Source of the DNA: a virus
Direction: 5' to 3' (one strand)
IMG/VR virus record: IMGVR_UViG_3300000115_000005
DNA: 64,000 nucleotides
The position numbers and the translations under genes were made by a program. Each line of letters begins with the position of its first letter. Within the stretch, counting starts at the first letter, position 1. Under the pieces are notes generated by a model. The model was not told where the DNA came from. It saw nothing but the letters and a program-made list of their open reading frames with translations, and did no database searches. Of the stretch, positions 1-64,000 are shown piece after piece.

Positions 1-90
1 GATATAACGATCAATAAAATTTCTCTTCTATTGTAAATGGAGAATTTTATTGTCCAGTTATTTTTTTCTACGGCACTCCAAGTTCTTACT

Positions 91-297
91 TTACTTGCTG
101 TTGTTAAATAGTTTGATGTTAGTTTCAAGAATCTCTTTTGCATATTTGGACATTTCTGTTACAGTTTCAACGGTCTTATCCATGTATGTATGTAATTCTT
201 TAACTGAATTCTTTTTAGCAATATCATTTAATTGATTTAAAAACTTGACTTGGCTATCAATTGTTGTTGATACTAAGTTGATTGGATTAATAAACAT
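91..297 (-). CDS. phasin-like small amphipathic protein
   Basis: 68 aa, helical and amphipathic; AAGGAG RBS; late promoter and a TGC-N3-GCA box upstream. Confidence 0.45.
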   Translation of the reverse strand: MFINPINLVSTTIDSQVKFLNQLNDIAKKNSVKELHTYMDKTVETVTEMSKYAKEILETNIKLFNNSK

Positions 298-317
298 ATA
301 AATCTCCTTAAAATAAT

Positions 318-325
318 TATTTATA
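318..325 (-). promoter_or_regulatory. T4-type late promoter TATAAATA
   Basis: exact TATAAATA on the minus strand, 20 nt before the ATG at 297. Confidence 0.75.
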
Positions 326-332
326 AATTTTA

Positions 333-349
333 TATTGTGCGTTGCAATA
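333..349. promoter_or_regulatory. palindromic operator, PhaR-box-like
   Basis: TATTG-TGCGTTG-CAATA containing TGC-N3-GCA. Confidence 0.4.
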
Positions 350-430
350 ATTGGGGCAAATCTATTAAATTACTACCCATATTAAAGTAAACTCATTATA
401 CATATTGGTGTGCTTTTTCAGGTGTTACTA

Positions 431-859
431 TTATAGATCACCTTCTTTTCTATTTTCACTATAATGAGCATCAAACTTACCTCCAGGATATCTACTCTCG
501 AGCTTTTCAATATTTTCTTGTATTACTTCATCTGGTTTTAGTCCCATTGCGGTACATGAATTTACCCAATACCAAATAATATCACCTAACTCTCTCTTGA
601 TATGAAATTGTGTTTTTTCACTCATAGGTTTATCTTGAAATAAACACTTCTTTACAATTTCAGCTAATTCACCACCTTCTGATGCAATACCAATGGCACC
701 TGTTAATAATCTGGCTGTATTCACACCACTTTTAGAATCAATTGCAGCCATTCTTTCATGTAACTTATTTGTTGAGCCAGAGGTTTCAGAGGTCACCTTA
801 GTAACAAACTCTTGATATTTTTTTAAATCTATCAATTTATCACCCTTTCTTATTTTCAT
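431..859 (-). CDS. mazG: MazG-like nucleotide pyrophosphohydrolase
   Basis: GIASEGGELAEIVKK, RELGDIIWY and NIEKLESRYP motifs. Confidence 0.9.
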   Translation of the reverse strand: MKIRKGDKLIDLKKYQEFVTKVTSETSGSTNKLHERMAAIDSKSGVNTARLLTGAIGIASEGGELAEIVKKCLFQDKPMSEKTQFHIKRELGDIIWYWVNSCTAMGLKPDEVIQENIEKLESRYPGGKFDAHYSENRKEGDL

Positions 860-1259
860 TTAAAATTCTTATGTTTTTACCTGATACTTTTACCATAATC
901 CAGTCATTGTAATAGTCCTCCCGTTCAAGGACACGCCTCTCCATCTGTTCCTTCAACTCTAAGTAAGCACAATCAGACCTATTAGAGCAAAGATATAATA
1001 TCTCTCTAATAAATTTATCTTCTCCGTGTTTTTTGACATCATCAATAAGAGTATTGTTTGAGCCCCAATACTTTTTCCAATCTGATGGTTTTCTAATCTT
1101 CTTTTTTTTACCTTTTACTTGTTTGTAACCGGCTTTAGTGAAGAATTTCTTTCCAATGTATCGTTTTTTATCTACAAGATTATGTATGCAATAAACGAAA
1201 CCAAAAGAATTGCCAATATCTGATTCATTAAATTCATGTCCATTGTAAGTCCAATTCAT
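840..1259 (-). CDS. denA: GIY-YIG endonuclease (T4 endonuclease II-like)
   Basis: GFVY..KRYIGKK, DWKKYWGS, FIREILYLC, YYNDWI; downstream of nrdB as in T4-like phages. Confidence 0.8.
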   Translation of the reverse strand: MNWTYNGHEFNESDIGNSFGFVYCIHNLVDKKRYIGKKFFTKAGYKQVKGKKKKIRKPSDWKKYWGSNNTLIDDVKKHGEDKFIREILYLCSNRSDCAYLELKEQMERRVLEREDYYNDWIMVKVSGKNIRILNENKKG

Positions 1260-1402
1260 TCATCTCCAATCTTCGCTTCTTCTAAATCAATGTAACTGGA
1301 ACAGAAAGGACAATACATAGGGTCCGTTTCTGTTCCTTCTACGTCATATTCTATTGTATATGATGATTCACAAGTATCACAAGTATATTGTATAGTTTTC
1401 AA
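1256..1402 (-). CDS. small zinc-ribbon protein (48 aa, not in ORF track)
   Basis: TTG start adjacent to the nrdB stop; CDTC and CPFC motifs; TGA overlaps the denA ATG. Confidence 0.7.
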   Translation of the reverse strand: MKTIQYTCDTCESSYTIEYDVEGTETDPMYCPFCSSYIDLEEAKIGDE

Positions 1403-2374
1403 TTAGGCAGCTTTTCCCCACACATCTCCCCATTTTCCTTTCATAGCACCTTTAGCATAATCAGTTGCTCTGTTTTCAAAAAAGTTCGTGTGTGTGGGTG
1501 CATTAATCATACCTTCGACCCATAATAATGGATTTCTTTTCACCTTAAATATACCTTTTAGTCCTAAGCTGATTAATCTTCTATCAGCTATGTACCGTAT
1601 ATATTGTTTTACATCTTCTGGTTTAAGATCATCCATTGGCCCCATTTTAAAAGCTAAGTCAATAAATTTATCTTCTAGTTCGACCATCTTTGTTGCAATC
1701 GTATAAATTTTACCTTTCAGATCATCATTCCAGATTTCTCTGTTTTCTTCTATGTATGTTCTGAATAATTTAATCATTGATTCGGCGTGTTGTGTTTCAT
1801 CAACAATTGACCAAGTAACGATTTGACCCATACCAACCATTTTACCATGTCTTGGAAAATTTAATAACATAATGAATGACGAAAATAATTGCATACCTTC
1901 AGTAAAAGCTGAGAACACAGCAATATGTGTTGCTGTTGATTCTTTTGTACCATTCTTTGATGATAACTCCATTACATAATCATGTTTAGCTCTCATCTCT
2001 TCATAGTCGGCAAATTCTGAATATGTTGATTCAGGCATACCAAGTGTTTCAATCAAATGAGAATAAGCTGCGATATGTAATGCTTCACGAGCCGCAAACC
2101 CAGCTAACATCATTCTTACTTCTGGTTGTGGGAAATGTGGTAAATAATTCTTTACATAACCACCTGCAACATCAATATCACCTTGAGTGAAAAATCTAAA
2201 AATATTTGTAAGAAAAGCTTTTTCTTCTTCAGAAAGCTTATTCTTCCAATCTTTTACATCTTCATTCATTGGCACTTCTGTGTGCATCCAATGTGATTGT
2301 TCATGTTTCAGCCACGCATCATAAGCCCATGGATAATTAAATGGTTTATAATATGTTCTTTCGTCTTTTAGCAT
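1403..2374 (-). CDS. nrdB: ribonucleotide reductase class I beta subunit
   Basis: FFTQGD, EALHIAAYS, FTEGMQLFSSF, DETQH, NFFENR. Confidence 0.97.
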   Translation of the reverse strand: MLKDERTYYKPFNYPWAYDAWLKHEQSHWMHTEVPMNEDVKDWKNKLSEEEKAFLTNIFRFFTQGDIDVAGGYVKNYLPHFPQPEVRMMLAGFAAREALHIAAYSHLIETLGMPESTYSEFADYEEMRAKHDYVMELSSKNGTKESTATHIAVFSAFTEGMQLFSSFIMLLNFPRHGKMVGMGQIVTWSIVDETQHAESMIKLFRTYIEENREIWNDDLKGKIYTIATKMVELEDKFIDLAFKMGPMDDLKPEDVKQYIRYIADRRLISLGLKGIFKVKRNPLLWVEGMINAPTHTNFFENRATDYAKGAMKGKWGDVWGKAA

Positions 2375-2497
2375 TTATACTTCCTTCTTTTGAAATAGTC
2401 CTGAAATCTTTGATTGTATCACTTTCGCCCACCAAGGTTGAGGAAAGTTCCAACCAATTAAAGCACCTAAAAATAACCATAAAAGTGTATCAAACAT
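2375..2497 (-). CDS. small membrane protein (40 aa, not in ORF track)
   Basis: MFDTLLWLFLGALIGWNFPQPWWAK; AAGGA RBS; stop abuts the nrdB ATG. Confidence 0.65.
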   Translation of the reverse strand: MFDTLLWLFLGALIGWNFPQPWWAKVIQSKISGLFQKKEV

Positions 2498-2511
2498 TTA
2501 TTTTTCCTTTT

Positions 2512-3708
2512 TTAAGCCTTATACTCGGCAGCTTCCTCTGAACCGCTTGTTGCTGAACCTTCAGTATAAGAATGTTTACCTGTTCCTGCTAATGCACCAT
2601 CTTTAACAATAGTGTATTCAGTTCTTTGCTCTTCACCATCAAATAATTTTTCAAGTATTTCTCTCGTACCAGCTGCGTATCTAGCTTGAGCTGTGAGTGA
2701 GGTACCTGATGTATGAGGTGTCATACCATGATGAGGCATACTTCTCCAAGAATGGTCATTTGGTGCAGGTTGTGGGAACCAAACATCACCGGCATAACCA
2801 GCTAATTGACCTGATTCAAGTGCATCAACAATTGCTTGTCTATCACAAATCTTACCACGAGCCGTGTTTACTATGTATGCACCTTTTTTCATTTTTGAAA
2901 TTAATTCTGCATTAAATAGATTTTCGGTTTCAGGGTGTAGTGGGCAATTAATTGTTACAACATCTACCGTGGAAACTAAAGATTCGACATTATCATGATA
3001 AACTAAATTTAACTCTTCTTCTACTTCATCTGATAATTTATGCTTATCAAAATAATGCAATTCAACATCAAAAGCTTTTAGTTTTCTAAGTGCATCTAAT
3101 CCAATACGACCAGCTGCAACTGTACCAACTTTCATACCCTCTAAATCATAAGACCTTGAAACTGCATCAGCAATGTTCCAACCACCTTCATTTACAATCT
3201 TATGTTGAGTATGATAATCTCTAACCAATGCAAGAACCATCATTACAATATGTTCTGCAACTGACCTTGAATTACAGTATGTTACTTCCATCACGTCCAC
3301 GCCATTGTCCATGGCGGCCTGCAAGTCAACGTGATCTGAACCTATACCTGCTGTAATCGCCATTTTTAAGTTTGGTGCTGATTCCATTTTTTCTCTTGTG
3401 AGATAATATGGCCAGAATGGTTGAGATATAACAACATCTGCATCAACTAATTCTTTGTCTGCTGTACAACCTTCTCCATCTTTATCTGAGGTAACGACCA
3501 ACTCATGGCCATTTGATTCTAAAAATTCTCTAAGACCCAATTCACCTGATACACAACCAAGTAATTCACCGGGATTAAAATCAATAGCTTTTGGTGATGG
3601 TAATGTTTGACCATCAGGATATTTTTCAATTACTGGTAGATTTTCTATTGCATAATCTTTTGGCATACCACCAGTTGGATCGTCATATAAAATACATAAA
3701 ACTTTCAT
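2512..3708 (-). CDS. fdh: NAD-dependent formate dehydrogenase
   Basis: ISQPFWP, TAGIGSDHVDL, CNSRSVAEH, VAAGRIG, NTARG, GDVWFPQPAP and MTPHTSGTSL, all FDH signature motifs. Confidence 0.96.
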   Translation of the reverse strand: MKVLCILYDDPTGGMPKDYAIENLPVIEKYPDGQTLPSPKAIDFNPGELLGCVSGELGLREFLESNGHELVVTSDKDGEGCTADKELVDADVVISQPFWPYYLTREKMESAPNLKMAITAGIGSDHVDLQAAMDNGVDVMEVTYCNSRSVAEHIVMMVLALVRDYHTQHKIVNEGGWNIADAVSRSYDLEGMKVGTVAAGRIGLDALRKLKAFDVELHYFDKHKLSDEVEEELNLVYHDNVESLVSTVDVVTINCPLHPETENLFNAELISKMKKGAYIVNTARGKICDRQAIVDALESGQLAGYAGDVWFPQPAPNDHSWRSMPHHGMTPHTSGTSLTAQARYAAGTREILEKLFDGEEQRTEYTIVKDGALAGTGKHSYTEGSATSGSEEAAEYKA

Positions 3709-3729
3709 TAGTTTTCCTTTCTTATTGGT

Positions 3730-3936
3730 TTATTTTACAATACATAAATCTTTTGAGGCATCTAGAATATCTCTACCATCATAGAACCAAACATAACTTG
3801 TAATTAAAACACCATTGTCTGTTACATCACATTTTTTACCTAATGATATAGCCAAATGGCCTTTAAACATTTCTGGTACTGATGCACAACCAATTAAAAA
3901 AATTGGCATTAATAATAATAATAATCTTTTAAACAT
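3730..3936 (-). CDS. lipoprotein
   Basis: likely start MFKRLLL; signal peptide and lipobox LIGC. Confidence 0.65.
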   Translation of the reverse strand: MFKRLLLLLMPIFLIGCASVPEMFKGHLAISLGKKCDVTDNGVLITSYVWFYDGRDILDASKDLCIVK

Positions 3937-3940
3937 TTCA

Positions 3941-4735
3941 TTAGCCTCTTGTTGTATTTGCAAGGTCTTCCATCATCTCTTTTTGTTTTAGATCAAGACT
4001 TGCAAGTTTCTTTTCATATTCACCGATAGGGTGATCATATACACCTCTAAAAAATTGAAGTTTTTTAAAAGCGGTAAATCTACCTCTTAAACCATCTTTA
4101 ATTCTTTGCCATGGGCTTAAACCATCACGAATATTTCCATAATAGTTTAAATATTCCAATGTACCATGGTGCTTGAAAAACAAGAAAGATGGGGGTACTT
4201 TTGTAACAGCATCATTGTTGTTTACCCAACGGTGATGATCGAAGCTAAGACTATTTACAAATCTTTTATTACCAACTCTAGGTGAACCAAAAGTGTATAG
4301 TGTTAATGATTTAAAAATGCCTTGTAATCTGGCGGCACAAATAGTGGCCATTGCGGCTCCTAAACTATGACCAGTTATAGTACAAACTTTACCTTTATGC
4401 TCATCAACATAAGTTTCAATTTGATCCCATAATTTTTCAAGTTCACCATAAAATCCATCATGAACTCTACCAGCAACCTGACTCTTTTGTTTCCATGCCT
4501 TTAAGTCAGCAACAACATCACTTGCTACATCAGGTTCAGTACCTCTGAATACAAATGTTATCTCATTATCACTTGTGCAAACATAAGCTTGAGCACCATC
4601 GTGGTCAAGAAAGTCAACTGTTTTATAGTTCATTTCTTTCATAATTTGACTTTGTATATTAGTAGTCAAATCTTCATAAACGAGGCTAGATAATTCACAA
4701 TATTTTAAATCGTTATATCTCAAATCGGTTTTCAT
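3941..4735 (-). CDS. class 3 lipase (alpha/beta hydrolase)
   Basis: FRGTE, VHDGF, TGHSLGAA, TFGSPRVGN, NNNDAVTKVP, YDH. Confidence 0.92.
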   Translation of the reverse strand: MKTDLRYNDLKYCELSSLVYEDLTTNIQSQIMKEMNYKTVDFLDHDGAQAYVCTSDNEITFVFRGTEPDVASDVVADLKAWKQKSQVAGRVHDGFYGELEKLWDQIETYVDEHKGKVCTITGHSLGAAMATICAARLQGIFKSLTLYTFGSPRVGNKRFVNSLSFDHHRWVNNNDAVTKVPPSFLFFKHHGTLEYLNYYGNIRDGLSPWQRIKDGLRGRFTAFKKLQFFRGVYDHPIGEYEKKLASLDLKQKEMMEDLANTTRG

Positions 4736-4742
4736 AATACTC

Positions 4743-5153
4743 CTAATTTAGTTTTTCAATTCTAACTTTTACATCATTAGTTTTATCTTTATAGTTCTGA
4801 ACAGCAGCTTTGATGGCATCTTCAGCTAAAATTGAGCAATGTATTTTTACTGGTGGTAAACATAGTTCTTTTGCAATCTCAACATTCTTAATTGATTCTG
4901 CATCATCAATCGTTCTACCTTTTACCCATTCAGTCATTAAACTACTGCTTGCTATGGCTGAACCACAGCCATATGTTTTAAATTTTGCATCTGTAATGAT
5001 ACCATCATCATTTACTTTTATTTGTAATTTCATTACATCACCACAGGCCGGTGCACCGACCATACCCGTACCAACATCTGAGTCATTCTTATTCATTGAT
5101 CCTACATTTCTAGGATTTTCATAATGATCTATAACTTTTTCGCTATATGCCAT
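4743..5153 (-). CDS. iscU: Fe-S cluster scaffold IscU
   Basis: MAYSEKVIDHYENPRNVG, GAPACGDVM, KTYGCGSAIASSS, LPPVKIHCS. Confidence 0.97.
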   Translation of the reverse strand: MAYSEKVIDHYENPRNVGSMNKNDSDVGTGMVGAPACGDVMKLQIKVNDDGIITDAKFKTYGCGSAIASSSLMTEWVKGRTIDDAESIKNVEIAKELCLPPVKIHCSILAEDAIKAAVQNYKDKTNDVKVRIEKLN

Positions 5154-5295
5154 CTTCTTTCTCCCATTTTTCTTTTAAATAATGTCTATATTTTTGAGCA
5201 TCTATATCGGTATTAAAAGGTCCACCAAAAACTTTGATGTAACCAATAACCCAGTAACCTGTTTTACCTTCTATAATTTCTAACCAGTCATACAT
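5143..5295 (-). CDS. hypothetical protein (50 aa, not in ORF track)
   Basis: ATG overlaps the nrdA TAA (TAATG); MYDWLEIIEGKTGYW; fills the gap to iscU. Confidence 0.55.
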   Translation of the reverse strand: MYDWLEIIEGKTGYWVIGYIKVFGGPFNTDIDAQKYRHYLKEKWEKEDGI

Positions 5296-7316
5296 TAACC
5301 TTCACAAGCGGTACATTCATCTGATTCTGGCTGTTGGTTGAGGTGTATCATCAACTCACTATATCCTCCAATATATTCATTCTCCAGATAAATCTGTGGT
5401 ACTGTTGTAACAGGTCGACCTGTTACTTCAGCTGCTGTTTTACCTAGTTCTTTAATATTAACAAAATCAAAAGTAATACCTCTTTCAGAAAACTCATCTT
5501 TAGTTTTTTGACACCAACCGCAAGTTAAAGTTCCATAAATGATTGCTTGTGTCCTTGTTTCACCTTCTGCGATTGCTTTTAAATCTAAACCTTTAATTAC
5601 ATCTCTTTCAACTTTTCTTGATATTTTATCGGCTTTACCAATCTTTTCTGAACGACAATAGTAAAGAGTTTTAAGCCCTTGCTTCCATGCCATAAAATGT
5701 GTTGCGTGTAAATATTTTACATTTACGTCCGGCCGAAAGAATAGGTTAACGGATTGAGCCTGGTCAATGTAATTTTGTCGGTCAGCTGCGTGCTCCACAA
5801 CCCATCTTTGGTCAATTTCCATACTCGTTTTGAAGATGTCCTTTTCCCGGTCATTGAGTAAATTAAGGTGTTGTACGGATCCATCGGTAGCGATAATGTT
5901 GCTCCAGATTTTCTGATAGTCAAGATCATTTTTTGCTCTTTCTGTAATTATTTTATCAAGAAATTTGTTTTTATGTAGATATGCACCAGATAAAGTATCT
6001 TGCCTATAAGCATTTGCACGATATGGTTCTATACTAGGGCTTGTATTACCCATAATAATACTACTAGAAGCATTGGGAGCAATAGCCATAAGGTGAGAAA
6101 ACCTACGGCCAGTACCAGCAGCATCAGGAGCTTCTCCTCTAATTTTACCGAGATCCAAATTTGCTTCATCTAATCCCCTCCTAATATGTCTAAAGATTTC
6201 CACGTTTCTTGACTTTGCAAGTGCGGATTCATAAGGTATTCCATGATCTTGTAAATGAGCATGGAAACCAAGAGCACCAATACCAATGCTACGTTCATTT
6301 ATAGCACTATATTTTGCACGGTGTACAGCATCAGGACTATTATCAATAAAATACTGAAGCACATTATCTAGCATCTCCGCTACGTCTTTAAGAAAAAGAG
6401 TATTATCTTTCCATTTATCAAAATATTCTAGATTGAGTGAAGATAAACAACATACAGCTGTTCTTTCTTCGTTAGTAGGTAATATAATTTCTGAACAAAG
6501 ATTTGATTGTCTAATACTTAATCCTTTTTTCTTTTGAAACTCTGGCATTTCTCTATTACTCGTATCAATAAAATGTAAGTATGGTTCGCCAGTCATCATT
6601 CGTATTTCAAGTATTTTTTGCCATAACTTTTTAGCCGATATTTTTTCTTTTATTTCTCCCGAATGTGGATCTATTAGTTCCCATGTATCATCAAATTCTT
6701 CATCAACCATGGCATTTTCAATAAGATTCATAAATTTATCGGTAATGTTAATACCATGATGCAAATTCATTGTTCTCATATTAGGATCGCCAGTTGGCTT
6801 TCTTATATCTAAAAACTGTATAATATCAGGATGAGATACATCAAGATAAGCTGCATAAGAACCTCTGCGAGTTCTACCTTGTCTATATGCTAAACTTGAA
6901 GCATCATATGTTTTTAAGTGTGGCATTACACCAGTTGATTTATCATCGCTGGAACGTATTCCTAGACCAATCCCGACACCACCACCTAACATTGATAACC
7001 AGTTCACCTCGGAGAGAGTGTCAACCAAACCTTCTCTACTATCATGAAGATAAGGGAGGAAACAAGAAATAGGAAGGCCACGCTTACTACGACCAAAAGA
7101 TAAGATAGGAGTAGAATAAGACAACCAATGACTACTAGAATATTCATATAGACGTTGTGCATGAGCATCATCAGTTCCGAAAGCTTTTGATACATAAGCA
7201 AATCTCTCCTGTGGTGAAACTTCTTCCTCTTTCATGTAAGATTCTTTTAATCTTCTTAAACCTAGAGTATCGAATAGTTTATCTTTTTCTACATCTATTG
7301 AAATTTTGTGATTCAT
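5295..7316 (-). CDS. nrdA: ribonucleotide reductase class I alpha subunit with inserted glutaredoxin domain
   Basis: PISCF, QSNLCSEI, AIAPNASSS, KTLYY, then CGWC..TVPQI..IGG, then C-terminal CTACEG; likely start MNHKIS at 7316. Confidence 0.95.
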   Translation of the reverse strand: MNHKISIDVEKDKLFDTLGLRRLKESYMKEEEVSPQERFAYVSKAFGTDDAHAQRLYEYSSSHWLSYSTPILSFGRSKRGLPISCFLPYLHDSREGLVDTLSEVNWLSMLGGGVGIGLGIRSSDDKSTGVMPHLKTYDASSLAYRQGRTRRGSYAAYLDVSHPDIIQFLDIRKPTGDPNMRTMNLHHGINITDKFMNLIENAMVDEEFDDTWELIDPHSGEIKEKISAKKLWQKILEIRMMTGEPYLHFIDTSNREMPEFQKKKGLSIRQSNLCSEIILPTNEERTAVCCLSSLNLEYFDKWKDNTLFLKDVAEMLDNVLQYFIDNSPDAVHRAKYSAINERSIGIGALGFHAHLQDHGIPYESALAKSRNVEIFRHIRRGLDEANLDLGKIRGEAPDAAGTGRRFSHLMAIAPNASSSIIMGNTSPSIEPYRANAYRQDTLSGAYLHKNKFLDKIITERAKNDLDYQKIWSNIIATDGSVQHLNLLNDREKDIFKTSMEIDQRWVVEHAADRQNYIDQAQSVNLFFRPDVNVKYLHATHFMAWKQGLKTLYYCRSEKIGKADKISRKVERDVIKGLDLKAIAEGETRTQAIIYGTLTCGWCQKTKDEFSERGITFDFVNIKELGKTAAEVTGRPVTTVPQIYLENEYIGGYSELMIHLNQQPESDECTACEG

Positions 7317-7332
7317 CAGTTTTGTTATCCTA

Positions 7333-8007
7333 TTAATATATTGCTTTAGTAACATTTGGAAAGTTATCTCCTATTATAGACCAGCATTGCTTTGCAATTT
7401 CCATATGCTCTTTTTGCGTGCCATTTGACATTCGCAATCCACAATAATGTATCCATGATCTTAAAGTTCCCGACATATAAAGTTTACTCATCATAAGACC
7501 TTCAGGTAAAATACATCTAGCTTGTTCTTTTGCCATACCCTTATCTACTAAATGTTTATAACTATCAATTGCGAACTCTTTAATTTTTTTCTGCCTTTGT
7601 TCAAAGACATATTGTAAATAACTATGAGCTGGATTTTCTTCGTCCATCATAATACTATTTTGTCTATTTTTAGTATCTTGTAATCTTGATTCTCTTTGTG
7701 CAAATTCCAACTCTTTTGTTGGATCTGCGTATCTCTGACTAAACTCTTGAAAAGAAAATGATCTATGTCTCAATATTTGTCTTCCAATATCTCTTGTAGT
7801 GTTTATTTCTAACACAATATGCACCATCTCAAAAGGAGACCAATGTTTGTTATCAATTAAATATTTTATTAATTTGTCAGAACTTTCAAAATTATTTTGA
7901 TTACTTGGATTAGATACTCTAGCCATATAGATTATTGCATCTTCTGGAGTTTTACCTTTCAAATCGCCAAAGAATGACGAAATGCCAACTAAATGTACAT
8001 TTTTCAT
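7333..8007 (-). CDS. thyX: flavin-dependent thymidylate synthase
   Basis: HWSPFE and RQILRHRSFSFQEFSQRY (ThyX RHRx7S motif). Confidence 0.97.
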   Translation of the reverse strand: MKNVHLVGISSFFGDLKGKTPEDAIIYMARVSNPSNQNNFESSDKLIKYLIDNKHWSPFEMVHIVLEINTTRDIGRQILRHRSFSFQEFSQRYADPTKELEFAQRESRLQDTKNRQNSIMMDEENPAHSYLQYVFEQRQKKIKEFAIDSYKHLVDKGMAKEQARCILPEGLMMSKLYMSGTLRSWIHYCGLRMSNGTQKEHMEIAKQCWSIIGDNFPNVTKAIY

Positions 8008-8008
8008 A

Positions 8009-9049
8009 TTATACTTTCTTCCAGAATGTTAATTTACTAAGAGCTCTTAAGCAACAAAACGTATTTGTACTTATAATCTTCTTGAGTTCGTTTTGCGTAT
8101 ATCCAGATAAAATCATCTCATTTATATCTTTTTCTTTTATTGATTGCGGCCAAATAACAATGTGATGTCCACGCTTCACAGCATCATACATTAGTTTACA
8201 TACCTCTACATTTCTTGGTTCATTGTCAAAGATTAGTATTTTATCTTGTTTATCTACATTTGTCAAGTCCTCCGCAATAATTGATAAATTAGCATCGCCT
8301 GATGCAATACAATTGTCTAAGAACAACGAATCAAGAGGACCTTCAACAATATAAACTATATCATCTAAATCCACACGGTCAAGCCCATAAACTAATTTAT
8401 TTTCAGATTTATTTGTTCTTAGTGTTACATATCTTAATCTACTATCACCTGATTCAAGAGCTCTTCCTGAGATCGCAAAAATCTCATCATTCTCATCATA
8501 GAATGGTATTACAAGCCTTGCATCTGGTGTGAGTTTCATATCATTATCTGGCATCATACTCTGAACAAACATTTTATAATCAGGTGTAAACAATAATTTA
8601 CTAAAATACTTGTTCGGTATTTTTCTTTGCTTTGCATATGACTTACAAAAGTGATTATCTGGTAAATCTGATAACCACTCACCATGTTCAAAGTTTTGTT
8701 TTTTTACTTTTCCAAATTTTGGTGGCTTGATATTTTCAAATTTCGGCTTCTGGTAATTTGAAAATCCCGACTCACCTGACTTATATCGCTCGAGTATGAA
8801 CTCTTTGTATATCTCTGCATCAAACTGTTTAATGAAATTGCCAAGACTGAGGCTAGAGCCACAGTTATGACAACGGTAGAATAAATTATTTCCTTTAGAA
8901 TAGACATAGCCCCTTGCTTTTAATAAATTTTTCTTACTATCACCACAAATTGGGCAAGAAAAATTCCACAAGTAGTCTTTCTTCTGTTTGAAGTTTCTTA
9001 ATCTATGTGATAGTAAACGGATGTATTTTGATTCAACTGATAATGACAT
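8009..9049 (-). CDS. 61: DNA primase, T4 gp61-like
   Basis: CPICGDS..CHNC Zn finger; VEGPLDS and FDNEPRN TOPRIM motifs. Confidence 0.95.
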   Translation of the reverse strand: MSLSVESKYIRLLSHRLRNFKQKKDYLWNFSCPICGDSKKNLLKARGYVYSKGNNLFYRCHNCGSSLSLGNFIKQFDAEIYKEFILERYKSGESGFSNYQKPKFENIKPPKFGKVKKQNFEHGEWLSDLPDNHFCKSYAKQRKIPNKYFSKLLFTPDYKMFVQSMMPDNDMKLTPDARLVIPFYDENDEIFAISGRALESGDSRLRYVTLRTNKSENKLVYGLDRVDLDDIVYIVEGPLDSLFLDNCIASGDANLSIIAEDLTNVDKQDKILIFDNEPRNVEVCKLMYDAVKRGHHIVIWPQSIKEKDINEMILSGYTQNELKKIISTNTFCCLRALSKLTFWKKV

Positions 9050-9074
9050 AGTTACTACTATATCATGTATAAAA

Positions 9075-9584
9075 CTATATTACAAGTGATAATATGGTGG
9101 ATAAGTCTAGTTTACCCAAGAAAAATGAAGCCGTAACTGCTACACCTAAAACAAGCCATTTATATTTTTCTATTTCACCTACAGCTTTAGACCACCTACT
9201 TTTATCTATTTTTTTATGGTCTAATAAATCTTTTCTGAGAGAATCGAGTCTTAAATTAATAGATGATTCTATTTGATCTATTCTCTCATGTACAGATGTG
9301 ATTTGAATAGGCACTTGGTCTATTCTATCATGAACTTCTCTTGAAACTGAGGTAACTCTAGAATGTAATTCTTTTATGTCATTCTTTACATTACCTTTTT
9401 GCTTCTCATTTTGATCTAGCTTTTCTTCATGTAGTGATAACATTTGTAAAACATTGACGTTTAACTCCTGTATCTTATCAATGGATATGGATAGTTTTTC
9501 TAATAGTTTATTGGTTTGATTTATATCTCTTTTCAATAAACCAACATCAAGCTTTAGTTCTTGTATTTCTCTAGTGTCTGGCAT
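9075..9584 (-). CDS. coiled-coil protein with C-terminal TM helix (possible holin-like)
   Basis: heptad pattern; KWLVLGVAVTASFFLG tail; near the spanins. Confidence 0.6.
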   Translation of the reverse strand: MPDTREIQELKLDVGLLKRDINQTNKLLEKLSISIDKIQELNVNVLQMLSLHEEKLDQNEKQKGNVKNDIKELHSRVTSVSREVHDRIDQVPIQITSVHERIDQIESSINLRLDSLRKDLLDHKKIDKSRWSKAVGEIEKYKWLVLGVAVTASFFLGKLDLSTILSLVI

Positions 9585-9811
9585 TACAAAATCGCTGAAA
9601 TTGTTGCAATGGATTTCTCTATTGTCCTTTGTAGTTCTTGTTTACGAAATAACTCATCAGATGTTTTAGTTATGGCATTAGAAGCTTCCAAGCCCTCTAA
9701 AAGGTCTTTATATTCAGATGGACTAATATTACCATCTACATATTCTTTTTCTATTTCTTTAAATGCAATTTCAGCTTCTGTAAGAGTAATTGTATCTTCT
9801 TTCATCTTCAT
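9584..9811 (-). CDS. hypothetical protein
   Basis: likely start MKMKED at 9811 with AAGGA RBS. Confidence 0.65.
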   Translation of the reverse strand: MKMKEDTITLTEAEIAFKEIEKEYVDGNISPSEYKDLLEGLEASNAITKTSDELFRKQELQRTIEKSIATISAIL

Positions 9812-9818
9812 ATTTTCC

Positions 9819-9983
9819 TTAACTGAGTTTAATTGGTGCAAATGCCCAAGCACCCGCAACTATTAAGAGTATGGTCAAAATAGCTATACCATATATCCAA
9901 AATTTAATTATTGGTCCCCATTCTGCACTTCCTGATTGCTTTTTGGGATCTTTTTCCCAACTCAACCATTTTAGCCATTTCAT
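9819..9983 (-). CDS. small single-pass membrane protein (54 aa, not in ORF track)
   Basis: MKWLKWLSWEKDPKK..IIKFWIYGIAILTILLIVAGAWAF; ATGA overlap with the upstream gene. Confidence 0.65.
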   Translation of the reverse strand: MKWLKWLSWEKDPKKQSGSAEWGPIIKFWIYGIAILTILLIVAGAWAFAPIKLS

Positions 9984-10387
9984 CTGGTTTTGCTCCCGAT
10001 AACTCGTTGCATTTGTTCAGCAGCTGCTGAAATTTGTTTCAATTTTAATCTACAATAGGTATTTGAAACATTACCTCCGGTATCATATCGAGATTTAAAA
10101 TCCAAAATTAAATTATGTAAATCTACTAAAAGATTATGTGTATCTTCATTTCTTGGTATGTGCTGTGTATAATTAACAGCAAACATTGAACTATTATATA
10201 GTTGATCAACAAGTGCATAATTAAAAACTCTAGCATCACAAAATGGTATTGAAATCTGTGATATAGTTTTAATTTGAGTAACACTCATATATTCATTATT
10301 ATCATATTTTGATGTTCTATAAGCATCAATCACACTACAACCAGATAAGATTAATATTACACTAATTAACGCTATCGTCTTTTTCAT
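9980..10387 (-). CDS. lipoprotein
   Basis: signal peptide and lipobox LSGC. Confidence 0.75.
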   Translation of the reverse strand: MKKTIALISVILILSGCSVIDAYRTSKYDNNEYMSVTQIKTISQISIPFCDARVFNYALVDQLYNSSMFAVNYTQHIPRNEDTHNLLVDLHNLILDFKSRYDTGGNVSNTYCRLKLKQISAAAEQMQRVIGSKTR

Positions 10388-10745
10388 AGTAACCCTTATA
10401 CTTTAATATAATTATTCTTTGTGTATTAATAAAGTTTCTTATTTCAGCCATATTGATTGATAATTTTTCATAACCTTCATCTGTAAGGCCGAATAAAACT
10501 AAATCTTCATTTTTCTTTTTTAGTTTCTTCCAAACTTTATCAACATTATCTGGTGTAATTACAACCCATTCTATTTTTTCAGGTTGTAATGGTTTTGGTG
10601 ACTCTATATTTAGTTTAATTCTTTCAACGGCCACCTCTTTTACTTCAATGGGTTGTACATCATCTTCCCAAAATTTAGGTAGTATTGAACACCCGTTAAT
10701 GAAAAATAGGGATGTAAGAAGGATTAGCGATAGTTGGACATTCAC
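10362..10745 (-). CDS. o-spanin-like outer-membrane lipoprotein
   Basis: lipobox INGC, Pro-rich segment, YEKLSINMAEIRNFI..Q..II..YK.YY tail; overlaps the i-spanin candidate. Confidence 0.7.
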   Translation of the reverse strand: MNVQLSLILLTSLFFINGCSILPKFWEDDVQPIEVKEVAVERIKLNIESPKPLQPEKIEWVVITPDNVDKVWKKLKKKNEDLVLFGLTDEGYEKLSINMAEIRNFINTQRIIILKYKGYYEKDDSVN

Positions 10746-11193
10746 GATTTATTGTACTTTCTGTTTTTGCATTTCGTTCTTTTTCTGTGATAGTTGCACC
10801 TGAAGCTATTTCTAGGCATCTAAGTGCGTTTCTTGTGCCACGATTAATAAGTCTTTCCATTGCTCTAGGTTTTCTCATGGCTATTTTTCCAATATCTCTA
10901 GATTCACCTTTTGCATTTACATTAAACTTATCAAAAAGATTTTTTACTTCATTTCTTTGTCTTTCTAATTCATCACTCACCTCTTGATTGATTTCTTTTA
11001 TCATGTCAATATCATACATCATCTGGTCAATTACATCATTTTGATTAGACAAGGATTCTTCTAGTATTTTATTATTTGATTCAGATGTGGCTAACTGTGC
11101 CTTGAGATTTGTAACATACCAAAGTCCACCTGCAATTATAATAACAATACCAAGATAACATAAAACTTTTATCACACTTAAAACATTAAACAT
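10696..11193 (-). CDS. i-spanin-like inner-membrane coiled-coil protein
   Basis: N-terminal TM helix, coiled coil, C-terminal Cys; overlaps the lipoprotein gene. Confidence 0.7.
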   Translation of the reverse strand: MFNVLSVIKVLCYLGIVIIIAGGLWYVTNLKAQLATSESNNKILEESLSNQNDVIDQMMYDIDMIKEINQEVSDELERQRNEVKNLFDKFNVNAKGESRDIGKIAMRKPRAMERLINRGTRNALRCLEIASGATITEKERNAKTESTINRECPTIANPSYIPIFH

Positions 11194-11647
11194 TTTTCCT
11201 CTTCATATACATTATGAATGGCATCAATTTTTTCTTTTTTCTTTTTACTGGAACTCCTGGTTCACCTTGAGGGCCAACACCAAGACCTGCGACTTTTCCA
11301 CCACCTACACTATTTACTGGTGCATCTTCGTTTCTTGGTACACAATTAGGCACCCTTTTACCCTTTTTCATTTTAAAACCAACTTGTTTATGTGAATCCC
11401 AACAAGCTTCCTTTTTAAGTGTTTCTTCGTCCATGAAATGTCCACTTTTTGGTATTTTTACGTTTACTGTGTCTGCTGTTTTACCTTGACCAGCCTTTAA
11501 AAGTTCTTTCATATATTTTGCACTATATGGCCTACCAGCTTCTTTCAATGATCTTTTTTTACGACCAGCACAATGAGCCTTTTGACTAAAGCCTTTGGGG
11601 TTGCTACAATCAATACTTCTTTTGTACTTGTCCGACCAACTACTCAT
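11186..11647 (-). CDS. basic modular protein, probable head-internal protein
   Basis: CSNPKGFSQKAHC and CWD..KRVPNCVP modules separated by LKE/NE linkers. Confidence 0.65.
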   Translation of the reverse strand: MSSWSDKYKRSIDCSNPKGFSQKAHCAGRKKRSLKEAGRPYSAKYMKELLKAGQGKTADTVNVKIPKSGHFMDEETLKKEACWDSHKQVGFKMKKGKRVPNCVPRNEDAPVNSVGGGKVAGLGVGPQGEPGVPVKRKKKKLMPFIMYMKRKNV

Positions 11648-12035
11648 CTATTTTCCTTAGTTTTTCTGCTGTACTCATATCAATTGATATTGATGATGAA
11701 TATAAATTATTATTTTTTATACCTAATATCTTATCTGGCATAATATTTAAAAATGTTAGATAAGTTTTTAATATAGAATAATCTTCTTTATCTACTTTAA
11801 AAAATAATAATCTACTTGTTACTGATGGTCCAAATACATTAACTAAAACTGTTAAGTGATTTAAAACCAACCTTTCTTTTATATCACTTGGTTTTCTGTG
11901 CCTACGAAAGAGTCTTTTTAAATAATTTATTCTTTTTAAATCATCTTTAAATTCACTCATTACATAGTTTGGTTTCTCATAAGCTTTTATAGCATATAAA
12001 ATCCAGTTTTCATTATTTAAATTTTCAAAAGACAA
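11640..12035 (-). CDS. conserved T4-like phage hypothetical protein
   Basis: EFKDDLKRINYLKRLF..ERLVLNHL..LVNVFG. Confidence 0.8.
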   Translation of the reverse strand: MSFENLNNENWILYAIKAYEKPNYVMSEFKDDLKRINYLKRLFRRHRKPSDIKERLVLNHLTVLVNVFGPSVTSRLLFFKVDKEDYSILKTYLTFLNIMPDKILGIKNNNLYSSSISIDMSTAEKLRKIDE

Positions 12036-12044
12036 ATTATTTTC

Positions 12045-12479
12045 CTATACTCTTTTTCCCTCATCTAATAAAAGTTCAGCTATTCGTTTTTCATCACCAA
12101 CTTCAGCGTAAAACTCAAAGCGACCACTTTCATGAGAGAGATCGAAAATTATGTAAATTTTATATCCTGAATCTTGTCCGTATTGTAGTAAATCAATACC
12201 AAGTTCTTCACCTTCTTGATCTGGCCTATATGTAACTGGTAAATAAGAACCGAATCTTTCAAGTGCTTTATTGATTGATGATATACCTTCCTCTGGCACT
12301 CGAAACCCTACTCGTAAGTAATTAAGTAAATAATAATTGACTTGCGATCTAATTTTAGGGTTGCGGAAAAGTGAGGAGTTCTCACCCCAATCCTTTGCAG
12401 GAAGGTCGTGGAACTCCTCGGCTTGGTCAACTTCCACAGTTGTGGTAGTTTCTTTGAGGAAATCTCTATACTTTTTCAT
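12045..12479 (-). CDS. hypothetical protein with capsid-targeting-like N-terminus
   Basis: MKKYRDFLKE start; TAATG coupling to the upstream gene. Confidence 0.7.
   Translation of the reverse strand: MKKYRDFLKETTTTVEVDQAEEFHDLPAKDWGENSSLFRNPKIRSQVNYYLLNYLRVGFRVPEEGISSINKALERFGSYLPVTYRPDQEGEELGIDLLQYGQDSGYKIYIIFDLSHESGRFEFYAEVGDEKRIAELLLDEGKRV
12304..12460 (-). ncRNA. candidate structured RNA element within a CDS
   Basis: GAGGAGTTC/GAACTCCTC stem with inner GCAA tetraloop; AACCCTA/TAGGGTT enclosing GCAA and UACG hairpins. Confidence 0.4.
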
Positions 12480-13132
12480 TAACTCTTATCGAAAACCGCA
12501 TTACTAGCAGCTGAATCACCAGACATAGAACCCATTGCAACTAAGGTTTCAGTCTGTATTCTACCTGCACGACCACCAACTGTAATTGAAAACACAGCAT
12601 TTGTGACTGCCTTACCTGTTAGCACAGCGGTATTTTGTTTAAAGTGTGTATCAGTATATACATTAGCGATAGCTGGTGTGTTAGCATATAAACCAAAACT
12701 ATTACCAATTATAATTCCATCAATAAATCCAGTTGTATTGACTGTAATTTCAACATTAGCGGCTATTTGTCCTGAACCACCTTTGCCTCCACCACCAGTA
12801 AAGATTTTAACAAAAGAGTTAACACCTTTTGCACCGGCATTTGCTGTGATAGATGTGATTGGACCTACACCAACTTTACGAGTTATCCAACCAGCGTGTG
12901 TTGGTATTCCAGTACCATCTCCAGTAGCTACATTTGCAACTGCTGATGATGTTTCAACTGTACTTAGACCGAAAATACCTAAAGCGGCTTTATCAATAAA
13001 ATCTCCGATTGCTGTGTTAGCGTAATAGACCTGACCATTACTAGTTACCTGAGGTGTATCACCACCATAACCAGTTGTGTCTGTCTGTTTTGGCGCATTG
13101 TTCCCTGCGTTTAAATTTCCCCAAAGCGACAT
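12479..13132 (-). CDS. putative virion structural protein
   Basis: MSLWG..HAGW..GGRAGRIQTETLVAM; Gly/Thr/Asn rich; has its own late promoter. Confidence 0.7.
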   Translation of the reverse strand: MSLWGNLNAGNNAPKQTDTTGYGGDTPQVTSNGQVYYANTAIGDFIDKAALGIFGLSTVETSSAVANVATGDGTGIPTHAGWITRKVGVGPITSITANAGAKGVNSFVKIFTGGGGKGGSGQIAANVEITVNTTGFIDGIIIGNSFGLYANTPAIANVYTDTHFKQNTAVLTGKAVTNAVFSITVGGRAGRIQTETLVAMGSMSGDSAASNAVFDKS

Positions 13133-13160
13133 TTTTTTCTCCTTTTAAAATGTTATATAC

Positions 13161-13168
13161 TATTTATA
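13161..13168 (-). promoter_or_regulatory. T4-type late promoter TATAAATA
   Basis: exact motif upstream of the AAGGAG RBS of the 13132 gene. Confidence 0.75.
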
Positions 13169-14714
13169 TCTTATTATCGTTGTCATTGGAAGGATTATCA
13201 GGTCTCATGATCTGACTTGTTAAGGTCGGATCTGATTCAAATTTATCTTTAACAACTAAATTATTTTCTTTCTTTTTTCTAACTTTTTTAACTTTTTCAA
13301 AAATGCTTGTATTTTCATCTTGCATCGCTAACTTTGTTGCTGTTGCATACATTACATTTTTAGCATCATCACCATATCTGTCTTTAAAACCTTTCATTTT
13401 AGGTTTCATAGACATTACAATTTTTTCACGTTTTTTCATTTGACCATCAGTCATATGACCTTCACTTACACCCATCTTTTGACGTTGCAATATTTTTTTA
13501 GTTTGTATCTTATCATCAGCTTTTTGAATACCTTGCATCCTTTTTTTTGCTTCTGGACTTGTTAATTTTCTACCTTTTCTAGGATCAATTTTATCCTCAT
13601 AATCATCCATTGCTTTATCTCTATAACTTCTTAATGTTCTTACATTAAGTTCATCAATCTGTTCAACTTCTTCATTTGTAGGGTATAAAAGGTAATCTCT
13701 CATACTATCCATATATGCAGCTGCAACGGCAAGTTTATTTGTCCACCAACTTGGTAATGACTCAACTGAACCCATCATAGCTAATCTAGTTTGTATATCA
13801 CCTGCATCTTCCATAATTGTTTTACATTTTCTCATAGCTGATGCTACATCTGTATGTCCATCTTCAAGTATTTCTGTTTCTTCATATTGGCCACTACCTT
13901 GAAAACCACCTTTTTGTATAGCTGTTGACATATCACCAAGTGTTGCTTGATCTTTTGTCATTTTTAAATTTCTTAAAAATTTCTTTTTACCTTTTTTTTC
14001 TGTTCCGCAATGACCTTCACTTACTGATTCAGATGGTGTCATTGTTACGGTTCTACCATAACTATCTTTACCAACTACTTTGGTATTTGGATTCTTTTTG
14101 CCTTGGTGATCATCATATCCTTTATTATAATCAGAAGCGTAAGGCCCGTAGTTGTCAGATGTTTCCCCTCTTTTATCTCCAGCTAATGCTTTTTTCTTGC
14201 CTAAGTTGTAGTGATATTTTGCTTCAGATTCATCAATATATTCTACTGACTCTGGAACTCCACCTTTCATTTTACGGCCTTTATCAACTAACTTACGAGC
14301 AGCTTTTGCTAAACCAGTTTGACGATTGCTGACCTTTCTAAAATCTTTTTTATCATCATATTCATTTTTACTCATGCTTTTGGCACCCATCTTATACGAT
14401 CTTCTAGCCAAATCACCACCAGCTTTTGTTGCGTAGTTACCCAAAGTCTTTGGTGATAGTTCATCAATCTGCTCTATATCTTCATTGGTTTTTTGTGTAA
14501 GTTTATTTGCAGCTCTACCAATACCAACTACTCTTTTCCGCATCTTCTGGCTTCTTTTCTCCCTGTCTGGGTCATTTTTTTTCGCATCACCACCTTTAAC
14601 CACAGACTGTACTATTTTTGCACCATGGTCCACACCTTTATCTCTAAGGTTATCTGCAGCTCCCATTTGATAACGAGCGAGAGTGTATTTACTGAGTTCT
14701 TTTAAAGTTTTCAT
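13164..14714 (-). CDS. modular putative head-internal polyprotein
   Basis: basic modules separated by acidic E-(V/I)-E-x-I-D-E linkers. Confidence 0.65.
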   Translation of the reverse strand: MKTLKELSKYTLARYQMGAADNLRDKGVDHGAKIVQSVVKGGDAKKNDPDREKRSQKMRKRVVGIGRAANKLTQKTNEDIEQIDELSPKTLGNYATKAGGDLARRSYKMGAKSMSKNEYDDKKDFRKVSNRQTGLAKAARKLVDKGRKMKGGVPESVEYIDESEAKYHYNLGKKKALAGDKRGETSDNYGPYASDYNKGYDDHQGKKNPNTKVVGKDSYGRTVTMTPSESVSEGHCGTEKKGKKKFLRNLKMTKDQATLGDMSTAIQKGGFQGSGQYEETEILEDGHTDVASAMRKCKTIMEDAGDIQTRLAMMGSVESLPSWWTNKLAVAAAYMDSMRDYLLYPTNEEVEQIDELNVRTLRSYRDKAMDDYEDKIDPRKGRKLTSPEAKKRMQGIQKADDKIQTKKILQRQKMGVSEGHMTDGQMKKREKIVMSMKPKMKGFKDRYGDDAKNVMYATATKLAMQDENTSIFEKVKKVRKKKENNLVVKDKFESDPTLTSQIMRPDNPSNDNDNKI

Positions 14715-15091
14715 CCTTTTCTCCAGCTTCCGCCTTTTGATTTATACCACTTAGAAGCCCAACCATTTGCATAAGCTGATGGATAAACATCAAACTTTGA
14801 TTTTGCTAATGATTTTGCTCTTGACCATAATTTAGGATTAGTTGGTACATTTTTTTCTTCTATGTACTCAACTTCTTCTTTATAAGAGGATTGACCTGGA
14901 CGACCACCATATAACTGAGCCTTCATTTGAAGTCTACCTTTAGCTTTGTCTATACCCATTGCTCTTTTTTTGGCCTTAGGTGTATTACCTTTCATATCCA
15001 TGGCTCGGTCAACTTGGTCATCTTCAGCTTTACTTTTATAACTTCTTAAAGTTTTAGTATCGAGTTCATCAATCTGCTCTATATCTTCATT
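14458..15091. repeat. 29-nt direct repeat encoding the NEDIEQIDEL linker (14458-14486 and 15063-15091; diverged copy near 13648-13676)
   Basis: identical agttcatcaatctgctctatatcttcatt in two adjacent genes. Confidence 0.85.
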
Positions 15092-16645
15092 TTGTTTTCT
15101 TAACTCTTTTGATACAGCAGGGTGTTGGGCGAGACCTTTATTGACCTTATCCATAGTCTTTACAGCACCGGTCATATTACCTTTTGCGAATCTCTTATCA
15201 CGAGCTATCCCAATAGCCTGCTTAACTTGCTTTTTTGAGGGGGTGCCCTCCTCTAACTGCTCAACTTCCTCATTAGTGGCTTTCTTAACTTCCATATACT
15301 CTATTGCTTCAGCAGTTTGCGGTCTTTTGAATGCTTGATACCCTGCTTTTATTTTTTTACCCAACTTTTTAATACCTTGTTGAGCTTTGTGACCAACTAA
15401 TCCTCCAACAGCTGCACCAACTGGTCCAGCCATCATTGCACCGCCAACTGCCCCAGCAGTAGCACCTAAAGCACCTTCATCTATCTCTTCATTTGCTTTT
15501 TGTTTGCTTAAAGGTAATGACATCTGTTTTGGTTTTGGTTTTTTTATCTTATTCATATCAGCCTGTGCTTTCTTCACAGCTGTATCAAAATCATGGCCAG
15601 CGTCCATGTGACCTGTAACCATATCTTTCATTCTACCTTCTTGAAGAGAAACACTTATTGCCTCTAATGGCGCCTCTTCAAGCATTGTTAGTTTATCAAA
15701 GAAAGAAGCTGACTCATTTACGTCTTTACCACTTACTTTGGTACCACGAACTATGTTTTGTCTAGCGCCATAACTACCTCTTTTCTTTGGCTCAGATTTT
15801 CTTGTCATTGCTTTTTTCATTGTTTGCTCTTCTTCACCACCTCTACCATAATCACTCGCACCATATTTGGCACCTTGAGCTAGTTTAGCCTTGTGTCTGG
15901 TAACTCCTTTTGGTAATACTTCAACTTCATTGACATATTCAACAGCTTCTTTAGAAACTTTCATACTGACTAAACGATCAGGTTTATCCATGGTCACGGT
16001 GCGTTTTGCAGGTTTTTTCTTTGCACGAAGCATCTTTAAATCTTCGGCATCTACTTTATTATTTTTATTCATGTCTAGTTTCTTTTGACCTCCGTGTAAT
16101 TCACCATGAGCCTCATCTACTGATTTGACATCTGGTAACATTTTTTCTATTCTTTCAGATTGGCTTTTGTGCATCTTTGAAGCACCAGCCAGTTCTTTAG
16201 AAATCTTTTTAAGTTTTTCTTTATCTTCACCTATTTGATTTCTATTATTTAAAGTTTGTAAAGGTACCATTCCATATTTTTCACGAATCACATTAATTTT
16301 TTCAACTATATCCGATTGTTCATTGGATAAAGGGGTGGATTGCATAGCATCTTGTGTTAGAGATTTGAGAGATTCGACATCTTCTTCACTCATAGTGTCT
16401 AAGGGTAGATCAAACACGTTTACATTTTCAACTTTAACTGCTTGTTGAAGTCCTTTAGCAACACCAGCTTCCTCTTCAGGTGTTTTCTTTTTTGAGGCTT
16501 TAGTTTGTGTTTTTTTCAACTCTTGGTCAAATTCTGTATTAGTAGGTTCTTCACTAAGCACTTGTGATACTGGTTGAACACCATACATAATCTTATTGAC
16601 CTCGTCTGTGACACTTTTAAGTGCCTCCGAATCTTTCGATTTCAT
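14711..16645 (-). CDS. modular putative head-internal polyprotein
   Basis: about 10 modules (EF-hand-like DMNKNNKVDAED, glycine zipper, YPSAYANGW domain) split by acidic (I/L/V)xE linkers. Confidence 0.65.
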   Translation of the reverse strand: MKSKDSEALKSVTDEVNKIMYGVQPVSQVLSEEPTNTEFDQELKKTQTKASKKKTPEEEAGVAKGLQQAVKVENVNVFDLPLDTMSEEDVESLKSLTQDAMQSTPLSNEQSDIVEKINVIREKYGMVPLQTLNNRNQIGEDKEKLKKISKELAGASKMHKSQSERIEKMLPDVKSVDEAHGELHGGQKKLDMNKNNKVDAEDLKMLRAKKKPAKRTVTMDKPDRLVSMKVSKEAVEYVNEVEVLPKGVTRHKAKLAQGAKYGASDYGRGGEEEQTMKKAMTRKSEPKKRGSYGARQNIVRGTKVSGKDVNESASFFDKLTMLEEAPLEAISVSLQEGRMKDMVTGHMDAGHDFDTAVKKAQADMNKIKKPKPKQMSLPLSKQKANEEIDEGALGATAGAVGGAMMAGPVGAAVGGLVGHKAQQGIKKLGKKIKAGYQAFKRPQTAEAIEYMEVKKATNEEVEQLEEGTPSKKQVKQAIGIARDKRFAKGNMTGAVKTMDKVNKGLAQHPAVSKELRKQNEDIEQIDELDTKTLRSYKSKAEDDQVDRAMDMKGNTPKAKKRAMGIDKAKGRLQMKAQLYGGRPGQSSYKEEVEYIEEKNVPTNPKLWSRAKSLAKSKFDVYPSAYANGWASKWYKSKGGSWRKG

Positions 16646-16661
16646 TTCTTTTTCTCCTTGT

Positions 16662-16970
16662 TTAGCAGTTCCATTTTCTTAAAGCTTTATTAATTCGGCT
16701 ATCTGGATCTCTAGCTGTTTTAGCTGAGGTTAGCTTCTTTTTCATGCCTTTCATTCTCCGGCAGAATGATAATCTTCTCTTAGCAGACTTTGAACCTTTT
16801 TTTAATTTACTTGGTTTTGTTGTAACTGCTGTTTGTAACTTTGATCCTGGATTTTCACGGCGATATGAGTCAACACCTTTTTGGTTTAAACCACCATCTG
16901 GATCTTTGCCAGCGGACCTTGTCCATGCAGGTGATTTATCTTCCTCTATAAACTGTATAAATTTTTTCAT
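16662..16970 (-). CDS. small basic protein with capsid-targeting-like N-terminus
   Basis: MKKFIQFIEE; KDPDGGLN, RRLSFCRRM and ALRKWNC motifs. Confidence 0.75.
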   Translation of the reverse strand: MKKFIQFIEEDKSPAWTRSAGKDPDGGLNQKGVDSYRRENPGSKLQTAVTTKPSKLKKGSKSAKRRLSFCRRMKGMKKKLTSAKTARDPDSRINKALRKWNC

Positions 16971-18853
16971 TACCCTGTTCCTGGAAATCGTTTTGCTCTA
17001 AAAGTTTTTAAATTAATACCAACTTTTTTAAGTTCATCTTCCTTTTGTGCTGAAATAGAAGCCGTAGTAGTATCACCTGTAAGTTCTTTAAACGGTATTA
17101 CTACACCTTTTTTTAATCGACCTTTATTGGTCAAACTATTATATTCTTTAGAATATGAATTAAGAGCCATTCCAGGTTCTATACCTTTGTCTATGGATTC
17201 ATATTGCGTGGTTTTCTCGGACGCCTTCTTTTCCGAGAGTTCGTTTGGTTTGTAGTATTCGCTATCTTGTGACCCGAAGTACCATGCGTTAAATGTGTTG
17301 TTGACATTCTTGGTTCCGAGTTTGCTCTTTTTTGTTTTATGTGATACTGCCTCGGAAAATTCTCTCTCAAGAACTCGTCCAAAGCTTTGTCTATTTCCTC
17401 TTTGATCACTTTCCTTATCATATTTCCAATCATATTCATTACTTAAATCCTCCTTCGTTATTTTACCTTTACCAAAATTAGAGACCATTACAGGTTTACC
17501 ACCTTTTCCTGGTCTATTTGCAACTGGGTCATGTTTACGCTTCACACGAACAGCAGCTGCACGTTCTTTTTTAGAAAGCTTAGCTCTCTTTTCTTTTGAC
17601 ATACATTTTGGTTTTGGCTCACCTGGCTTTCTTGCACATGGTCCAGCTACATTACCTTTTGAGTCGATTCTTTTCCAATCACCTTGTGGATGATCTTTAG
17701 AAAACCATTGCCTCAAATCTTCATCAAATGTATCTTCAAATAATTCATCAATACCTTTTATGTTATTGGACATTTTATCCTCTAACCATTCTTTTAAATC
17801 AAATATTCTTTGTTGAAAGTGGTACTCTGTTAAATCTTCTGAGTTATCAAATTCAATGTAATCTTCTTTAAAAACATCTTCAAAATATGGCTTCACCATA
17901 TTTACTAATTCCCATTTTTGATGTCTTAGTTCCTCGTTCATGACTCTTTTTCTAGACTCATTTCTTAATTTTGAAACGTCATTTGTTGTAGAAACAAGAA
18001 CCATTGTTGTTTTATAATTTTGTTCTTCTAATTTTTCTTTTATTTTACTTAAAGTTTTAATCTCATGAGCATTACCATTAATTACAAGGTTTGATCTTTC
18101 ATGAGTATCATATCTTTTTTCCATGATATATTCAAAAGCTTTATCCGTATTCACTTCTCTAAGATTAAAATCTTCTAATACACTTTTGAATATGTAATCT
18201 TTACCAGAACCAGGACCACCAATTAAAAATACTGCAACATCTTCTGCAATCTTCATGCCTTTGCGAGTATCATTGTACATATGTTTTACATGAGAATCAC
18301 TCATTTTTGATGGAGCCCCTGATTTAAATGACTTGTAATCACCTTTAACTGCGTGTCCTCTCATCTTAGTGCCTGACATACCAGATGTAGTTTGACTATC
18401 TGGATCTCTATCACCAGATGAATGTATTGTTATCTTTTTAAAGTTGTATAATGCTTTTGAATGTGTACCATTATATCTATCGAGAGTGTTTTTAAACTCT
18501 GAGACACGGTCTGAACCTGCAACAACGTGTAGGTGTGATACACCTTTTTTATGTAACTTAGCTGCTTGTTTTAAATAATTTGGATTTTCTTTATCTGAAG
18601 TGGATAAATTGGCACGTGGAAATGCCTTCTTAGCGTGTTTTAACTTATCAGTTGGTGAAAGTGGATTTTTATTTTTGTCTTGACTATGAGATAATACAAC
18701 ATGGTGTGAACCACCAACTTGTCTTGCGACTTGTTGCACTTTATTTACAAGTTTTTCATGGCCTTTTGTAATCGGGTTCATTCTACCGAATGACATTACG
18801 GCATGATTATCTTTTTTTGATAGATTTTCATCTATGTAGTCTAGAAATTTCAT
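16970..18853 (-). CDS. cytidylyltransferase-like (HxGH) domain fused to a P-loop kinase and basic modules
   Basis: FGRMNPITKGH, VAGSDR, GMSGTKMR; GGPGSGK Walker A; DLRQWF..PKC module. Confidence 0.8.
   Translation of the reverse strand: MKFLDYIDENLSKKDNHAVMSFGRMNPITKGHEKLVNKVQQVARQVGGSHHVVLSHSQDKNKNPLSPTDKLKHAKKAFPRANLSTSDKENPNYLKQAAKLHKKGVSHLHVVAGSDRVSEFKNTLDRYNGTHSKALYNFKKITIHSSGDRDPDSQTTSGMSGTKMRGHAVKGDYKSFKSGAPSKMSDSHVKHMYNDTRKGMKIAEDVAVFLIGGPGSGKDYIFKSVLEDFNLREVNTDKAFEYIMEKRYDTHERSNLVINGNAHEIKTLSKIKEKLEEQNYKTTMVLVSTTNDVSKLRNESRKRVMNEELRHQKWELVNMVKPYFEDVFKEDYIEFDNSEDLTEYHFQQRIFDLKEWLEDKMSNNIKGIDELFEDTFDEDLRQWFSKDHPQGDWKRIDSKGNVAGPCARKPGEPKPKCMSKEKRAKLSKKERAAAVRVKRKHDPVANRPGKGGKPVMVSNFGKGKITKEDLSNEYDWKYDKESDQRGNRQSFGRVLEREFSEAVSHKTKKSKLGTKNVNNTFNAWYFGSQDSEYYKPNELSEKKASEKTTQYESIDKGIEPGMALNSYSKEYNSLTNKGRLKKGVVIPFKELTGDTTTASISAQKEDELKKVGINLKTFRAKRFPGTG
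17191..17439 (-). CDS. nested out-of-frame gene, Arg-rich tail
   Basis: AAGGAGG 9 nt before the ATG; IRKVIKEEIDKALDEFLRE helix; RKRRRPRKPR tail. Confidence 0.5.
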   Translation of the reverse strand: MNMIGNMIRKVIKEEIDKALDEFLRENFPRQYHIKQKRANSEPRMSTTHLTHGTSGHKIANTTNQTNSRKRRRPRKPRNMNP

Positions 18854-18887
18854 AAGCCTCTGCAGCTAATAAGTTAATTATTTCTGT

Positions 18888-18895
18888 TATTTATA
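18888..18895 (-). promoter_or_regulatory. T4-type late promoter TATAAATA
   Basis: exact motif at the head of the 18853-13164 gene block. Confidence 0.75.
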
Positions 18896-18898
18896 CAT

Positions 18899-19657
18899 TT
18901 AAGTTTTTATGGTTAGCACATCTCCATCAACAAATTGTTCTACTCCTGCTTTTTCATCAACTGGTCTAGATGCAGGTACAAATGGTGTATTATCAGAACT
19001 TCCACCACCTTGATTTCTGCCAAACTCTAAAGGTTGTTTCCAATGTATTTCACCTCTTTCAAATACAATTACACTATCATAAAATGTAATTGATTGTGTG
19101 GATCTAGTGAAATCATCTGGTTCTACCTGACCTTTTGTATGATCTGCATTGAGTTTATCAACCAAGTTTTTAGATACATTTACAATTGATTCTGGTTCAT
19201 TTAGACCACCACCATGAGTATCTTTCCAATAAGCTGCGTGTGTATCTTCAACAAGATAAACTCCGTTCTTAGACATCTTTGAGTACAAATACTGGAATGT
19301 TTTGTTTACATGAGCGACTTGATGACTACCATCATCTATGATAATATCAAATTCACCAAATTCATCTACTAACTCTTGTAAAAATTTTTCATCTGATTGA
19401 TCACCGATACGAATAATAGTACCTGGTATTTCATAGTTTGAACAAGATGGTGTTATATCAATTGCAACTATCTTTGAAAGTGGGCCAAAATATTTCTGCC
19501 ACATAGGTAGAGAACCACCATTTAAAACACCAATCTCTAATATCTTTACTGGTTTATTTCTAAACCTTTCAAAATGTTTTTCATATATTGGAAAGTAATG
19601 TGTCCATCTTGTAATTTTATTACCATCATTCTCTAAAAAGTATTTCCATAAATTCAT
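18899..19657 (-). CDS. class I SAM-dependent methyltransferase (sugar O-methyltransferase-like)
   Basis: ILEIGVLNGGS, IIIDDGSH, GVYLVED; likely start MNLWKY. Confidence 0.88.
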   Translation of the reverse strand: MNLWKYFLENDGNKITRWTHYFPIYEKHFERFRNKPVKILEIGVLNGGSLPMWQKYFGPLSKIVAIDITPSCSNYEIPGTIIRIGDQSDEKFLQELVDEFGEFDIIIDDGSHQVAHVNKTFQYLYSKMSKNGVYLVEDTHAAYWKDTHGGGLNEPESIVNVSKNLVDKLNADHTKGQVEPDDFTRSTQSITFYDSVIVFERGEIHWKQPLEFGRNQGGGSSDNTPFVPASRPVDEKAGVEQFVDGDVLTIKT

Positions 19658-19658
19658 A

Positions 19659-20363
19659 TCAATATTCCTCTGTTTTTCCTGTTCCAGCCATAATACCTTC
19701 AACATACAATCTTTTAAGTTCTACCACATATTTTTTATTCAATTCTCTAAAATGTGCGTGTTCTGTATCTATATTATAAGCCATGCAAGAGTTTAGTGCT
19801 TTGTTTAAAGTTCTAATATAATCATCAATCAAAGAAGGACAAAGTGAAAAAAATCTAGTAATAAACAAGTGATCTGTTACACTTTTATCTGGCATCCAAG
19901 TTTCAATTCTTTCTTTAAAAACGTATTTACCAAATAAATTAGAGTTGTCATATATTCCAATATTAAACTTATCTTGTAATAACGATCTAGCTGAATATTT
20001 GAAAATTCTTTTTACAGAGTATAACAGTTTAGCTAATTCTGGGTGTTGTTTCAATAAAAAAAGTGTCTTAAGCAACAAAGTAATTTCAGCTTCACTCTTT
20101 CTACCAGTCTTAGATAATTCTCTCACTTGTTCATCATGAGCCCAATATACTTGTCCATTAACTAACTTGTCTATTTGATTACTTTTTTCATCTTCTATCC
20201 CTCCAGGTGATCCATCAGAGAGTAGAATATAAGCATTAGGTAGTTTTTCTCTCAGGTTTTTAAGACCATCTAAAGTTTGTTTAAGTCTATCATCTTTACT
20301 AATTACACCGATTGTAGGCTCTAAAGCTGATGTTACAATAAATAAATTTTTATCGGGTATCAT
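19659..20363 (-). CDS. putative glycosyltransferase-like protein
   Basis: FIVTSA..RLKQT..IFKYSAR..DTEH; located in the sugar cluster. Confidence 0.5.
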   Translation of the reverse strand: MIPDKNLFIVTSALEPTIGVISKDDRLKQTLDGLKNLREKLPNAYILLSDGSPGGIEDEKSNQIDKLVNGQVYWAHDEQVRELSKTGRKSEAEITLLLKTLFLLKQHPELAKLLYSVKRIFKYSARSLLQDKFNIGIYDNSNLFGKYVFKERIETWMPDKSVTDHLFITRFFSLCPSLIDDYIRTLNKALNSCMAYNIDTEHAHFRELNKKYVVELKRLYVEGIMAGTGKTEEY

Positions 20364-21415
20364 TTACCACTCTTCAACAATGTTAAGTATTGGTCTAAGT
20401 CATCTTTATCTCTTTTAAGATTGATTGCTGTTGCTCTAGGGTATGGGTTTTGATTGTGAAAATCATTTATTAATATCCTATCTGCATTTGGTAACCCAAT
20501 CAATAATTCATAATCTTTAAATCCTAAATTATCAAGTGTAGCTCGTGTATATTCTTCAACTTCTTTTTCTCTTGCTGTAGTAAAAACAAACTTAGATCCA
20601 TTTTTCTGTAAGTCTAAAAGTACCTTTACATTTTTTTCAAGAGGCTTACCTAGTACAGACATTGCATTATTACCGACTCTGCTCTGCGATTTCACAACGG
20701 TGCCATCTATATCACAAAATATAACTGGTTTATTATTCCATTCAAACCAATCATTAGCAGTTCCAACATCTACATAATCTTCCACATATTTTGTGTAGAA
20801 TACTTCTTCGTTATATAAAGCTCTTGCAATTACATCTGATACAAATATTTCACCATCAGTAAGAATTTCTCTATAATTATCTAAGAATACTTTGGCTGAT
20901 TCAAACTTATAACCACCAACACAAAATATATCAGATACAACTTTCTTTTCTATAATTTGGTTTATGATACCTTGTTCATTTGAAATGATAAAACTTTTAG
21001 AGGATAACTTTTTCAATACTTCATGAAATGATATATTAGAAACACAAACATAGTTACCCTCAGTACATTTATGTTTGAAAAAACTATCACAATCCTTGAT
21101 AAAAATTTCATCATTTTCATCTATGGGCATTTTTTCTAATATTTGATAAACAGTTTCAGCAGGTCCTCTTGTAGGATTATCTAAGATTACAATGTTTATT
21201 CTAAATCCATATTGTTCACGAATAAACTCTGAAGCTTGATATGCCTTATCATGTTCTTTTAAAATACCAATTGTAATATTATATTTCTCATCATCTAAGA
21301 ATTGTTCTATCGCATTATGAAACATCATCTTATTGTGTCGGCCAAATAAAAGAAATTTTGGTTTCATATTAGGAAATCTGGAAGAAGCCCCAGCGGCTGG
21401 TATAATTATTTCCAT
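20360..21415 (-). CDS. sugar nucleotidyltransferase fused to a HAD phosphatase
   Basis: IIPAAGASSRF..PKFL, KDCDS, DVGT; C-terminal FCDIDGT..TTAR..IND. Confidence 0.88.
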   Translation of the reverse strand: MEIIIPAAGASSRFPNMKPKFLLFGRHNKMMFHNAIEQFLDDEKYNITIGILKEHDKAYQASEFIREQYGFRINIVILDNPTRGPAETVYQILEKMPIDENDEIFIKDCDSFFKHKCTEGNYVCVSNISFHEVLKKLSSKSFIISNEQGIINQIIEKKVVSDIFCVGGYKFESAKVFLDNYREILTDGEIFVSDVIARALYNEEVFYTKYVEDYVDVGTANDWFEWNNKPVIFCDIDGTVVKSQSRVGNNAMSVLGKPLEKNVKVLLDLQKNGSKFVFTTAREKEVEEYTRATLDNLGFKDYELLIGLPNADRILINDFHNQNPYPRATAINLKRDKDDLDQYLTLLKSGK

Positions 21416-22152
21416 AAACGATTTATCTCCTTCAATATAAACTTTCTATTACTATCTCCATTTTCAGTATGTAAATAAACTCTTAACAACATAAGAATTA
21501 AAAGATAATCATTTTTTGCAAAACCAAATTTACTAAAAACTTGGTCTTCCAGATTTTGTAACTTAACATCTAACTTAATATTTTTGTTTCTTAAAAACCA
21601 CCTACAAGTTAAATCTTGCCTTAATTTGGCTAGGTCGAATACATACGAATCATATTCAATTGTAACTGGATCTATCATTGTAAAGGATTCTTCATTAAAA
21701 ATCAAGTTTTCTAGGGTAAAGTCGCCATGATATGTTGACCTTGGCAAGTGACTTGGCAATCTATCAATGAGTTCCTTTTTTATAAAAGGTAAATCATCTA
21801 CTGAATCAATCCAATCAAGCTTTGTGTCATAGACATTACTATAATCCACTTTTATAGCGTCTTTAGCAAATGAATCTATTGTTTGAATTATAAAATTACC
21901 TAATCTCTTTGTACTTCTAGTTTTTAGGTACTCCAAAATATCAAGACCATGAATATACTCCATCTCAATATAGTTTTCAGATGAGTCATATATTGCTGGA
22001 ACATTGTAACCTTTTTCATTTAGACCTATTAACCTTTCAATATTTCTTTCCACATTGCCATTCTTTCTTACAAAAAATTCTTTATCGTCTTTTATAAGTA
22101 ATATTTCAGAACCCGAATGTCCAATAAATTCTTTTACTATCTTTTTTTCCAT
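21406..22152 (-). CDS. APH/choline kinase-like phosphotransferase
   Basis: GHSG, MEYI, YHGDFTLENL, MIDP, DLAKLRQD. Confidence 0.85.
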   Translation of the reverse strand: MEKKIVKEFIGHSGSEILLIKDDKEFFVRKNGNVERNIERLIGLNEKGYNVPAIYDSSENYIEMEYIHGLDILEYLKTRSTKRLGNFIIQTIDSFAKDAIKVDYSNVYDTKLDWIDSVDDLPFIKKELIDRLPSHLPRSTYHGDFTLENLIFNEESFTMIDPVTIEYDSYVFDLAKLRQDLTCRWFLRNKNIKLDVKLQNLEDQVFSKFGFAKNDYLLILMLLRVYLHTENGDSNRKFILKEINRLWK

Positions 22153-22835
22153 TTAGCACAATCATCACGAATTAAACTATGCCAGGTTCCATTAAAATCA
22201 CCTGGAGGGAATGGATTATTCATATCCACATATGTCAAAAATTTACCATGTAACCCATACTCATGTAAATGGGCTTTCATCATATCTTCACCGATCATTG
22301 AAACCTTTTGATCGTAATAGTGGTTCATATTATTGTAAATAGTCATTCTCTTATTCATAATATTAGATGAGCTAAATGCAAATTGATCGTTACCAAAATC
22401 TTTTTCTGGAACCATTCTACAATTTGGTATATAAAGTACCCATGGATTCATTTTATAGAATGGTATAACAATATTTAAAGCATAATCAGGCCTCGATTTA
22501 ATCACCCAATCATAATTCTTTTTTAATTCCATTTCTTTTTTAATTTTTAATTCACAGGACCTCTGCATACTATAAAGCATTGACACCGTAAAACGAGGTG
22601 GGTGGTTTATAGCATCTGGAGTATTTTTATATCTTTCATCATAATCACCTTTAAGTTCATTTTCTAGAAGAGATGAAACTGGTTTATATAATTTTATATA
22701 CTCTTCAGCTTCATCAGAATTCCATGAATGTATAAATGTATCAACATCATAGTGATCTAGTAAATTCTTCTTGTGATATTCATAACCTTTTTCAAAACTT
22801 CTAGGTTGACCGGATAAACATAGGGCTATTTTCAT
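22137..22835 (-). CDS. putative glycosyltransferase
   Basis: MKIALCLSGQPR, YDWVIKSRPD, NDQFAF. Confidence 0.65.
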   Translation of the reverse strand: MKIALCLSGQPRSFEKGYEYHKKNLLDHYDVDTFIHSWNSDEAEEYIKLYKPVSSLLENELKGDYDERYKNTPDAINHPPRFTVSMLYSMQRSCELKIKKEMELKKNYDWVIKSRPDYALNIVIPFYKMNPWVLYIPNCRMVPEKDFGNDQFAFSSSNIMNKRMTIYNNMNHYYDQKVSMIGEDMMKAHLHEYGLHGKFLTYVDMNNPFPPGDFNGTWHSLIRDDCAKWKKR

Positions 22836-23407
22836 TTTGAATACTTTAAATTAATTTTAGAGTGGTGTTGTTCATCAGCTCTAACTTTTTTAATTAAATC
22901 AGAAAGTTTAGCATCTTCTTGCATTTGATAATACTCAATTGCTCTTTTAGGTGCAGGCACGTTTTCAATTTGTCCATTCTCAACCATATAGAGGTATTCT
23001 GTGTAAGACTTAACTGCTTCACGTTCAAAATAAAAAATCATTTTGTGTGCGGTTTTAGGAAAAAATACATAAAGAAAAAAATAAAAGACCCAAAAAGTTG
23101 CCTGTGAAAAAATAACTAACCATCTTTCAAAGAAATTAGGTCTAGCTATTTCTATAAAAAACATTAAATGTTGTCTTTCATTTTCGGCTTCTGCAATTAA
23201 TTCTCTAATCATAGGTCCATGGCCAGTTTCCATTTTTCTTAAACTTCTCAAATGAATCCACATTCCTGCAACAATACCAGGAACTCCAGCTACAGTTTCT
23301 AGAACTACAGCTCTATGACCATATCTCTTAGCAAAAAAAGTGTCTGCCAAAAATCTAAAAAACTTTGTCATTGATTTAGCAAACCAATCTGATATTTTTC
23401 TTTTCAT
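22832..23407 (-). CDS. aox: alternative oxidase (ubiquinol oxidase)
   Basis: LETVAGVPG, EAENERQHL, FEREAVKSY and VRADEQHH di-iron motifs; likely start MKRKIS. Confidence 0.95.
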   Translation of the reverse strand: MKRKISDWFAKSMTKFFRFLADTFFAKRYGHRAVVLETVAGVPGIVAGMWIHLRSLRKMETGHGPMIRELIAEAENERQHLMFFIEIARPNFFERWLVIFSQATFWVFYFFLYVFFPKTAHKMIFYFEREAVKSYTEYLYMVENGQIENVPAPKRAIEYYQMQEDAKLSDLIKKVRADEQHHSKINLKYSK

Positions 23408-24276
23408 GTAGAATACTTCATTTGTATGATGTGTCGCCAAGCAGGAACTCTATCGTATTGGTGTACAATACAAAAGTCTTTACTACCATCAGATGTTTTA
23501 ACAGATCCACTTTCCATAATAGGGCTTGATTCTAACAAGTGTGACTTAAATTCTTGTATCTTAGCTGGATCTGCCGTTGTACCTAATTGACAAGCCCAGC
23601 CATCTTCTGACTTAAAATATTTTGATTTTTGTTTGTAGGGGGATTGTGAAACCATAAAGTTAAATGTAGATTGGTCACATATTGGTATAGGTTTACCCAT
23701 GCAAGATGAAAATATATTAATCATTAGAGATTTCATAGCATAACCTGTGCCAGCTAAAACACCTACATTATAGATTTCATTTTCTTTGAAAATTTCATGT
23801 ACATATGGTCCATAAGTTTCAAGAAGATTTTGATTACCCCATGGTTCATTTTTATATAAAATACTTTCAGAGGAGAAAAAATAGTCATAATGATCATTAT
23901 TATTAAAGTAAAAACAATGTTTCTCTTTATACTCTTCTATCCATTTAACTGGATCTTTTTGGAATATAACGTCTTTAACATCTGTTGTAATAACCCAATC
24001 ATACTCTGGTGATTTTTTTAAATAATCATATATGTGTATAAATCTTTCAACATGAGGTGGCATTTTTGAATCATGAACTAAATTACCCTCATCATCTTTA
24101 TTGAAACCTATGATTTTAAAACCAGCTTGTTCAACTTTGATAACTGTTTCTTTATCACAATTTAATAATATTAAAACTTTATCACCTTCAAATCCACTTT
24201 GATTAATTGAATTACACCAATATTGTAGTGTATTCCAATCATAATTACTAGCACATCCTATAATCAAGTTACGCAT
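23404..24276 (-). CDS. putative glycosyltransferase
   Basis: TDVKDVIFQ (DxxD), NVGVLAG, DQSTFN, IVHQYDR. Confidence 0.75.
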   Translation of the reverse strand: MRNLIIGCASNYDWNTLQYWCNSINQSGFEGDKVLILLNCDKETVIKVEQAGFKIIGFNKDDEGNLVHDSKMPPHVERFIHIYDYLKKSPEYDWVITTDVKDVIFQKDPVKWIEEYKEKHCFYFNNNDHYDYFFSSESILYKNEPWGNQNLLETYGPYVHEIFKENEIYNVGVLAGTGYAMKSLMINIFSSCMGKPIPICDQSTFNFMVSQSPYKQKSKYFKSEDGWACQLGTTADPAKIQEFKSHLLESSPIMESGSVKTSDGSKDFCIVHQYDRVPAWRHIIQMKYST

Positions 24277-24297
24277 TATTTACTCCAATTTAAGTTA

Positions 24298-25386
24298 CTA
24301 TCCTTTTATATATTGTTTAAATTTAACCAGTTGTCCTGGTGTCATTCTCTTATAATTTTTTACTACTTTATCCGTGCCCTCTTCTCCAGCTCCGTATTCT
24401 TCTTCAACACTACCTTTTTTATAATATGGATTTTTTGGGTTAGCATCTTCACTTTCATCTGGCCACCAATCATTAGTGTAAGTTTTACCAGATTCATTCA
24501 TCTTAATCATGTCTTTTATTCTTTTTTCATATTCATCTTTACTAGGTTTCACCCTCTTTGCAACAACATCAAGAACATAATTAAGTGTTACTGCATTTGC
24601 TGTAAGTGAACCACATCTAGCACCAACTTGATTTTTTAGAAAGTCAATTAAAATACTTTCACTACTATTTGCCAAAGGGTCAGCTAAATCATGTGGCACT
24701 TTTAAGTCAACATAACTATACACGAAATCATAGTGTGGTGCAGGTGATCCATGTAAGATGTATTCATCTTTTACAACTATTCTTTGAAAGCCATCTTTTG
24801 CATACCAAACAGCTCTATGATCTGTAAGTTCATCTGGTTGACCAAAAGTTTTTGTTAAATGTTTTGTGTACTTTACTGGTTCTTCATTTTTCCAGTTTTC
24901 TAATGGTGAATTTTTCATTTCGTTTACGCTCTTGTGTAGTTTAACTCCTGTAACATTATGAATCAAATCACGAAATTCTTTATGATTTTTATTTTTAATA
25001 TGTGAATTCAATTTTCTTTTTTGGTTAGGTGTAGCTTTTGAATGAAACTTCACTAACTCCATAACTCCAAGATTACCAGAATATGCAGCTTCATTCATTT
25101 TCTTTGTTTTCTTTTTCATAACATTAATAAAACTACGATACACAGCGGCTGCACCTGTTTTACCCATTACTCTAGCTCTTTGTTCCATAGCTATCGCTGC
25201 TTGAATCTTATGGGCGTGTGATCGTCCGCTTGACTTAATTTTTCGTACTGAAGCTTCTGCATCAGACTTACTTGCGAATTTGAGCCCGTGAATGGTTCCT
25301 TTCGGATCCTCGTCTGTGTAGAGGTCTGAGTGCTTTTTAGATTTTGCTGGTTGACCCGATTTTCTTGAGATTCTTGGATTACTCAT
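24298..25386 (-). CDS. modular hypothetical protein (probable head-internal)
   Basis: HSDLYTDEDPKGTIHGL module; MNE/VNE/VEEE linkers; YGAGEEGT..TPGQ tail. Confidence 0.65.
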   Translation of the reverse strand: MSNPRISRKSGQPAKSKKHSDLYTDEDPKGTIHGLKFASKSDAEASVRKIKSSGRSHAHKIQAAIAMEQRARVMGKTGAAAVYRSFINVMKKKTKKMNEAAYSGNLGVMELVKFHSKATPNQKRKLNSHIKNKNHKEFRDLIHNVTGVKLHKSVNEMKNSPLENWKNEEPVKYTKHLTKTFGQPDELTDHRAVWYAKDGFQRIVVKDEYILHGSPAPHYDFVYSYVDLKVPHDLADPLANSSESILIDFLKNQVGARCGSLTANAVTLNYVLDVVAKRVKPSKDEYEKRIKDMIKMNESGKTYTNDWWPDESEDANPKNPYYKKGSVEEEYGAGEEGTDKVVKNYKRMTPGQLVKFKQYIKG

Positions 25387-25679
25387 TGACCTCTCGTTAA
25401 TTTTAAAACTCTTTGCATTTGTTTTTCTAATAAATTACCACGATTGGGCCAATGGATATAGGCCTGCTCTCTGGATTTATATAGGTTAGTTAAGAAAGGC
25501 ATAATTAATTGTTCTAGCTCTTTCAGCCTATCTTTGTATGATTCTACTGTTAAATCTTTTTGATAATTAGTTTTTTCTAATTCGTCTTTGACTTTTTCAT
25601 ATTCTGTTTCATCAACAGCAGTAAATCCAAAATCAATGTCTCCATACTCTTGTAATATTTTATCTATATCGTATGCCAT
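25383..25679 (-). CDS. conserved phage hypothetical protein
   Basis: DFGFTAVDE..IMPFLTNL..YIHWPNR. Confidence 0.8.
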   Translation of the reverse strand: MAYDIDKILQEYGDIDFGFTAVDETEYEKVKDELEKTNYQKDLTVESYKDRLKELEQLIMPFLTNLYKSREQAYIHWPNRGNLLEKQMQRVLKLTRGQ

Positions 25680-25680
25680 T

Positions 25681-26910
25681 TTACTTGTCCCAAGTTTTTT
25701 TAGCCGTGAAATTCTGATGTGAAAATTCTAGTCGATCAACAAGTTTCAATGCACCACCAGATAGCTTATCTACGGCAACAAAACCCTCTGGATTGGTGAT
25801 TCTAAATCCATCATCTGTTCTGACAAATGTATTTGTAACTTGTCGCATCTCTTGTAACTTACGAATGATGATTGTTTTTGATTCAACAATTGAGTTCATC
25901 AAGTTAAATATTTCAATTAGTTGTCTAGCTGAACCTCTTAAAAATCTCATCACTTCATTTTTTTCTTTTTGCCTTTTCTTTTTTGTATCTTCTCTTTTAG
26001 CTTTAATTATTTCTTTGTTCAATTTATTTTCTACATATCTAATTAAGTTTACAGTATGTGTAGAGGTGTTTCTAATCTTTTGGCCTTGTCTGACCATTTG
26101 ATTATTAAATATCTTTATTTCACCAAGTATTTTATCATTAACTGATAGACGATTCAATACTAATGAGTTTATCTTCTGTAATGTTTTACCTGCTTGTGAA
26201 AGTATATTGGTTATTTGTTTTGTTTCTGCTTCTGTAAATGTTGCTGTGCCAGAGGCATTGACAAAAGAAGCATCACGAAACCAAATATCTTTTGTTGGTT
26301 TTAATCTACCAATATCAATATTAAAAGATGGCTTCATTGTGTCTAAACTTCTACCTGAATATGAAGTATGAAAAACAATACCAAGTTGAGCTGCTTGCAT
26401 AGTTTTAGCAAGTGGTGTTGATTCTGGTACAGCGTAGACAATAGTGTTTGGTTGAAATGTGATGTATTTCTCTCCATCTATTTGTTCTTTTTTTATATCA
26501 CCTTTTGTAAACATCATATCGCCTTGCAATACACCTTTGATACCAAGTTTTGGTAAAAATGCCAAGGCTACTTTTAGTTTTTCATTTAAGCCACCACTTG
26601 GGTGATTTCTATCTATGTCTCTATCTGTATAGTTTAATTTTGGTGCTCTGTTAAAAACAGATTTAGTACCAACAAAAAACTTACCATTCTTTGGATTGAT
26701 ACCTGCGAAAACAGCTGGGGCACCATCCCATTTTGTTGTGACATTTATTTTTGATGTTGAACTACCTGCAAGCATATCTCTCAATGATTGTAGAAAGTTA
26801 ATTGATTCTCTGGCGCCAGTAACACCACGATTTAAAACATTATCTTCTAAATGTTCTAAATGAAGATTTTTATCTTGTCTGGCTTCTTCTAAAAATTCTG
26901 TGAAATTCAT
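25681..26910 (-). CDS. conserved phage protein (DUF6267-like, ligase/nucleotidyltransferase-type KWDG motif)
   Basis: NLHLEHLED, TKWDGAPA, QGDMMF, PEGFVA, KLVDRLEFS; MNFTEFLEE N-terminus. Confidence 0.7.
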   Translation of the reverse strand: MNFTEFLEEARQDKNLHLEHLEDNVLNRGVTGARESINFLQSLRDMLAGSSTSKINVTTKWDGAPAVFAGINPKNGKFFVGTKSVFNRAPKLNYTDRDIDRNHPSGGLNEKLKVALAFLPKLGIKGVLQGDMMFTKGDIKKEQIDGEKYITFQPNTIVYAVPESTPLAKTMQAAQLGIVFHTSYSGRSLDTMKPSFNIDIGRLKPTKDIWFRDASFVNASGTATFTEAETKQITNILSQAGKTLQKINSLVLNRLSVNDKILGEIKIFNNQMVRQGQKIRNTSTHTVNLIRYVENKLNKEIIKAKREDTKKKRQKEKNEVMRFLRGSARQLIEIFNLMNSIVESKTIIIRKLQEMRQVTNTFVRTDDGFRITNPEGFVAVDKLSGGALKLVDRLEFSHQNFTAKKTWDK

Positions 26911-27998
26911 TTTTTTACACCTGCGTATTGTAACTTTAACATAACTAGTTTACCTAGTTTACCTTTTGGACTACTTCTTCTAAAACCTGCATCACTCCTG
27001 GTTGTCATTTTAAGAGTGAGTTTTTTATTTGCTTTATCCATTAAATCAATAAACCACTCTTGAACAGAATTTTTATTCAAATAAGCTTTAACTTTAGTAA
27101 CTTTATCTATAAAATTAACTAATGGGTCGCCTTTTTCTTCAGCTTTTGCACCAACAGCTTTAACTAAAATTAAAGGTATCTCACCTTTTTGTGGAGCTTT
27201 TTGTAATCTAAATTCAGTCATAATCCATTCTTTGGTAGTTTTTACATCTTTATTTACTATTTTTACTAATTGTTCTCTGCTTATTTTATTTTGTTCAATA
27301 TATAATTCGTCAAATTTTCTAAGATTATTTTCATATAATTTGATTAAAGATTCTTTAAGAGTATCATTCATTTTTATACTCTTACCTCTATATTCATAAT
27401 AATTTTTTTCAGTAACACTTTTTGGAGCACCAACTTTTGAGTAAACATTTTCCCAAAGTCTTTTTTTTAATTTATCTTCTGCTTTAGAATCTATTTTTTC
27501 ATAGTAAGGCTGTTTTAAAGTTGTTCTAACATATGTATTTAATAAAGGTTCAGCTGATTTTTCTGTTCCAGCTTTTAAACTAATACCACTAATTGAGCTA
27601 TCTTTAAACATAAAAAAAATATCACCGGGATGATTAGATGGCACACCTTTTGGTTTAATTCTATAACCCCAAAAAACATTTTTTATTGGATTTGAGTCGT
27701 TTGTTTCATAGATATAATTTGTAATAGCAAAAGCATTATCTAATTTTTCCTTTAACAATCTAGGTTGTATTCTACTAAACGCATCTAATATAAATTTTTC
27801 AGCATTTGGTACATCACCCGGTGTGGTAAAACTTTTTTTAGATTTAGTGCTAGATAGATTTACAGTCTTAATAAATTCACCTAAATCCTCACCATTTTTC
27901 GGTTTAAACCCATTATTAAAAGCTAAAGCTGGGAATAATTCCGTAATCGTAGAATTTATTGTAGTCTGTTGACCGCCTGTTAAATATTTTGCCATCAT
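26907..27998 (-). CDS. putative PD-(D/E)xK nuclease-like protein
   Basis: ITELFPA, HPGDIF..GISLKAG; CATAAATA late-type promoter at 28000-28007. Confidence 0.5.
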   Translation of the reverse strand: MMAKYLTGGQQTTINSTITELFPALAFNNGFKPKNGEDLGEFIKTVNLSSTKSKKSFTTPGDVPNAEKFILDAFSRIQPRLLKEKLDNAFAITNYIYETNDSNPIKNVFWGYRIKPKGVPSNHPGDIFFMFKDSSISGISLKAGTEKSAEPLLNTYVRTTLKQPYYEKIDSKAEDKLKKRLWENVYSKVGAPKSVTEKNYYEYRGKSIKMNDTLKESLIKLYENNLRKFDELYIEQNKISREQLVKIVNKDVKTTKEWIMTEFRLQKAPQKGEIPLILVKAVGAKAEEKGDPLVNFIDKVTKVKAYLNKNSVQEWFIDLMDKANKKLTLKMTTRSDAGFRRSSPKGKLGKLVMLKLQYAGVKK

Positions 27999-28016
27999 GT
28001 ATTTATGATAACACGA

Positions 28017-29135
28017 TTATCGAATTATGTCAATCTCTTTATCACCTGTCCATACTTCTAAGTCTTTTCTGAGTCTTTTGTCGTTTTTAAGAGACATATA
28101 TCTGCTTGAGGCCTTCTTGACCCACCATTTAAATATATTCTCCAGATAGTGTTTATCGTGGTTATCCTTGTCTGGAATCAACTTATCTGTCTTACCAGTC
28201 ACTACATCAACAAAGTTTGAGAAACCATAATTACAAGCGTAATATCGTTTCTTTTCAGTTAAATTAAGAGCTTTATTGATTGTTTTATTATATCTTTCCA
28301 AATCCTCACCATCTAAATTAGCCTTGATAAGAGCCTGTATTTTTGTAGATATTTTAAGTTTTCTTGATGAGGCATCTTCTGGTACTATCGGTTCACCAAC
28401 AGCTTTTTCCATATAATCTCTTAAATCTTCATATGGTTTGCCGTGCATCAACGGTAAAAAATTAGAATCTGTAAGACCTTTAAATCGTAAAAATGGCTTC
28501 ATGCCATCATACTGTGAACTAGACTTTGATGAACCATACAAACTGGTCGTTTCAAATAAACAAGTATTCATACCTGGATATTTTGTATTCATTCTTTCAC
28601 GAACAAAGTGTGAACAACAAATACCAGCCAATAATTTACCACCAAGGTAATTAAAACCAAATGGTTGTGATGGCACAATTGCAAAACCCATAATTGATGT
28701 TTTATTAAATGATACTGCTGTTTTAGCATCTTGTGTAAAAACACAATCTAATAGTTGATTTCTTGGTTTCATATTAATTACAGGAGAACCAATACGAATA
28801 AAACCAAGCCACTTTTTACTATTCGTTTCTAATACACCTAATCGTAATGATTTTCCTGGAATACTTGTCATATTGGAATGAGATGAAATAATTTTAACAT
28901 AAATGTCCCACATATTTTGGTTCATTTCATGTATTTCTATATTCATATCTTCTGGGTGCATATCAAAGTTATCAAATAAATCTATTTCAGGTCCCATTCC
29001 TGGTAATCCAAAGGACATTTTTTCAACTGTACTTACTTTTTGATCACGAATATAATCTGCAATACCATCAAATTTATCAAAGTAATCTGAGAATACTTTG
29101 GCACCGTGTATAGCTTGTTCTTTAGTTATTTTCAT
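28017..29135 (-). CDS. DruA/DUF4338-like protein (paralogue 1)
   Basis: IVPSQPFGFNYLGGKLLA, ETTSLYG..SQYDG. Confidence 0.75.
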   Translation of the reverse strand: MKITKEQAIHGAKVFSDYFDKFDGIADYIRDQKVSTVEKMSFGLPGMGPEIDLFDNFDMHPEDMNIEIHEMNQNMWDIYVKIISSHSNMTSIPGKSLRLGVLETNSKKWLGFIRIGSPVINMKPRNQLLDCVFTQDAKTAVSFNKTSIMGFAIVPSQPFGFNYLGGKLLAGICCSHFVRERMNTKYPGMNTCLFETTSLYGSSKSSSQYDGMKPFLRFKGLTDSNFLPLMHGKPYEDLRDYMEKAVGEPIVPEDASSRKLKISTKIQALIKANLDGEDLERYNKTINKALNLTEKKRYYACNYGFSNFVDVVTGKTDKLIPDKDNHDKHYLENIFKWWVKKASSRYMSLKNDKRLRKDLEVWTGDKEIDIIR

Positions 29136-30541
29136 ATTTTAAAGTCACCGAATTTGTCATCAAATCTTTTCTCATTCTTACCAAATGAATTTAGAGGTTT
29201 ATCAGGACCTTTGTCATCTTGACCAGATTCTATAATGCCATCTTGACCCGATTGTTCTACATCATATAACTTCATTTTAGCTCTATCAACACCAACGATA
29301 AACTTTTTGAAATAACTTGGATCTGCATAACGATTCTTTTGTTGTTTCACAAGTATTTGATTGAGTTGTTCTAGTTCTTCATTTGATACAATAGAAAACA
29401 TAAAGTCTGCTGTTGCAGGTAAACCAAATGATTCTGAAACATCTTCAAGACCTGGATCTGAGTTTGTATAACCAGACCTAGTTGTTTGTGTTGCTGATAC
29501 AACTGGTAACTCATACTCAACTGCAAGGCCTCTTAATTCTTCTGCAATGGCCTTTATGAATGTATATGAATTAATATTATTACCAGGTTTCATTCTTGCT
29601 GAAGTACAAATATTTAAGTAATCAACAAATATTATATCAGGTTTGAATTGTTTTTTCAATGTTAACTCACTTAATAATGCACGAAAATGTAAAGTAGATG
29701 CAGCTGCTGTTGGATATTCTTTAATGATTAATTGGCCTTGTGTCTTTGCTTTTAATACATTAAACTTAGCTTCGTAATCTTCTTTTGAAACTGATCTCAA
29801 ATCATTCAAACTAATATTTAATAAGTTAGCATCAATTCTTTCTGCAATCTTTTCTTCAGCCATTTCCATGGTAATGTATAAAACATTATTACCTTGAGAT
29901 ATACAAGCTGATGCCATATGACACATAAACAAACTTTTACCAACACCTGTACCTGCCATAATTACATTCAAGGTTTTAATTGGTAAACCACCTTTTGTAA
30001 TCTTATTAAATATATCAAGATCAAAGCTCACTCTATTTTCAACTTTATGATAAAAATCAAATCTTTCACTAAAATCATTTATGTAATCATGACCAATGTG
30101 TGTATCAAAAGAAACACCAAGTGCATCACTTAAAAGTTTTGGTATTTCACCTTTAGATTTTTTTGTATTTTTATCATCAAGAATAGAAACAGAGTTCATG
30201 ATGGCATTGTAAATGGCCTTATCTTGACAAAACTTTTCAGTTTGGTCTATAAGCCAATTCAATTCTACTTCTTCATCTTTACTCTTTTTTATTTCTTGTA
30301 GAAGCTCTATTGATTTAGAAACTTCATCTTCTGTAAGATTTTTCTTTTCTGTAAAATTAATTACAAGAACTTCATGTGTAGGAAGATTTTCATATTCATT
30401 TACAAAATCAAAAATTTCACGAAATACTTTCCTTTCTACTGACTCTGAAAAGTAATCAGGTTGTATAAAAGGTAAAACTTTTCGGGTAAACTCTTCATTG
30501 TAAACTAAGTTTTTCAGTATTGTCTGTTCTAGTCTCATCAT
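29132..30541 (-). CDS. 41: replicative DNA helicase gp41
   Basis: AGTGVGKS, ITMEMAEE, VDYLNI, SATQTTRSG, SESFGLPATAD. Confidence 0.97.
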   Translation of the reverse strand: MMRLEQTILKNLVYNEEFTRKVLPFIQPDYFSESVERKVFREIFDFVNEYENLPTHEVLVINFTEKKNLTEDEVSKSIELLQEIKKSKDEEVELNWLIDQTEKFCQDKAIYNAIMNSVSILDDKNTKKSKGEIPKLLSDALGVSFDTHIGHDYINDFSERFDFYHKVENRVSFDLDIFNKITKGGLPIKTLNVIMAGTGVGKSLFMCHMASACISQGNNVLYITMEMAEEKIAERIDANLLNISLNDLRSVSKEDYEAKFNVLKAKTQGQLIIKEYPTAAASTLHFRALLSELTLKKQFKPDIIFVDYLNICTSARMKPGNNINSYTFIKAIAEELRGLAVEYELPVVSATQTTRSGYTNSDPGLEDVSESFGLPATADFMFSIVSNEELEQLNQILVKQQKNRYADPSYFKKFIVGVDRAKMKLYDVEQSGQDGIIESGQDDKGPDKPLNSFGKNEKRFDDKFGDFKI

Positions 30542-31562
30542 TGTCTAATATATTCCCATAACCTATTTGATATTTTTCTTGTACGAATGTTTTAAACTGC
30601 TTGTCATTTAATATATCATACCAGAATTCTTTTGTTTGTGTGGCATCAAAGCGTACTTTATCACCAATTTCGCCTGTTGTTCTATCTACTTTTGCATACC
30701 AACCTGGAGAAGGTTTAGCTACATACTGACCTTCAATTGCAATATCAAGTAATCCAGAATACTTTTGAATACCACCATTAAATGATACTGAAACTGGTAT
30801 CTTAGACTTTTCTTTTACAAATCTAGATTTTTCCACATTAATAATAAAATTATAGCCTGTAATATCTTTACCTGTTTTTTCTTGTTGTCTACCAAGAATC
30901 CAAATTGTATCGGCTGAGTAATAAGATCCTGTGCCACCACCAACAATATCTTTAGGGAACATACCAATTTCTTTGTAAGTATGATTAACAACAACTAAAG
31001 GTATATCTTTGATTGTAAGATGTGGTGTTATCATTCTAAACAGAGATTTAATACTTTTAGCTCTTGTCATATCTGCAACTGATCTACCTTCAAGTGAATC
31101 TTCAATTTCTTTTTTAGATGCAAGATTACCAACAGAATCTAAAATAAAAATAACTTTATCTTCACTTGTAATATCACCCAATTGATTCATAATATCATGT
31201 TTCAATTCTTCAACATTTGTAACAGGTGTATGTAATACTCTTTCCATATCAACATCAAATGTTTCAAAATACTTTTGTGGAGTACCAAACTCTGAATCAT
31301 AAAATATGACCACGGCATCTTTATATTTCTTTAGATATGATGATGCCATCAATAAAGCAAAGGCACTCTTAAAATGTTTTGAAGGCCCAGCTAACATAGT
31401 TAAGCCTGGAACAATGCCACCATCAAGTGAACCTGAAAGTGCAACATTAACTATCGGTACACTTGTTTGTACCATATCTTTTTTATTAAAAAATTTTGAC
31501 TTTGATAATATAGCCGAATCTTTAATTGTAGTATTCTTTTTCAATCTATCTAATAAACTCAT
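30495..31562 (-). CDS. uvsX: RecA-like recombinase UvsX
   Basis: AGPSKHFKS, YDSEFG, DSVGNLASKKE. Confidence 0.96.
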   Translation of the reverse strand: MSLLDRLKKNTTIKDSAILSKSKFFNKKDMVQTSVPIVNVALSGSLDGGIVPGLTMLAGPSKHFKSAFALLMASSYLKKYKDAVVIFYDSEFGTPQKYFETFDVDMERVLHTPVTNVEELKHDIMNQLGDITSEDKVIFILDSVGNLASKKEIEDSLEGRSVADMTRAKSIKSLFRMITPHLTIKDIPLVVVNHTYKEIGMFPKDIVGGGTGSYYSADTIWILGRQQEKTGKDITGYNFIINVEKSRFVKEKSKIPVSVSFNGGIQKYSGLLDIAIEGQYVAKPSPGWYAKVDRTTGEIGDKVRFDATQTKEFWYDILNDKQFKTFVQEKYQIGYGNILDNDETRTDNTEKLSLQ

Positions 31563-32381
31563 TTAACTATCCTTCATTTTTGTGATTTGATTTCTTGGCA
31601 CTAGCATTTTATCCTTGTCTATAAAGAAGGAGTCTAAACTAGGACTAGGTGGTAAGTCAAGCTTTTTTTTCTTGTTTACCTTTTTTATTATAGTTTTAGG
31701 TTTTTCATTTTTATATTTTCTGTAAGATTGATTTGCGGCTATGAGTAATAATACCGCAAGAGGATCAAAAACAAATATGATTATAAAAATTACAGTTCTT
31801 ACAGCTTTATCTATAAATTGAGGGTCACCTTCACCATATAAAAACTCGGCGATAAACATAATTGGTCCAACTTCTGCTTTTAATATATTCTCTTGCCTCA
31901 GCAGAGGTAATTTTTCTTTTGTAAGTTCTACCAATTGTGCTTGTGCATTTCGTATTTGTCTATCTGTTGTTCTTGCAACTTTCTCAGGATCATCACCTGC
32001 CTGTTTATACAGATATGTTAATCTTTCTCTAATTAAGTTTTCTCTTAATTCTATTTGTTTAATTTGCACAGAATTTGCACCAACTACTATGTTGGATTCA
32101 ATATGAGCTCTTGAGAGAAAGCCAAATATACCCATAGAAGTAATTAACATCACAAGTATGATAGCTGTAATGAAATATACTTTCATGACTAAAATAGTTT
32201 CTTTCCAGTTATTATATAACCAAGATACTGTTACAAGTTTTGCCACTTCTAAAACAGCACCCATTACAATGATTGGCCAAAATGATCCTGGAAAAATCTG
32301 TGCTAAACCTATTACAGAATAATAAGCTGCAATTACTGATAATCCTATTGCTGTAATAAAAGGTAAAATTGCTTGTATCAT
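31563..32381 (-). CDS. multi-pass membrane protein with coiled coil
   Basis: three N-terminal TM helices, ITSMGIFGFLS, VGPI, FVFDPLAV. Confidence 0.75.
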   Translation of the reverse strand: MIQAILPFITAIGLSVIAAYYSVIGLAQIFPGSFWPIIVMGAVLEVAKLVTVSWLYNNWKETILVMKVYFITAIILVMLITSMGIFGFLSRAHIESNIVVGANSVQIKQIELRENLIRERLTYLYKQAGDDPEKVARTTDRQIRNAQAQLVELTKEKLPLLRQENILKAEVGPIMFIAEFLYGEGDPQFIDKAVRTVIFIIIFVFDPLAVLLLIAANQSYRKYKNEKPKTIIKKVNKKKKLDLPPSPSLDSFFIDKDKMLVPRNQITKMKDS

Positions 32382-33016
32382 TTTATATCTAATTCAAATT
32401 CTTTTGTGCCAAGTCTACCTTTAATATGAACATTAAAAGCAAGTGAGTGTCTATCATTGTCTGTTTCATTTTTACCTACACTATGAATTGTTGATGATGG
32501 AAACATATACACATCTCCGTTTTTTGGAATCATACTCCAAATTTTTGAGTTAAATAAATTATAATCTATGACATCTACATCACATGAATGTGGAAAAATA
32601 CCAGACACACTCAAATCTCTTAGAAGTGTAAATTCACCACAATCTTTCTCGCCAGTTACATCAAAATAATAAACACCAGAAAGAATACAATTTGTATGAA
32701 TATGTTGTTGAGCCCAATCTCCAGATTTATGCCTAACTACCCATGAATTAGTAATATAAAATTCTATACTATCATGAGCTCTAAGTTCTCTATAAGCATA
32801 TTTTATTATTTCATCATTTATTTTATCTTTTAATGATGCACATTCTGGGTTGTTAAGTATGTATTTATCTACACCATAATCACCATTGTCTGATACCATT
32901 CTTTCAAATTTTTGATTTTTAAAAAAATCTTTAGTTGTTTCATCAATTAACAAACCCTGTTTTACATAGAGTGGTGTGCTAAACAGAGGTACTATTTTAT
33001 AATCTATTTCATCCAA
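32378..33016 (-). CDS. 2OG-Fe(II) oxygenase (TIGR02466-like)
   Basis: LFSTP, HIHTN..SGVYY, FPS..HSV, RHSLAFN. Confidence 0.85.
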   Translation of the reverse strand: MDEIDYKIVPLFSTPLYVKQGLLIDETTKDFFKNQKFERMVSDNGDYGVDKYILNNPECASLKDKINDEIIKYAYRELRAHDSIEFYITNSWVVRHKSGDWAQQHIHTNCILSGVYYFDVTGEKDCGEFTLLRDLSVSGIFPHSCDVDVIDYNLFNSKIWSMIPKNGDVYMFPSSTIHSVGKNETDNDRHSLAFNVHIKGRLGTKEFELDIK

Positions 33017-35531
33017 AAAAACTCTCCAATGAATTTGTTTTTTCTATTTCCCAGCCAATACATTCTACAATAAATCTTGTAGGTTCTATGAACCCTTTTT
33101 GAAACTGGGTGTCAAAGTCAATGTATTTGTGTAGACCAAACTCTTTTGGTATTCTTGTTGGAAAAGATAAAACATTATCTTTTATTGGATTTGGTTGTTT
33201 AAGATATGTGAACTTAAGCTTTTCACCAGATTGAATCTTAGGATATTTTTTCTCAAGGCCCAATTTCTCTAATTGTAAATTATATAATAGAGCACCTCTG
33301 ACATGAATTGGAGTGCCTTTCTTATAGATCAAAGTATTATCTTGATATGTTTTCAAACCATTACAACCTCGAGGAAAAGATATTTCTTCTGGTGGTAAAT
33401 TTTTAAACTCTTCTTTAAATTTTGCAATAAACTCTTGAACCTCATCTTCACCTTTTGTAACAATAATTCTAGTAAGCTCTTTCATCTTTTCACGAATTGC
33501 ATAAGGTGTTGATGACTTAATCATTTCAAGACCCATAATCTTGAGTTTAGGTGTTGTGTATCTAACACCCTCATTGTCATAAACATTTAGAATATATCTC
33601 TTCTTAGCAGTCCAAACACCTTTATCTGCAAGTGCTTCACGTTTCATTACCATTTTTTGGTCATAAGCATGAACGTAATCAGCAAGCTCTTTATAACTTT
33701 TATCAATAAACGATTGTATCTTACCATCACAAACTTTGTCCATGAATTTGATAACTTCGTTAGTTTCTGGCTTTTCTTTAAATACTTTATTAACAAGCGT
33801 ACCAAGTTTGAGATAAATCGAATCTGTATCTGATGCAACCACATAATCTTCTTTCGTATCAAGTAAATTATTCATGTATCCATTTAATTTATTTTCAATC
33901 CAACGAATAGCTAATTGACCTGCCAATGTAACAGCTAGTGCCTGTCTTAGATCATAGAATCTAAAGTATTGTGAACCAAGAGCACCATAAGCGGAGTTTA
34001 GTGATACTTTCTTTGCAAGTTGTAGATTATTATATCTTGATATTAAATGTGATAGTTCTTTACTCGGCTTCTTTTCATAATCTTTTTGAGCTTGTATCAT
34101 CAACTTTTTAAATTTCTTACGATCTTCATACATCTCTTCCATCATCTTAGGTAAGAAACCTTGTTGAGTAGTTCTAAAGAATTGACCATTTGGTGTAAGT
34201 GATACATTGTTTAATTCTTTTGTATCCACTTTTTGTGATAAGAGTGATTCGACATTTACACCTTGTGTTAACACATCATTCATATCTTTTGTATATTCAT
34301 CAGCATTAATAATAGTTTCTGGGCTAATATTATACATGATAAGTAAATGCGGATACAAACTGTTCAAGTCAAATGATGCAACCCAATCGTGCATACCAAT
34401 TTGAGGTTCTTTTACATAAGCGCCTTCAAAAGCAGATATTTTCTTTTTAAATTTTTTCTGTGGTACAATAATATTTTTTCGTAGTAAATGATTGTATATT
34501 AAAGAATCCCACATTCTTGTTTGTGCAAATACATCTTCAAGATTTGTCTTGGTATCATATGCAAGAGTTAAAGCCAATTCAATTAATTTCAACTTACCTT
34601 CAAGTTGTAAAATTAGATCAACGTCTTTAATATTATAGTCGATAAACTTCTGATAGTTTTCTTGATATAAATTATGCAAGCTATCATACTCATCATACGA
34701 TAACTTTCTTTCACCAAGTTCTACATTTGCAATCGCATCAAGCTTATATGATTCTTGTGATTTACCACCTGGTGCATACCATTTGTATAGTTCGATATAA
34801 TCAAGTGCATTGATACCAGATAGATGATATGATATAAGCTCTCGCCCATTGAGAACAACTTTTCTTTCCCATATATTATTCCAAGGTGAGAGTTTCTTAG
34901 CAAAGTCATCACCAAACAACATACGAAAACGATTTACCAAATATGGTATATCAAAAAAGTCTGTATTCCAACCAGAGATAACATCAGGATAATCTTCTTG
35001 CCAATGTTTTATAAATTGTTTACATAGATCATTTTCATTTTCACATTTGATGTATGTTACGTTTTCAGGACAATCATAGTCACGACAACCAAATACAACC
35101 GAATTACCATTTAGTTGGCGAATACAAATAGCTGTGATTGGTGCTCTCGCTTCATATGGGTCAGGAAAACCGTAAGCTGAACTTACCTCAATATCAATTA
35201 CTGATACATTTATATCATTAATATTCCATTCTATTTGACCTTTGAAATTATCTGCTATGAAACCATATTCAAAACGATCCATGCCGTAAATGTCAAAATT
35301 ATCAACATCTTTATATTTACGTTGAAAGTCTTTTGCAGCTCTGATAGATTCAAATCGCATAGCATCTAAAGGTTCACCGTGAATACCTTTGTATTGAGTT
35401 TCAGTTTTTTTAGATTTTACGAATAGGCTTGGCGTGTATGTTACTTTAGTCTTTACTTTTTTACCGTTATTTACACCACGATAAAGTATGTAATTGCCTT
35501 GACAAAGTACGTTAGTATAATGTTTAGCCAT
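33009..35531 (-). CDS. 43: family B DNA polymerase gp43
   Basis: DIEV exonuclease, SFDLNSLYP, KVSLNSAYG, ASDTDS, KKRY; likely start MAKHYT. Confidence 0.98.
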   Translation of the reverse strand: MAKHYTNVLCQGNYILYRGVNNGKKVKTKVTYTPSLFVKSKKTETQYKGIHGEPLDAMRFESIRAAKDFQRKYKDVDNFDIYGMDRFEYGFIADNFKGQIEWNINDINVSVIDIEVSSAYGFPDPYEARAPITAICIRQLNGNSVVFGCRDYDCPENVTYIKCENENDLCKQFIKHWQEDYPDVISGWNTDFFDIPYLVNRFRMLFGDDFAKKLSPWNNIWERKVVLNGRELISYHLSGINALDYIELYKWYAPGGKSQESYKLDAIANVELGERKLSYDEYDSLHNLYQENYQKFIDYNIKDVDLILQLEGKLKLIELALTLAYDTKTNLEDVFAQTRMWDSLIYNHLLRKNIIVPQKKFKKKISAFEGAYVKEPQIGMHDWVASFDLNSLYPHLLIMYNISPETIINADEYTKDMNDVLTQGVNVESLLSQKVDTKELNNVSLTPNGQFFRTTQQGFLPKMMEEMYEDRKKFKKLMIQAQKDYEKKPSKELSHLISRYNNLQLAKKVSLNSAYGALGSQYFRFYDLRQALAVTLAGQLAIRWIENKLNGYMNNLLDTKEDYVVASDTDSIYLKLGTLVNKVFKEKPETNEVIKFMDKVCDGKIQSFIDKSYKELADYVHAYDQKMVMKREALADKGVWTAKKRYILNVYDNEGVRYTTPKLKIMGLEMIKSSTPYAIREKMKELTRIIVTKGEDEVQEFIAKFKEEFKNLPPEEISFPRGCNGLKTYQDNTLIYKKGTPIHVRGALLYNLQLEKLGLEKKYPKIQSGEKLKFTYLKQPNPIKDNVLSFPTRIPKEFGLHKYIDFDTQFQKGFIEPTRFIVECIGWEIEKTNSLESFFG

Positions 35532-35779
35532 TAAACGGGTATCTTTGATGTTTGTTGAAAAACACCTAAGGTGACCCATCTTTTTGGAAATAACATTTCA
35601 CGACCTCTAAAATCATTCATATTTTTTGTAGGGTCTTGAACGAAACCAATAAGCTCTACTGATTTGTCAAATTCTCTATTTACAAGATCGTATCTTTCTG
35701 CTCTTGGTAAACTATATTCTATAGCCATTTTCTTAGCAATTTCTTGCCTTGCATTTGGCTTCCATCTTTTCTTACTCAT
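35531..35779 (-). CDS. hypothetical protein (early)
   Basis: AGAGG RBS; downstream of a sigma70-type promoter; TAATG-coupled to gp43. Confidence 0.7.
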   Translation of the reverse strand: MSKKRWKPNARQEIAKKMAIEYSLPRAERYDLVNREFDKSVELIGFVQDPTKNMNDFRGREMLFPKRWVTLGVFQQTSKIPV

Positions 35780-35817
35780 AACAGCCTCTTTTCACATAAA
35801 TTTTAATCATTGATACC

Positions 35818-35846
35818 ATTCTATCAGTATCAACCCCATTTGTCAA
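35818..35846 (-). promoter_or_regulatory. early sigma70-type promoter
   Basis: TTGACA-17 nt-TAGAAT. Confidence 0.8.
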
Positions 35847-35868
35847 ACATAATATACTCAATTGCCTA

Positions 35869-36129
35869 TTACAAGAGTTCACCCATATCCAGTTTAAATA
35901 AATCATCTTTCAGTTGTTCAACTCGATCTTCTAATATCTTAATAGTTTGCCTTAAATGGCCTGAAGGATTTTTATGGCCATTTTCTTTATATTCATCTTG
36001 AAATATTATAATTTCATCTTCTAATACTCTGATACGAATTAATAATTCACCAACTGCTGTTTTGTTTATAATTTGATGTGTTATATTATCCATAATTTCA
36101 TTTGTCCCTAAAGCTTTATATATTTTCAT
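35869..36129 (-). CDS. hypothetical protein
   Basis: ATGA-coupled ORF, coiled-coil-like. Confidence 0.6.
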   Translation of the reverse strand: MKIYKALGTNEIMDNITHQIINKTAVGELLIRIRVLEDEIIIFQDEYKENGHKNPSGHLRQTIKILEDRVEQLKDDLFKLDMGELL

Positions 36130-36743
36130 TCAACTATCCAATGGCCTAATCTATCACCACAAGGACTATCATACCATATTGAGTCTTTGGGTTGGGGTAG
36201 TTGTTCATCTTTCCAAACTGGGTAGATAACTTTGCCATTATGATTTTCAAAGTCATCATTGTATCTAAAATGTACTTCAATTACTTTACCACCAATATAT
36301 TCTATATTAGTCCAATCTAGATTGTGCATACGGTGATAATTACAAACATCAGTACCCAATCTTTCAGGAAAAGGCATCTTTTTGTCTATTAGTTCCCATT
36401 TATCAAAGCGATCTAATCTGTCTTGCCTTGGATAACCTTTTGCTGTGGTTTTTTGTTGACCATAATGATAGTCAACTGTAATGTGTTCACCTTTAAATAC
36501 TTCACACCAAAAATATCCTGGTTCTATTTCATCTTCAGGTGAAAGGTTCTGTATTCTAGCACCTTTACCCATCATATGTATGTTTGTAATTGGTCTTACA
36601 ACATAATCATTTTTTTCTGGAACTGGAACACCAGCTGGGCCACAAAGATGTCCTAATTTTTTTGATAGTATGAGTTTATCATAAACCCATAATAAAGACC
36701 AAGGTAATTTAGTCCATACATCTTTATCATCTATGATGTTCAC
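36126..36743 (-). CDS. ATP-grasp-like phage protein
   Basis: VYDKL, VVRPITN..MGKG, WCEVFKGEHITVD, NIEYIG..IEVHFR. Confidence 0.55.
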   Translation of the reverse strand: MNIIDDKDVWTKLPWSLLWVYDKLILSKKLGHLCGPAGVPVPEKNDYVVRPITNIHMMGKGARIQNLSPEDEIEPGYFWCEVFKGEHITVDYHYGQQKTTAKGYPRQDRLDRFDKWELIDKKMPFPERLGTDVCNYHRMHNLDWTNIEYIGGKVIEVHFRYNDDFENHNGKVIYPVWKDEQLPQPKDSIWYDSPCGDRLGHWIVE

Positions 36744-37207
36744 TAAGCAATTAAGCCAAGCTTATAAACAGTCTTTCCATTTTCTTTCATGGCAGTCATT
36801 ACTTTTTTATCGTTACCATTTTCATTGTACGATACATGAACCCATCCAGAATCTGGAATACCTGGTGTATAAAACTCAAGTATTAATTGTTTAAAATCAC
36901 AATTAGATTCTATCCACTCCGCTAACTCAGCATTTGCAACTCCGTTAATTTCTATATCGGCTGCAAATCCTTTACAATGGTCTGATGTTCTAGAACCACC
37001 TATTGCTGAATTAAGCTCAGGGCTTCTATATCCTGAATTTACTCTTACTGCTTTACCATAATTCTCTCTTACTGGTTGTAAAACATTTTCACAAAGCAAT
37101 TTTAAATTTTCAATTTCTTCTTCACCTGGTTCATTATCAATATCTTTTCTTGTAGCTGTTTGACTTTTAATCATCTCTTTCAAAGAAAAATTATCTGATA
37201 GTTTCAT
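36743..37207 (-). CDS. peptidase M15A (endolysin-like)
   Basis: NSGYRS..LN..IGG..SDH..G.AAD, WVHVS. Confidence 0.9.
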   Translation of the reverse strand: MKLSDNFSLKEMIKSQTATRKDIDNEPGEEEIENLKLLCENVLQPVRENYGKAVRVNSGYRSPELNSAIGGSRTSDHCKGFAADIEINGVANAELAEWIESNCDFKQLILEFYTPGIPDSGWVHVSYNENGNDKKVMTAMKENGKTVYKLGLIA

Positions 37208-37215
37208 TGAAACTC

Positions 37216-38040
37216 CTATTCTAAAAAAATTAGAGGCACTTCCATTTTACTTAATGAGTTTGCGTGTATAAAAAAACCCAAAAATCTTTCGCCTATAAAA
37301 CCTGGATACCTCCAAGGAAAAGGTTCTGAAAATGTATCACCCGATTGTTTTGTGGGATAAACTTTAGAACAATTCTTGTATATATATTCAAGTATTTGAA
37401 ACAACTCTGAAGAGTATTTTAAGAAATATTCTTTTTTAAAAATATAAGTTGTTGTAAATGGTACCCGATTTTGTTCAAACCACAATAAACTTTCTTGATC
37501 ATAATTTAATTCTAAGATAGCCTTATGGAATAAATTCCAATATTCTACGGGTTGTGATTGTAAATATTGTTCACTCACGGAACAATTAAGATAAGTTGAT
37601 TTATTAGTGATTACATCAACACATGACATGAAGTGTAATATTGTTCTTCTTTCATCTTCTGTACCAAGGTCTAAAGCTCGATCTGCTGGTAAATTAAAAT
37701 CATTAAAATATGGAAATATTTTATATAAATTGCCATTGTAGACTGGTACATCTTGTTTGAAAGAAAGCATACGTCTATATGTGTTACAACCAATATTATC
37801 AACTTCGGGTTGTTCTTTTAATAACCAATATTCTGTTGCTTGTTGACCAAACGCTTTTAAAAAATCATCTTTTGAAACACCTTCAGCTTCGTAATATTTG
37901 TAAAAATCATCATAGATCCAGTCTATGAATATTGAATTTTTACCAATGTCTACCTTATCGACATGACATGGTTTAATCCAATCGGATTTTTCATTATAAG
38001 GAAAAGGTTTGTGGAAGTGTGGGTATATACAAATGCTCAT
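37216..38040 (-). CDS. DUF4422-like capsular/glycosyl biosynthesis protein
   Basis: EYWL, IGCNTYRR, YSSELFQIL, RYPGFIGERF; likely start MSICIY. Confidence 0.65.
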   Translation of the reverse strand: MSICIYPHFHKPFPYNEKSDWIKPCHVDKVDIGKNSIFIDWIYDDFYKYYEAEGVSKDDFLKAFGQQATEYWLLKEQPEVDNIGCNTYRRMLSFKQDVPVYNGNLYKIFPYFNDFNLPADRALDLGTEDERRTILHFMSCVDVITNKSTYLNCSVSEQYLQSQPVEYWNLFHKAILELNYDQESLLWFEQNRVPFTTTYIFKKEYFLKYSSELFQILEYIYKNCSKVYPTKQSGDTFSEPFPWRYPGFIGERFLGFFIHANSLSKMEVPLIFLE

Positions 38041-38088
38041 ATGTGGTTGTTCCAATTTTTTCACCGTGTCCCAAGGAGGCCACATTAA

Positions 38089-38247
38089 TTATTTACTTTT
38101 CTTTTTTTTAGTGTATTCTATTTTGGTATTATCTGCATCAATAATATTTTTTTTATAGTTGGATCTTTCCTCACCTTGCATCATAGATAAAAATATTTTA
38201 TCTTGTTTACTCATTTTATAATTGCGGTTAGGTTTCACGGACTGCAT
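38089..38247 (-). CDS. small hypothetical protein
   Basis: likely start MQSVKP with GGAG RBS after a terminator. Confidence 0.6.
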   Translation of the reverse strand: MQSVKPNRNYKMSKQDKIFLSMMQGEERSNYKKNIIDADNTKIEYTKKKKSK

Positions 38248-38261
38248 TATATATCTCCAAA

Positions 38262-38290
38262 TAAAAGGTGGGGGTACGAAACCCCCCACC
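38262..38290 (-). terminator. rho-independent terminator after hsp20
   Basis: GGTGGGGG..CCCCCACC stem followed by TTTTA. Confidence 0.75.
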
Positions 38291-38294
38291 GGCA

Positions 38295-38789
38295 CTAAGC
38301 TGCTTTAGATTCTTGTAAAAGTTCAGGTTTAAGTAAATTGAGACTATTACTAATTTCAACTTTTCTTGGTTTTTTATGATCTGGTATAACATTCTCTAAA
38401 CCAACTCTTAAAATACCATCCTTAAACTCAGCACCTTTTACTTCTAGAGTATCAGCTACAGATAGGGTTTTTGTGAATGAGCGTGTACCTATACCTTTGT
38501 GTAAATATGAAACACTCTCAACTTCTTTTTCAATCTTTTCACCTCTAATAACTAAAGAGTTATCCTCTACTGTTATTTCAACTTCTTCTTTACTAAAGCC
38601 AGCAATAGCTAATTCAACAATATAATTGTTTTCATTAACCATTAATATATTATGTGGCGGAAAAGTTGAAGATGTTTTATTATTTAAGATTCTTTCGACA
38701 TCCTTAAATACTCTTTCAAAACCTAAAGTAGAGTGAGCTAATAGAGCTCTTTCTAGACCTTTAAAATGACCGGTTGTAATATCTACCAT
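38295..38789 (-). CDS. small heat-shock protein Hsp20
   Basis: FPPHNI, ELAIAGF, YLHKGIGTRSF, AEFKDGIL. Confidence 0.95.
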   Translation of the reverse strand: MVDITTGHFKGLERALLAHSTLGFERVFKDVERILNNKTSSTFPPHNILMVNENNYIVELAIAGFSKEEVEITVEDNSLVIRGEKIEKEVESVSYLHKGIGTRSFTKTLSVADTLEVKGAEFKDGILRVGLENVIPDHKKPRKVEISNSLNLLKPELLQESKAA

Positions 38790-38852
38790 TTTTAATTCTC
38801 CTTAAAATAAGCAAGTTAAACAATTGTGACCCTTTTTAGGCATCACTAATAT

Positions 38853-39263
38853 TTAGTTACTAAGTTCTTCTGGTTTTTTACCAATGTTGTACTTAGCGAC
38901 TAAATTCCATTCATCCTTCTCCTTGAAGGATATAATCTTTATCTGGTGTAATGGAGCAACATTATTACCAATATTTTCCTGATTTAATATTGTTAGTAAA
39001 CCCCATTCTTCTAATAATTTTGCAATAGCATTTCTTCTCTGTATATCATTTTCAGATATATTAGATGGCTTACCATCTAATGCAAATAGTTCTTTGAAAT
39101 GTACAATATAATACTTACCTTGTTTATGTAATATATGACAAGATTGGTAGAGGACTTTTTCTTTTCTTGATGAAACACCTATTCTTGTTAAGGTTTCACG
39201 GACTTTTAAAAAGTCATCCTGTTCTTCTAATGTAACTTCTATGAAGTTGTTTAAGTCTACCAT
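38853..39263 (-). CDS. regA: translational repressor RegA
   Basis: DDFLKVRETLTRIGV, LYQSCHILHKQG, VHFKELFALDG. Confidence 0.97.
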   Translation of the reverse strand: MVDLNNFIEVTLEEQDDFLKVRETLTRIGVSSRKEKVLYQSCHILHKQGKYYIVHFKELFALDGKPSNISENDIQRRNAIAKLLEEWGLLTILNQENIGNNVAPLHQIKIISFKEKDEWNLVAKYNIGKKPEELSN

Positions 39264-39264
39264 T

Positions 39265-39660
39265 TTATTTCTTTCTACCACCTATATCGGTAATCTCTTG
39301 CAGTTTTTGAATTTGATCTTTGGAAAGTATTCGAGAGGCTTCTAAAGCTTTTGTGTCTGAGAAGTTATAATATCTCTTTATACATTCTAAATTTTCACTC
39401 TTTGATCCAGGTTTTAACCATTTTGAAAAAGGTCTCCTCATGGATCTAACTGTATTTAGTAAAAAGTCATTCTGCATTTTATTGTCTAAAAAATGTCTTT
39501 GGTTCATTTCATTTGCGAAAATAATACAATCTTTGTGATAACTTAGAGAACGATTGGTTAAAAATGGCTTATATTCTTTCTCTGTTATATCATCAACAAT
39601 CAATTGCTTTTTACCTTGCAATATTTGTTTTACAAATTCAAATGGGCTTGTTTTAATCAT
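39265..39660 (-). CDS. 62: clamp loader small subunit gp62
   Basis: YKPFLTNRSLS, ANEMN, RRPFSKW; synteny 45-44-62-regA. Confidence 0.92.
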   Translation of the reverse strand: MIKTSPFEFVKQILQGKKQLIVDDITEKEYKPFLTNRSLSYHKDCIIFANEMNQRHFLDNKMQNDFLLNTVRSMRRPFSKWLKPGSKSENLECIKRYYNFSDTKALEASRILSKDQIQKLQEITDIGGRKK

Positions 39661-40255
39661 GTGTCGTATACCAACCTGTTATTATATATTTTTCATGTTC
39701 TTTTGTTATTTGACCTGAGTGTACATGAGTAAAATAAGCAGGCCATATTACAGTCAAACCTTTAATGGCAGGTGTTGTAAATTTTTGATACTTGAAATTT
39801 GTACCACCATCAGGAACATCATTTAAGTATGTCATAAAGACCAATACTCTATTTCCATCTGGCTTCCTATGGTCATTCTCAAAATGATCTAAGAAATATC
39901 CTTCACCAGGTTTATAATATTGTAATACATAATCACAAAATATATTAAACTCTTTTACATTATTTACCATTGGATATTTTTTAATATATTCCATCAAACA
40001 TTTTTGTAACCATATTCTATAATCACTTATACATGAATCAATGTTTTTAGGGTGTATTACAATATCTGTTCTTTTTGTTCTTAATGCTTTTTTGGTTAAA
40101 GGAGTAAAACCATCTGAATCATATTCATTGTACCTTAAAGTAGATTCATGTTTTTGTGAATTATTTTTAAAATACTGTACAAGATTATCACAAATATTTT
40201 CTGGTATATAACAGCCGCCAATCAAAGATTCTAATGGAAAGTAATGTTTCTTCAT
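39653..40255 (-). CDS. 2OG-Fe(II) oxygenase
   Basis: QYYKPGEG..HFE, RVLVFMTYLNDVPDGGT, WPAYFTHVH, KYIITGW. Confidence 0.9.
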   Translation of the reverse strand: MKKHYFPLESLIGGCYIPENICDNLVQYFKNNSQKHESTLRYNEYDSDGFTPLTKKALRTKRTDIVIHPKNIDSCISDYRIWLQKCLMEYIKKYPMVNNVKEFNIFCDYVLQYYKPGEGYFLDHFENDHRKPDGNRVLVFMTYLNDVPDGGTNFKYQKFTTPAIKGLTVIWPAYFTHVHSGQITKEHEKYIITGWYTTHD

Positions 40256-41184
40256 TTGAAATCACACTCTACCATTAGCTCAGTTAAACAAGCAACTGTA
40301 TTAATCTCTTGATCAGATACAAATGCAGCTTTATATTGATAATCTGCAAGTATTAAAACTGCCTTTGGTATCGAATGAGGTTTAAGTTTTTCATATAGCA
40401 CATCATAGAGTTTACGAAACAATGCATTTGAGTCAATATCGTTTGTAGCGACCCACTTTCTAATCTCTTTAAAGTTTTTTTCTTCTATGAATCCTACGAT
40501 CTTTTCTATCGGTACATCACCAATTTGCGATAAAATACCAATATCAATCTTACCAAAGTTTGAATATCTTTGTAGCTCATTAATCACTCTACGAAAATCT
40601 GGAAAGTGTTTCTTAATAAGTTCTGCAACAACCTTTTGATCGTACTCAACACCTTCATTATCAAGAACACCAACAATTCTTTTCATGAACTGTGAAGCCA
40701 TTTGGACTTTCTCACCATTGCGTAAGGTAAAGTCAACAACGGCACACCTAGAGTGTAGTGGTTCTATGATACGATTCTTATAGTTACAAGTAAATATGAA
40801 TGAACAATTACTTGCAAACTCTTCTATTGCGTTTCTAAGAGCGGGTTGAGTTGAGTTTGGATTAAGATAGTCTGCTTCATCTATAATGATGACCTTGCGA
40901 CCACCAGCTAAACTAACTGAAGAAGCATAGTTCTTTATCTTAACTCGAAAGGTGTCGATACCTGATTCATCAGAACCATTGATTATGATTGAATCACAAC
41001 CAATCTCTTGACACATAGCTTTTGCTACTGTGGTTTTACCAACACCTGCACCACCACTTAATAATAAGTTTGGTATGTTGGATGTATTTACATACTCCTG
41101 AAAAGGTTTTTTAACTCTATCTGGTAATATGCAATCCTTTATGGCCTGCGGCCGATACTTCTCTGTCCATAATAAATGTTCCAT
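40252..41184 (-). CDS. 44: clamp loader large subunit gp44
   Basis: LWTEKYRP, GGAGVGKTT, IIDEAD, LHSRC, FPDFRR. Confidence 0.97.
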   Translation of the reverse strand: MEHLLWTEKYRPQAIKDCILPDRVKKPFQEYVNTSNIPNLLLSGGAGVGKTTVAKAMCQEIGCDSIIINGSDESGIDTFRVKIKNYASSVSLAGGRKVIIIDEADYLNPNSTQPALRNAIEEFASNCSFIFTCNYKNRIIEPLHSRCAVVDFTLRNGEKVQMASQFMKRIVGVLDNEGVEYDQKVVAELIKKHFPDFRRVINELQRYSNFGKIDIGILSQIGDVPIEKIVGFIEEKNFKEIRKWVATNDIDSNALFRKLYDVLYEKLKPHSIPKAVLILADYQYKAAFVSDQEINTVACLTELMVECDFK

Positions 41185-41211
41185 TGGAACTCCTCACATA
41201 ATAAATCATAA

Positions 41212-41508
41212 TCAAAGTTTTTTCAAATCGTCTATTTTTTTAGAATCTTTAATAGCTCGATTGAAATGTGTATTCATACCATCTTGGATAGTTTCGTTAT
41301 CATTCAACCTTTTAATAACTTCACTTAGAGTATTTTCAACATCCCAAGATCCTTCATTTCCACAATATAATGTGGTTACTGTTTTCAATTCATTATCATC
41401 AGATGTTTTCAACTGTTCAAAAATAGTATACACCTTATCAGCATTGACGTAAATAACATCAGTAACATTACCTTTAAAAGCGTTTTTAAGTTTGATCAAT
41501 TTAGCCAT
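41212..41508 (-). CDS. hypothetical protein
   Basis: likely start MAKLIKL overlapping the gp45 end. Confidence 0.65.
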   Translation of the reverse strand: MAKLIKLKNAFKGNVTDVIYVNADKVYTIFEQLKTSDDNELKTVTTLYCGNEGSWDVENTLSEVIKRLNDNETIQDGMNTHFNRAIKDSKKIDDLKKL

Positions 41509-42193
41509 CATCATTAGCCTCAAAATTACTACCAGTTTCAGTCGAGATCCAATATTGTAGTGTTGTATCTTTGTTTTTAAAATGAGAAACACCTTTAGAT
41601 GATATACTCACTTCATAGTTACCAGGTAAAATTTTACTTATGTTTTCTGTTTTGAAAACCATTTTATACTTGTTACCATTACCCTTATCAATCTGTAAGG
41701 CATCTGTATGAGCACTATCATCTTGACCATTGAATGATACAACATCAACTGTAACACCATCGGATTGAATTGCAATATGCGGAGAACTTAAAGCTGAACT
41801 TGACTTTAAAATCCAATCAAAATCTTCACTTGAAAGTAAACATTTTATTTCCGCAGCTGGCATTACAAAGTTTTTCTCAGGAGGTAATACGATCATTGTT
41901 GGGTCACAAAAACGATACTTAATTCTAGATCGACCTTTCTTACCTACAACAACAACGTGTTTGGCATCAAACTCGAATGATGGATTATCTTTATCTAAAG
42001 AAACTACCGAAAGAAAGTTATTCAAATCGTAGACACCAAAATCTGCTGGAATATCCTCTTCAATTGTAGCCTCAGCTAAAATATTTTTGTGAGAGGATAC
42101 TGTCTTTAAAGTTTTACCTTTCTTAAAGAAAATACCTTGATTAATATTTGCATAATTTTTTAATACGTTTAACGTCTTAGAGCTCATCTTCAT
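41501..42193 (-). CDS. 45: sliding clamp gp45
   Basis: TLNVLKNYANIN, FGVYDLNNFL; synteny. Confidence 0.95.
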   Translation of the reverse strand: MKMSSKTLNVLKNYANINQGIFFKKGKTLKTVSSHKNILAEATIEEDIPADFGVYDLNNFLSVVSLDKDNPSFEFDAKHVVVVGKKGRSRIKYRFCDPTMIVLPPEKNFVMPAAEIKCLLSSEDFDWILKSSSALSSPHIAIQSDGVTVDVVSFNGQDDSAHTDALQIDKGNGNKYKMVFKTENISKILPGNYEVSISSKGVSHFKNKDTTLQYWISTETGSNFEANDDG

Positions 42194-42471
42194 TTATTAT
42201 CACCTCGTTTTATATCATGATTATGTAATGCTATTATTCCATAGTGTAACACTTTTAAAAGGTCTTTTCGGCAATAGCCATCTTTTTTGCCGTACCTTTG
42301 TGCATATTTCATAATGTTACCAATACAGAATCCTTCACCATGGCCACTATCAATAATAAATTCAGTCGCCTGAAACTTATCTTTTGAATAGTGTTGCCCA
42401 TATGTTTGATCTATGTATAAATGTAATTCATTGATCAGTTCATCTTCATTATATTTGTAATCTATTGTCAT
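42190..42471 (-). CDS. DUF3310-like protein (T7 gp1.7-type nucleotide kinase family)
   Basis: HYS..GFCIGNIMKYAQRYGKK..DLLKVLHY. Confidence 0.8.
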   Translation of the reverse strand: MTIDYKYNEDELINELHLYIDQTYGQHYSKDKFQATEFIIDSGHGEGFCIGNIMKYAQRYGKKDGYCRKDLLKVLHYGIIALHNHDIKRGDNK

Positions 42472-43283
42472 AGTTTACCAGTAAATTGTGCAACAGCTGG
42501 CATATTACCAGAGAAAGCATATGTACCAATGTGTTGTGTTTTCATCCATGGGCATAAGTAAATTTGTCCACCCATTTTACGCCACATTTGGCAAAACATA
42601 TAATCTTCACTTAAATACCTATCTGAACCACCATCAGTAATGCTACCTTTACTATCAATAACGGTGTCGAAATAAGCGTGAATATATCTAGAACCATCAA
42701 AATGTTGTTGGCCAACATGATCTGGTTTGTAATGTATTTGTGGGTAGTGATCCTTCATTTTGTCAAATACTTGACGTTGAACTAACATAAAACCAGTACC
42801 AATTTCCATAACTTCTAATGGTTCGGTAACTTGGAATTGATCTGTTCCTTTTACTACATTGAACACATATTCCCCAACTAAAGATTCTAGTTCACCCGGA
42901 TCTAAGTCTGGATGATTTCTGGCTGCGTGAGCCACATTTCCCCAATTGATTGATTTTTTCGGATATGGACCACCCGAAACTTCTTTATTCATTGCCAATA
43001 AGGCTAATATATCTTGTGGATTGTAATGTATGTCCGAATCAATGAATAATAGATGAGTAAAACCCGATCTTAAAAATTCATCAACCAAATAATTTCTTGC
43101 TCTTGTAATTAATGATTCATTAAAAAGAAATGAAAACTTTGTTTCTACTCCATACTTGCTCATTTGTGCTTGAAGGTCTAAACATGATTTAATATAAAGG
43201 CCATGTGCCATACCACCATACATAGGTGTTGCAATAAACAATTTATGTTGTTTTAAATCATCAACTTTAACTTGAATTTCCAT
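42468..43283 (-). CDS. GT-A fold glycosyltransferase-like protein
   Basis: IATPMYGG, NESLITRARN, FIDSDI (DxD), GTGFML, LSEDYMFC. Confidence 0.75.
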   Translation of the reverse strand: MEIQVKVDDLKQHKLFIATPMYGGMAHGLYIKSCLDLQAQMSKYGVETKFSFLFNESLITRARNYLVDEFLRSGFTHLLFIDSDIHYNPQDILALLAMNKEVSGGPYPKKSINWGNVAHAARNHPDLDPGELESLVGEYVFNVVKGTDQFQVTEPLEVMEIGTGFMLVQRQVFDKMKDHYPQIHYKPDHVGQQHFDGSRYIHAYFDTVIDSKGSITDGGSDRYLSEDYMFCQMWRKMGGQIYLCPWMKTQHIGTYAFSGNMPAVAQFTGKL

Positions 43284-43294
43284 AATGTTCCCAT

Positions 43295-43345
43295 AAAAAA
43301 ATGACTAAGACTAATACGCTCTACCTATATGTATTAGTCTTAGCC
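43295..43345 (-). terminator. 15-bp stem-loop with U tract
   Basis: GGCTAAGACTAATAC/GTATTAGTCTTAGTC then ATTTTTTT. Confidence 0.7.
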
Positions 43346-43363
43346 GACAATCATAAGCTTTTT

Positions 43364-43636
43364 TTAGGCAAAAGCATTAATGCCTTGTGATCGTAGTGCC
43401 ATAATACCAGCAGATACAATCTCTTTAGTTGGTTTACCCAACCGATAGAAACTCACCTTTGAACCATTAGAAACTTTCTTTGAGTTCCTGTAAATTGCGT
43501 GTCCTTTTTTTCTCAAGGTATCAATCATGGCAGATGGATTCTTAACACCAAATTTAGAACGCATTTGATTAGCGGTGAGCGTATTGTACCCATCAACTTT
43601 AGAAAGATACGTTATGATTTTGCTCTCACTTGACAT
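43364..43636 (-). CDS. winged-HTH DNA-binding protein
   Basis: LTANQMRSKFGVKNPSAMIDTLRKKGH..YRLG; likely start MSSESK. Confidence 0.75.
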   Translation of the reverse strand: MSSESKIITYLSKVDGYNTLTANQMRSKFGVKNPSAMIDTLRKKGHAIYRNSKKVSNGSKVSFYRLGKPTKEIVSAGIMALRSQGINAFA

Positions 43637-43705
43637 AAACAACTCCAAAATAAAATTGAACGGTACATTTCAGGAGGACCGTTCTCACTCCTTTAGGGGC
43701 GGTGG

Positions 43706-44863
43706 TTATGATACACTCTCATCAGGTAGGGGAGTTTTGGGAGTTTCTTCACCTGTAAGTAGTGAGTCAGCATCAGCACCAGAATCTACTTTGGTATACA
43801 AGTCTAAGAATGTAGCCTTAGTGTCCTCGTCAAAACGAGCAATACACTTAGCAATACTCTTTAACTTATCGGAGAATATACCAAAAGTTCTGGATATGTG
43901 AACTAATCGTCTAGTCGATATGACTTCATCACAACCACCTTGTTCAAATGTTTTACGGATAACTTCAGCCCAAAGCACAAGCTTCTCAGCAAAGTCATCA
44001 TCTTGACCATCTAATTCTTTTTTGAGAATGTTAATCTCAATCTTTCTTGAAGGCCAATCTTGCTCTTCAGTTGTAGGGAATCTCTCAAGAAATGCCTCAT
44101 TAAGCACGTTAGTGTACATATAACGACCATCATCTGAGCCCTTGCCTTTTGTATTAGCAGTAGCAAAGATTGTAAAGCCTTCAGCAGGTTCTACAATTTC
44201 ACCTTTCTTTTTAAGAAGAAATGGCTTGCCTTCTAAAACACGTTGCAACGAAGCAAGATTATTCGCACCATAATCTATTTCATCTATACATAATACAGCA
44301 CCCTGCTTCGCCGCCACCGTGACTGGACCATCTCGCCATTCCATTTGACCATTGATCAATACATAATTACCAAGTAAATCGCCTTCATCAGTTTCAGGTG
44401 TCATTGATACGCAAACATACTTGCGTTTGTTTCTCGCACAAGCTTGTTCAACTGACATTGTTTTACCATTACCAGATTGACCTGTGATAAAACATGGAAA
44501 AAACTTTTTGGATTTAATAATACTTTCAACATCTTTATAGATGCCAAAAGGAACATAGTTTGAATATTTTTCAGGTATCAAACTATTAACTTCTAAAGAA
44601 GTGACAACAGAGCTAATTACATTTGCCTCTGCTGTTGGTGTTTTTCTGATTGTTGTTTTTGCTGTAGGTAACTTTACTACCTTAGCAACATATTCTGAAA
44701 CGTCATAGACGCCACGGCCTATTCTTAGGTCTTTTTGGTTTGTAAACCAGTATGGATGAGCAATACCTGTATCAGATACAATATTTTTAATATCATCTGT
44801 GGTAACACTCTCTTTACCTAACTTTACAACCGCATCAATAAACTTTTGTCTAACTTTACTCAT
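43706..44863 (-). CDS. MoxR/CobS-like AAA+ ATPase
   Basis: GQSGNGKT, CIDEID, TANTKGKG, NEAFLERF, STRRL. Confidence 0.92.
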   Translation of the reverse strand: MSKVRQKFIDAVVKLGKESVTTDDIKNIVSDTGIAHPYWFTNQKDLRIGRGVYDVSEYVAKVVKLPTAKTTIRKTPTAEANVISSVVTSLEVNSLIPEKYSNYVPFGIYKDVESIIKSKKFFPCFITGQSGNGKTMSVEQACARNKRKYVCVSMTPETDEGDLLGNYVLINGQMEWRDGPVTVAAKQGAVLCIDEIDYGANNLASLQRVLEGKPFLLKKKGEIVEPAEGFTIFATANTKGKGSDDGRYMYTNVLNEAFLERFPTTEEQDWPSRKIEINILKKELDGQDDDFAEKLVLWAEVIRKTFEQGGCDEVISTRRLVHISRTFGIFSDKLKSIAKCIARFDEDTKATFLDLYTKVDSGADADSLLTGEETPKTPLPDESVS

Positions 44864-44902
44864 AATATAAAAACTCCCACGTTTTTGTTAATCTATGGTA
44901 CC

Positions 44903-44955
44903 ATCCTATCAGCACCAACCCCATTTGTCAAGCGATAATGTTGCATTTTTACAAC
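44903..44955 (-). promoter_or_regulatory. early sigma70-type promoter with upstream palindrome
   Basis: GTTG-N8-CAAC, then TTGACA-17 nt-TAGGAT. Confidence 0.8.
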
Positions 44956-47330
44956 TTTACCGCAATTTTTTCTATAAATTTTGTTGCTAGTATGCGATTT
45001 ACTGATCTAGTTCTATTCATTTTAGTGAATTGACTAGCAAGGCTTCTTGTATTGATACTCTTTTTATTATTAACCTCAAACTCAAACTCTTCATCATCAG
45101 TAGTAAGCTTATTACTATCATTTAGAATATAAAACTGATCAAAGCCTTTGTTATTTGATTCTATAAACTTTTGCTTTCTAGCTATTTTCTTAACCGCTTC
45201 TTTCTCTTCCCAAGGAGCTCTATAAAAATTTACGTTTTTAGAATCTTTAGGAACATATCTATAATTAATTGCATCTGACATTTTAGTTGAAACAAAGAAA
45301 CCGAAAACTTGTGTATCAGTCTTAGCTTTGAGCCATATTAATAAATCATTTGTAATATTATTATTTCGATCATTTGTTACAACACTTGAAAAACGAACTT
45401 TTTTATCTTGTATAACAAAGTTGTAGTCTGAATTTCTCGTACCAATAGTACGCCAATGTGCCTTTAATGTATGCTTATCACCAACTACTTCTGGATCATA
45501 CCAAGTATTATATGATTGACTCCAATTAGAATCACCATCATGTACAAAAATAGTATTTACAATATCTAAATTGTTCTTTTGTCTAAACTCTGGTATAATT
45601 GTACCAAGAGCTACGATAGCCTCATTCAATGGTGTACTACTTAAACCTAATTCCTCTGGTATTAAACCATAACCAACATTAAGAGTGCTGTAATTGTAAC
45701 TTGACTTACCTAATAACAAATTCTCAAGTGCATTTTTATATGCAGCTGCACCCATATCAGAATTAATAAATTCTCTTAATGCCCAATCATCATCAAGAGC
45801 AAGTGATCCTTCAGTTACATACCATTTATCAGTTAGTTTAACGCTTTCTGAATAATCTTCATAGCTACTTTTTATAGGTCTAGAGGTGAAACCAAAAACT
45901 CTAAATGGTATTTGAACTTTCTTACAAAAAGCAGTAAGAATAGCAATTTGCTCAATTGAACCGGCCATGTTGCGATCCATAGAGCCTGATAAATCAAGAA
46001 CTAGAATCATACCATGATTTTTACCTTTTGGTAATTTTGTCAACTTACGAAAAATTTGATCGTCAAACTTATACTTGTAAATCTTATTAACATCAATATC
46101 ACCAGAGGTATATAATCTAGCCTTGGCATATTTTGTAGCGGCTTTTTTCATTTCAAAATCTTTAGCCATCAATGAAATAAAACGATCATTTTTCTTCTTA
46201 AACTCATTTAAAACATGGCTACGACTAAAAAGTTTTTTAGCCTCAGAAACCTCAATAAGATTTCTTTTAATATTGAAGTGCCAAAAACCATCGCCTCTAG
46301 TTGCTATTTCATCATAGAATTTTGTCATACCTTTATTCACCGTTACAGTATCTTCTAAAATTCTTTCTAAGCGTGGCTTTGGTATGTCAATATAAATATT
46401 GTCTTTAGAAGATTCGCTAAGTAATTGACTTTCATTTTCTCTAAATGATTCATCAGTTTCGCAAGTTGGCTCATGTTTTTCATGACCATCAACAGCGCCA
46501 TGAGGCGAAACTCCTTGATCTTCTGAATCTTTTTCATTCTCTTCTTCTGATTCATCTTCCTCTTCAAGCTTGAAATTACTATCAGATGATACTTTAGAAT
46601 CCTCATCTTCATCAGATTCATCAGATTCTATTTCTTCTTGTTCTGATTGATCTTCATTATCCGAATCATCATTAGGAGAAAAACCGGTTTGATCAGATTT
46701 ACCAGTCGGATCTTCAACATACAAATCTTCTATATCAGTATAATCAAACATAGTAGTTTGATCTTGTTCCTGTTCCTCTACTGCCTGATCCCACAATCTA
46801 TCTGTCATAGCAATAACATCTTCCCATGATTCTAGTTTTTTAATTTCATCAATAATTAAGGACTCTTCATTAGAGAATTGAATAGGCATAGAATATGAAC
46901 TCTTTGTGAAAAGATTAATTCTATCAATAAAGCTTAACTCATTTATTTCTTCAATATCTTGAATACCAAATAAGTCCATATCTAAAAGTTCATTAAAACC
47001 TTTGATGTAAGATTTTACAAGACCTGGATATCTTCTTTTAATTCTTTTTTCAATACGAGCATCTTCAATAACATTAAGAAAGTTCTTATAGTTTCTGCCA
47101 TTTTTAGATACAGCACCATGCCAACCATCAGCCGGAGTATTTAAAGCATGACCAACTTCATGACTCATTAATAAATCATAAAGTTCTGGACTCATATCTT
47201 TCCAGATAGGGCAAGTAAGAACTCTTGTTGTAGGATTGAATGAAGCTGTTTGTACTTTTTTATGTTGTATTACAACATTTTCAGTAGCAAGTAACTTCGC
47301 TAATTGTGATTTCTGTTCAACTAATGACAT
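44949..47330 (-). CDS. CobT-like metallopeptidase plus acidic linker plus VWA protein
   Basis: HEVGH, NVIEDARIE, acidic linker, DLSGSM MIDAS, STPL, HDGD. Confidence 0.88.
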   Translation of the reverse strand: MSLVEQKSQLAKLLATENVVIQHKKVQTASFNPTTRVLTCPIWKDMSPELYDLLMSHEVGHALNTPADGWHGAVSKNGRNYKNFLNVIEDARIEKRIKRRYPGLVKSYIKGFNELLDMDLFGIQDIEEINELSFIDRINLFTKSSYSMPIQFSNEESLIIDEIKKLESWEDVIAMTDRLWDQAVEEQEQDQTTMFDYTDIEDLYVEDPTGKSDQTGFSPNDDSDNEDQSEQEEIESDESDEDEDSKVSSDSNFKLEEEDESEEENEKDSEDQGVSPHGAVDGHEKHEPTCETDESFRENESQLLSESSKDNIYIDIPKPRLERILEDTVTVNKGMTKFYDEIATRGDGFWHFNIKRNLIEVSEAKKLFSRSHVLNEFKKKNDRFISLMAKDFEMKKAATKYAKARLYTSGDIDVNKIYKYKFDDQIFRKLTKLPKGKNHGMILVLDLSGSMDRNMAGSIEQIAILTAFCKKVQIPFRVFGFTSRPIKSSYEDYSESVKLTDKWYVTEGSLALDDDWALREFINSDMGAAAYKNALENLLLGKSSYNYSTLNVGYGLIPEELGLSSTPLNEAIVALGTIIPEFRQKNNLDIVNTIFVHDGDSNWSQSYNTWYDPEVVGDKHTLKAHWRTIGTRNSDYNFVIQDKKVRFSSVVTNDRNNNITNDLLIWLKAKTDTQVFGFFVSTKMSDAINYRYVPKDSKNVNFYRAPWEEKEAVKKIARKQKFIESNNKGFDQFYILNDSNKLTTDDEEFEFEVNNKKSINTRSLASQFTKMNRTRSVNRILATKFIEKIAVKL

Positions 47331-47362
47331 AAAACTCCCTAATAATTAACTCTATGTCTACC

Positions 47363-47420
47363 ATCCTAGAGGAAGGCTGCTCAACTGTCAAGCATTAATT
47401 TTGTTGTTAAAATACAACAA
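47363..47420 (-). promoter_or_regulatory. early sigma70-type promoter with upstream palindrome
   Basis: TTGTTG-N8-CAACAA, then TTGACA-17 nt-TAGGAT. Confidence 0.8.
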
Positions 47421-47423
47421 AGG

Positions 47424-47488
47424 TGGAGCGGTGTTGTGGAGTTGCACCACACTAATTACTGGGAGTAACTTGTCCTACGACCCACCGC
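47424..47488 (-). tRNA. non-canonical minimal tRNA-Gly(CCC)-like RNA, 65 nt
   Basis: GCGGTG/CACCGC acceptor stem + U73 + CCA; AGTTA-CTCCCAG-TAATT anticodon arm; TGTGG-TGCAACT-CCACA T arm; D arm reduced to GTC-GTAG-GAC. Confidence 0.75.
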
Positions 47489-47513
47489 AAATTATGTATA
47501 TACTATAACATAA

Positions 47514-48797
47514 CTATCTGCCAATTTGGGGCAAATATGAATCTTTTGTTTCATTCCATGATTTATATATTAAATCGTCATAAAATAAACTTTCTTTCGA
47601 TTCTCTACCTTTTTTGACCAATTGTTTAATTCTAGGTTTTGCATACTTGTATTTCCAAAGCTCTGATAGTGACTCTGTGGAATTATCAAATGCCTTTGTC
47701 AAATCATTTATTTCAGCTTCACCTCTCAAGTATGCACAGCTTTTATCATATAAGGGGCAAAAGTAAACACCTCTTGCGTGATCAGATTTCATTATTTCTT
47801 TTGGTATATTACCTAATTTACTATATGTGAAAGCATACGATCTATGCCTATGATCTCTTTTTAATTGTTGACCATTTGGTCTTTTGGCAACATACCATTC
47901 AAAATATTTTCGTGGGTGGTTTTTCATCAACCAATGTCTAATTTGATATATTGTTTTCTTTGTTGGTTCATATGAAACAGAACCACTTGTAAAGCCCATT
48001 GGCTTCCAATATTTTAAATTATCATATTGTGATAGACCACCTTTTTTTGTTTTACCATAAAGTGATGTTGTTGTTACACTTACTAAATCATCACCATAAT
48101 TTTTCTTCCATTGTGATTGTACCTGTTCTGATAAACAAAGTAAAGCTAATAGTTTACCACCAACATAATTAAAACCAAGAGGTTGTAATGGTACAATCGT
48201 AGAACCTATTGCTGTATGATTTAACATACCACTTTCTGTTTTGTAATTACGATCCCAACCAATAAATTTATCTCTTGGTGTTAAGTCAATAAAATCACCT
48301 GTAATGCAAATAACACCAAGATATTTTTTAGTTTTTTTATCACGAATAATATAAGCTAAATTACGGCCTATATTGGAGTTGTTTCTCATTGTAGATGTAA
48401 AAGTTCTAATAGCATTCCATATTTCTGGCATACCATCTTTACCACCTGTATAAATCATTTCAGGTTCTAACTCTAGGTAATCTTCATTTGTTTTTGGTTG
48501 CCAAATATTATTTTTAACCTCTGCTAAAGCTTTTCTTTGTTTCTCATCTTTTAATACTTGTCGTTCACCCTCCCACAAATCGTTTACTGTGATTGTTGGG
48601 TATCTTTGTTTTACTTCACAAAACTTTTGATATAGTGTATATTCTCTTACGTCCATTTGAGAAACATAAGATAAATCTGTTACAATGTTTTCTTTCAAAT
48701 CTGAATCTGATATATCATCAAATACTATTTCAGACTCACTCCACTTTTTCCATTGTGTTTCTACATCATCTTTTACATCATATTTGTATGTACTCAT
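47514..48797 (-). CDS. DruA/DUF4338-like protein (paralogue 2)
   Basis: NIGRNL, LTPRDKFIGW, IVPLQPLGFNYVGGKLLA, TTTSLYG..SQYD, GFTSG, HARGVY. Confidence 0.8.
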   Translation of the reverse strand: MSTYKYDVKDDVETQWKKWSESEIVFDDISDSDLKENIVTDLSYVSQMDVREYTLYQKFCEVKQRYPTITVNDLWEGERQVLKDEKQRKALAEVKNNIWQPKTNEDYLELEPEMIYTGGKDGMPEIWNAIRTFTSTMRNNSNIGRNLAYIIRDKKTKKYLGVICITGDFIDLTPRDKFIGWDRNYKTESGMLNHTAIGSTIVPLQPLGFNYVGGKLLALLCLSEQVQSQWKKNYGDDLVSVTTTSLYGKTKKGGLSQYDNLKYWKPMGFTSGSVSYEPTKKTIYQIRHWLMKNHPRKYFEWYVAKRPNGQQLKRDHRHRSYAFTYSKLGNIPKEIMKSDHARGVYFCPLYDKSCAYLRGEAEINDLTKAFDNSTESLSELWKYKYAKPRIKQLVKKGRESKESLFYDDLIYKSWNETKDSYLPQIGR

Positions 48798-49069
48798 TTA
48801 AGTGTAGAATCGCCATTAAAAATTGAATATTTTGTTTTTTGATTTGCATGGCCTTTTTCAGACTCATATGATACAAACTTTGAAATCATTTCTAGTTTAT
48901 CATGATATTCAGCCATTTTACCGAGTTCACTTTCTACACCTTCTGTCCAAGCCGTATGATCATGTATCGCCATTGGGTTATCAATCATAATCTCAACATT
49001 CATTCTGTGTTTATCCATTTGAGAGATAAGATGATTTTTAAGTGTAGTAATTATTTGTTCTGTTCTCAT
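48794..49069 (-). CDS. hypothetical protein
   Basis: coupled ORF; KHRMNVEI..IHDH..ELGKMAEYHDKLE. Confidence 0.75.
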   Translation of the reverse strand: MRTEQIITTLKNHLISQMDKHRMNVEIMIDNPMAIHDHTAWTEGVESELGKMAEYHDKLEMISKFVSYESEKGHANQKTKYSIFNGDSTLK

Positions 49070-49689
49070 TTTTTACTCCTTCGCTCCACTTTTTTTAATA
49101 ATTTATTTCTTTTTTCTTTAGCTCTTTTAAGTGCAAAAGGACTTGCATGATCAATCATTCTAATACCATTCATATGATCTAGTTCATGAAAGTAACATTT
49201 GGCTGATAAACCATCAAACCTTTGTGTCATTTCTTTACCTTCAGCATTAGTGAATTTACCTACAACCCACTTAGGCCTTCTCACACTTATTATTAAACCT
49301 GGATAAGATAAACATCCTTCTTTAGAAATTTCTTCTTGTTCTGATTGATCTTCTATTTCAGGATTAATACAGGCAATACATATCTCTTCATTACCTATAA
49401 TAAAAAATCTTTCATTTATACCAACTTGATTTGCTGATAAACCAATACCGCCACTATGTTTCATTGTCAACCACATTCTGTGTAATAAAGTATTCCAATA
49501 TTCATCAGGTAAACTATCAACAAATTTTGGCATAGAAGTTTTAAGTATAACATCATTTTCACTTACAAAAGGCAAAAGTTTATCTTTAGCAAAATCAGTA
49601 TTTTTTTTAATTGATCCTCTAACTGTATCAACAGTAGTATTTTTAACTCCTATACCTGTATCAATTTTTAATATATTTTCGTCACTCAT
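49066..49689 (-). CDS. def: peptide deformylase
   Basis: GIGLSANQVG, EGCLS, HELDHMNG; likely start MSDENI. Confidence 0.95.
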   Translation of the reverse strand: MSDENILKIDTGIGVKNTTVDTVRGSIKKNTDFAKDKLLPFVSENDVILKTSMPKFVDSLPDEYWNTLLHRMWLTMKHSGGIGLSANQVGINERFFIIGNEEICIACINPEIEDQSEQEEISKEGCLSYPGLIISVRRPKWVVGKFTNAEGKEMTQRFDGLSAKCYFHELDHMNGIRMIDHASPFALKRAKEKRNKLLKKVERRSKK

Positions 49690-49883
49690 TTTAAAACCCA
49701 ATCCTCTGCGTTAGCTTCAACATCAAATTCATTATGTGCTATTATACTATTAACTAATATTTTATCTTTATAACATTTTGCAATATAACTATTTCCACCA
49801 CCATGTACTTTGTAATAAACTTTAGCTACTTTTGTACCATCATCTGAATAAAACTCTGACAAAAATTCTTCTTTTTCTAACAT
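49686..49883 (-). CDS. hypothetical protein
   Basis: coupled ORF ending AEDWVLK downstream of gp46. Confidence 0.7.
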   Translation of the reverse strand: MLEKEEFLSEFYSDDGTKVAKVYYKVHGGGNSYIAKCYKDKILVNSIIAHNEFDVEANAEDWVLK

Positions 49884-51595
49884 TAATTAATTATCCTTGA
49901 AAAATTACGATCTTTTTTAAATTTAATCACATTCATAAATTTGTCTTGTAATACATCTCCTTTATGACTAATTACGAATAAATTAACATCTTCTAGTAAT
50001 TGTAAAATTTTCATCAAATCTTCAGTACCATTTGCATCTAATGAAGAATCAAAAGTTTCATCAAGAATAAGCAAGTTTGTATTCGCTGAATTTTTTATCT
50101 TAGCTACAGCACGCCAAGTTAAAAGTAAAGCCATATCAATTCTTTGTTTCTCACCTTCACTAAATGAAGCATATGAAAAATCATCTCTATGTCTTGACTT
50201 AATCGTTTCTTTAAAACCTTCATCTAAATTAAAATTAACAAAAAAATCTAAACTCGACAAATACTTATTAGTAAGTTGATTAATAATAGGCAAGTATTGT
50301 TTAATTATTTTTGTTTTAATGCCTGTATCTTTCAATAGTATTGAAGCCACCTCATAATAAATTTTGTCATCTAAAAGCTCTTTTAATTCACTTTTTGTAT
50401 CAACTAATTTTTTTTCTAATACTTTTAATTCTTCTTCTTCTTTTTGTGAAGTTGATTTTGAAGTTTTTAAACCATCTATTTCTTGTTCTATCTCAACTAT
50501 CTTTTCTCTTTTTACAGTAATTACGTTATTATTTGTGGCAATATTTACTTGTAATTCATGTATGTCCTCTTGAGCCTCTTGTATTCTATTTAATTTTTTC
50601 TGTTCTTCAAAAAACTTAGTTTCTAATTCTTTTAGTCCATCTTCATATTTTACTAGGTTATCTGACAAATTGTCAAGCTTATTTGTTTTAAATGCCTCAT
50701 TAATTGCCTGTTTACAGGTGGGGCAATCATCATGATTTTTAAAGAACGTAATATCTTCATTATGATTCTTTATGTTTGATTCTATTTGAGATTCTAATTT
50801 TGTAATCTTTTTAATTCTTGATTCTGACTGTGTTTTTAATTTAACTTCTTCTTGTAATATACCTACAGCTATAGTATTTGCCTCGTTATATTGAGTGTAA
50901 TTTATTACATCAGTTTCACAATTTTGTTTTTCGTTTTTATATTTTTCAATTTTTAAACGATTATCTTCTTTTAGTGTGTTTATATACGCAAGCTTCATTT
51001 CATGTTTTTGATCATTCAATTCGATTGAATGTTTTTTTTCTGTAACATTTTCCTTATTCTCTTGCATTTTACTTTTTAATAATCCATTCATTACAGAAAA
51101 TACTCTAATGTCTAACAAATCTTCTATGATTGATCTTCTATCATTTGGTGATAATTGCATGAATGGTGTAAAAGAAGCTGAACCTAACATGACAATTTGT
51201 GTAAAAGATTTAAAGTTTAATTTAAGTATGAATTTTTCTAAAAAATCTTGGTAATCTCTAGCAGAGGCATCTTGATTAAGTAATTCATTATTTTCATATA
51301 TTTCAAAAACATTTGGCTTGGCACCACGAATAACTCTATACGATTTATTGTTTGTGTCGAATTGAATCTCAACAACACAATCTCTAGTGTTAATTGAATT
51401 TACAATTTGTGTTTTTGAGATTTTACGAAAAGGTTTATTGAATAGGCCAAAGCACAGAGCATCAAGTAAAGTTGATTTACCAGAACCATTTTCACCTACA
51501 ATTAAAGAACTATCTTTATTGTCAAGCTTAACTTCTGTAAAATAGTTACCTGTTGATAATAAATTTTTCCATTTTATTCTGCGAAATATGATCAT
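49883..51595 (-). CDS. 46: recombination nuclease ATPase subunit gp46 (Rad50/SbcC-like)
   Basis: GENGSGKS, CPTC Zn hook, FSEGEKQR, LDETFD, ISH. Confidence 0.97.
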   Translation of the reverse strand: MIIFRRIKWKNLLSTGNYFTEVKLDNKDSSLIVGENGSGKSTLLDALCFGLFNKPFRKISKTQIVNSINTRDCVVEIQFDTNNKSYRVIRGAKPNVFEIYENNELLNQDASARDYQDFLEKFILKLNFKSFTQIVMLGSASFTPFMQLSPNDRRSIIEDLLDIRVFSVMNGLLKSKMQENKENVTEKKHSIELNDQKHEMKLAYINTLKEDNRLKIEKYKNEKQNCETDVINYTQYNEANTIAVGILQEEVKLKTQSESRIKKITKLESQIESNIKNHNEDITFFKNHDDCPTCKQAINEAFKTNKLDNLSDNLVKYEDGLKELETKFFEEQKKLNRIQEAQEDIHELQVNIATNNNVITVKREKIVEIEQEIDGLKTSKSTSQKEEEELKVLEKKLVDTKSELKELLDDKIYYEVASILLKDTGIKTKIIKQYLPIINQLTNKYLSSLDFFVNFNLDEGFKETIKSRHRDDFSYASFSEGEKQRIDMALLLTWRAVAKIKNSANTNLLILDETFDSSLDANGTEDLMKILQLLEDVNLFVISHKGDVLQDKFMNVIKFKKDRNFSRIIN

Positions 51596-52272
51596 CTAAA
51601 TTTTGGCCCCAGAACCCAAATTACAATTGATTTTCTTGTGCCTTTTGTAACAGGTTTTACTCTATGCACCATGAATGATGGAAACACAATTATGTCACCT
51701 TTTTTCATTTGTATTGACTCAGCATTTTTTTCTTCACCTGAATTAATTTGAAATTCACCGCCTTCAAAATCTACACCAGGTTCATTTAATAAAAATGTAA
51801 CTGACAACTTTCTAGTTTCATACATATCATCAGGTAATGAGTTACCCATAATTGTATCTTGATGAAAATCATATTTACCTTTTTCGTAATCATGATAAAC
51901 AGTATATTGAAAAGTATCATAACCATTCAAGTCAAAATTATAAAATTGCACATTTAAACAATCTATTACATAATTTAATCTATCATAAATCCAAGCCGTT
52001 TTCTCATCTCTGTTAATAAATGCAACATCAGATTTTCTCACAGCTTCATTCGGTTTTTGAGTGCTTATTATATTTGCTTTTGTATTTGAATTTGATTTTC
52101 CTTCAAGTTTTGTCTGAATTGTACTGCCCCTATCAAGTTCATATTCATCCATTTGTTTATGAAGTTGATCCATTTCTTTTTCATCAAAAGCCTTAGACCA
52201 ATAACAATATGTAAAAAATTTTCTTTGTCTTTCCTGTGGGTTATTGTATATGCCTCTATAGCTGTGACTCAT
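51592..52272 (-). CDS. 2OG-Fe(II) oxygenase (PKHD-type)
   Basis: QYTVY..YDFHQD, RKLSVT, FEGGEF, FPSFMVHRV, RKSIVIW. Confidence 0.9.
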   Translation of the reverse strand: MSHSYRGIYNNPQERQRKFFTYCYWSKAFDEKEMDQLHKQMDEYELDRGSTIQTKLEGKSNSNTKANIISTQKPNEAVRKSDVAFINRDEKTAWIYDRLNYVIDCLNVQFYNFDLNGYDTFQYTVYHDYEKGKYDFHQDTIMGNSLPDDMYETRKLSVTFLLNEPGVDFEGGEFQINSGEEKNAESIQMKKGDIIVFPSFMVHRVKPVTKGTRKSIVIWVLGPKFR

Positions 52273-53345
52273 TCTGTACGCTCCTCATTCATAGCATCAA
52301 CATAAAGTTCTTTCATTAAATCCTTCAATTTATTTGAATCTTTTACAAGATCATCAGAACGATCATCAATGTACTTTGACAATATTGTTATTGTATCTTC
52401 TGCTTGATTAATAATATCCTTATCAACTCCAAAATTCATATCACTAAAATCTTCAACAATGGACATATCAGCAACTTCAGCCTTATAAAAGTTATCTACA
52501 ACCGTATCAAAAAGATATGGGTTTTGTTTATTTAAAACTACAATCTTGACATAAGAATCTTTTGTTTTTTTATAATCAAAGTTATTCCAATGTTCAAAGT
52601 TTGTTTGCGAATCATCATACCTTATTCTATGAAACATTTGATATGGATTTGATATAAACTCCATTTCTCTTGTTTCAGTATCTAATATATGAAAACCTTT
52701 AGTATCACCATAATCAGACCACATCATTTCATAAGGCGTACCAACATAGTAAATATGTCCATCATCTGATTTATGGTGAAAATGGCCTGTTAAAACCATA
52801 TCATACTTGTTAAATTTGTTTCTATCTAAACCACCTAAACATTTATTACCTCTATACATTTCAAAACCATCAATATCAAAATGGCCAAAACATATATCTG
52901 AAGTGCTAGTTTTCATAGATTCAAATATTTCATTTTCATTTTCTTTACATAACCAAGGCACAATATCAACTTTCATACCATCAAATTCTATCTGAGTATA
53001 ATTACTATACACAGTTACATTATTATATTCTTTTAGAAGAAGCTCTGATGAATTTACCTTTAAGGTATTCTTATATGATATGTCATGATTACCTAAAAGA
53101 GTATACATTTTTATATTGTTATCTTTTAGCTTATCAAAAAAATATTTACGGCACAAGTATAGTGAATTAAAATTGATATATTTTCTGCGATCAAAAAGAT
53201 CGCCTAGCTGAAATACTGTATCAATATTATTTTCTATTAAATATGGAAAGAAAGTATTTTCATAAAACTTTTCAAAGAAATTATGAAAATCTACTGAATC
53301 ACCTCTTGCTCCAAAATGTGTATCGCCTAATATACAAAGTTTCAA
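52269..53345 (-). CDS. 47: recombination nuclease subunit gp47 (Mre11/SbcD-like)
   Basis: GDTHFG, GDLFDRR, GNHD, GHFH. Confidence 0.96.
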   Translation of the reverse strand: MKLCILGDTHFGARGDSVDFHNFFEKFYENTFFPYLIENNIDTVFQLGDLFDRRKYINFNSLYLCRKYFFDKLKDNNIKMYTLLGNHDISYKNTLKVNSSELLLKEYNNVTVYSNYTQIEFDGMKVDIVPWLCKENENEIFESMKTSTSDICFGHFDIDGFEMYRGNKCLGGLDRNKFNKYDMVLTGHFHHKSDDGHIYYVGTPYEMMWSDYGDTKGFHILDTETREMEFISNPYQMFHRIRYDDSQTNFEHWNNFDYKKTKDSYVKIVVLNKQNPYLFDTVVDNFYKAEVADMSIVEDFSDMNFGVDKDIINQAEDTITILSKYIDDRSDDLVKDSNKLKDLMKELYVDAMNEERTE

Positions 53346-53363
53346 TATGTATGCTCCTAACTA

Positions 53364-53885
53364 TCACAGAAATTTCTCAAGACCTTTTATTTTAGCCTCT
53401 TTCTTTTTCTTCTTACTTTCTTCAAAGTTTTGAATGAACTCTGCTATGTTATCATAAAGTTCAAAAGGTTTCAAGCTTCCATCAGGCAATTGTTCTTGAT
53501 CTTCCATTATACCCATCTGTTCTGTGGCCTTATATTTTACATATAGCTGTTTTTTTTCTTTGGTAATTCTTCGTAAAAAGGCATAGTAAATTATTTGTGT
53601 AAAATAGGCAAAAGGATTTTTACTTTTTTCTGGATTGAAATTACGAAAATACATTAGGCAATTTTCTATACCATCTGAAATCATTTCATCTCGAAAAGAA
53701 TATGATATGAAGTTAGGTTTTCTTGATAGGTGCTCAGCTATTTTGAAAAAACATTCACCAATGTAATTTGGTATTTGTGGTTCTGTTGTTTCATATTCTC
53801 TTGCTTTTGTACAAGCGTCTTTATATTCTATTAATGCTTTTAAAAAGTCTGCATTGTTTACATAATGATTCGATTTTTTAGTCAT
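53364..53885 (-). CDS. 55: late transcription sigma factor gp55
   Basis: HYVNNADF, YIGECF, EMISDGIENC, NPFAYFTQI..AFLRRI. Confidence 0.97.
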   Translation of the reverse strand: MTKKSNHYVNNADFLKALIEYKDACTKAREYETTEPQIPNYIGECFFKIAEHLSRKPNFISYSFRDEMISDGIENCLMYFRNFNPEKSKNPFAYFTQIIYYAFLRRITKEKKQLYVKYKATEQMGIMEDQEQLPDGSLKPFELYDNIAEFIQNFEESKKKKKEAKIKGLEKFL

Positions 53886-54484
53886 AATTCACTTTCAAAT
53901 AATTTAGCATATGGTTGTTTATCATAAGCATACTCAGGGTAATGAGGACCGTTTTTATCTATGTAATGTAAAAAAGCTTGGCCAAGACGATATTTTTTAC
54001 CACCTTTACATACTTCACGCCAATGTTCATAATCACAACCTCGATATATTACTGCATCACCATCTTTTAAAATACATTCGGTACCTTCCATAAAAATAGG
54101 CCAATTATATCCATCTCTACTTGTATCAGATAATTTTACTGTTACTGATATTTCGCAAGAAGGCCTATCTGTATGTTTTTTTAATTCATTACCTTCACGG
54201 TATAGTCTAACATAAGTGTAAGTAGAACACAAGTCTAGGCCGGTAATAATTTCCATTGTAGGTCGCATTTGTTTCATTAATGCCTGAAAAGCTAAATCAC
54301 CGTGTCTAGGTGCAAAAGAACCTGGCACTTGTTCATCACCCAAATAACTATTATCTCTAGATAGTACACGAGCATGACTTGAAAACTTTAGATATTCAAA
54401 TAAATATTTAGCTACTTCCCGAGGTATAAATTCTTTTACATGAACGTAACCTTTTTCTTCAAAAGTTTCTTGGTAATTGTGCAT
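53882..54484 (-). CDS. 2OG-Fe(II) oxygenase
   Basis: KHTDRPSCEIS, GDAVIYRGC..HWRE, FLHY; likely start MHNYQE. Confidence 0.88.
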   Translation of the reverse strand: MHNYQETFEEKGYVHVKEFIPREVAKYLFEYLKFSSHARVLSRDNSYLGDEQVPGSFAPRHGDLAFQALMKQMRPTMEIITGLDLCSTYTYVRLYREGNELKKHTDRPSCEISVTVKLSDTSRDGYNWPIFMEGTECILKDGDAVIYRGCDYEHWREVCKGGKKYRLGQAFLHYIDKNGPHYPEYAYDKQPYAKLFESEL

Positions 54485-54492
54485 TATTTTGC

Positions 54493-54522
54493 TTGACAAA
54501 GGGGTTGACAAAATGTTACTCT
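54493..54522 (+). promoter_or_regulatory. antisense sigma70-type promoter candidate
   Basis: TTGACAAAGGGGTTG, then a TG-extended TACTCT 18 nt after the -35; shares its core with the early promoters. Confidence 0.45.
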
Positions 54523-54567
54523 GGCTGTGTTCCGTTTGATGATTAATATTAAGGTCCTTTTTAAGAC

Positions 54568-55542
54568 TCATATGATTTGACTACCCTCTCTACTTAGTTT
54601 GAAAGGTACCCAAACTTTAATACAATTGAGAGCTTGTTTAAATTTTTCTTGTTTTTCTGGTGGTACAACAAACATAAAGAAACCACCACCCCCAGCACCC
54701 ATTAATTTTCCACCTAATGAGCCATTTTTATCTGATAACTCAAATATATCATCTAGCTTTTTATTTGTCAAATCACTTGTCAAATGTTTTTTAAATTTCC
54801 AAATAGCTTTTAACATACTAGATACTTTTTCTATATCACTTTCTTCTTCTATATAACGAATGCCCATATTTGCAACATCCATTATTTCATTTAAATAATT
54901 TTTATTTTTACCAATTTGTTCTACTTGTTTTCTTGATTGTACTTCAGCAATTCTATTTTTACCTGAAAAACCTAAAAGTATATGGTCTTCCATTTCTTTA
55001 ATATATTCTTCAGATATATTTACAGGTTCTACTTCCCATTCAGGCCCAAGACCAGCAGTAATTTTATTTATACCACCATATGCAGCTGTAATTTGATCTT
55101 GTATGCCAACACTTTCTTTATTCAAGTGTTGTTCTACATGAATAGCTTGTAAGGCTAAATCTTTAGAACTAAGTTTTATACCTTTTTTATGATATAAAGC
55201 ATTTAAAAGGCCAACTGTAAAAGATGAACTAGAACCAACACCAGACATTGCTGGCATTTCACCATCATGTGTTATAGTTAAACTATCATCTACTTCTAAA
55301 AGCTTTAAACAGTTTCTTACAGATGGATGATCAATATCATCAATCTCACTTATCATTTCTATTCTTGAATATGATACCCTATACTTGTAACCAAAATATG
55401 GTGGTAAATCTTTAACACTTAGATAACAATGGTGATCTATTGCAGCTGAGATAATTCTCGACTTATTGAAAGTGTACCAATCTGGGTAATCAGTACCGCC
55501 GCCAAAAAGTGAAAGACGATATGGTGTTTTTGATATAATCAT
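54568..55542 (-). CDS. hddA: GHMP kinase, D-glycero-manno-heptose-7-phosphate kinase-like
   Basis: PYRLSLFGGGTD, SGVGSSSS, GIQDQ..AYGG, KLMGAGGGGF. Confidence 0.88.
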   Translation of the reverse strand: MIISKTPYRLSLFGGGTDYPDWYTFNKSRIISAAIDHHCYLSVKDLPPYFGYKYRVSYSRIEMISEIDDIDHPSVRNCLKLLEVDDSLTITHDGEMPAMSGVGSSSSFTVGLLNALYHKKGIKLSSKDLALQAIHVEQHLNKESVGIQDQITAAYGGINKITAGLGPEWEVEPVNISEEYIKEMEDHILLGFSGKNRIAEVQSRKQVEQIGKNKNYLNEIMDVANMGIRYIEEESDIEKVSSMLKAIWKFKKHLTSDLTNKKLDDIFELSDKNGSLGGKLMGAGGGGFFMFVVPPEKQEKFKQALNCIKVWVPFKLSREGSQII

Positions 55543-55543
55543 A

Positions 55544-56464
55544 TTAAAAACTTTCAGATGTTTGTATTATATTTTCTTTTGAAAGGTTGTTTTTATTCAA
55601 TAAATATTCTCTACCACCATTTTCAAAAAAGTATTCTTCAGGTAAAGTAACAGCTTTTATTTTAGGAAAGAGACCATTTTTACTTACCCATTCCCATACT
55701 GCTGATGATAATGAGCCTGATGGTGTTTGTTCATCAACAACAATAATACCATCACTTTTGTTTATCTGTTCTGTAAGCTCTATATCATAAGGAAAAGGCT
55801 TAGACTTTAAAATATCAGCAAAGGCAAAACGATCATCTGAATCCGATATTTCTTTACAAACGTGTGACATTTTACCATGAGATATTAAAAGTTTAAAATC
55901 TTTTTCTTTAGGATTATGTACATAAACATCTCTGACTTGGCCAGTATGTGTATCACGTTTATCATACATATCAGGTAAGTCATCTCTATCTAATCTAACA
56001 TATGCAAATTCAGGACGATCTAATATTCTTTTTGCAATATTAGATGCAACGATTGGATCAGAGGCCGTGTAAATGTTAGAGTTCACTATTGACCTAAGAC
56101 AAGCATACTCTTCCGTGACGTAGTGTGTTGGTCCTGAGTCGCAATATCCTATACCAACACCAACTGAAATTAAAGTGATAGGTAAGTTCATAATTCCTGG
56201 CCCACACTTAATTTGTTCTAAAGCTCTCATTGAGAGAAAAGGTGCCATAGCATAACAAAACACTTTCTTTCCTTCAAGTGCAAGTCCTACAGCTACATCT
56301 ATCATAGCTTGTTCTGATATGCCACAATGTATAAAATTATCTGGGTAATCTTTTCTTAGATCATCAAGAGCCGGTGCTCCGAAGTCTGCACTAAGAAAAA
56401 AAATATCTTTATCAAACTTTAAGTTTTCTTTAATTCTTTCTATAAAGGCGTCACGCTGATACAT
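55544..56464 (-). CDS. transketolase C-terminal (pyrimidine-binding) subunit
   Basis: LSADFG, CGISEQAM, RALEQIK, GPTH, YVRL; likely start MYQRDA. Confidence 0.92.
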   Translation of the reverse strand: MYQRDAFIERIKENLKFDKDIFFLSADFGAPALDDLRKDYPDNFIHCGISEQAMIDVAVGLALEGKKVFCYAMAPFLSMRALEQIKCGPGIMNLPITLISVGVGIGYCDSGPTHYVTEEYACLRSIVNSNIYTASDPIVASNIAKRILDRPEFAYVRLDRDDLPDMYDKRDTHTGQVRDVYVHNPKEKDFKLLISHGKMSHVCKEISDSDDRFAFADILKSKPFPYDIELTEQINKSDGIIVVDEQTPSGSLSSAVWEWVSKNGLFPKIKAVTLPEEYFFENGGREYLLNKNNLSKENIIQTSESF

Positions 56465-57257
56465 TATTAATCTCCTTACGACATTGTTCAATTTCTGCTT
56501 CACTCATTTTATTCATATAATGCCAATTAGGTTTGTTTTCCATTAATGAAAAACCTTTACCTTTTACAGTTCTTGATAAGATTATTTTTGGCACATCCAC
56601 TTTAACATCTAAAGCTGATTTTATTTCCGAAGTTGAATGTCCATCAACATCAAATATTTCAAAACCAAAACCTTCTAATTTTTCTTTAATAGGTTCTAAA
56701 CTAACACAATCTTTAGTTTCACCTAAAATAATTAAATTATTGATGTCTATAAAAATTGTTAAGTTTTTTGGTTTGTAATGAGCTGCAAATATTAAAGCTT
56801 CCCATGTTGAGCCTTCATACAGCTCACCTTCGCTTATGACAACATAAACATTTTTTGTATAATACTCTTTGTTAGATTCTGCCATACACATACCTAAACC
56901 AACTCCAACGCCATGACCTAAAGAACCTGATGTTACGTCAATACCTGGAATTGATATATTACCAAAAACTCTTAAACAAGAATCTTTTGATCCCCAATTA
57001 TCCCACTCTTTTTGTGGTATGATACCTAATTTAGTAAGTATAGGATATAGTGTAACAGTAGCATGACCTTTACTAATTAAGACTTTATCAAAATTAGGCC
57101 GGACAAATCCACCGTGATATAAGGTAGTTGCTATTTCAACCATAGAAAAAGTCGAACCTGGATGACCTTGGCCAACTTCTACAAACTTTTCAAATAGTTC
57201 TGATCTGTATTCTTGAGCTTGTATTTGTAATTCATTATCATTCATATCAATCTCCAT
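56451..57257 (-). CDS. transketolase N-terminal (TPP-binding) subunit
   Basis: GHPGS, ISKGHA, SGSLGHG, SEGELYEGSTWEA, TVKGKG..WH. Confidence 0.92.
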   Translation of the reverse strand: MEIDMNDNELQIQAQEYRSELFEKFVEVGQGHPGSTFSMVEIATTLYHGGFVRPNFDKVLISKGHATVTLYPILTKLGIIPQKEWDNWGSKDSCLRVFGNISIPGIDVTSGSLGHGVGVGLGMCMAESNKEYYTKNVYVVISEGELYEGSTWEALIFAAHYKPKNLTIFIDINNLIILGETKDCVSLEPIKEKLEGFGFEIFDVDGHSTSEIKSALDVKVDVPKIILSRTVKGKGFSLMENKPNWHYMNKMSEAEIEQCRKEINNVSA

Positions 57258-57273
57258 TCACTTTTAATTATAT

Positions 57274-58782
57274 TTAATCTCCAAGTATTTTTCTTTTCAA
57301 CCTTATTTTTTCCATTTCAATTACATTATTTCTTGATTCAACACCAAACTTCTTTTCAACTAAATCAATAAAAGGTTTATGAGTAAAATATTTGTGCCAC
57401 GCATCATCTCTAAATTTTAAAACTTCTGCACCTGTAAGGTATTTAGTTCGTAGTGGCCGACACTCATAGGATAAAAAAGCATACTCTTCAAATCTATCTG
57501 GTATATCCCAACCTTGTTTTCTTGCATACAAGTGTAATGGACTTCCTGGAAGAGCCATAGCTGCATAGAAGTTTGCGTGTTCAGTATTTAACTCAAGTGC
57601 TAGGTCTAATGTTTCTTGCATATTACCATAATCTTCTTCAGGAAAACCAAACATATAATTACCGAGAATGTTTATATCAGCAGCTTTTATATTCTTCACA
57701 ACTTCACGAATATTTACCTGTTTAAATCTACCCTTATCAATTTCTAATCTTACTTGTTGATTACCAGCTTCTATACCTAAACACAGCCAATTAACACCAG
57801 CCTTTTTGAAAAGTTCAAGTTGATCTTTTCTTACAGAATCAACTCTAGCATAAGCCCAAAAATTAAACTTCAATCCTCTTTGTATAAGTCCTTCAAGAAT
57901 AGGTACATAATACTTTCTGTTTAAGAAAAACATTTCATCAGTTAATCTTACAGTCCTAACACCTTGTTCATAAAGATATTCAAATTCTTTTAATATTAAT
58001 TGAGGATCCCAGAATCTCATACCTTTTGAATCAGCTGAAGTTACATCATTACCATGTGATGTTCTATTTACAATATTAATCATACAAAAGTTACAAGCAA
58101 AAGAACAACCTAATGAAGTGTATATAGCTGCAAATGGTGTTCTGTTTTCATGTGAAAAATTAGAGTGCCAAAAATGGGCTCTATATTTTTTCAAGTCTAT
58201 TAAATCCCAAGCATAACCTGGCATCATTGTATTCATGTCTTTTGTTTGAACAATTTTTCCTGGAGTAGATGGTCTCGGTAAACCTTTTTCTTTATACCAT
58301 ATACCAGGAACTTTATCTAACTCATCTTCAAAATTAGTTTCAAGTAAAGCTAAAAGACCATATATTCCTTCATTAATAAAAGCAAAGTCGCAATAATCTT
58401 TTTGTACAACTTCATTAGGTAAAGCTGAAGCATGAGAACCTATGAAAGCCGTTTTTAAATTTGAATGACTTTTTTTAAGTTGACTTGCAAGAGATGAAGC
58501 ACCAATCATCATAGTGGTGCCTGAATTTGGATTTTGTCCATATAAAACAAACACAACTAATTTTGGTTTGTATGAGTTTATTTCATCAGCGGCTTCTTCA
58601 TCAGATTTATAATCGGCTTCATAATCTAATAATATAGGTTCATAACCTTTTGCACGAACAGAATTAGCTAATAGTAATGCCCAAGTGGGAGTTTCTATTG
58701 CTGAATGAGTTTTCGCTAAATCTTGATATGCTTTTTTACCAACTGATGGTATCACAAATACTACTGGCCATTGTTTATTCAT
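57274..58782 (-). CDS. B12-binding radical SAM protein (class B methyltransferase-like)
   Basis: N-terminal B12-binding Rossmann domain (GSHASALP, EG), GCSFACNFC, DEMF, GIEAG, MFGFP; likely start MNKQWP. Confidence 0.92.
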   Translation of the reverse strand: MNKQWPVVFVIPSVGKKAYQDLAKTHSAIETPTWALLLANSVRAKGYEPILLDYEADYKSDEEAADEINSYKPKLVVFVLYGQNPNSGTTMMIGASSLASQLKKSHSNLKTAFIGSHASALPNEVVQKDYCDFAFINEGIYGLLALLETNFEDELDKVPGIWYKEKGLPRPSTPGKIVQTKDMNTMMPGYAWDLIDLKKYRAHFWHSNFSHENRTPFAAIYTSLGCSFACNFCMINIVNRTSHGNDVTSADSKGMRFWDPQLILKEFEYLYEQGVRTVRLTDEMFFLNRKYYVPILEGLIQRGLKFNFWAYARVDSVRKDQLELFKKAGVNWLCLGIEAGNQQVRLEIDKGRFKQVNIREVVKNIKAADINILGNYMFGFPEEDYGNMQETLDLALELNTEHANFYAAMALPGSPLHLYARKQGWDIPDRFEEYAFLSYECRPLRTKYLTGAEVLKFRDDAWHKYFTHKPFIDLVEKKFGVESRNNVIEMEKIRLKRKILGD

Positions 58783-59254
58783 TATTTTTTCCAAAACCTT
58801 TTTCAAAAGTATTTACTAAATTTTCCACCAACTCTCTATTTTTGATATGTTCTTCTTCAACATCATCTTTTGATTGTCCATGATATTTAACAGCTACTTT
58901 ATGATAAACCATCAATTCATTAAGTGTTGTCATAGTATTAAGACCTATATCATCAGATAATTTAGAATTACCGGGTAAAAGAAACTCACCTAAAACACGA
59001 CCAAATTTACCTGATCTATCTTTTTGTGTTTTTAATGTTTGCATAGAACCTACCGGTAAATATGTTTCAACATATTTTTTTGCAAAAAGTCCATATTTTT
59101 TTTCTACTAAATCTCTGGTTCTAGATTCTGGTGTATCAATGCCATATAGACGTATTCTTTCTTTGTGTATCCAAAGACCAAAACCTAAGTCAATATCAAC
59201 ATCTATTGTGTCACCATCAACTATTCTTACTATTTTACAATTATATTCAAACAT
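58775..59254 (-). CDS. thermonuclease (SNase) family protein
   Basis: IVDGDTID..RIRLYGIDTPE..GKFGRVLG. Confidence 0.9.
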   Translation of the reverse strand: MFEYNCKIVRIVDGDTIDVDIDLGFGLWIHKERIRLYGIDTPESRTRDLVEKKYGLFAKKYVETYLPVGSMQTLKTQKDRSGKFGRVLGEFLLPGNSKLSDDIGLNTMTTLNELMVYHKVAVKYHGQSKDDVEEEHIKNRELVENLVNTFEKGFGKNNE

Positions 59255-59255
59255 A

Positions 59256-59669
59256 TTAGTGTACCCGTTTTAGTGTTCTTTTTTCTTTTAAAGCTTGTCT
59301 AATTTCACTTATTTCATCCTCATTTAAATCTGACTCATCTTCAAATATTTTATCTTCGCCGATTTCTTCCATTCTCTGTTTAGCATCAATTACTATATTT
59401 TCATAATATTCTTTCATTTCACCTTTAGGTTCAAATATAGTTAATACATTTATAGAATCTATAAGTGCTATGTCATCTTGCACCATTTCTACTGGCAGCC
59501 ATGGTAACATATACATCATTGGGCCTGCTTTTTGTGATGGTGTTCTTTTAAAAATTATGTGCATTGGATTTTCCAATGTAACTTTTTTTTCTTTTTTATC
59601 TTCTGTAAAAGAAGCTATCACATCTTCTCCAGATTTTAATCTTACTATTTTTATCTCTTTATTTTCCAT
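59256..59669 (-). CDS. conserved T4-like protein downstream of uvsW
   Basis: KIVRLKSGEDVIA..NPM..LPWLP..YY. Confidence 0.75.
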   Translation of the reverse strand: MENKEIKIVRLKSGEDVIASFTEDKKEKKVTLENPMHIIFKRTPSQKAGPMMYMLPWLPVEMVQDDIALIDSINVLTIFEPKGEMKEYYENIVIDAKQRMEEIGEDKIFEDESDLNEDEISEIRQALKEKRTLKRVH

Positions 59670-61125
59670 TTTTTAACTCTATGTTATAAAATTTGTAAGG
59701 AAACTTTTCCTCATCATAAATTTTACACCTCTCTATAAAATGTTTGATTGTATAATTAGCAAACTTACCTACACGAAAATCATCAACTATATCAAACAAG
59801 GTGGCTTTTTCTTTTTGTTCACTTTTACGGAGACCCCTCCCTATTGATTGTAGATTTCGTATTCTTGATTTAGATGGACTTGCAAAGATTATATTATGTA
59901 GATTACGAATGTTGATACCGGTACTAAAAGTACCATAACTGGCCACAACAATTGCATCTGTTTCAACTTCAAGAATTGATCTAACCGATTCTCTAATCTC
60001 TGTATCAGTACCACCAAAAACAAAAAATGTTTTTCTTTTACCTGACTTTTCTTTAATAGTTTCATATAAATTTTTACCATGTTTTTCAACATATTGATAT
60101 AAAATTAATGTATTACCATCTAAAGATAAAGTTAAGTTGCGAATAAAGTTATTTCTAGCTTGACATTTGACTATGTAATCTATTTCTGTATTATAGTCCC
60201 ACTTTCTAGCTTGTTGTTTTATTACTTCATCATATTTTAAAATTAAACACTTTATTCTAAAATCAGCAAGTTGTCCTCTCTCTATAAGTTCTGATGTTGT
60301 TGTAGCTTTATAAACAGGGCCAAAGAGTCCTTCTAAAACTAATCTATGTGTCTGAGTACCATCTAAGGTGCCTGTTGTTCCTATCCTGTATTTAGAGTTA
60401 ATGCAATTTGATAGTATCGTAGTAAGTGATTTGGCTTTAAATTGATGTGCCTCATCACCAATTACAAAATCAAACTGTTCAAAATATCCTTTGTCATTTT
60501 TATATACTGATTGCCATGTAGATATTGTTAAAAAACTATTTGTGTGTTTTTCTTTACCTGAATATTGGCGATGACAATACTTGTCGGAATCAAAACCATA
60601 AGATTTGAAATCTGTAAACATTTGTTCAACAAGTGAGGTAGTTGGTACGATTAAAAGACCTTTGATATGATCTTTCATCAAATATCGTATAATTAAATAA
60701 AGTATGAGTGATTTACCAGATGCTGTTGGTGATAGTATAAGCCTTCTTTTATTTCTTATACTTTGTACAAATGATTGTAATTGATAATCTCTAACTTTAA
60801 AAGGTAAATCTAATGTCTTGGTGAAGTCTACTGCCTCAACTAGAGATAGAGAATGTGTTATGTTAACATCTGGAGATAGTTCGAGCTTATAATCTCTTTC
60901 GGAACAAAATTTTTTTATATGGGGAATTAGCCCATAATATATTGTTTTGTTTCGCCGGTCAAATAGACAAATTTTACCATCCCATGATCTGTTCCTGTAG
61001 GCCGGCATAAAACGATAACCAGGAACGTGAAAAGTAAAATAACCAGATAATTCCATTTCATAGTGTGGCTCACATTCGACTTTTAAGAAAGCTTCATTTA
61101 ATTTATGTAATACTATATCACTCAA
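59659..61125 (-). CDS. uvsW: SF2 helicase UvsW
   Basis: RDYQ, SPTASGKS, GDEAH, QSIGRGLR. Confidence 0.97.
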   Translation of the reverse strand: MSDIVLHKLNEAFLKVECEPHYEMELSGYFTFHVPGYRFMPAYRNRSWDGKICLFDRRNKTIYYGLIPHIKKFCSERDYKLELSPDVNITHSLSLVEAVDFTKTLDLPFKVRDYQLQSFVQSIRNKRRLILSPTASGKSLILYLIIRYLMKDHIKGLLIVPTTSLVEQMFTDFKSYGFDSDKYCHRQYSGKEKHTNSFLTISTWQSVYKNDKGYFEQFDFVIGDEAHQFKAKSLTTILSNCINSKYRIGTTGTLDGTQTHRLVLEGLFGPVYKATTTSELIERGQLADFRIKCLILKYDEVIKQQARKWDYNTEIDYIVKCQARNNFIRNLTLSLDGNTLILYQYVEKHGKNLYETIKEKSGKRKTFFVFGGTDTEIRESVRSILEVETDAIVVASYGTFSTGINIRNLHNIIFASPSKSRIRNLQSIGRGLRKSEQKEKATLFDIVDDFRVGKFANYTIKHFIERCKIYDEEKFPYKFYNIELKNGK

Positions 61126-61560
61126 TTATATACCTTGTATAAATTTTTCCCAATCAATTAATGATCTAAGTTGAAACGTCCTACTATGTAATTCCTTTAA
61201 TATACTTGTACATAGTTCTACTATTTCATCATGATAAACTTTTGTTGCCATGTACTTACTTAAATCCGTATCACTCTCTAAATATGTATTCAACTCGGAT
61301 TTGAGTACATACTGAAAAGGTTCCCAACCTCTTTCTTTTAATTCTTCTTGACTCATCTTACCTGTATAATATTCCCACTTCACTCTCTTAAGCTTTATAT
61401 ATTTAAACTCAGCATCTTTTGAGAGTAGTCGGTGTCTTGAAAGAATATTAAGATATTTACTGTGTAAATTTGGTACCTTAGATAATTCTTTGCCTGGTTC
61501 AGTACGATCTATATCACAATCTTTTTTCCATAATTCAAGTAGTTCATCAATTTGTTTCAT
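61126..61560 (-). CDS. uvsY: recombination mediator UvsY
   Basis: PNLHSKYL, KWEYYTGK, YLESD; next to uvsW. Confidence 0.9.
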   Translation of the reverse strand: MKQIDELLELWKKDCDIDRTEPGKELSKVPNLHSKYLNILSRHRLLSKDAEFKYIKLKRVKWEYYTGKMSQEELKERGWEPFQYVLKSELNTYLESDTDLSKYMATKVYHDEIVELCTSILKELHSRTFQLRSLIDWEKFIQGI

Positions 61561-61566
61561 AATTTA

Positions 61567-61581
61567 CCTCCTTCTAGGAGG
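61567..61581 (-). promoter_or_regulatory. RBS-sequestering hairpin of uvsY
   Basis: CCTCCT-AGA-AGGAGG, 6 nt before the ATG. Confidence 0.6.
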
Positions 61582-61593
61582 GTACACTATTTT

Positions 61594-62130
61594 TTATAAT
61601 TTTTCAACATTATAATAGGCAAATCTGAATGTGGCATCAGCTGTAAGTATCTCATCAGGAGAATCTGCTGAGTTAATTACAAACGTAGAAAGTGTGGTAG
61701 GAAAAGCATCTTTAAATTTAAACCTAAATCTAGGATTATTTGATGATGAAAATAAGGTAAGTGAGGCATCATGAAATTGTGGAAATTTAGGTAAGTTACC
61801 AGCTATTTTATTTAATTTACTCATATTTTTATAATCTGCATAACCCTCAGGGAATGACATAGCACGAAGCCAATCATGTATTTCCAACCAACTTTTTAAA
61901 TCTTCATCAATTAAAAATGTTACGTTTAATAAATCATACATTGGTTTATCACCAGGTGAAAACAAATCCACAAATGGTGTATTAAACATGGCTTCACCAA
62001 TTGATAATCCAGGCACAGTTACAGATTGGCAAAAATATTGCAAATTTGGTGCTCTCGCAAACGAAAATATAAATTTATTCGGATGTAAGAAATTAGGATT
62101 ACTAGGGTTTGTATCTGATATGCCTGCCAT
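61594..62130 (-). CDS. 3: tail tube terminator / tail completion protein gp3
   Basis: NFLHPNKF, YFCQSVTVPG, FLIDEDL..W.EIHDW, FKDAFPTTLS. Confidence 0.88.
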   Translation of the reverse strand: MAGISDTNPSNPNFLHPNKFIFSFARAPNLQYFCQSVTVPGLSIGEAMFNTPFVDLFSPGDKPMYDLLNVTFLIDEDLKSWLEIHDWLRAMSFPEGYADYKNMSKLNKIAGNLPKFPQFHDASLTLFSSSNNPRFRFKFKDAFPTTLSTFVINSADSPDEILTADATFRFAYYNVEKL

Positions 62131-62134
62131 CTTC

Positions 62135-62142
62135 TATTTATA
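62135..62142 (-). promoter_or_regulatory. T4-type late promoter TATAAATA
   Basis: exact motif just upstream of the gp3 ATG. Confidence 0.75.
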
Positions 62143-62163
62143 TAAGTTTGAAAGGCGGAAACC

Positions 62164-62192
62164 AAAAAAAAAGAGGAACCGAAGTTCCTCTT
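62164..62192 (-). terminator. rho-independent terminator after gp23
   Basis: AAGAGGAAC-TTCG-GTTCCTCTT plus a long T tract. Confidence 0.9.
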
Positions 62193-62210
62193 TTAAAGTA
62201 AAACAAAAGA

Positions 62211-63551
62211 TTACATCAAGTTTGAAACTTGGAAAGTACGATAATATTGATTCGTATTAGTTGTAATCGCACCTTGAGTTGTAGCTGCAGTACCATCAGC
62301 AAATGGATTAGATACTAGACCATAACGAGTCTTAAATCCAATTTTTGGTTGGAATGTATCTTGACCAACTGCTCTGACCATTTGTAATGGAACATATGGA
62401 CAATAGAACAGGCCAGCGTCATAAGCATTTGAACCTTTATATCCAACTGTACAAAACTCATTAGCTGAACTTGCAGGCGTATAAGGGTCAATGTAGACTT
62501 TAATTCTTCCAAACATAGTACCAGCAAATGTGTTTCCAGTATCATCTACTTGAAGATTTACTTGTCCTTGTAAAGCTGAATTGTAGTCGAGTAAACCTGC
62601 CATAGCGAGGGCTGATGCCACATCACTTGAGCAAATCATCATATTACCTTTTCCTCTACGAGTCAACTTGGCGATAGCATTTGCTTCACGCTCTATTTGG
62701 AATGCAAGACCTTTAACTTTCTCAACCATCCAACGACCGTTTGAGTCAGTATCTAAGTCAAATCTACCTCTTGCTACTGTACCAACACCAGCACCAATCA
62801 CGGAACTCATGTAAATAGCACGAACAACTTCACGATTGATTTCAGCAAGTATTTCTGCTGATAAGATGTTAGATAATTCTGTTTCAGCGTCAAGACCGTG
62901 AACTGCTTTTAAGTCTTGTGCAAGTTCCATGGAATACTCTGCTTTTAGAGCTCTTGTCTTAGCAGTTACGGTTACTTTCTCAATTGAGAAGGCCATTTCA
63001 TGGAAAGTGTTACCTGTATCTCCGCCTAAAGCTTCTGCCTTAGATGTTGCCATACCGAAATCAGGAACAGCGTTACCAGTAAATACAGCGGTTGGTGGTA
63101 CACCTCCAATTGCGAGTGCTTGTGGAGAATTACCTTCTGAAGCAGAGTGAGCCGTATTAGCCTCGTTATAAAATGCCTCATCACCACTTTGATTATCAAA
63201 TTTAGCTCTCATAGCAAAGATAAGGCCGGTTGGTCCAGTCATTGGCTGAACACCGCAAATATCATACGCAATAAGATTTGGTAAACTTCTTCTGACTAAT
63301 GAAATAAGAATTGGATCAAAACCAGCTACTGGAGCGGCGGCAGAGCCTCCGAAACCAGCGATACCAGCATCCGTTTGTGAAGCATTGGTTGTTGGTGTCT
63401 CAGTCAACATTCCTGCTTTTTTCATTTCAATTGCTTGATTCTCAAGAATTACGGCTGTTACCGCTTTCTTGTAAGGGTCGTCAATCTTTGGTAGATCAGG
63501 ATGATCTAAGACTCCTCCCCATTTTTTTTGTAGACTTTCTGAAAGATACAT
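62211..63551 (-). CDS. 23: major capsid protein gp23
   Basis: LENQ, LIAYDICGVQPMTGPTGLIFAMR, ELAQDLKAVHGLDAE, FQPKIGFKTRYG. Confidence 0.99.
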   Translation of the reverse strand: MYLSESLQKKWGGVLDHPDLPKIDDPYKKAVTAVILENQAIEMKKAGMLTETPTTNASQTDAGIAGFGGSAAAPVAGFDPILISLVRRSLPNLIAYDICGVQPMTGPTGLIFAMRAKFDNQSGDEAFYNEANTAHSASEGNSPQALAIGGVPPTAVFTGNAVPDFGMATSKAEALGGDTGNTFHEMAFSIEKVTVTAKTRALKAEYSMELAQDLKAVHGLDAETELSNILSAEILAEINREVVRAIYMSSVIGAGVGTVARGRFDLDTDSNGRWMVEKVKGLAFQIEREANAIAKLTRRGKGNMMICSSDVASALAMAGLLDYNSALQGQVNLQVDDTGNTFAGTMFGRIKVYIDPYTPASSANEFCTVGYKGSNAYDAGLFYCPYVPLQMVRAVGQDTFQPKIGFKTRYGLVSNPFADGTAATTQGAITTNTNQYYRTFQVSNLM

Positions 63552-63576
63552 CTTTTTCTCCTAGTTCTAGTTTATG

Positions 63577-64000
63577 TTATTTTTTTGATTTTGAAATAGC
63601 GTTGGAAACTGCACTAACAAATGGATCATGAGCTTGTTCAGCTGGTAAATCAACCTGTTCGTTTAATGCTGTTTCTTGATCAGCTTGTACTGTTCCCTCT
63701 GTGGGAAAATAATTTTCACGAATGACTGTTACTTTTTCTACAAATTCGTCCTCTGTGGAGAATTCGACACTTTCTGCAAGTGATTTAATTTTCTCATATT
63801 GAGATTTAGTAAGTCCTTCGCATACATCTATGGTGATTTCATTCTTTTTTGCTTCGACTAATGCCTTAGCAAATGTCATACCTTTTTCCATCTCTTCATC
63901 AAGCTGAGTTTCTAACTCTTCAACTTTAGTCGCTAATTCATCAACTAAATCAACTTTATCTTCAGGAACATCAATATAATGCTCTTTGAATAAATCTCTT
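63577..64000 (-). CDS. 22: prohead core scaffold gp22 (3' part; gene runs off the window)
   Basis: FKEHYIDVPEDKVD, GLTKSQYEKIKSLAE, IRENYF; directly upstream of gp23. Confidence 0.9.
   Translation of the reverse strand, partial: RDLFKEHYIDVPEDKVDLVDELATKVEELETQLDEEMEKGMTFAKALVEAKKNEITIDVCEGLTKSQYEKIKSLAESVEFSTEDEFVEKVTVIRENYFPTEGTVQADQETALNEQVDLPAEQAHDPFVSAVSNAISKSKK

Follow-up and report, generated by a model that had tools for sequence, protein, structure and literature searches.

Phage-Encoded NAD+-Dependent Formate Dehydrogenase Inserted between Ribonucleotide Reductase Genes of an Uncultured Marine T4-like Myovirus

Between its ribonucleotide reductase (RNR) genes nrdA and nrdB, a T4-like phage known from marine metagenomes has an intact gene (fdh) for a 398-amino-acid, metal-independent, NAD+-dependent formate dehydrogenase (FDH). 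The gene is found on the minus strand at 2512..3708 of the window, by which we mean the whole stretch of 64,000 nucleotides that was analyzed, taken from IMG/VR virus record IMGVR_UViG_3300000115_000005. It is the phage's own gene, it is under strong purifying selection, and it sits in a variable spot at which gene-sized cargo has been inserted. Its probable role, and the one that we favor, is to supply the infected cell with energy, a captured one-gene NAD+-FDH converting formate into NADH. We infer the timing of fdh expression, its role in energy supply, and the host of the phage.

The window belongs to a 103-kb virus record with a CheckV completeness estimate of 57%. It has a GC content of 32.0%, and all of its sizeable open reading frames (ORFs) are on the minus strand. 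The record encodes T4-type core genes for DNA polymerase, the major head protein, gp46, gp44, gp45, gp41, UvsX, and gp61, and the carrier of fdh is a myovirus whose genome we estimate at approximately 180 kb. A megablast search with positions 1-12000 of the window against GenBank phages returned no match. A candidate cytochrome c elsewhere in the same phage genome (G000 270-614) was rejected because it matches no Pfam family and has no CxxCH motif.

The fdh ORF extends from ATG to stop on the minus strand (3708..2512), with an AAGGA ribosome-binding site (3715..3719, minus strand, read 3719-3715) 6 nt upstream of the ATG. Its product matches the NCBIfam equivalog NF005750 ("NAD-dependent formate dehydrogenase") with 655.1 bits over residues 2-384 of 398, where the curated cut-off is 329 bits, and the Pfam families 2-Hacid_dh_C (PF02826, E = 2.7e-50) and 2-Hacid_dh (PF00389). 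A phmmer search of the Protein Data Bank matched it to the FDH of Pseudomonas sp. 101 (PseFDH; 2go1/2nac) at E = 3.6e-187; the alignment is gap-free over residues 2-397 with approximately 72% identity, that with the Moraxella enzyme is likewise gap-free, and the phage numbering coincides with that of PseFDH. The protein has the two-domain D-2-hydroxyacid dehydrogenase architecture, with a catalytic domain and a Rossmann NAD domain. The catalytic set (P97, F98, I122, N146, R284, Q313, and H332) is kept in full, R284 lying in NTARG, Q313 in FPQPAP, and H332 in TPH; the NAD fingerprint AAGRIG occupies positions 198-203, and D221 is part of YFDKH. A sequence-only reading of this DNA had described a full-length, intact FDH preceded by a ribosome-binding site, leaving its strand unstated, and had named the motifs NTARG, PQP, TPH, AAGRIG, and YFDKH; all of this is borne out, and each motif falls at its PseFDH position. 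These comparisons establish the identity and intactness of the gene at the level of sequence, and we infer that it is a working auxiliary metabolic gene whose product is active as an enzyme.

Across 57 viral and 79 cellular FDH relatives, the catalytic positions, A198, and D221 are invariant. Asp221 makes PseFDH specific for NAD+ (PMC4410396), and its presence predicts the same specificity for the phage enzyme. The adjacent position differs from PseFDH in that K222 replaces R222; the clade shows this substitution in 30 of its 57 viral sequences but in only one of its 79 cellular sequences. The structurally solved enzymes of Pseudomonas sp. 101 (2NAC/2NAD/2GO1) and Moraxella sp. C-1 (2GSD) share with the phage protein the architecture, the catalytic set, AAGRIG, and D221; the present enzyme differs from them in being phage-encoded, in having K222, and in belonging to a separate, well-supported marine clade.

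Read along the minus strand, the locus begins with genes for a primase and ThyX, followed by nrdA (5295..7355), which carries a C-terminal glutaredoxin-like domain with a CGWC motif (PF02867 and PF00317, with PF00462 at residues 605-662). A 50-amino-acid ORF comes next, and then iscU, encoding a NifU_N Fe-S scaffold (4743..5153; PF01592, E = 4e-55), a class-3 lipase-like gene (3941..4735; PF01764, E = 1.9e-24), and an ORF for a 68-amino-acid lipoprotein-like protein (3730..3936), whose translation shows a signal peptide with the lipobox LIGC at its end. Downstream of fdh are an ORF for a 40-amino-acid hydrophobic, membrane-type protein (2375..2497), nrdB, encoding the RNR small subunit (1403..2374; PF00268, E = 1.7e-76), a gene for a SegE-type GIY-YIG endonuclease, and mazG; all are on the minus strand. 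Neither the 68- nor the 40-amino-acid ORF matched a family in a Pfam search. Weak homologues of the former occur near fdh on three other contigs (L013, L035, and L060), and in place of the latter, relatives such as L002 have just 14 nt between fdh and nrdB. The earlier placement of fdh between nrdA and nrdB was therefore correct but incomplete, since the 50-amino-acid ORF, iscU, the lipase gene, and the small ORFs lie there too.

Comparison with related contigs identifies fdh as a gene-sized cargo insertion at a variable spot between nrdA/iscU and nrdB, because both the empty and the singly occupied site are found. Two relatives without fdh (L154 and L155), whose NrdB is 88-89% identical, have the arrangement nrdA-iscU-nrdB with an 11-nt spacer, iscU being kept, whereas in L008 and L011 fdh alone has been inserted, with spacers of 13-14 nt. 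That fdh had been inserted here, as first proposed from the sequence, thus agrees with the existence of relatives that lack it. The lipase gene is variable cargo as well, present in L002-L004, L006, and L066 and missing from L005 and L007-L011. The nrdA-nrdB spacer is accordingly a general cargo site, in or next to which the lipase gene, the small ORFs, and the neighboring SegE-type homing endonuclease gene are also found.

More than 15 IMG/VR contigs, independent of one another and from different metagenomes, repeat the order nrdA-iscU-(lipase)-fdh-nrdB. The gene order of the window is seen on L002-L011, L014, L015, L064, L066, and L070, and the group with 87-97% FDH identity reproduces it whether or not the lipase gene is present. 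On no viral contig did we find a flanking gene in common with the fdh loci of cells; the converse comparison, of cellular loci with viral flanks, agrees with one exception, the single-cell amplified genome (SAG) contig L100. Within the viral clade of the window, dN/dS for fdh is 0.07-0.09, with dS of up to 1.1, which shows strong purifying selection on a gene that is the phage's own. The GC content at third codon positions is 0.19, the same as in neighboring phage genes. Mis-binned or mis-assembled host DNA, or a decaying passenger gene, might be suspected on the grounds that IMG/VR includes some cellular fragments and that certain GenBank-derived phage records with FDH matches at 46% identity are contaminated assemblies. 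This explanation is refuted, and we give it practically no weight: identical synteny recurs on independent contigs, phage hallmark genes stand on both sides of fdh with no shared cellular flanks, the third-position composition is that of the neighbors, relatives with an empty site exist, and the catalytic residues are all kept under purifying selection. The initial judgment that the gene is not host contamination holds on these same grounds.

Spacers around fdh are at most 21 nt long, the genes are all on one strand, and the stop of the 40-amino-acid ORF overlaps the start of nrdB, abutting its ATG. A terminator scan found no terminator-like site within any of the spacers. A promoter scan returned 43 promoter-like sites where 45 were expected by chance, and we claim none of them as a promoter. 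Co-transcription of fdh with the RNR genes is plausible because of the shared strand, the short spacers, the overlap, and the terminator-free spacers, in agreement with what the sequence-only reading had proposed.

That reading went further, holding that FDH supplies reducing power from C1 compounds for dNTP synthesis. We consider it unlikely that an FDH co-expressed with RNR serves to provide electrons for ribonucleotide reduction. The arrangement itself invites the idea: fdh lies in a tight, same-strand, terminator-free block with nrdB and a redoxin-fused nrdA, and the order nrdA-fdh-nrdB is conserved in the clade of the window. A possible analogy comes from cyanophages, in which dNTP synthesis is the presumed beneficiary of genes that increase NADPH. 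Thioredoxin and glutaredoxin reductases, and hence the redoxins of RNR, draw on NADPH, but D221 predicts use of NAD+ and not of NADP+, so that a host transhydrogenase would be required. The linkage is moreover specific to one lineage, as fdh lies away from the RNR genes in the other viral FDH clades, where it adjoins spanin-like, endolysin, or clamp-loader genes. A search based on nrdB, which is too conserved to define the fdh-carrying lineage, found fdh in none of 76 further viral contigs with a similar nrdA-nrdB arrangement; fdh is therefore lineage-restricted cargo, at a site that takes up cargo generally. Because the enzyme is predicted to be NAD+-specific and its linkage to RNR is lineage-specific, a direct supply of reductant to RNR is unsupported.

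The sequence-only reading had also suggested that viral databases be searched for fdh and that its phylogeny be compared with that of host FDHs such as those of Methylophilaceae and OM43; viral databases were searched, and a tree was built with the cellular relatives described below. In IMG/VR, a minimum of 69 contigs from uncultured viruses encode relatives of the protein with 73-97% identity, while no credible FDH is found in 50,697 GenBank phage records, the sole matches there, at 46% identity, being unannotated and in contaminated assemblies. The description of fdh as a rare phage gene thus stands for cultured phages and has to be qualified for uncultured ones, among which, besides these contigs, one case has been published (PMC7029224). 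Cellular relatives were sought in one genome per prokaryote species, and the best 80 matches were taken. These are 78-82% identical and overwhelmingly from SAGs and metagenome-assembled genomes (MAGs) of Pelagibacteraceae (SAR11); a few are labeled Rhodobiaceae/Hyphomicrobiales, SAR86, SAR202, or Flavobacteriaceae, and no Methylophilaceae genome is among the 80. A metal-independent FDH was found in 95 of 301 SAR11-family genomes. (The SAR11 tallies for FDH, IscU, and PqqC include one unpublished genome, G073; the results are unaffected.)

A maximum-likelihood tree unites the viral FDHs and all of these cellular sequences in a single clade (support 99), outside which the representative of the classical bacterial FDHs falls. 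The SAR11 SAG and MAG enzymes have the same length as that of the phage, but none of them belongs to the subclade of the latter, whose 11 rows (support 100) are all viral. The viral FDHs make up at least three groups. A second viral clade of 18 rows has a single SAG sequence labeled "SAR86" as its sister, and a third group is nested among the Pelagibacteraceae, with up to 92% identity. The phages of these other clades appear to be far larger than the present one (for example, a 196-kb contig is rated 55% complete). An approximately unbiased (AU) test rejects a single viral clade (delta lnL 132, p-AU 0.00019), and by this evidence from the tree fdh has moved between cells and phages several times. 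We propose that the fdh of the window was captured from an FDH pool dominated by SAR11-type genomes. In L123, a SAR11 genome, the neighbors of fdh are genes for an ABC transporter, msrA, and selO and include no C1 genes, and for this reason the role assigned to the cellular enzyme is itself putative. Cultured SAR11 strains of subgroup Ia have the molybdenum-type fdhF/fdsB instead (PMC3160333).

The identity of the host is a separate question, for which a second gene is pertinent. The same phage genome encodes PqqA, the 25-amino-acid precursor peptide that is consumed in making PQQ, the methanol dehydrogenase cofactor (G000 2244-2321; 41.9 bits in Pfam versus a cut-off of 21.1), and in L013, a member of the same FDH clade, PqqA is encoded 73 nt upstream of fdh. 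When the phage PqqA was compared with all phage records by tblastn, 12 records matched. Nine of them are phages of Methylophilales/Methylophilaceae (Venkman, P19250A, MEP301, MEP401, MEP402, and four Melnitz isolates), Pelagibacter phages are absent from the 12, and among cultured phages PqqA was found by this search only in Methylophilaceae phages. Those of Venkman, Melnitz, P19250A, and MEP301 are intact ORFs with upstream ribosome-binding sites, unannotated in the records, and the PqqA of the present phage is of the same type. PqqA was not found on ten larger contigs from the other two viral FDH clades, a result that counts for little because all ten are fragments, 11-55% complete.

PqqA would be useless without PqqBCDE, and SAR11 is therefore no likelier to be the host than a PQQ-making C1 oxidizer: at the family cut-off, PqqC was found in none of 151 SAR11 genomes, whereas the PQQ module is present in all Methylophilaceae (PMC6794327). 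The methylotrophic or C1-oxidizing host that had been suggested from the sequence gains support from these PqqA and PqqC results, and it is at odds with the FDH phylogeny, which, as judged from the best 80 matches, points to a SAR11-type and not a Methylophilaceae gene pool. The cultured OM43 strain NB0046, for its part, has a multisubunit FDH (PMC5120137). A transition from SAR11 to OM43 hosts is documented for Melnitz-type myophages and by analogy offers a route by which a SAR11-type fdh could enter a methylophage. Other genes are of little help here. The major head protein is 62% identical to that of HTVC008M, 61% to that of the OM43 phage Melnitz, and 61% to those of cyanophages, and the best DNA polymerase matches are to cyanophages (51%). 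PurC (32-41% identity, whether to SAR11 genomes or to others), IscU (28-42% in SAR11, with one genome at 72%), and the alternative oxidase (AOX; 51-54%, in 11 of 121 SAR11 genomes) are uninformative on the host. In five FDH-bearing cellular genomes, no PQQ-alcohol dehydrogenase (TIGR03075) scored above the cut-off. We raise tentatively the possibility of a marine T4-like "methylophage" lineage that infects a PQQ-making C1 oxidizer (OM43-like or another streamlined proteobacterium), in which PqqA and FDH would act as a two-ended booster and AOX would provide re-oxidation.

According to the energy-supply role that we favor, FDH would oxidize formate to CO2 and NADH in the infected cell. The formate would come from the host's tetrahydrofolate (THF)-linked oxidation of methanol, formaldehyde, and methyl groups, and a small extra amount could be released by the phage's own peptide deformylase (49066..49701, minus strand; PF01327, E = 4e-36; phrog_2890), which we propose as a minor source. 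The NADH would feed respiration and ATP synthesis, and removal of formate would also draw forward the preceding step, that of formate-THF ligase, which yields ATP, and would free THF. Since D221 predicts use of NAD+, the product would enter respiration and not the NADPH-dependent redoxin chain of RNR. Unlike the multisubunit FDHs of hosts, this one-gene enzyme needs neither a molybdenum cofactor nor Fe-S clusters and could for that reason be active once translated. PqqA would boost the first step of C1 dissimilation and FDH the last, and AOX (22832..23440, minus strand; PF01786, 215 bits) might aid NADH re-oxidation as a possible sink for quinol derived from it. AOX is also encoded 1.4 kb from fdh on the cellular SAG contig L100.

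In SAR11 and OM43, C1 units are known to be oxidized for energy by way of THF, first to formate and then to CO2, the final step in cultured SAR11 and in OM43 NB0046 being catalyzed by multisubunit molybdenum-type FDHs (PMC3160333, PMC5120137, PMC6794327), and pelagiphage infection raises host C1 oxidation and oxidative phosphorylation (PMC12753301). Against the energy-supply role, a formate drain would compete with the phage's own C1 needs (its thyX lies within the window, its purC in another part of the genome), the energy gained per formate is small, and the two lines of evidence on the host diverge, FDH leading toward SAR11 and PqqA away from it.

The same genes bear on two further possibilities. 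FDH might serve chiefly to clear formate and balance folates, so that free THF is regenerated for ThyX and purine synthesis and NADH is a by-product; the formate would then arise from deformylation, formyl-THF hydrolysis, or reversal of the ligase. The phage does encode a deformylase, ThyX, and PurC, and a study of Lake Baikal methylophages tied the viral deformylase to the formate pool (PMC7678222), but deformylation yields just one formate per protein chain, and a rise of formate to harmful levels is hypothetical. We regard this role as doubtful, while noting that it overlaps with energy supply and that neither excludes the other. Still less probable, to the point that we attach very little weight to it, is the reverse reaction, in which FDH would make formate from CO2 as a source of formyl-THF for purines and fMet. 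The co-occurrence of purC and the deformylase gene would suit such a scheme, but reduction of CO2 with NADH is thermodynamically uphill, and metal-independent FDHs reduce CO2 very poorly.

A viral FDH has been noted once before. In describing pelagimyophage PMP-MAVG-4, Zaragoza-Solas et al. (2020; PMC7029224) list "a formate dehydrogenase" in one sentence among its unique genes, cite the Mo/Se enzyme FDH-H, and suggest a role in the proton gradient; the paper is silent on enzyme type, distribution, phylogeny, and context. Beyond it, our search of the literature found nothing on a viral NAD-FDH as an auxiliary metabolic gene. PMP-MAVG-4 is likewise an uncultured marine T4-like phage with an FDH, and it may be a close relative of the phage described here, because its 179.7 kb and 32.0% GC (PMC7029224) fit a record of 103 kb at 57% completeness and 32.0% GC, size and GC being the properties compared. 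T4-like viruses of Methylophilaceae from Lake Baikal encode methanol dehydrogenase, PqqA, and peptide deformylase, and a boost to C1 oxidation was proposed for them (PMC7678222); PqqA, deformylase, and RNR are common to them and to the present phage. They differ in that the present phage carries the last C1 step and the Baikal viruses carry methanol dehydrogenase, and neither the Baikal phages nor the cultured OM43/LD28 phages with PqqA have an FDH.

The enzyme itself is thus ordinary, and as a helper gene it is only moderately novel. What is new is the clade composed of viral sequences only, an insertion site defined with the help of relatives in which it is empty, the rejection by the AU test of capture on a single occasion, the objection to RNR coupling that follows from the cofactor, and the link to PqqA, which revives the idea of a methylotroph as host. 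Enzymes of this class are used industrially to regenerate NADH, and natural viral variants, such as those with the recurrent R222K change, are inexpensive to assay. C1 compounds, including methanol, methylated osmolytes, formaldehyde, and formate, account for a large, labile flux of marine carbon. A phage FDH that has been captured repeatedly and is strongly selected would imply that formate oxidation limits phage production in such hosts, and infected cells may turn more C1 carbon into CO2. Together, FDH, PqqA, and AOX form a compact hypothesis on the energy supply of phages that infect streamlined heterotrophs. If the tentative methylophage assignment is true, the phage would provide gene-level evidence of host-switching myophages that move metabolic genes between dominant streamlined heterotrophs, since its FDH stems from the SAR11 gene pool, and this could explain the near-identical FDHs in SAGs and MAGs labeled SAR11, SAR86, SAR202, and Rhodobiaceae.

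The variable cargo site between nrdA and nrdB, which holds the formate dehydrogenase (FDH) gene, is bordered by genes with features of their own. In the product of nrdA (5295-7355, minus strand), residues 605-662 form a glutaredoxin-like domain at the C-terminus, which contains a CGWC motif; the NrdA matches from Pelagibacter podophages end near residue 594, short of this domain. A class-3 lipase gene (3941-4735, minus strand) lies between iscU and fdh; among the close relatives it is present in the viral contigs L002-L004, L006, and L066 and absent from L005 and L007-L011. At the other end of the site, nrdB is followed immediately downstream by a SegE-type GIY-YIG homing endonuclease gene (840-1259, minus strand) and then by mazG (431-859, minus strand). 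This neighboring mobile endonuclease could promote the exchange of cassettes at the site.

The phage encodes both an IscU scaffold (4743-5153, minus strand) and an IscA/ErpA-type carrier (PF01521; G000:C1:604-1008, plus strand, in the full record of the same phage). The IscU-like genes of SAR11 genomes are distant, at 28%-42% identity, with the sole exception of one genome at 72%. An alternative oxidase (AOX) is also encoded (22832-23440, minus strand; PF01786, 215 bits); homologues occur in 11 of 121 SAR11 genomes and share just 51%-54% identity with the phage protein. On a contig from a single amplified genome (SAG), L100, genes for an AOX and a flavodoxin-like NAD(P)H reductase share a 3.5-kb stretch with an fdh.

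Within FDH, the substitution R222K (codon at approximately 3045-3043), adjoining the Asp that specifies NAD, is found in 30 of 57 viral sequences versus one of 79 cellular ones. The viral occurrences are spread over two separate FDH clades, and R222K may represent a recurrent viral adaptation or else shared ancestry. In the remaining viral clades, fdh appears to be carried by jumbo phages, with estimated genome sizes of approximately 350-400 kb, as represented by G313 (the contig of L026; 196,581 bp, 55% complete) and G312 (127,031 bp, 35% complete); their backbone is distinct from that of the present phage.

Elsewhere in the window, a B12-binding radical SAM enzyme (57274-58806) is encoded in a minus-strand gene cluster (54568-58806) together with a GHMP kinase (54568-55542) and a split transketolase-like pair (55544-57257); genes for 2OG-Fe(II) oxygenases occur in the vicinity (51592-52272 and 32378-33016). 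The cluster may constitute a small-molecule or sugar modification pathway. Two DruA-like genes (PF14236; 47514-48797 and 28017-29135, minus strand) were also identified in the phage genome.

Pyrroloquinoline quinone (PQQ) synthesis and SAR11-type FDH are paired in one cellular lineage, that of the alphaproteobacterial SAGs AG-337-B08 and AG-337-E20, in which an alpha-type pqqA (L120:10001-10078 and L145:8335-8412) lies no more than approximately 1-3 kb from SAR11-type fdh. One genome of the pair contains a genuine pqqC (345 bits). The phage itself encodes a 25-amino-acid PqqA (G000:C1:2244-2321, equivalent to L151:2244-2321, minus strand; Pfam, 41.9 bits) outside the window, approximately 16.7 kb ahead of its start. 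PqqA of the same type was found in none of the Pelagibacter phages, and none of the papers searched brings up PqqA, OM43, and phage together. Unannotated open reading frames for this type of PqqA, each preceded by a ribosome-binding site, are present in the cultured OM43/LD28 phages Venkman, P19250A, MEP301/401/402, and Melnitz, which represent several unrelated lineages. PqqA may be a hidden hallmark auxiliary metabolic gene of Methylophilaceae phages.

What the first reader, a model, noticed from the sequence alone, without database searches (positions are those of the whole stretch)
47424..48797. Minimal non-proteinogenic-looking tRNA-Gly paired with a DruA/DUF4338-like gene: candidate glycyl-tRNA-dependent modification system
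Seen: 25 nt after the stop of the DUF4338-like gene, on the same strand, lies GCGGUG-G-GUCGUAGGAC-A-AGUUA-CUCCCAG-UAAUU-AG-UGUGG-UGCAACU-CCACA-A-CACCGC-U-CCA (65 nt). It keeps the bacterial GlyRS identity elements (G1:C72, C2:G71, U73, C35C36) and an encoded CCA. It has lost features needed for translation: the D arm is a 3-bp stub, the variable loop is 2 nt, there is a G7.A66 mismatch, and GUGC replaces GT-psi-C. Known: staphylococcal non-proteinogenic tRNA-Gly species have the same GUGC substitution, bind EF-Tu poorly and donate glycine to FemXAB GNAT-fold transferases. Inference: this RNA is a dedicated glycyl carrier for the adjacent enzyme, e.g. for glycyl modification of DNA bases, protein or cell envelope. 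Alternatively it is a decoy for anticodon nucleases. Standard tRNA finders would likely miss it or call it a pseudogene.
Basis: partly seen in the sequence, partly recalled or inferred. Interest (0 to 1): 0.9.

Follow-up and report, generated by a model that had tools for sequence, protein, structure and literature searches.

The report
Phage mini glycine-tRNA beside DruA acyltransferase
A SAR11-type T4-like phage carries, right after an acyltransferase gene whose nearest solved relative is phage Mu's glycyl-tRNA-using DNA modifier Mom, a conserved shrunken glycine tRNA that looks loadable with glycine but mostly unfit for decoding, which points to an untested system that brings its own activated glycine.

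Summary
A 65-nt RNA gene lies at 47424-47488 (-), 25 nt after the stop of a DruA/DUF4338 gene. ARAGORN and the Rfam tRNA model both miss it.

It is real and conserved:
- 61 distinct relatives (63-69 nt) in viral contigs fold into the same four-arm cloverleaf, with strong covariation. This includes an elbow pair between the D loop and the T loop.
- Pairs 1-4 with 69-72, U73, CCA and a CC in the middle loop never vary. These are the bacterial GlyRS determinants.
- Only 23 of 61 can form a normal 7-nt anticodon loop. Canonical tRNA-Gly genes sit beside it in some phages, so it is not a decaying copy.
- Of 73 distinct loci with the long DruA paralogue, 64 have the RNA within 100 nt and 4 more within 1 kb.

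The protein model is confident (pLDDT 95) and has a GNAT core. Its top PDB match is Mu Mom (Z 9.9), tied with ordinary GNATs. There is no sequence-level link to Mom.

Published work shows that Mom transfers glycine from Gly-tRNAGly to DNA adenine. A dedicated glycyl donor is therefore the best reading, but charging, transfer and target are untested.

This scan found the same pairing before in at least 11 other genomes.

The parts
47424..47488 (-). Miniature tRNA-Gly-like RNA gene, 65 nt. Layout: acceptor 5' strand 47488-47482; D stub 47481-47472; middle (anticodon-like) arm 47470-47454 with CCC at 47463-47461; T arm 47451-47435; acceptor 3' strand 47434-47428; U73 at 47427; CCA at 47426-47424.
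   Evidence: Sequence. Own covariance model R1 scores it 75.2 bits, E 8e-16. Covariation over 61 homologues. Tertiary 19:56-like pair.
47502..47510 (-). Extended -10 promoter element (TGnTATAGT) for the RNA. It starts 3 nt after the DruA stop codon, and its -10 hexamer ends 13 nt before G1. This implies a short 5' leader for RNase P to remove.
   Evidence: Read. One search shows a -10-like hexamer (TATAAT, TATAGT or TAGAAT) 8-13 nt upstream of G1 in most homologues, many with TG or with a perfect TTGACA at 17 nt. The two-hexamer scan does not list it, because this copy has no -35.
47399..47422 (-). A+T-rich hairpin directly after the encoded CCA. It is a 3' trailer or weak terminator. Some relatives have a clear G+C hairpin followed by a T run at this place.
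   Evidence: Fold of 47380-47520. L035 and L050 downstream sequences.
47363..47391 (-). Sigma-70-type promoter (TTGACA, 17 nt, TAGGAT) of the next gene, a 793-aa peptidase. It marks the end of the RNA unit.
   Evidence: the peptidase is phrog_459.
47514..48797 (-). Long DruA/DUF4338-family protein, 427 aa. Its GNAT-fold core spans about residues 105-360. A helical plus beta-hairpin N-terminal region and C-terminal helices pack onto the core.
   Evidence: Pfam PF14236, E 9e-17. PADLOC DruA, E 1e-20. AlphaFold2 pLDDT 95.2, pTM 0.92. Mom 8bv8_B Z 9.9, 172 of 202 residues aligned.
48794..49701 (-). Upstream genes that overlap by 4 nt in a chain ending at the DruA gene: peptide deformylase (49066-49701) and a 91-aa ORF of unknown function (48794-49069). 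They probably form one operon with DruA.
   Evidence: ORF coordinates. Pfam Pep_deformylase. phrog_2890 and phrog_1811.
28017..29135 (-). Second, shorter DruA paralogue (372 aa, phrog_19197) directly behind the gp41-like DnaB helicase gene. It has no tRNA-like RNA beside it. It may be a partner or a second specificity.
   Evidence: 33% identity over the core, E 1e-19. R1 finds only one RNA in the window.

Best explanation
The RNA is a phage-encoded tRNA-Gly derivative that is not used for decoding. It most likely serves as a private glycyl carrier for the adjacent DruA-family GNAT enzyme.

Proposed steps:
1. Its own early sigma-70-type promoter makes a short precursor. RNase P and 3' trimming release a 65-nt L-shaped RNA that ends in the encoded CCA. 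(Promoter and fold are supported by comparison; processing is inferred.)
2. Host GlyRS charges it, because it keeps G1-C72, C2-G71, G3-C70, U73 and C35/C36. (Inferred from invariant identity elements.)
3. The stub D arm, the non-TPsiC T loop, a purine-purine mismatch at the base of the acceptor stem and, in most relatives, a 4-6-nt 'anticodon' loop keep it out of translation. The glycyl pool is thereby reserved. (Inferred; precedent in the S. aureus non-proteogenic tRNAGly.)
4. The GNAT takes the glycyl group from the CCA end and puts it on an acceptor. By analogy with Mu Mom, and from the replication-module context of the family, the acceptor is most likely a base in phage DNA. (Inferred; not tested.)
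For: RNA is real and tRNA-shaped:
- 61 distinct homologues with compensatory changes in all four helices.
- A D-loop:T-loop pair covaries as G:C 29, A:U 27, U:A 1 and G:U 2, with only 2 mismatches.

Glycine identity:
- Pairs 1-4 with 69-72, U73 and CCA are invariant, while the other stems vary freely.
- All 61 loops hold CC, with ACC, UCC or CCC triplets.
- Canonical phage tRNA-Gly genes in the same contigs share this acceptor end.
- The GlyRS determinants are listed in PMC7826273.

Not for decoding:
- Only 23 of 61 can form a 5-bp stem plus 7-nt loop.
- ARAGORN of 61, and Rfam tRNA finds none.
- It coexists with canonical tRNA-Gly genes 1-150 nt away.

Own promoter.

Linkage to the long DruA gene:
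- Of 73 distinct long-DruA loci, 64 have the RNA within 100 nt, 4 within 1 kb and 2 at 7-8 kb.
- Mosig and HTVC008M instead carry a self-promoted 74-nt odd tRNA-Gly(ACC) 4-6.5 kb downstream.
- Five cyanophages that have only the short paralogue lack the RNA.

Enzyme:
- GNAT fold; the top PDB match is Mom.
- Mom of a Salmonella phage is the first named viral neighbour.
- Family members lie next to DNA polymerase, clamp loader, helicase, UvsX or ParB-like genes.

Precedent: Mom transfers Gly from Gly-tRNAGly to N6-adenine and is selective for the tRNAGly acceptor end (PMC13219725).
Against: - There are no expression, charging or activity data.
- Mom's Z of 9.9 is within 1 unit of CoA-dependent GNATs such as SpeG at 9.4, so the tool treats them as tied.
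- The profile comparison with Mom is null (probability 1.5%).
- The family keeps a conserved Q-P-x-G-x-N stretch where GNATs bind the CoA pyrophosphate, so an acyl-CoA donor is not excluded.
- The linkage comes from one clade of related phages, so it may partly reflect shared ancestry.
- More distant long-DruA homologues (44-46% identity) have no such RNA within 4-5 kb.
- In some phages the RNA sits in the tRNA cluster, 7-8 kb from the enzyme gene.
- The window's own copy has a perfectly canonical CUCCCAG loop and could still decode GGG.
Confidence: 0.5

Rival explanations
1. It is a working, structurally reduced decoding tRNA-Gly that supplements host tRNAs for GGN codons. Its position next to the DruA gene is only inherited synteny.
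For: The window copy has a canonical 7-nt loop with U33, CCC and A37. The RNA lies inside tRNA gene clusters in some contigs. The HTVC008M 74-nt relative scores 49.5 bits on Rfam tRNA and is called tRNA-Gly(ACC) by ARAGORN. The tRNA elbow pair is kept.
Against: 38 of 61 family members cannot form a 7-nt anticodon loop; the largest subtype has 4-nt CCCC or CCCA loops. Close kin of the window (96% protein identity) have a 6-nt loop. Position 37 is often C. Phages that carry it also keep a canonical tRNA-Gly beside it. 57 of 61 have a mismatch at 6:67 or 7:66.
Confidence: 0.1
2. It is a decoy or sponge. A tRNA-Gly look-alike soaks up a host factor that attacks or senses tRNA-Gly, such as an anticodon nuclease, a TacT-type GNAT toxin that acetylates Gly-tRNAGly, or GlyRS regulation. 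It works independently of the DruA enzyme.
For: It keeps exactly the parts that proteins recognise (acceptor end, CC loop, L-shape) while decoding geometry is lost. It has a strong early-type promoter. GNAT toxins that act on Gly-tRNAGly are known (TacT, cited in PMC13219725).
Against: This does not explain why the RNA follows the long DruA gene in 68 of 73 loci and is absent from phages with only the short paralogue. No tRNA-Gly-specific defence is known in SAR11-type hosts (my own knowledge, not tested here).
Confidence: 0.12
3. The RNA is the enzyme's substrate, not its donor. The GNAT uses an acyl-CoA to acylate the RNA or its glycyl group, as TacT/AtaT or TmcA do. This would make a modified RNA with a regulatory or priming role.
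For: The conserved Q-P-x-G-x-N stretch lies at the usual CoA-binding loop. CoA-dependent GNATs tie with Mom in the fold search. Known GNATs do take tRNA as substrate (PMC13219725).
Against: No role is known for such a product in a phage. The family sits in replication and DNA-binding contexts. Mom aligns over the most residues, 172 against about 145-150.
Confidence: 0.12
4. It is a regulatory small RNA. Its C-rich hairpin loop pairs with Shine-Dalgarno sequences such as the GGGAG of the downstream peptidase gene, and the tRNA-like look is incidental.
For: The loop (UCCC-type) is complementary to the downstream ribosome-binding site over 6 nt (read). Some bacteria use C-rich loop sRNAs of this kind (my own knowledge).
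Against: The invariant positions are the acceptor stem, U73 and CCA, not the loop flanks. The 19:56-type tertiary covariation and the four-way junction are tRNA features. The same RNA occurs in tRNA clusters with different downstream genes.
Confidence: 0.03

Closest known systems
Mom of bacteriophage Mu (Pfam PF25680; PDB 8bv8), a Gly-tRNAGly-dependent N6-adenine modifier of dsDNA (PMC13219725; preprint 10.1101/2023.03.24.534169)
   Same: It is a phage GNAT-fold enzyme and the top solved structural match (Z 9.9, rmsd 4.0, 172 of 202 residues). Both have an extra helical insertion late in the GNAT core. The inferred co-substrate is a glycyl-tRNAGly-type molecule recognised at the acceptor end.
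   Different: There is no detectable sequence relation (hhalign probability 1.5%; separate Pfam families). The window protein is twice as long, with added N- and C-terminal parts. Mom uses the host's ordinary tRNAGly isoacceptors and has no RNA gene of its own. The activity, target and product of the DruA protein are unknown.
Non-proteogenic tRNAGly isoacceptors of Staphylococcus aureus, with FmhB/FemA/FemB (PMC7826273)
   Same: These are extra tRNAGly species that keep the GlyRS determinants (G1-C72, C2-G71, U73, C35, C36). Their altered D and T arms divert Gly-tRNA from EF-Tu to a GNAT-fold transferase.
   Different: The staphylococcal RNAs are full-size tRNAs found by standard tools, and they feed peptidoglycan synthesis. 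The RNA here has a 3-bp D stub, often has no decoding loop, is encoded by a phage and is paired with a DruA-family GNAT rather than a Fem-family one (FemA Z 8.1, rank 32).
DruA (DUF4338, PF14236) of the type I Druantia anti-phage system
   Same: Same Pfam and PADLOC family. The domain has been called a GNAT in the literature (PMC10853773).
   Different: It is encoded by a phage. Neither flanking gene is a Druantia partner; the neighbours are a peptide deformylase and a peptidase. No co-substrate or RNA partner has been reported for Druantia DruA in the papers searched.
Phage-encoded tRNA genes and the small stable RNAs of T4-type tRNA clusters
   Same: Encoded by T4-like phages, in some relatives inside the tRNA cluster. 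It has an encoded CCA and is probably processed by RNase P.
   Different: It is not recognised by tRNA models, mostly lacks a decoding loop, and its position follows one enzyme gene.

Membership tests
tRNA (Rfam RF00005) / bacterial tRNA-Gly | Scores above the family threshold with the tRNA covariance model or a standard tRNA finder | tested here: not met
   No RF00005 hit at E<=10 for the window copy or for seven relatives. ARAGORN of 61 in standard mode and 15 of 61 in mitochondrial mode, 8 of them as Gly.
tRNA (Rfam RF00005) / bacterial tRNA-Gly | Four-arm cloverleaf with a 7-position acceptor stem, discriminator, CCA and a D-loop:T-loop elbow pair | tested here: met
   Covariation is seen in all four helices. 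The 19:56-like pair is G:C 29, A:U 27, U:A 1 and G:U 2 of 61. However, the D arm is only 3 bp with a 3-5-nt loop, and 57 of 61 have one mismatch at 6:67 or 7:66.
tRNA (Rfam RF00005) / bacterial tRNA-Gly | 7-nt anticodon loop with U33, an NCC anticodon and a purine at position 37 | tested here: inconclusive
   Met in the window copy (CUCCCAG). Across the family only 23 of 61 can form it, and many of those have C37.
tRNA (Rfam RF00005) / bacterial tRNA-Gly | GlyRS identity elements present, and the RNA is glycylated | tested here: inconclusive
   The sequence elements G1-C72, C2-G71, G3-C70, U73 and CC in the loop are invariant. Charging itself cannot be tested with these tools.
Mom family (Pfam PF25680) | Sequence membership (Pfam model or profile match to Mu Mom) | tested here: not met
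   A Pfam scan at E<=10 lists only DruA. hhalign of the family alignment against Mu Mom gives probability 1.5%. PDB sequence searches are empty.
Mom family (Pfam PF25680) | GNAT fold with the Mom-type late insertion; Mom as the specific nearest structure | tested here: inconclusive
   Mom ranks first of 48,161 representatives (Z 9.9, 172 residues aligned). It is within 1 Z unit of many CoA-dependent GNATs. Foldseek alone gives only weak GNAT hits.
Mom family (Pfam PF25680) | Catalytic residues equivalent to Mom R111, S124, D149 and R151 | not tested
   No residue-level superposition was available. A by-eye alignment suggests they are not conserved as such.
Mom family (Pfam PF25680) | Transfers glycine from Gly-tRNAGly to N6 of adenine in dsDNA | not testable with these tools
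   This needs biochemistry or nucleoside mass spectrometry.
DruA / DUF4338 (Pfam PF14236) | Matches the family model above its curated cut-off | tested here: met
   61.6 bits against 27. PADLOC DruA E 1e-20. 893 relatives at E<=1e-3 in the representative library.
Druantia type I defence system | druA accompanied by druB-druE (DUF1998 helicase) in one operon in a cellular genome | tested here: not met
   The neighbours are peptide deformylase, a 91-aa ORF, a peptidase and a gp46-like ATPase, in a T4-like phage contig.
Fem-type aminoacyl-tRNA transferases with non-proteogenic tRNAGly | Fem-family tandem-GNAT transferase | tested here: inconclusive
   No FemAB Pfam hit. FemA appears only at Z 8.1, rank 32, among generic GNATs.
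Fem-type aminoacyl-tRNA transferases with non-proteogenic tRNAGly | tRNAGly variant that binds EF-Tu poorly and is preferred by the transferase | not testable with these tools
   Only the sequence features (altered D and T arms, acceptor mismatch) can be seen here.

The most novel reading that the evidence does not exclude
The DruA/DUF4338 family as a whole, including DruA of the Druantia defence system, consists of aminoacyl-tRNA-dependent transferases. In SAR11-type and related freshwater T4-like phages the enzyme has recruited a private glycyl carrier that is insulated from the ribosome. With it the phage installs a glycine-derived hypermodification on its own DNA. This would be a new DNA-modification system in some of the most abundant viruses in the ocean, and the first RNA cofactor gene dedicated to a DNA-modifying enzyme.
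Probability: 0.3. Interest if true: 0.9.

Novelty: new variant of a known kind. Interest (0 to 1): 0.8.

Why it matters
Use of charged tRNA outside the ribosome by GNAT enzymes is known for cell walls, lipids, the N-degron pathway and, since 2023/2026, for DNA modification by Mu Mom.

Three things would be new here:
1. A virus that encodes its own miniaturised tRNA-Gly, apparently no longer used for decoding, as a dedicated donor.
2. The first concrete co-substrate clue for the large DruA/DUF4338 family. This family includes a component of the Druantia defence system whose biochemistry is unknown.
3. An RNA family that is absent from Rfam and invisible to tRNA finders, so it is missing from phage annotations. 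The related 74-nt genes are not annotated in the HTVC008M or Mosig records.

The hypothesis is directly testable, because HTVC008M, Mosig and their host are in culture.

Tried and rejected
The records behind L187-L190 are not held.
- Sequence link to solved structures: phmmer and a profile search of the PDB found nothing. hhalign against Mu Mom found only a 17-column RGVY stretch at probability 1.5%.
- N-terminal region alone (residues 1-105): the fold came out at pLDDT 70 and pTM 0.34. That is too poor to search, so no claim is made about a DNA-binding domain. The protein atlas gave no lead for it.
- blastn of the 65-nt RNA against 50,697 phage records: no match.
- The weak Rfam hit to Tymo_tRNA-like (13.4 bits, E 1.8) was judged to be chance plus general tRNA-likeness.
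- The anti-Shine-Dalgarno sRNA idea was considered and set aside because the conservation pattern is that of a tRNA.
- Short fragments with the RNA but no DruA gene (L064, L089, L153, L157, L158) are 2-9% complete, so they are uninformative about co-occurrence.
- Complex prediction was not used. The report does not claim that the two paralogues bind each other.
Full report
**Where the window comes from.** The window is part of a 103-kb IMG/VR viral contig estimated to be 57% complete. Its nearest cultured relatives are the T4-like Pelagibacter phages Mosig and HTVC008M, at about 66% nucleotide identity over this locus.

**The observation.**
- The RNA begins 25 nt after the stop of the 427-aa ORF 47514-48797(-). 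That ORF is a DruA/DUF4338 family member: Pfam 61.6 bits against a cut-off of 27 and PADLOC DruA E 1e-20.
- ARAGORN finds no tRNA in the window.
- The Rfam tRNA model gives no hit even at E<=10.
- Folding the single sequence gives the cloverleaf, but only at z = -1.7. The case therefore rests on comparison with relatives.

**Conservation of the RNA.**
- I fetched loci encoding relatives of the protein and read their 3' flanks. The same element appeared after the stop codon in nearly all of them.
- I built a covariance model from them (R1). It recovers all of them at 51-75 bits. It also finds a second, tandem paralogue of 69 nt (46-50 bits) right behind the first in seven contigs.
- On the model-guided alignment of 61 distinct sequences, 87% of cells pair against 68% in shuffles. 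The covariation score is 0.431 against 0.122 (0 of 500 shuffles reach it), and slid registers give 0.08-0.15.
- Thirteen of the 20 pairs show changes on both sides, spread over all four helices. In the D stub only the third pair does: it runs through U-A, G-C, C-G and A-U.
- Pairs 1-4 with 69-72, U73 and CCA never vary.

**It is shaped like a tRNA but mostly cannot decode.**
- The last D-loop base and the third T-loop base covary as a Watson-Crick pair: G:C 29, A:U 27, U:A 1 and G:U 2, with 2 mismatches. Within the window's own subtype there is a G:C, G:U, A:U series. This is the 19:56 elbow pair of tRNAs, so the RNA very probably forms an L-shape.
- Every one of the 61 middle loops holds CC, inside ACC, UCC or CCC triplets, all of which are glycine anticodons.
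- Only 23 of 61 can form a 5-bp stem with a 7-nt loop. The largest subtype has 4-nt loops. Relatives of the window at 96% protein identity have a 6-nt loop.
- 57 of 61 carry one mismatch, usually purine-purine, at 6:67 or 7:66.
- ARAGORN calls none of the 61 in standard mode, and Rfam tRNA detects none of those tested.
- The window's own copy is one of those that keep a canonical loop (CUCCCAG).
- The invariant acceptor end is the same as that of the canonical phage tRNA-Gly genes in the same contigs. It also matches the GlyRS determinants listed in PMC7826273.

**It is not a decaying duplicate.**
- In contigs where the RNA is not next to the DruA gene, it lies in the phage tRNA cluster.
- There it is 1-150 nt from an intact canonical tRNA-Gly (UCC or GCC) in L070/L097/L171, L157, L158 and L078. 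L064 has a weaker tRNA-like element with a GCC triplet just downstream (26.6 bits, below the Rfam cut-off of 29; not called by ARAGORN).
- Both genes are therefore maintained side by side.

**Expression signals.**
- Most copies have a -10 hexamer (TATAAT, TATAGT or TAGAAT) 8-13 nt upstream of G1. Many also have a TG extension or a perfect TTGACA at 17 nt.
- In the window the element is TGnTATAGT at 47510-47502, starting 3 nt after the DruA stop codon.
- Some relatives have a clear intrinsic terminator right after CCA (L035, L050). The window has an A+T-rich hairpin there, followed by the promoter of the peptidase gene.

**Linkage to the enzyme gene.** I tallied 73 distinct loci that have a complete long-DruA C-terminus at 50% identity or more.

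| Position of the RNA relative to the long DruA gene | Loci |
|---|---|
| Within 100 nt downstream, same strand | 64 |
| 101-1000 nt downstream (an inserted gene lies between) | 4 |
| 7-8 kb away | 2 |
| Too little flank to tell | 1 |
| Not found in the held flank (Mosig, HTVC008M) | 2 |

- Mosig and HTVC008M each have, 4-6.5 kb downstream on the same strand, a 74-nt tRNA-Gly(ACC)-like gene with its own promoter and a non-canonical T loop. Neither gene is annotated in the regions of the records I looked at.
- Five cyanomyoviruses that carry only the short DruA paralogue have no such RNA.
- More distant long-DruA homologues (44-46% identity) have none within 4-5 kb.
- The association is therefore strong, but it is confined to one clade. 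Shared ancestry cannot be fully separated from function.

**The protein.**
- The AlphaFold2 model is confident (pLDDT 95.2, pTM 0.92).
- Foldseek gives only weak GNAT hits.
- An exhaustive structural alignment to 48,161 PDB representatives, and a second look at Foldseek's top 1000, both put the crystal structure of Mu Mom first. Chain 8bv8_B scores Z 9.9 with rmsd 4.0 and 172 of 202 residues aligned, against model residues 105-360.
- Ordinary CoA-dependent GNATs follow at Z 9.4-8, which the tool treats as tied. FemA is at Z 8.1.
- Among predicted viral structures, after family members from giant viruses and phages, a Mom protein is the first named neighbour with a related function.
- There is no link to Mom at sequence level.
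- The family keeps a Q-P-x-G-x-N stretch at the usual CoA-binding loop.
- The phage has a second, shorter paralogue at 28017-29135, directly behind the gp41-like helicase gene. Its orthologues sit between the clamp-loader genes gp44 and gp62 in cyanomyoviruses, and one is annotated 'methylcarbamoylase mom'.
- Other family members lie next to DNA polymerase B, UvsX, RNase H or a ParB-like gene, and in one contig the long and short forms are adjacent. This context points to DNA.

**Literature.**
- PMC10853773 calls DUF4338 a GNAT domain.
- PMC13219725 and its 2023 preprint show that Mu Mom transfers glycine from Gly-tRNAGly to N6 of adenine in dsDNA. It accepts all three E. coli tRNAGly isoacceptors but not Gly-tRNAAla, and probably reads the acceptor end.
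- PMC7826273 describes the S. aureus non-proteogenic tRNAGly species, which are partitioned away from EF-Tu towards a GNAT-fold transferase.
- None of the papers that mention DUF4338 or DruA link the family to tRNA as a co-substrate.

**Most likely mechanism.**
- Shown by comparison: the RNA is a selected, independently promoted, L-shaped tRNA-Gly derivative whose recognition elements are frozen while its decoding loop is free to decay. It is genetically tied to the long DruA GNAT.
- Inferred: GlyRS charges it; it is a poor EF-Tu and ribosome substrate; and the GNAT takes its glycyl group for transfer to an acceptor, most likely a DNA base as in Mom.
- I put this at about 0.5.
- The rivals are an ordinary decoding tRNA (0.1), a decoy for tRNA-Gly-directed host factors (0.12), the RNA as substrate of a CoA-using GNAT (0.12) and a C-loop regulatory sRNA (0.03).

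**Novelty.**
- Both halves have precedents: Mom, and the staphylococcal non-proteogenic tRNAGly. What is new is their combination in a phage with a miniaturised private carrier and a DruA-family enzyme, so I class it as a new variant of a known kind.
- The RNA family is not in Rfam.
- Earlier follow-ups in this scan reached the same reading on at least 11 other genomes. That is not independent evidence, but it shows the pairing is widespread.
- The main weaknesses are the absence of any expression or biochemical data, the tie between Mom and generic GNATs, and the single-clade nature of the linkage.

Noticed in passing
window 38784-38849 (-), upstream of ORF 38295-38789 (-): A ROSE_3 RNA-thermometer match (45.6 bits against a cut-off of 43) ends on the start of a phage Hsp20 gene (Pfam HSP20, E 1e-17). 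It looks like a genuine heat-responsive leader on a phage small heat-shock gene. A weaker ROSE_3 hit (28.7 bits) occurs in relative L064 at 2820-2887.
   Followed up: partly
window 28017-29135 (-): Second DruA-family paralogue (372 aa, phrog_19197), directly behind the DnaB/gp41-like helicase gene. Its orthologues sit between gp44 and gp62 in cyanomyoviruses. In contig L187 the long and short forms are adjacent, which hints at a two-subunit enzyme (Mom is an obligate dimer).
   Followed up: partly
L147 4448-4516, L030 2913-2981, L139 4120-4188(-), L132 1955-2023(-), L091 287-355(-): A second mini tRNA-Gly paralogue of 69 nt follows 3-6 nt after the first. Its acceptor stem (GCGGGA / UCCCGC) is closer to canonical tRNA-Gly, it has a UCC triplet, and its T loop is UGCGAAU. 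Some phages therefore carry two different carriers in tandem.
   Followed up: partly
L185 1501-1574 (HTVC008M record 91140-91213, +); L184 1501-1574 (-) (Mosig record 7779-7852): Unannotated 74-nt tRNA-Gly(ACC)-like genes with their own TTGACA/-10 promoters and non-canonical T loops. In HTVC008M the gene lies just upstream of the phage S21 gene. ARAGORN calls only the HTVC008M copy.
   Followed up: partly
window 47399-47422 (-), and the same place in many loci: Recurrent A+T-rich hairpins of the form TGTTG, 6-9 nt, CAACA lie just upstream of TTGACA early promoters. They are reminiscent of the promoter-early stem-loop cassettes of T4-type phages.
   Followed up: no
L046, L164, L075 (546-547 nt) and L034 (765 nt) between the DruA stop and the RNA: An extra stretch is inserted between the enzyme gene and the RNA in some contigs. 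It looks like a small gene on the opposite strand. The pair stays together across it.
   Followed up: no
contigs of P0011 (no DNA held): A 414-aa ParB_N-domain gene lies directly upstream of a 480-aa DruA homologue (43% identical), near a phage integrase. This is another DNA-binding neighbour for the family.
   Followed up: no
L095, L164, L086, L155, L073, L049, L020 and others, 5-30 nt after the CCA: A conserved short hairpin (GTTAGT, 4 nt, ACTAAC type) follows the RNA in one subgroup. Its function is unknown.
   Followed up: no
window 48794-49701 (-): Peptide deformylase, a 91-aa ORF (phrog_1811) and the DruA gene overlap by 4 nt each, which suggests translational coupling. A large peptidase follows the RNA. 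Glycyl transfer to a protein N-terminus is therefore a conceivable alternative target.
   Followed up: no
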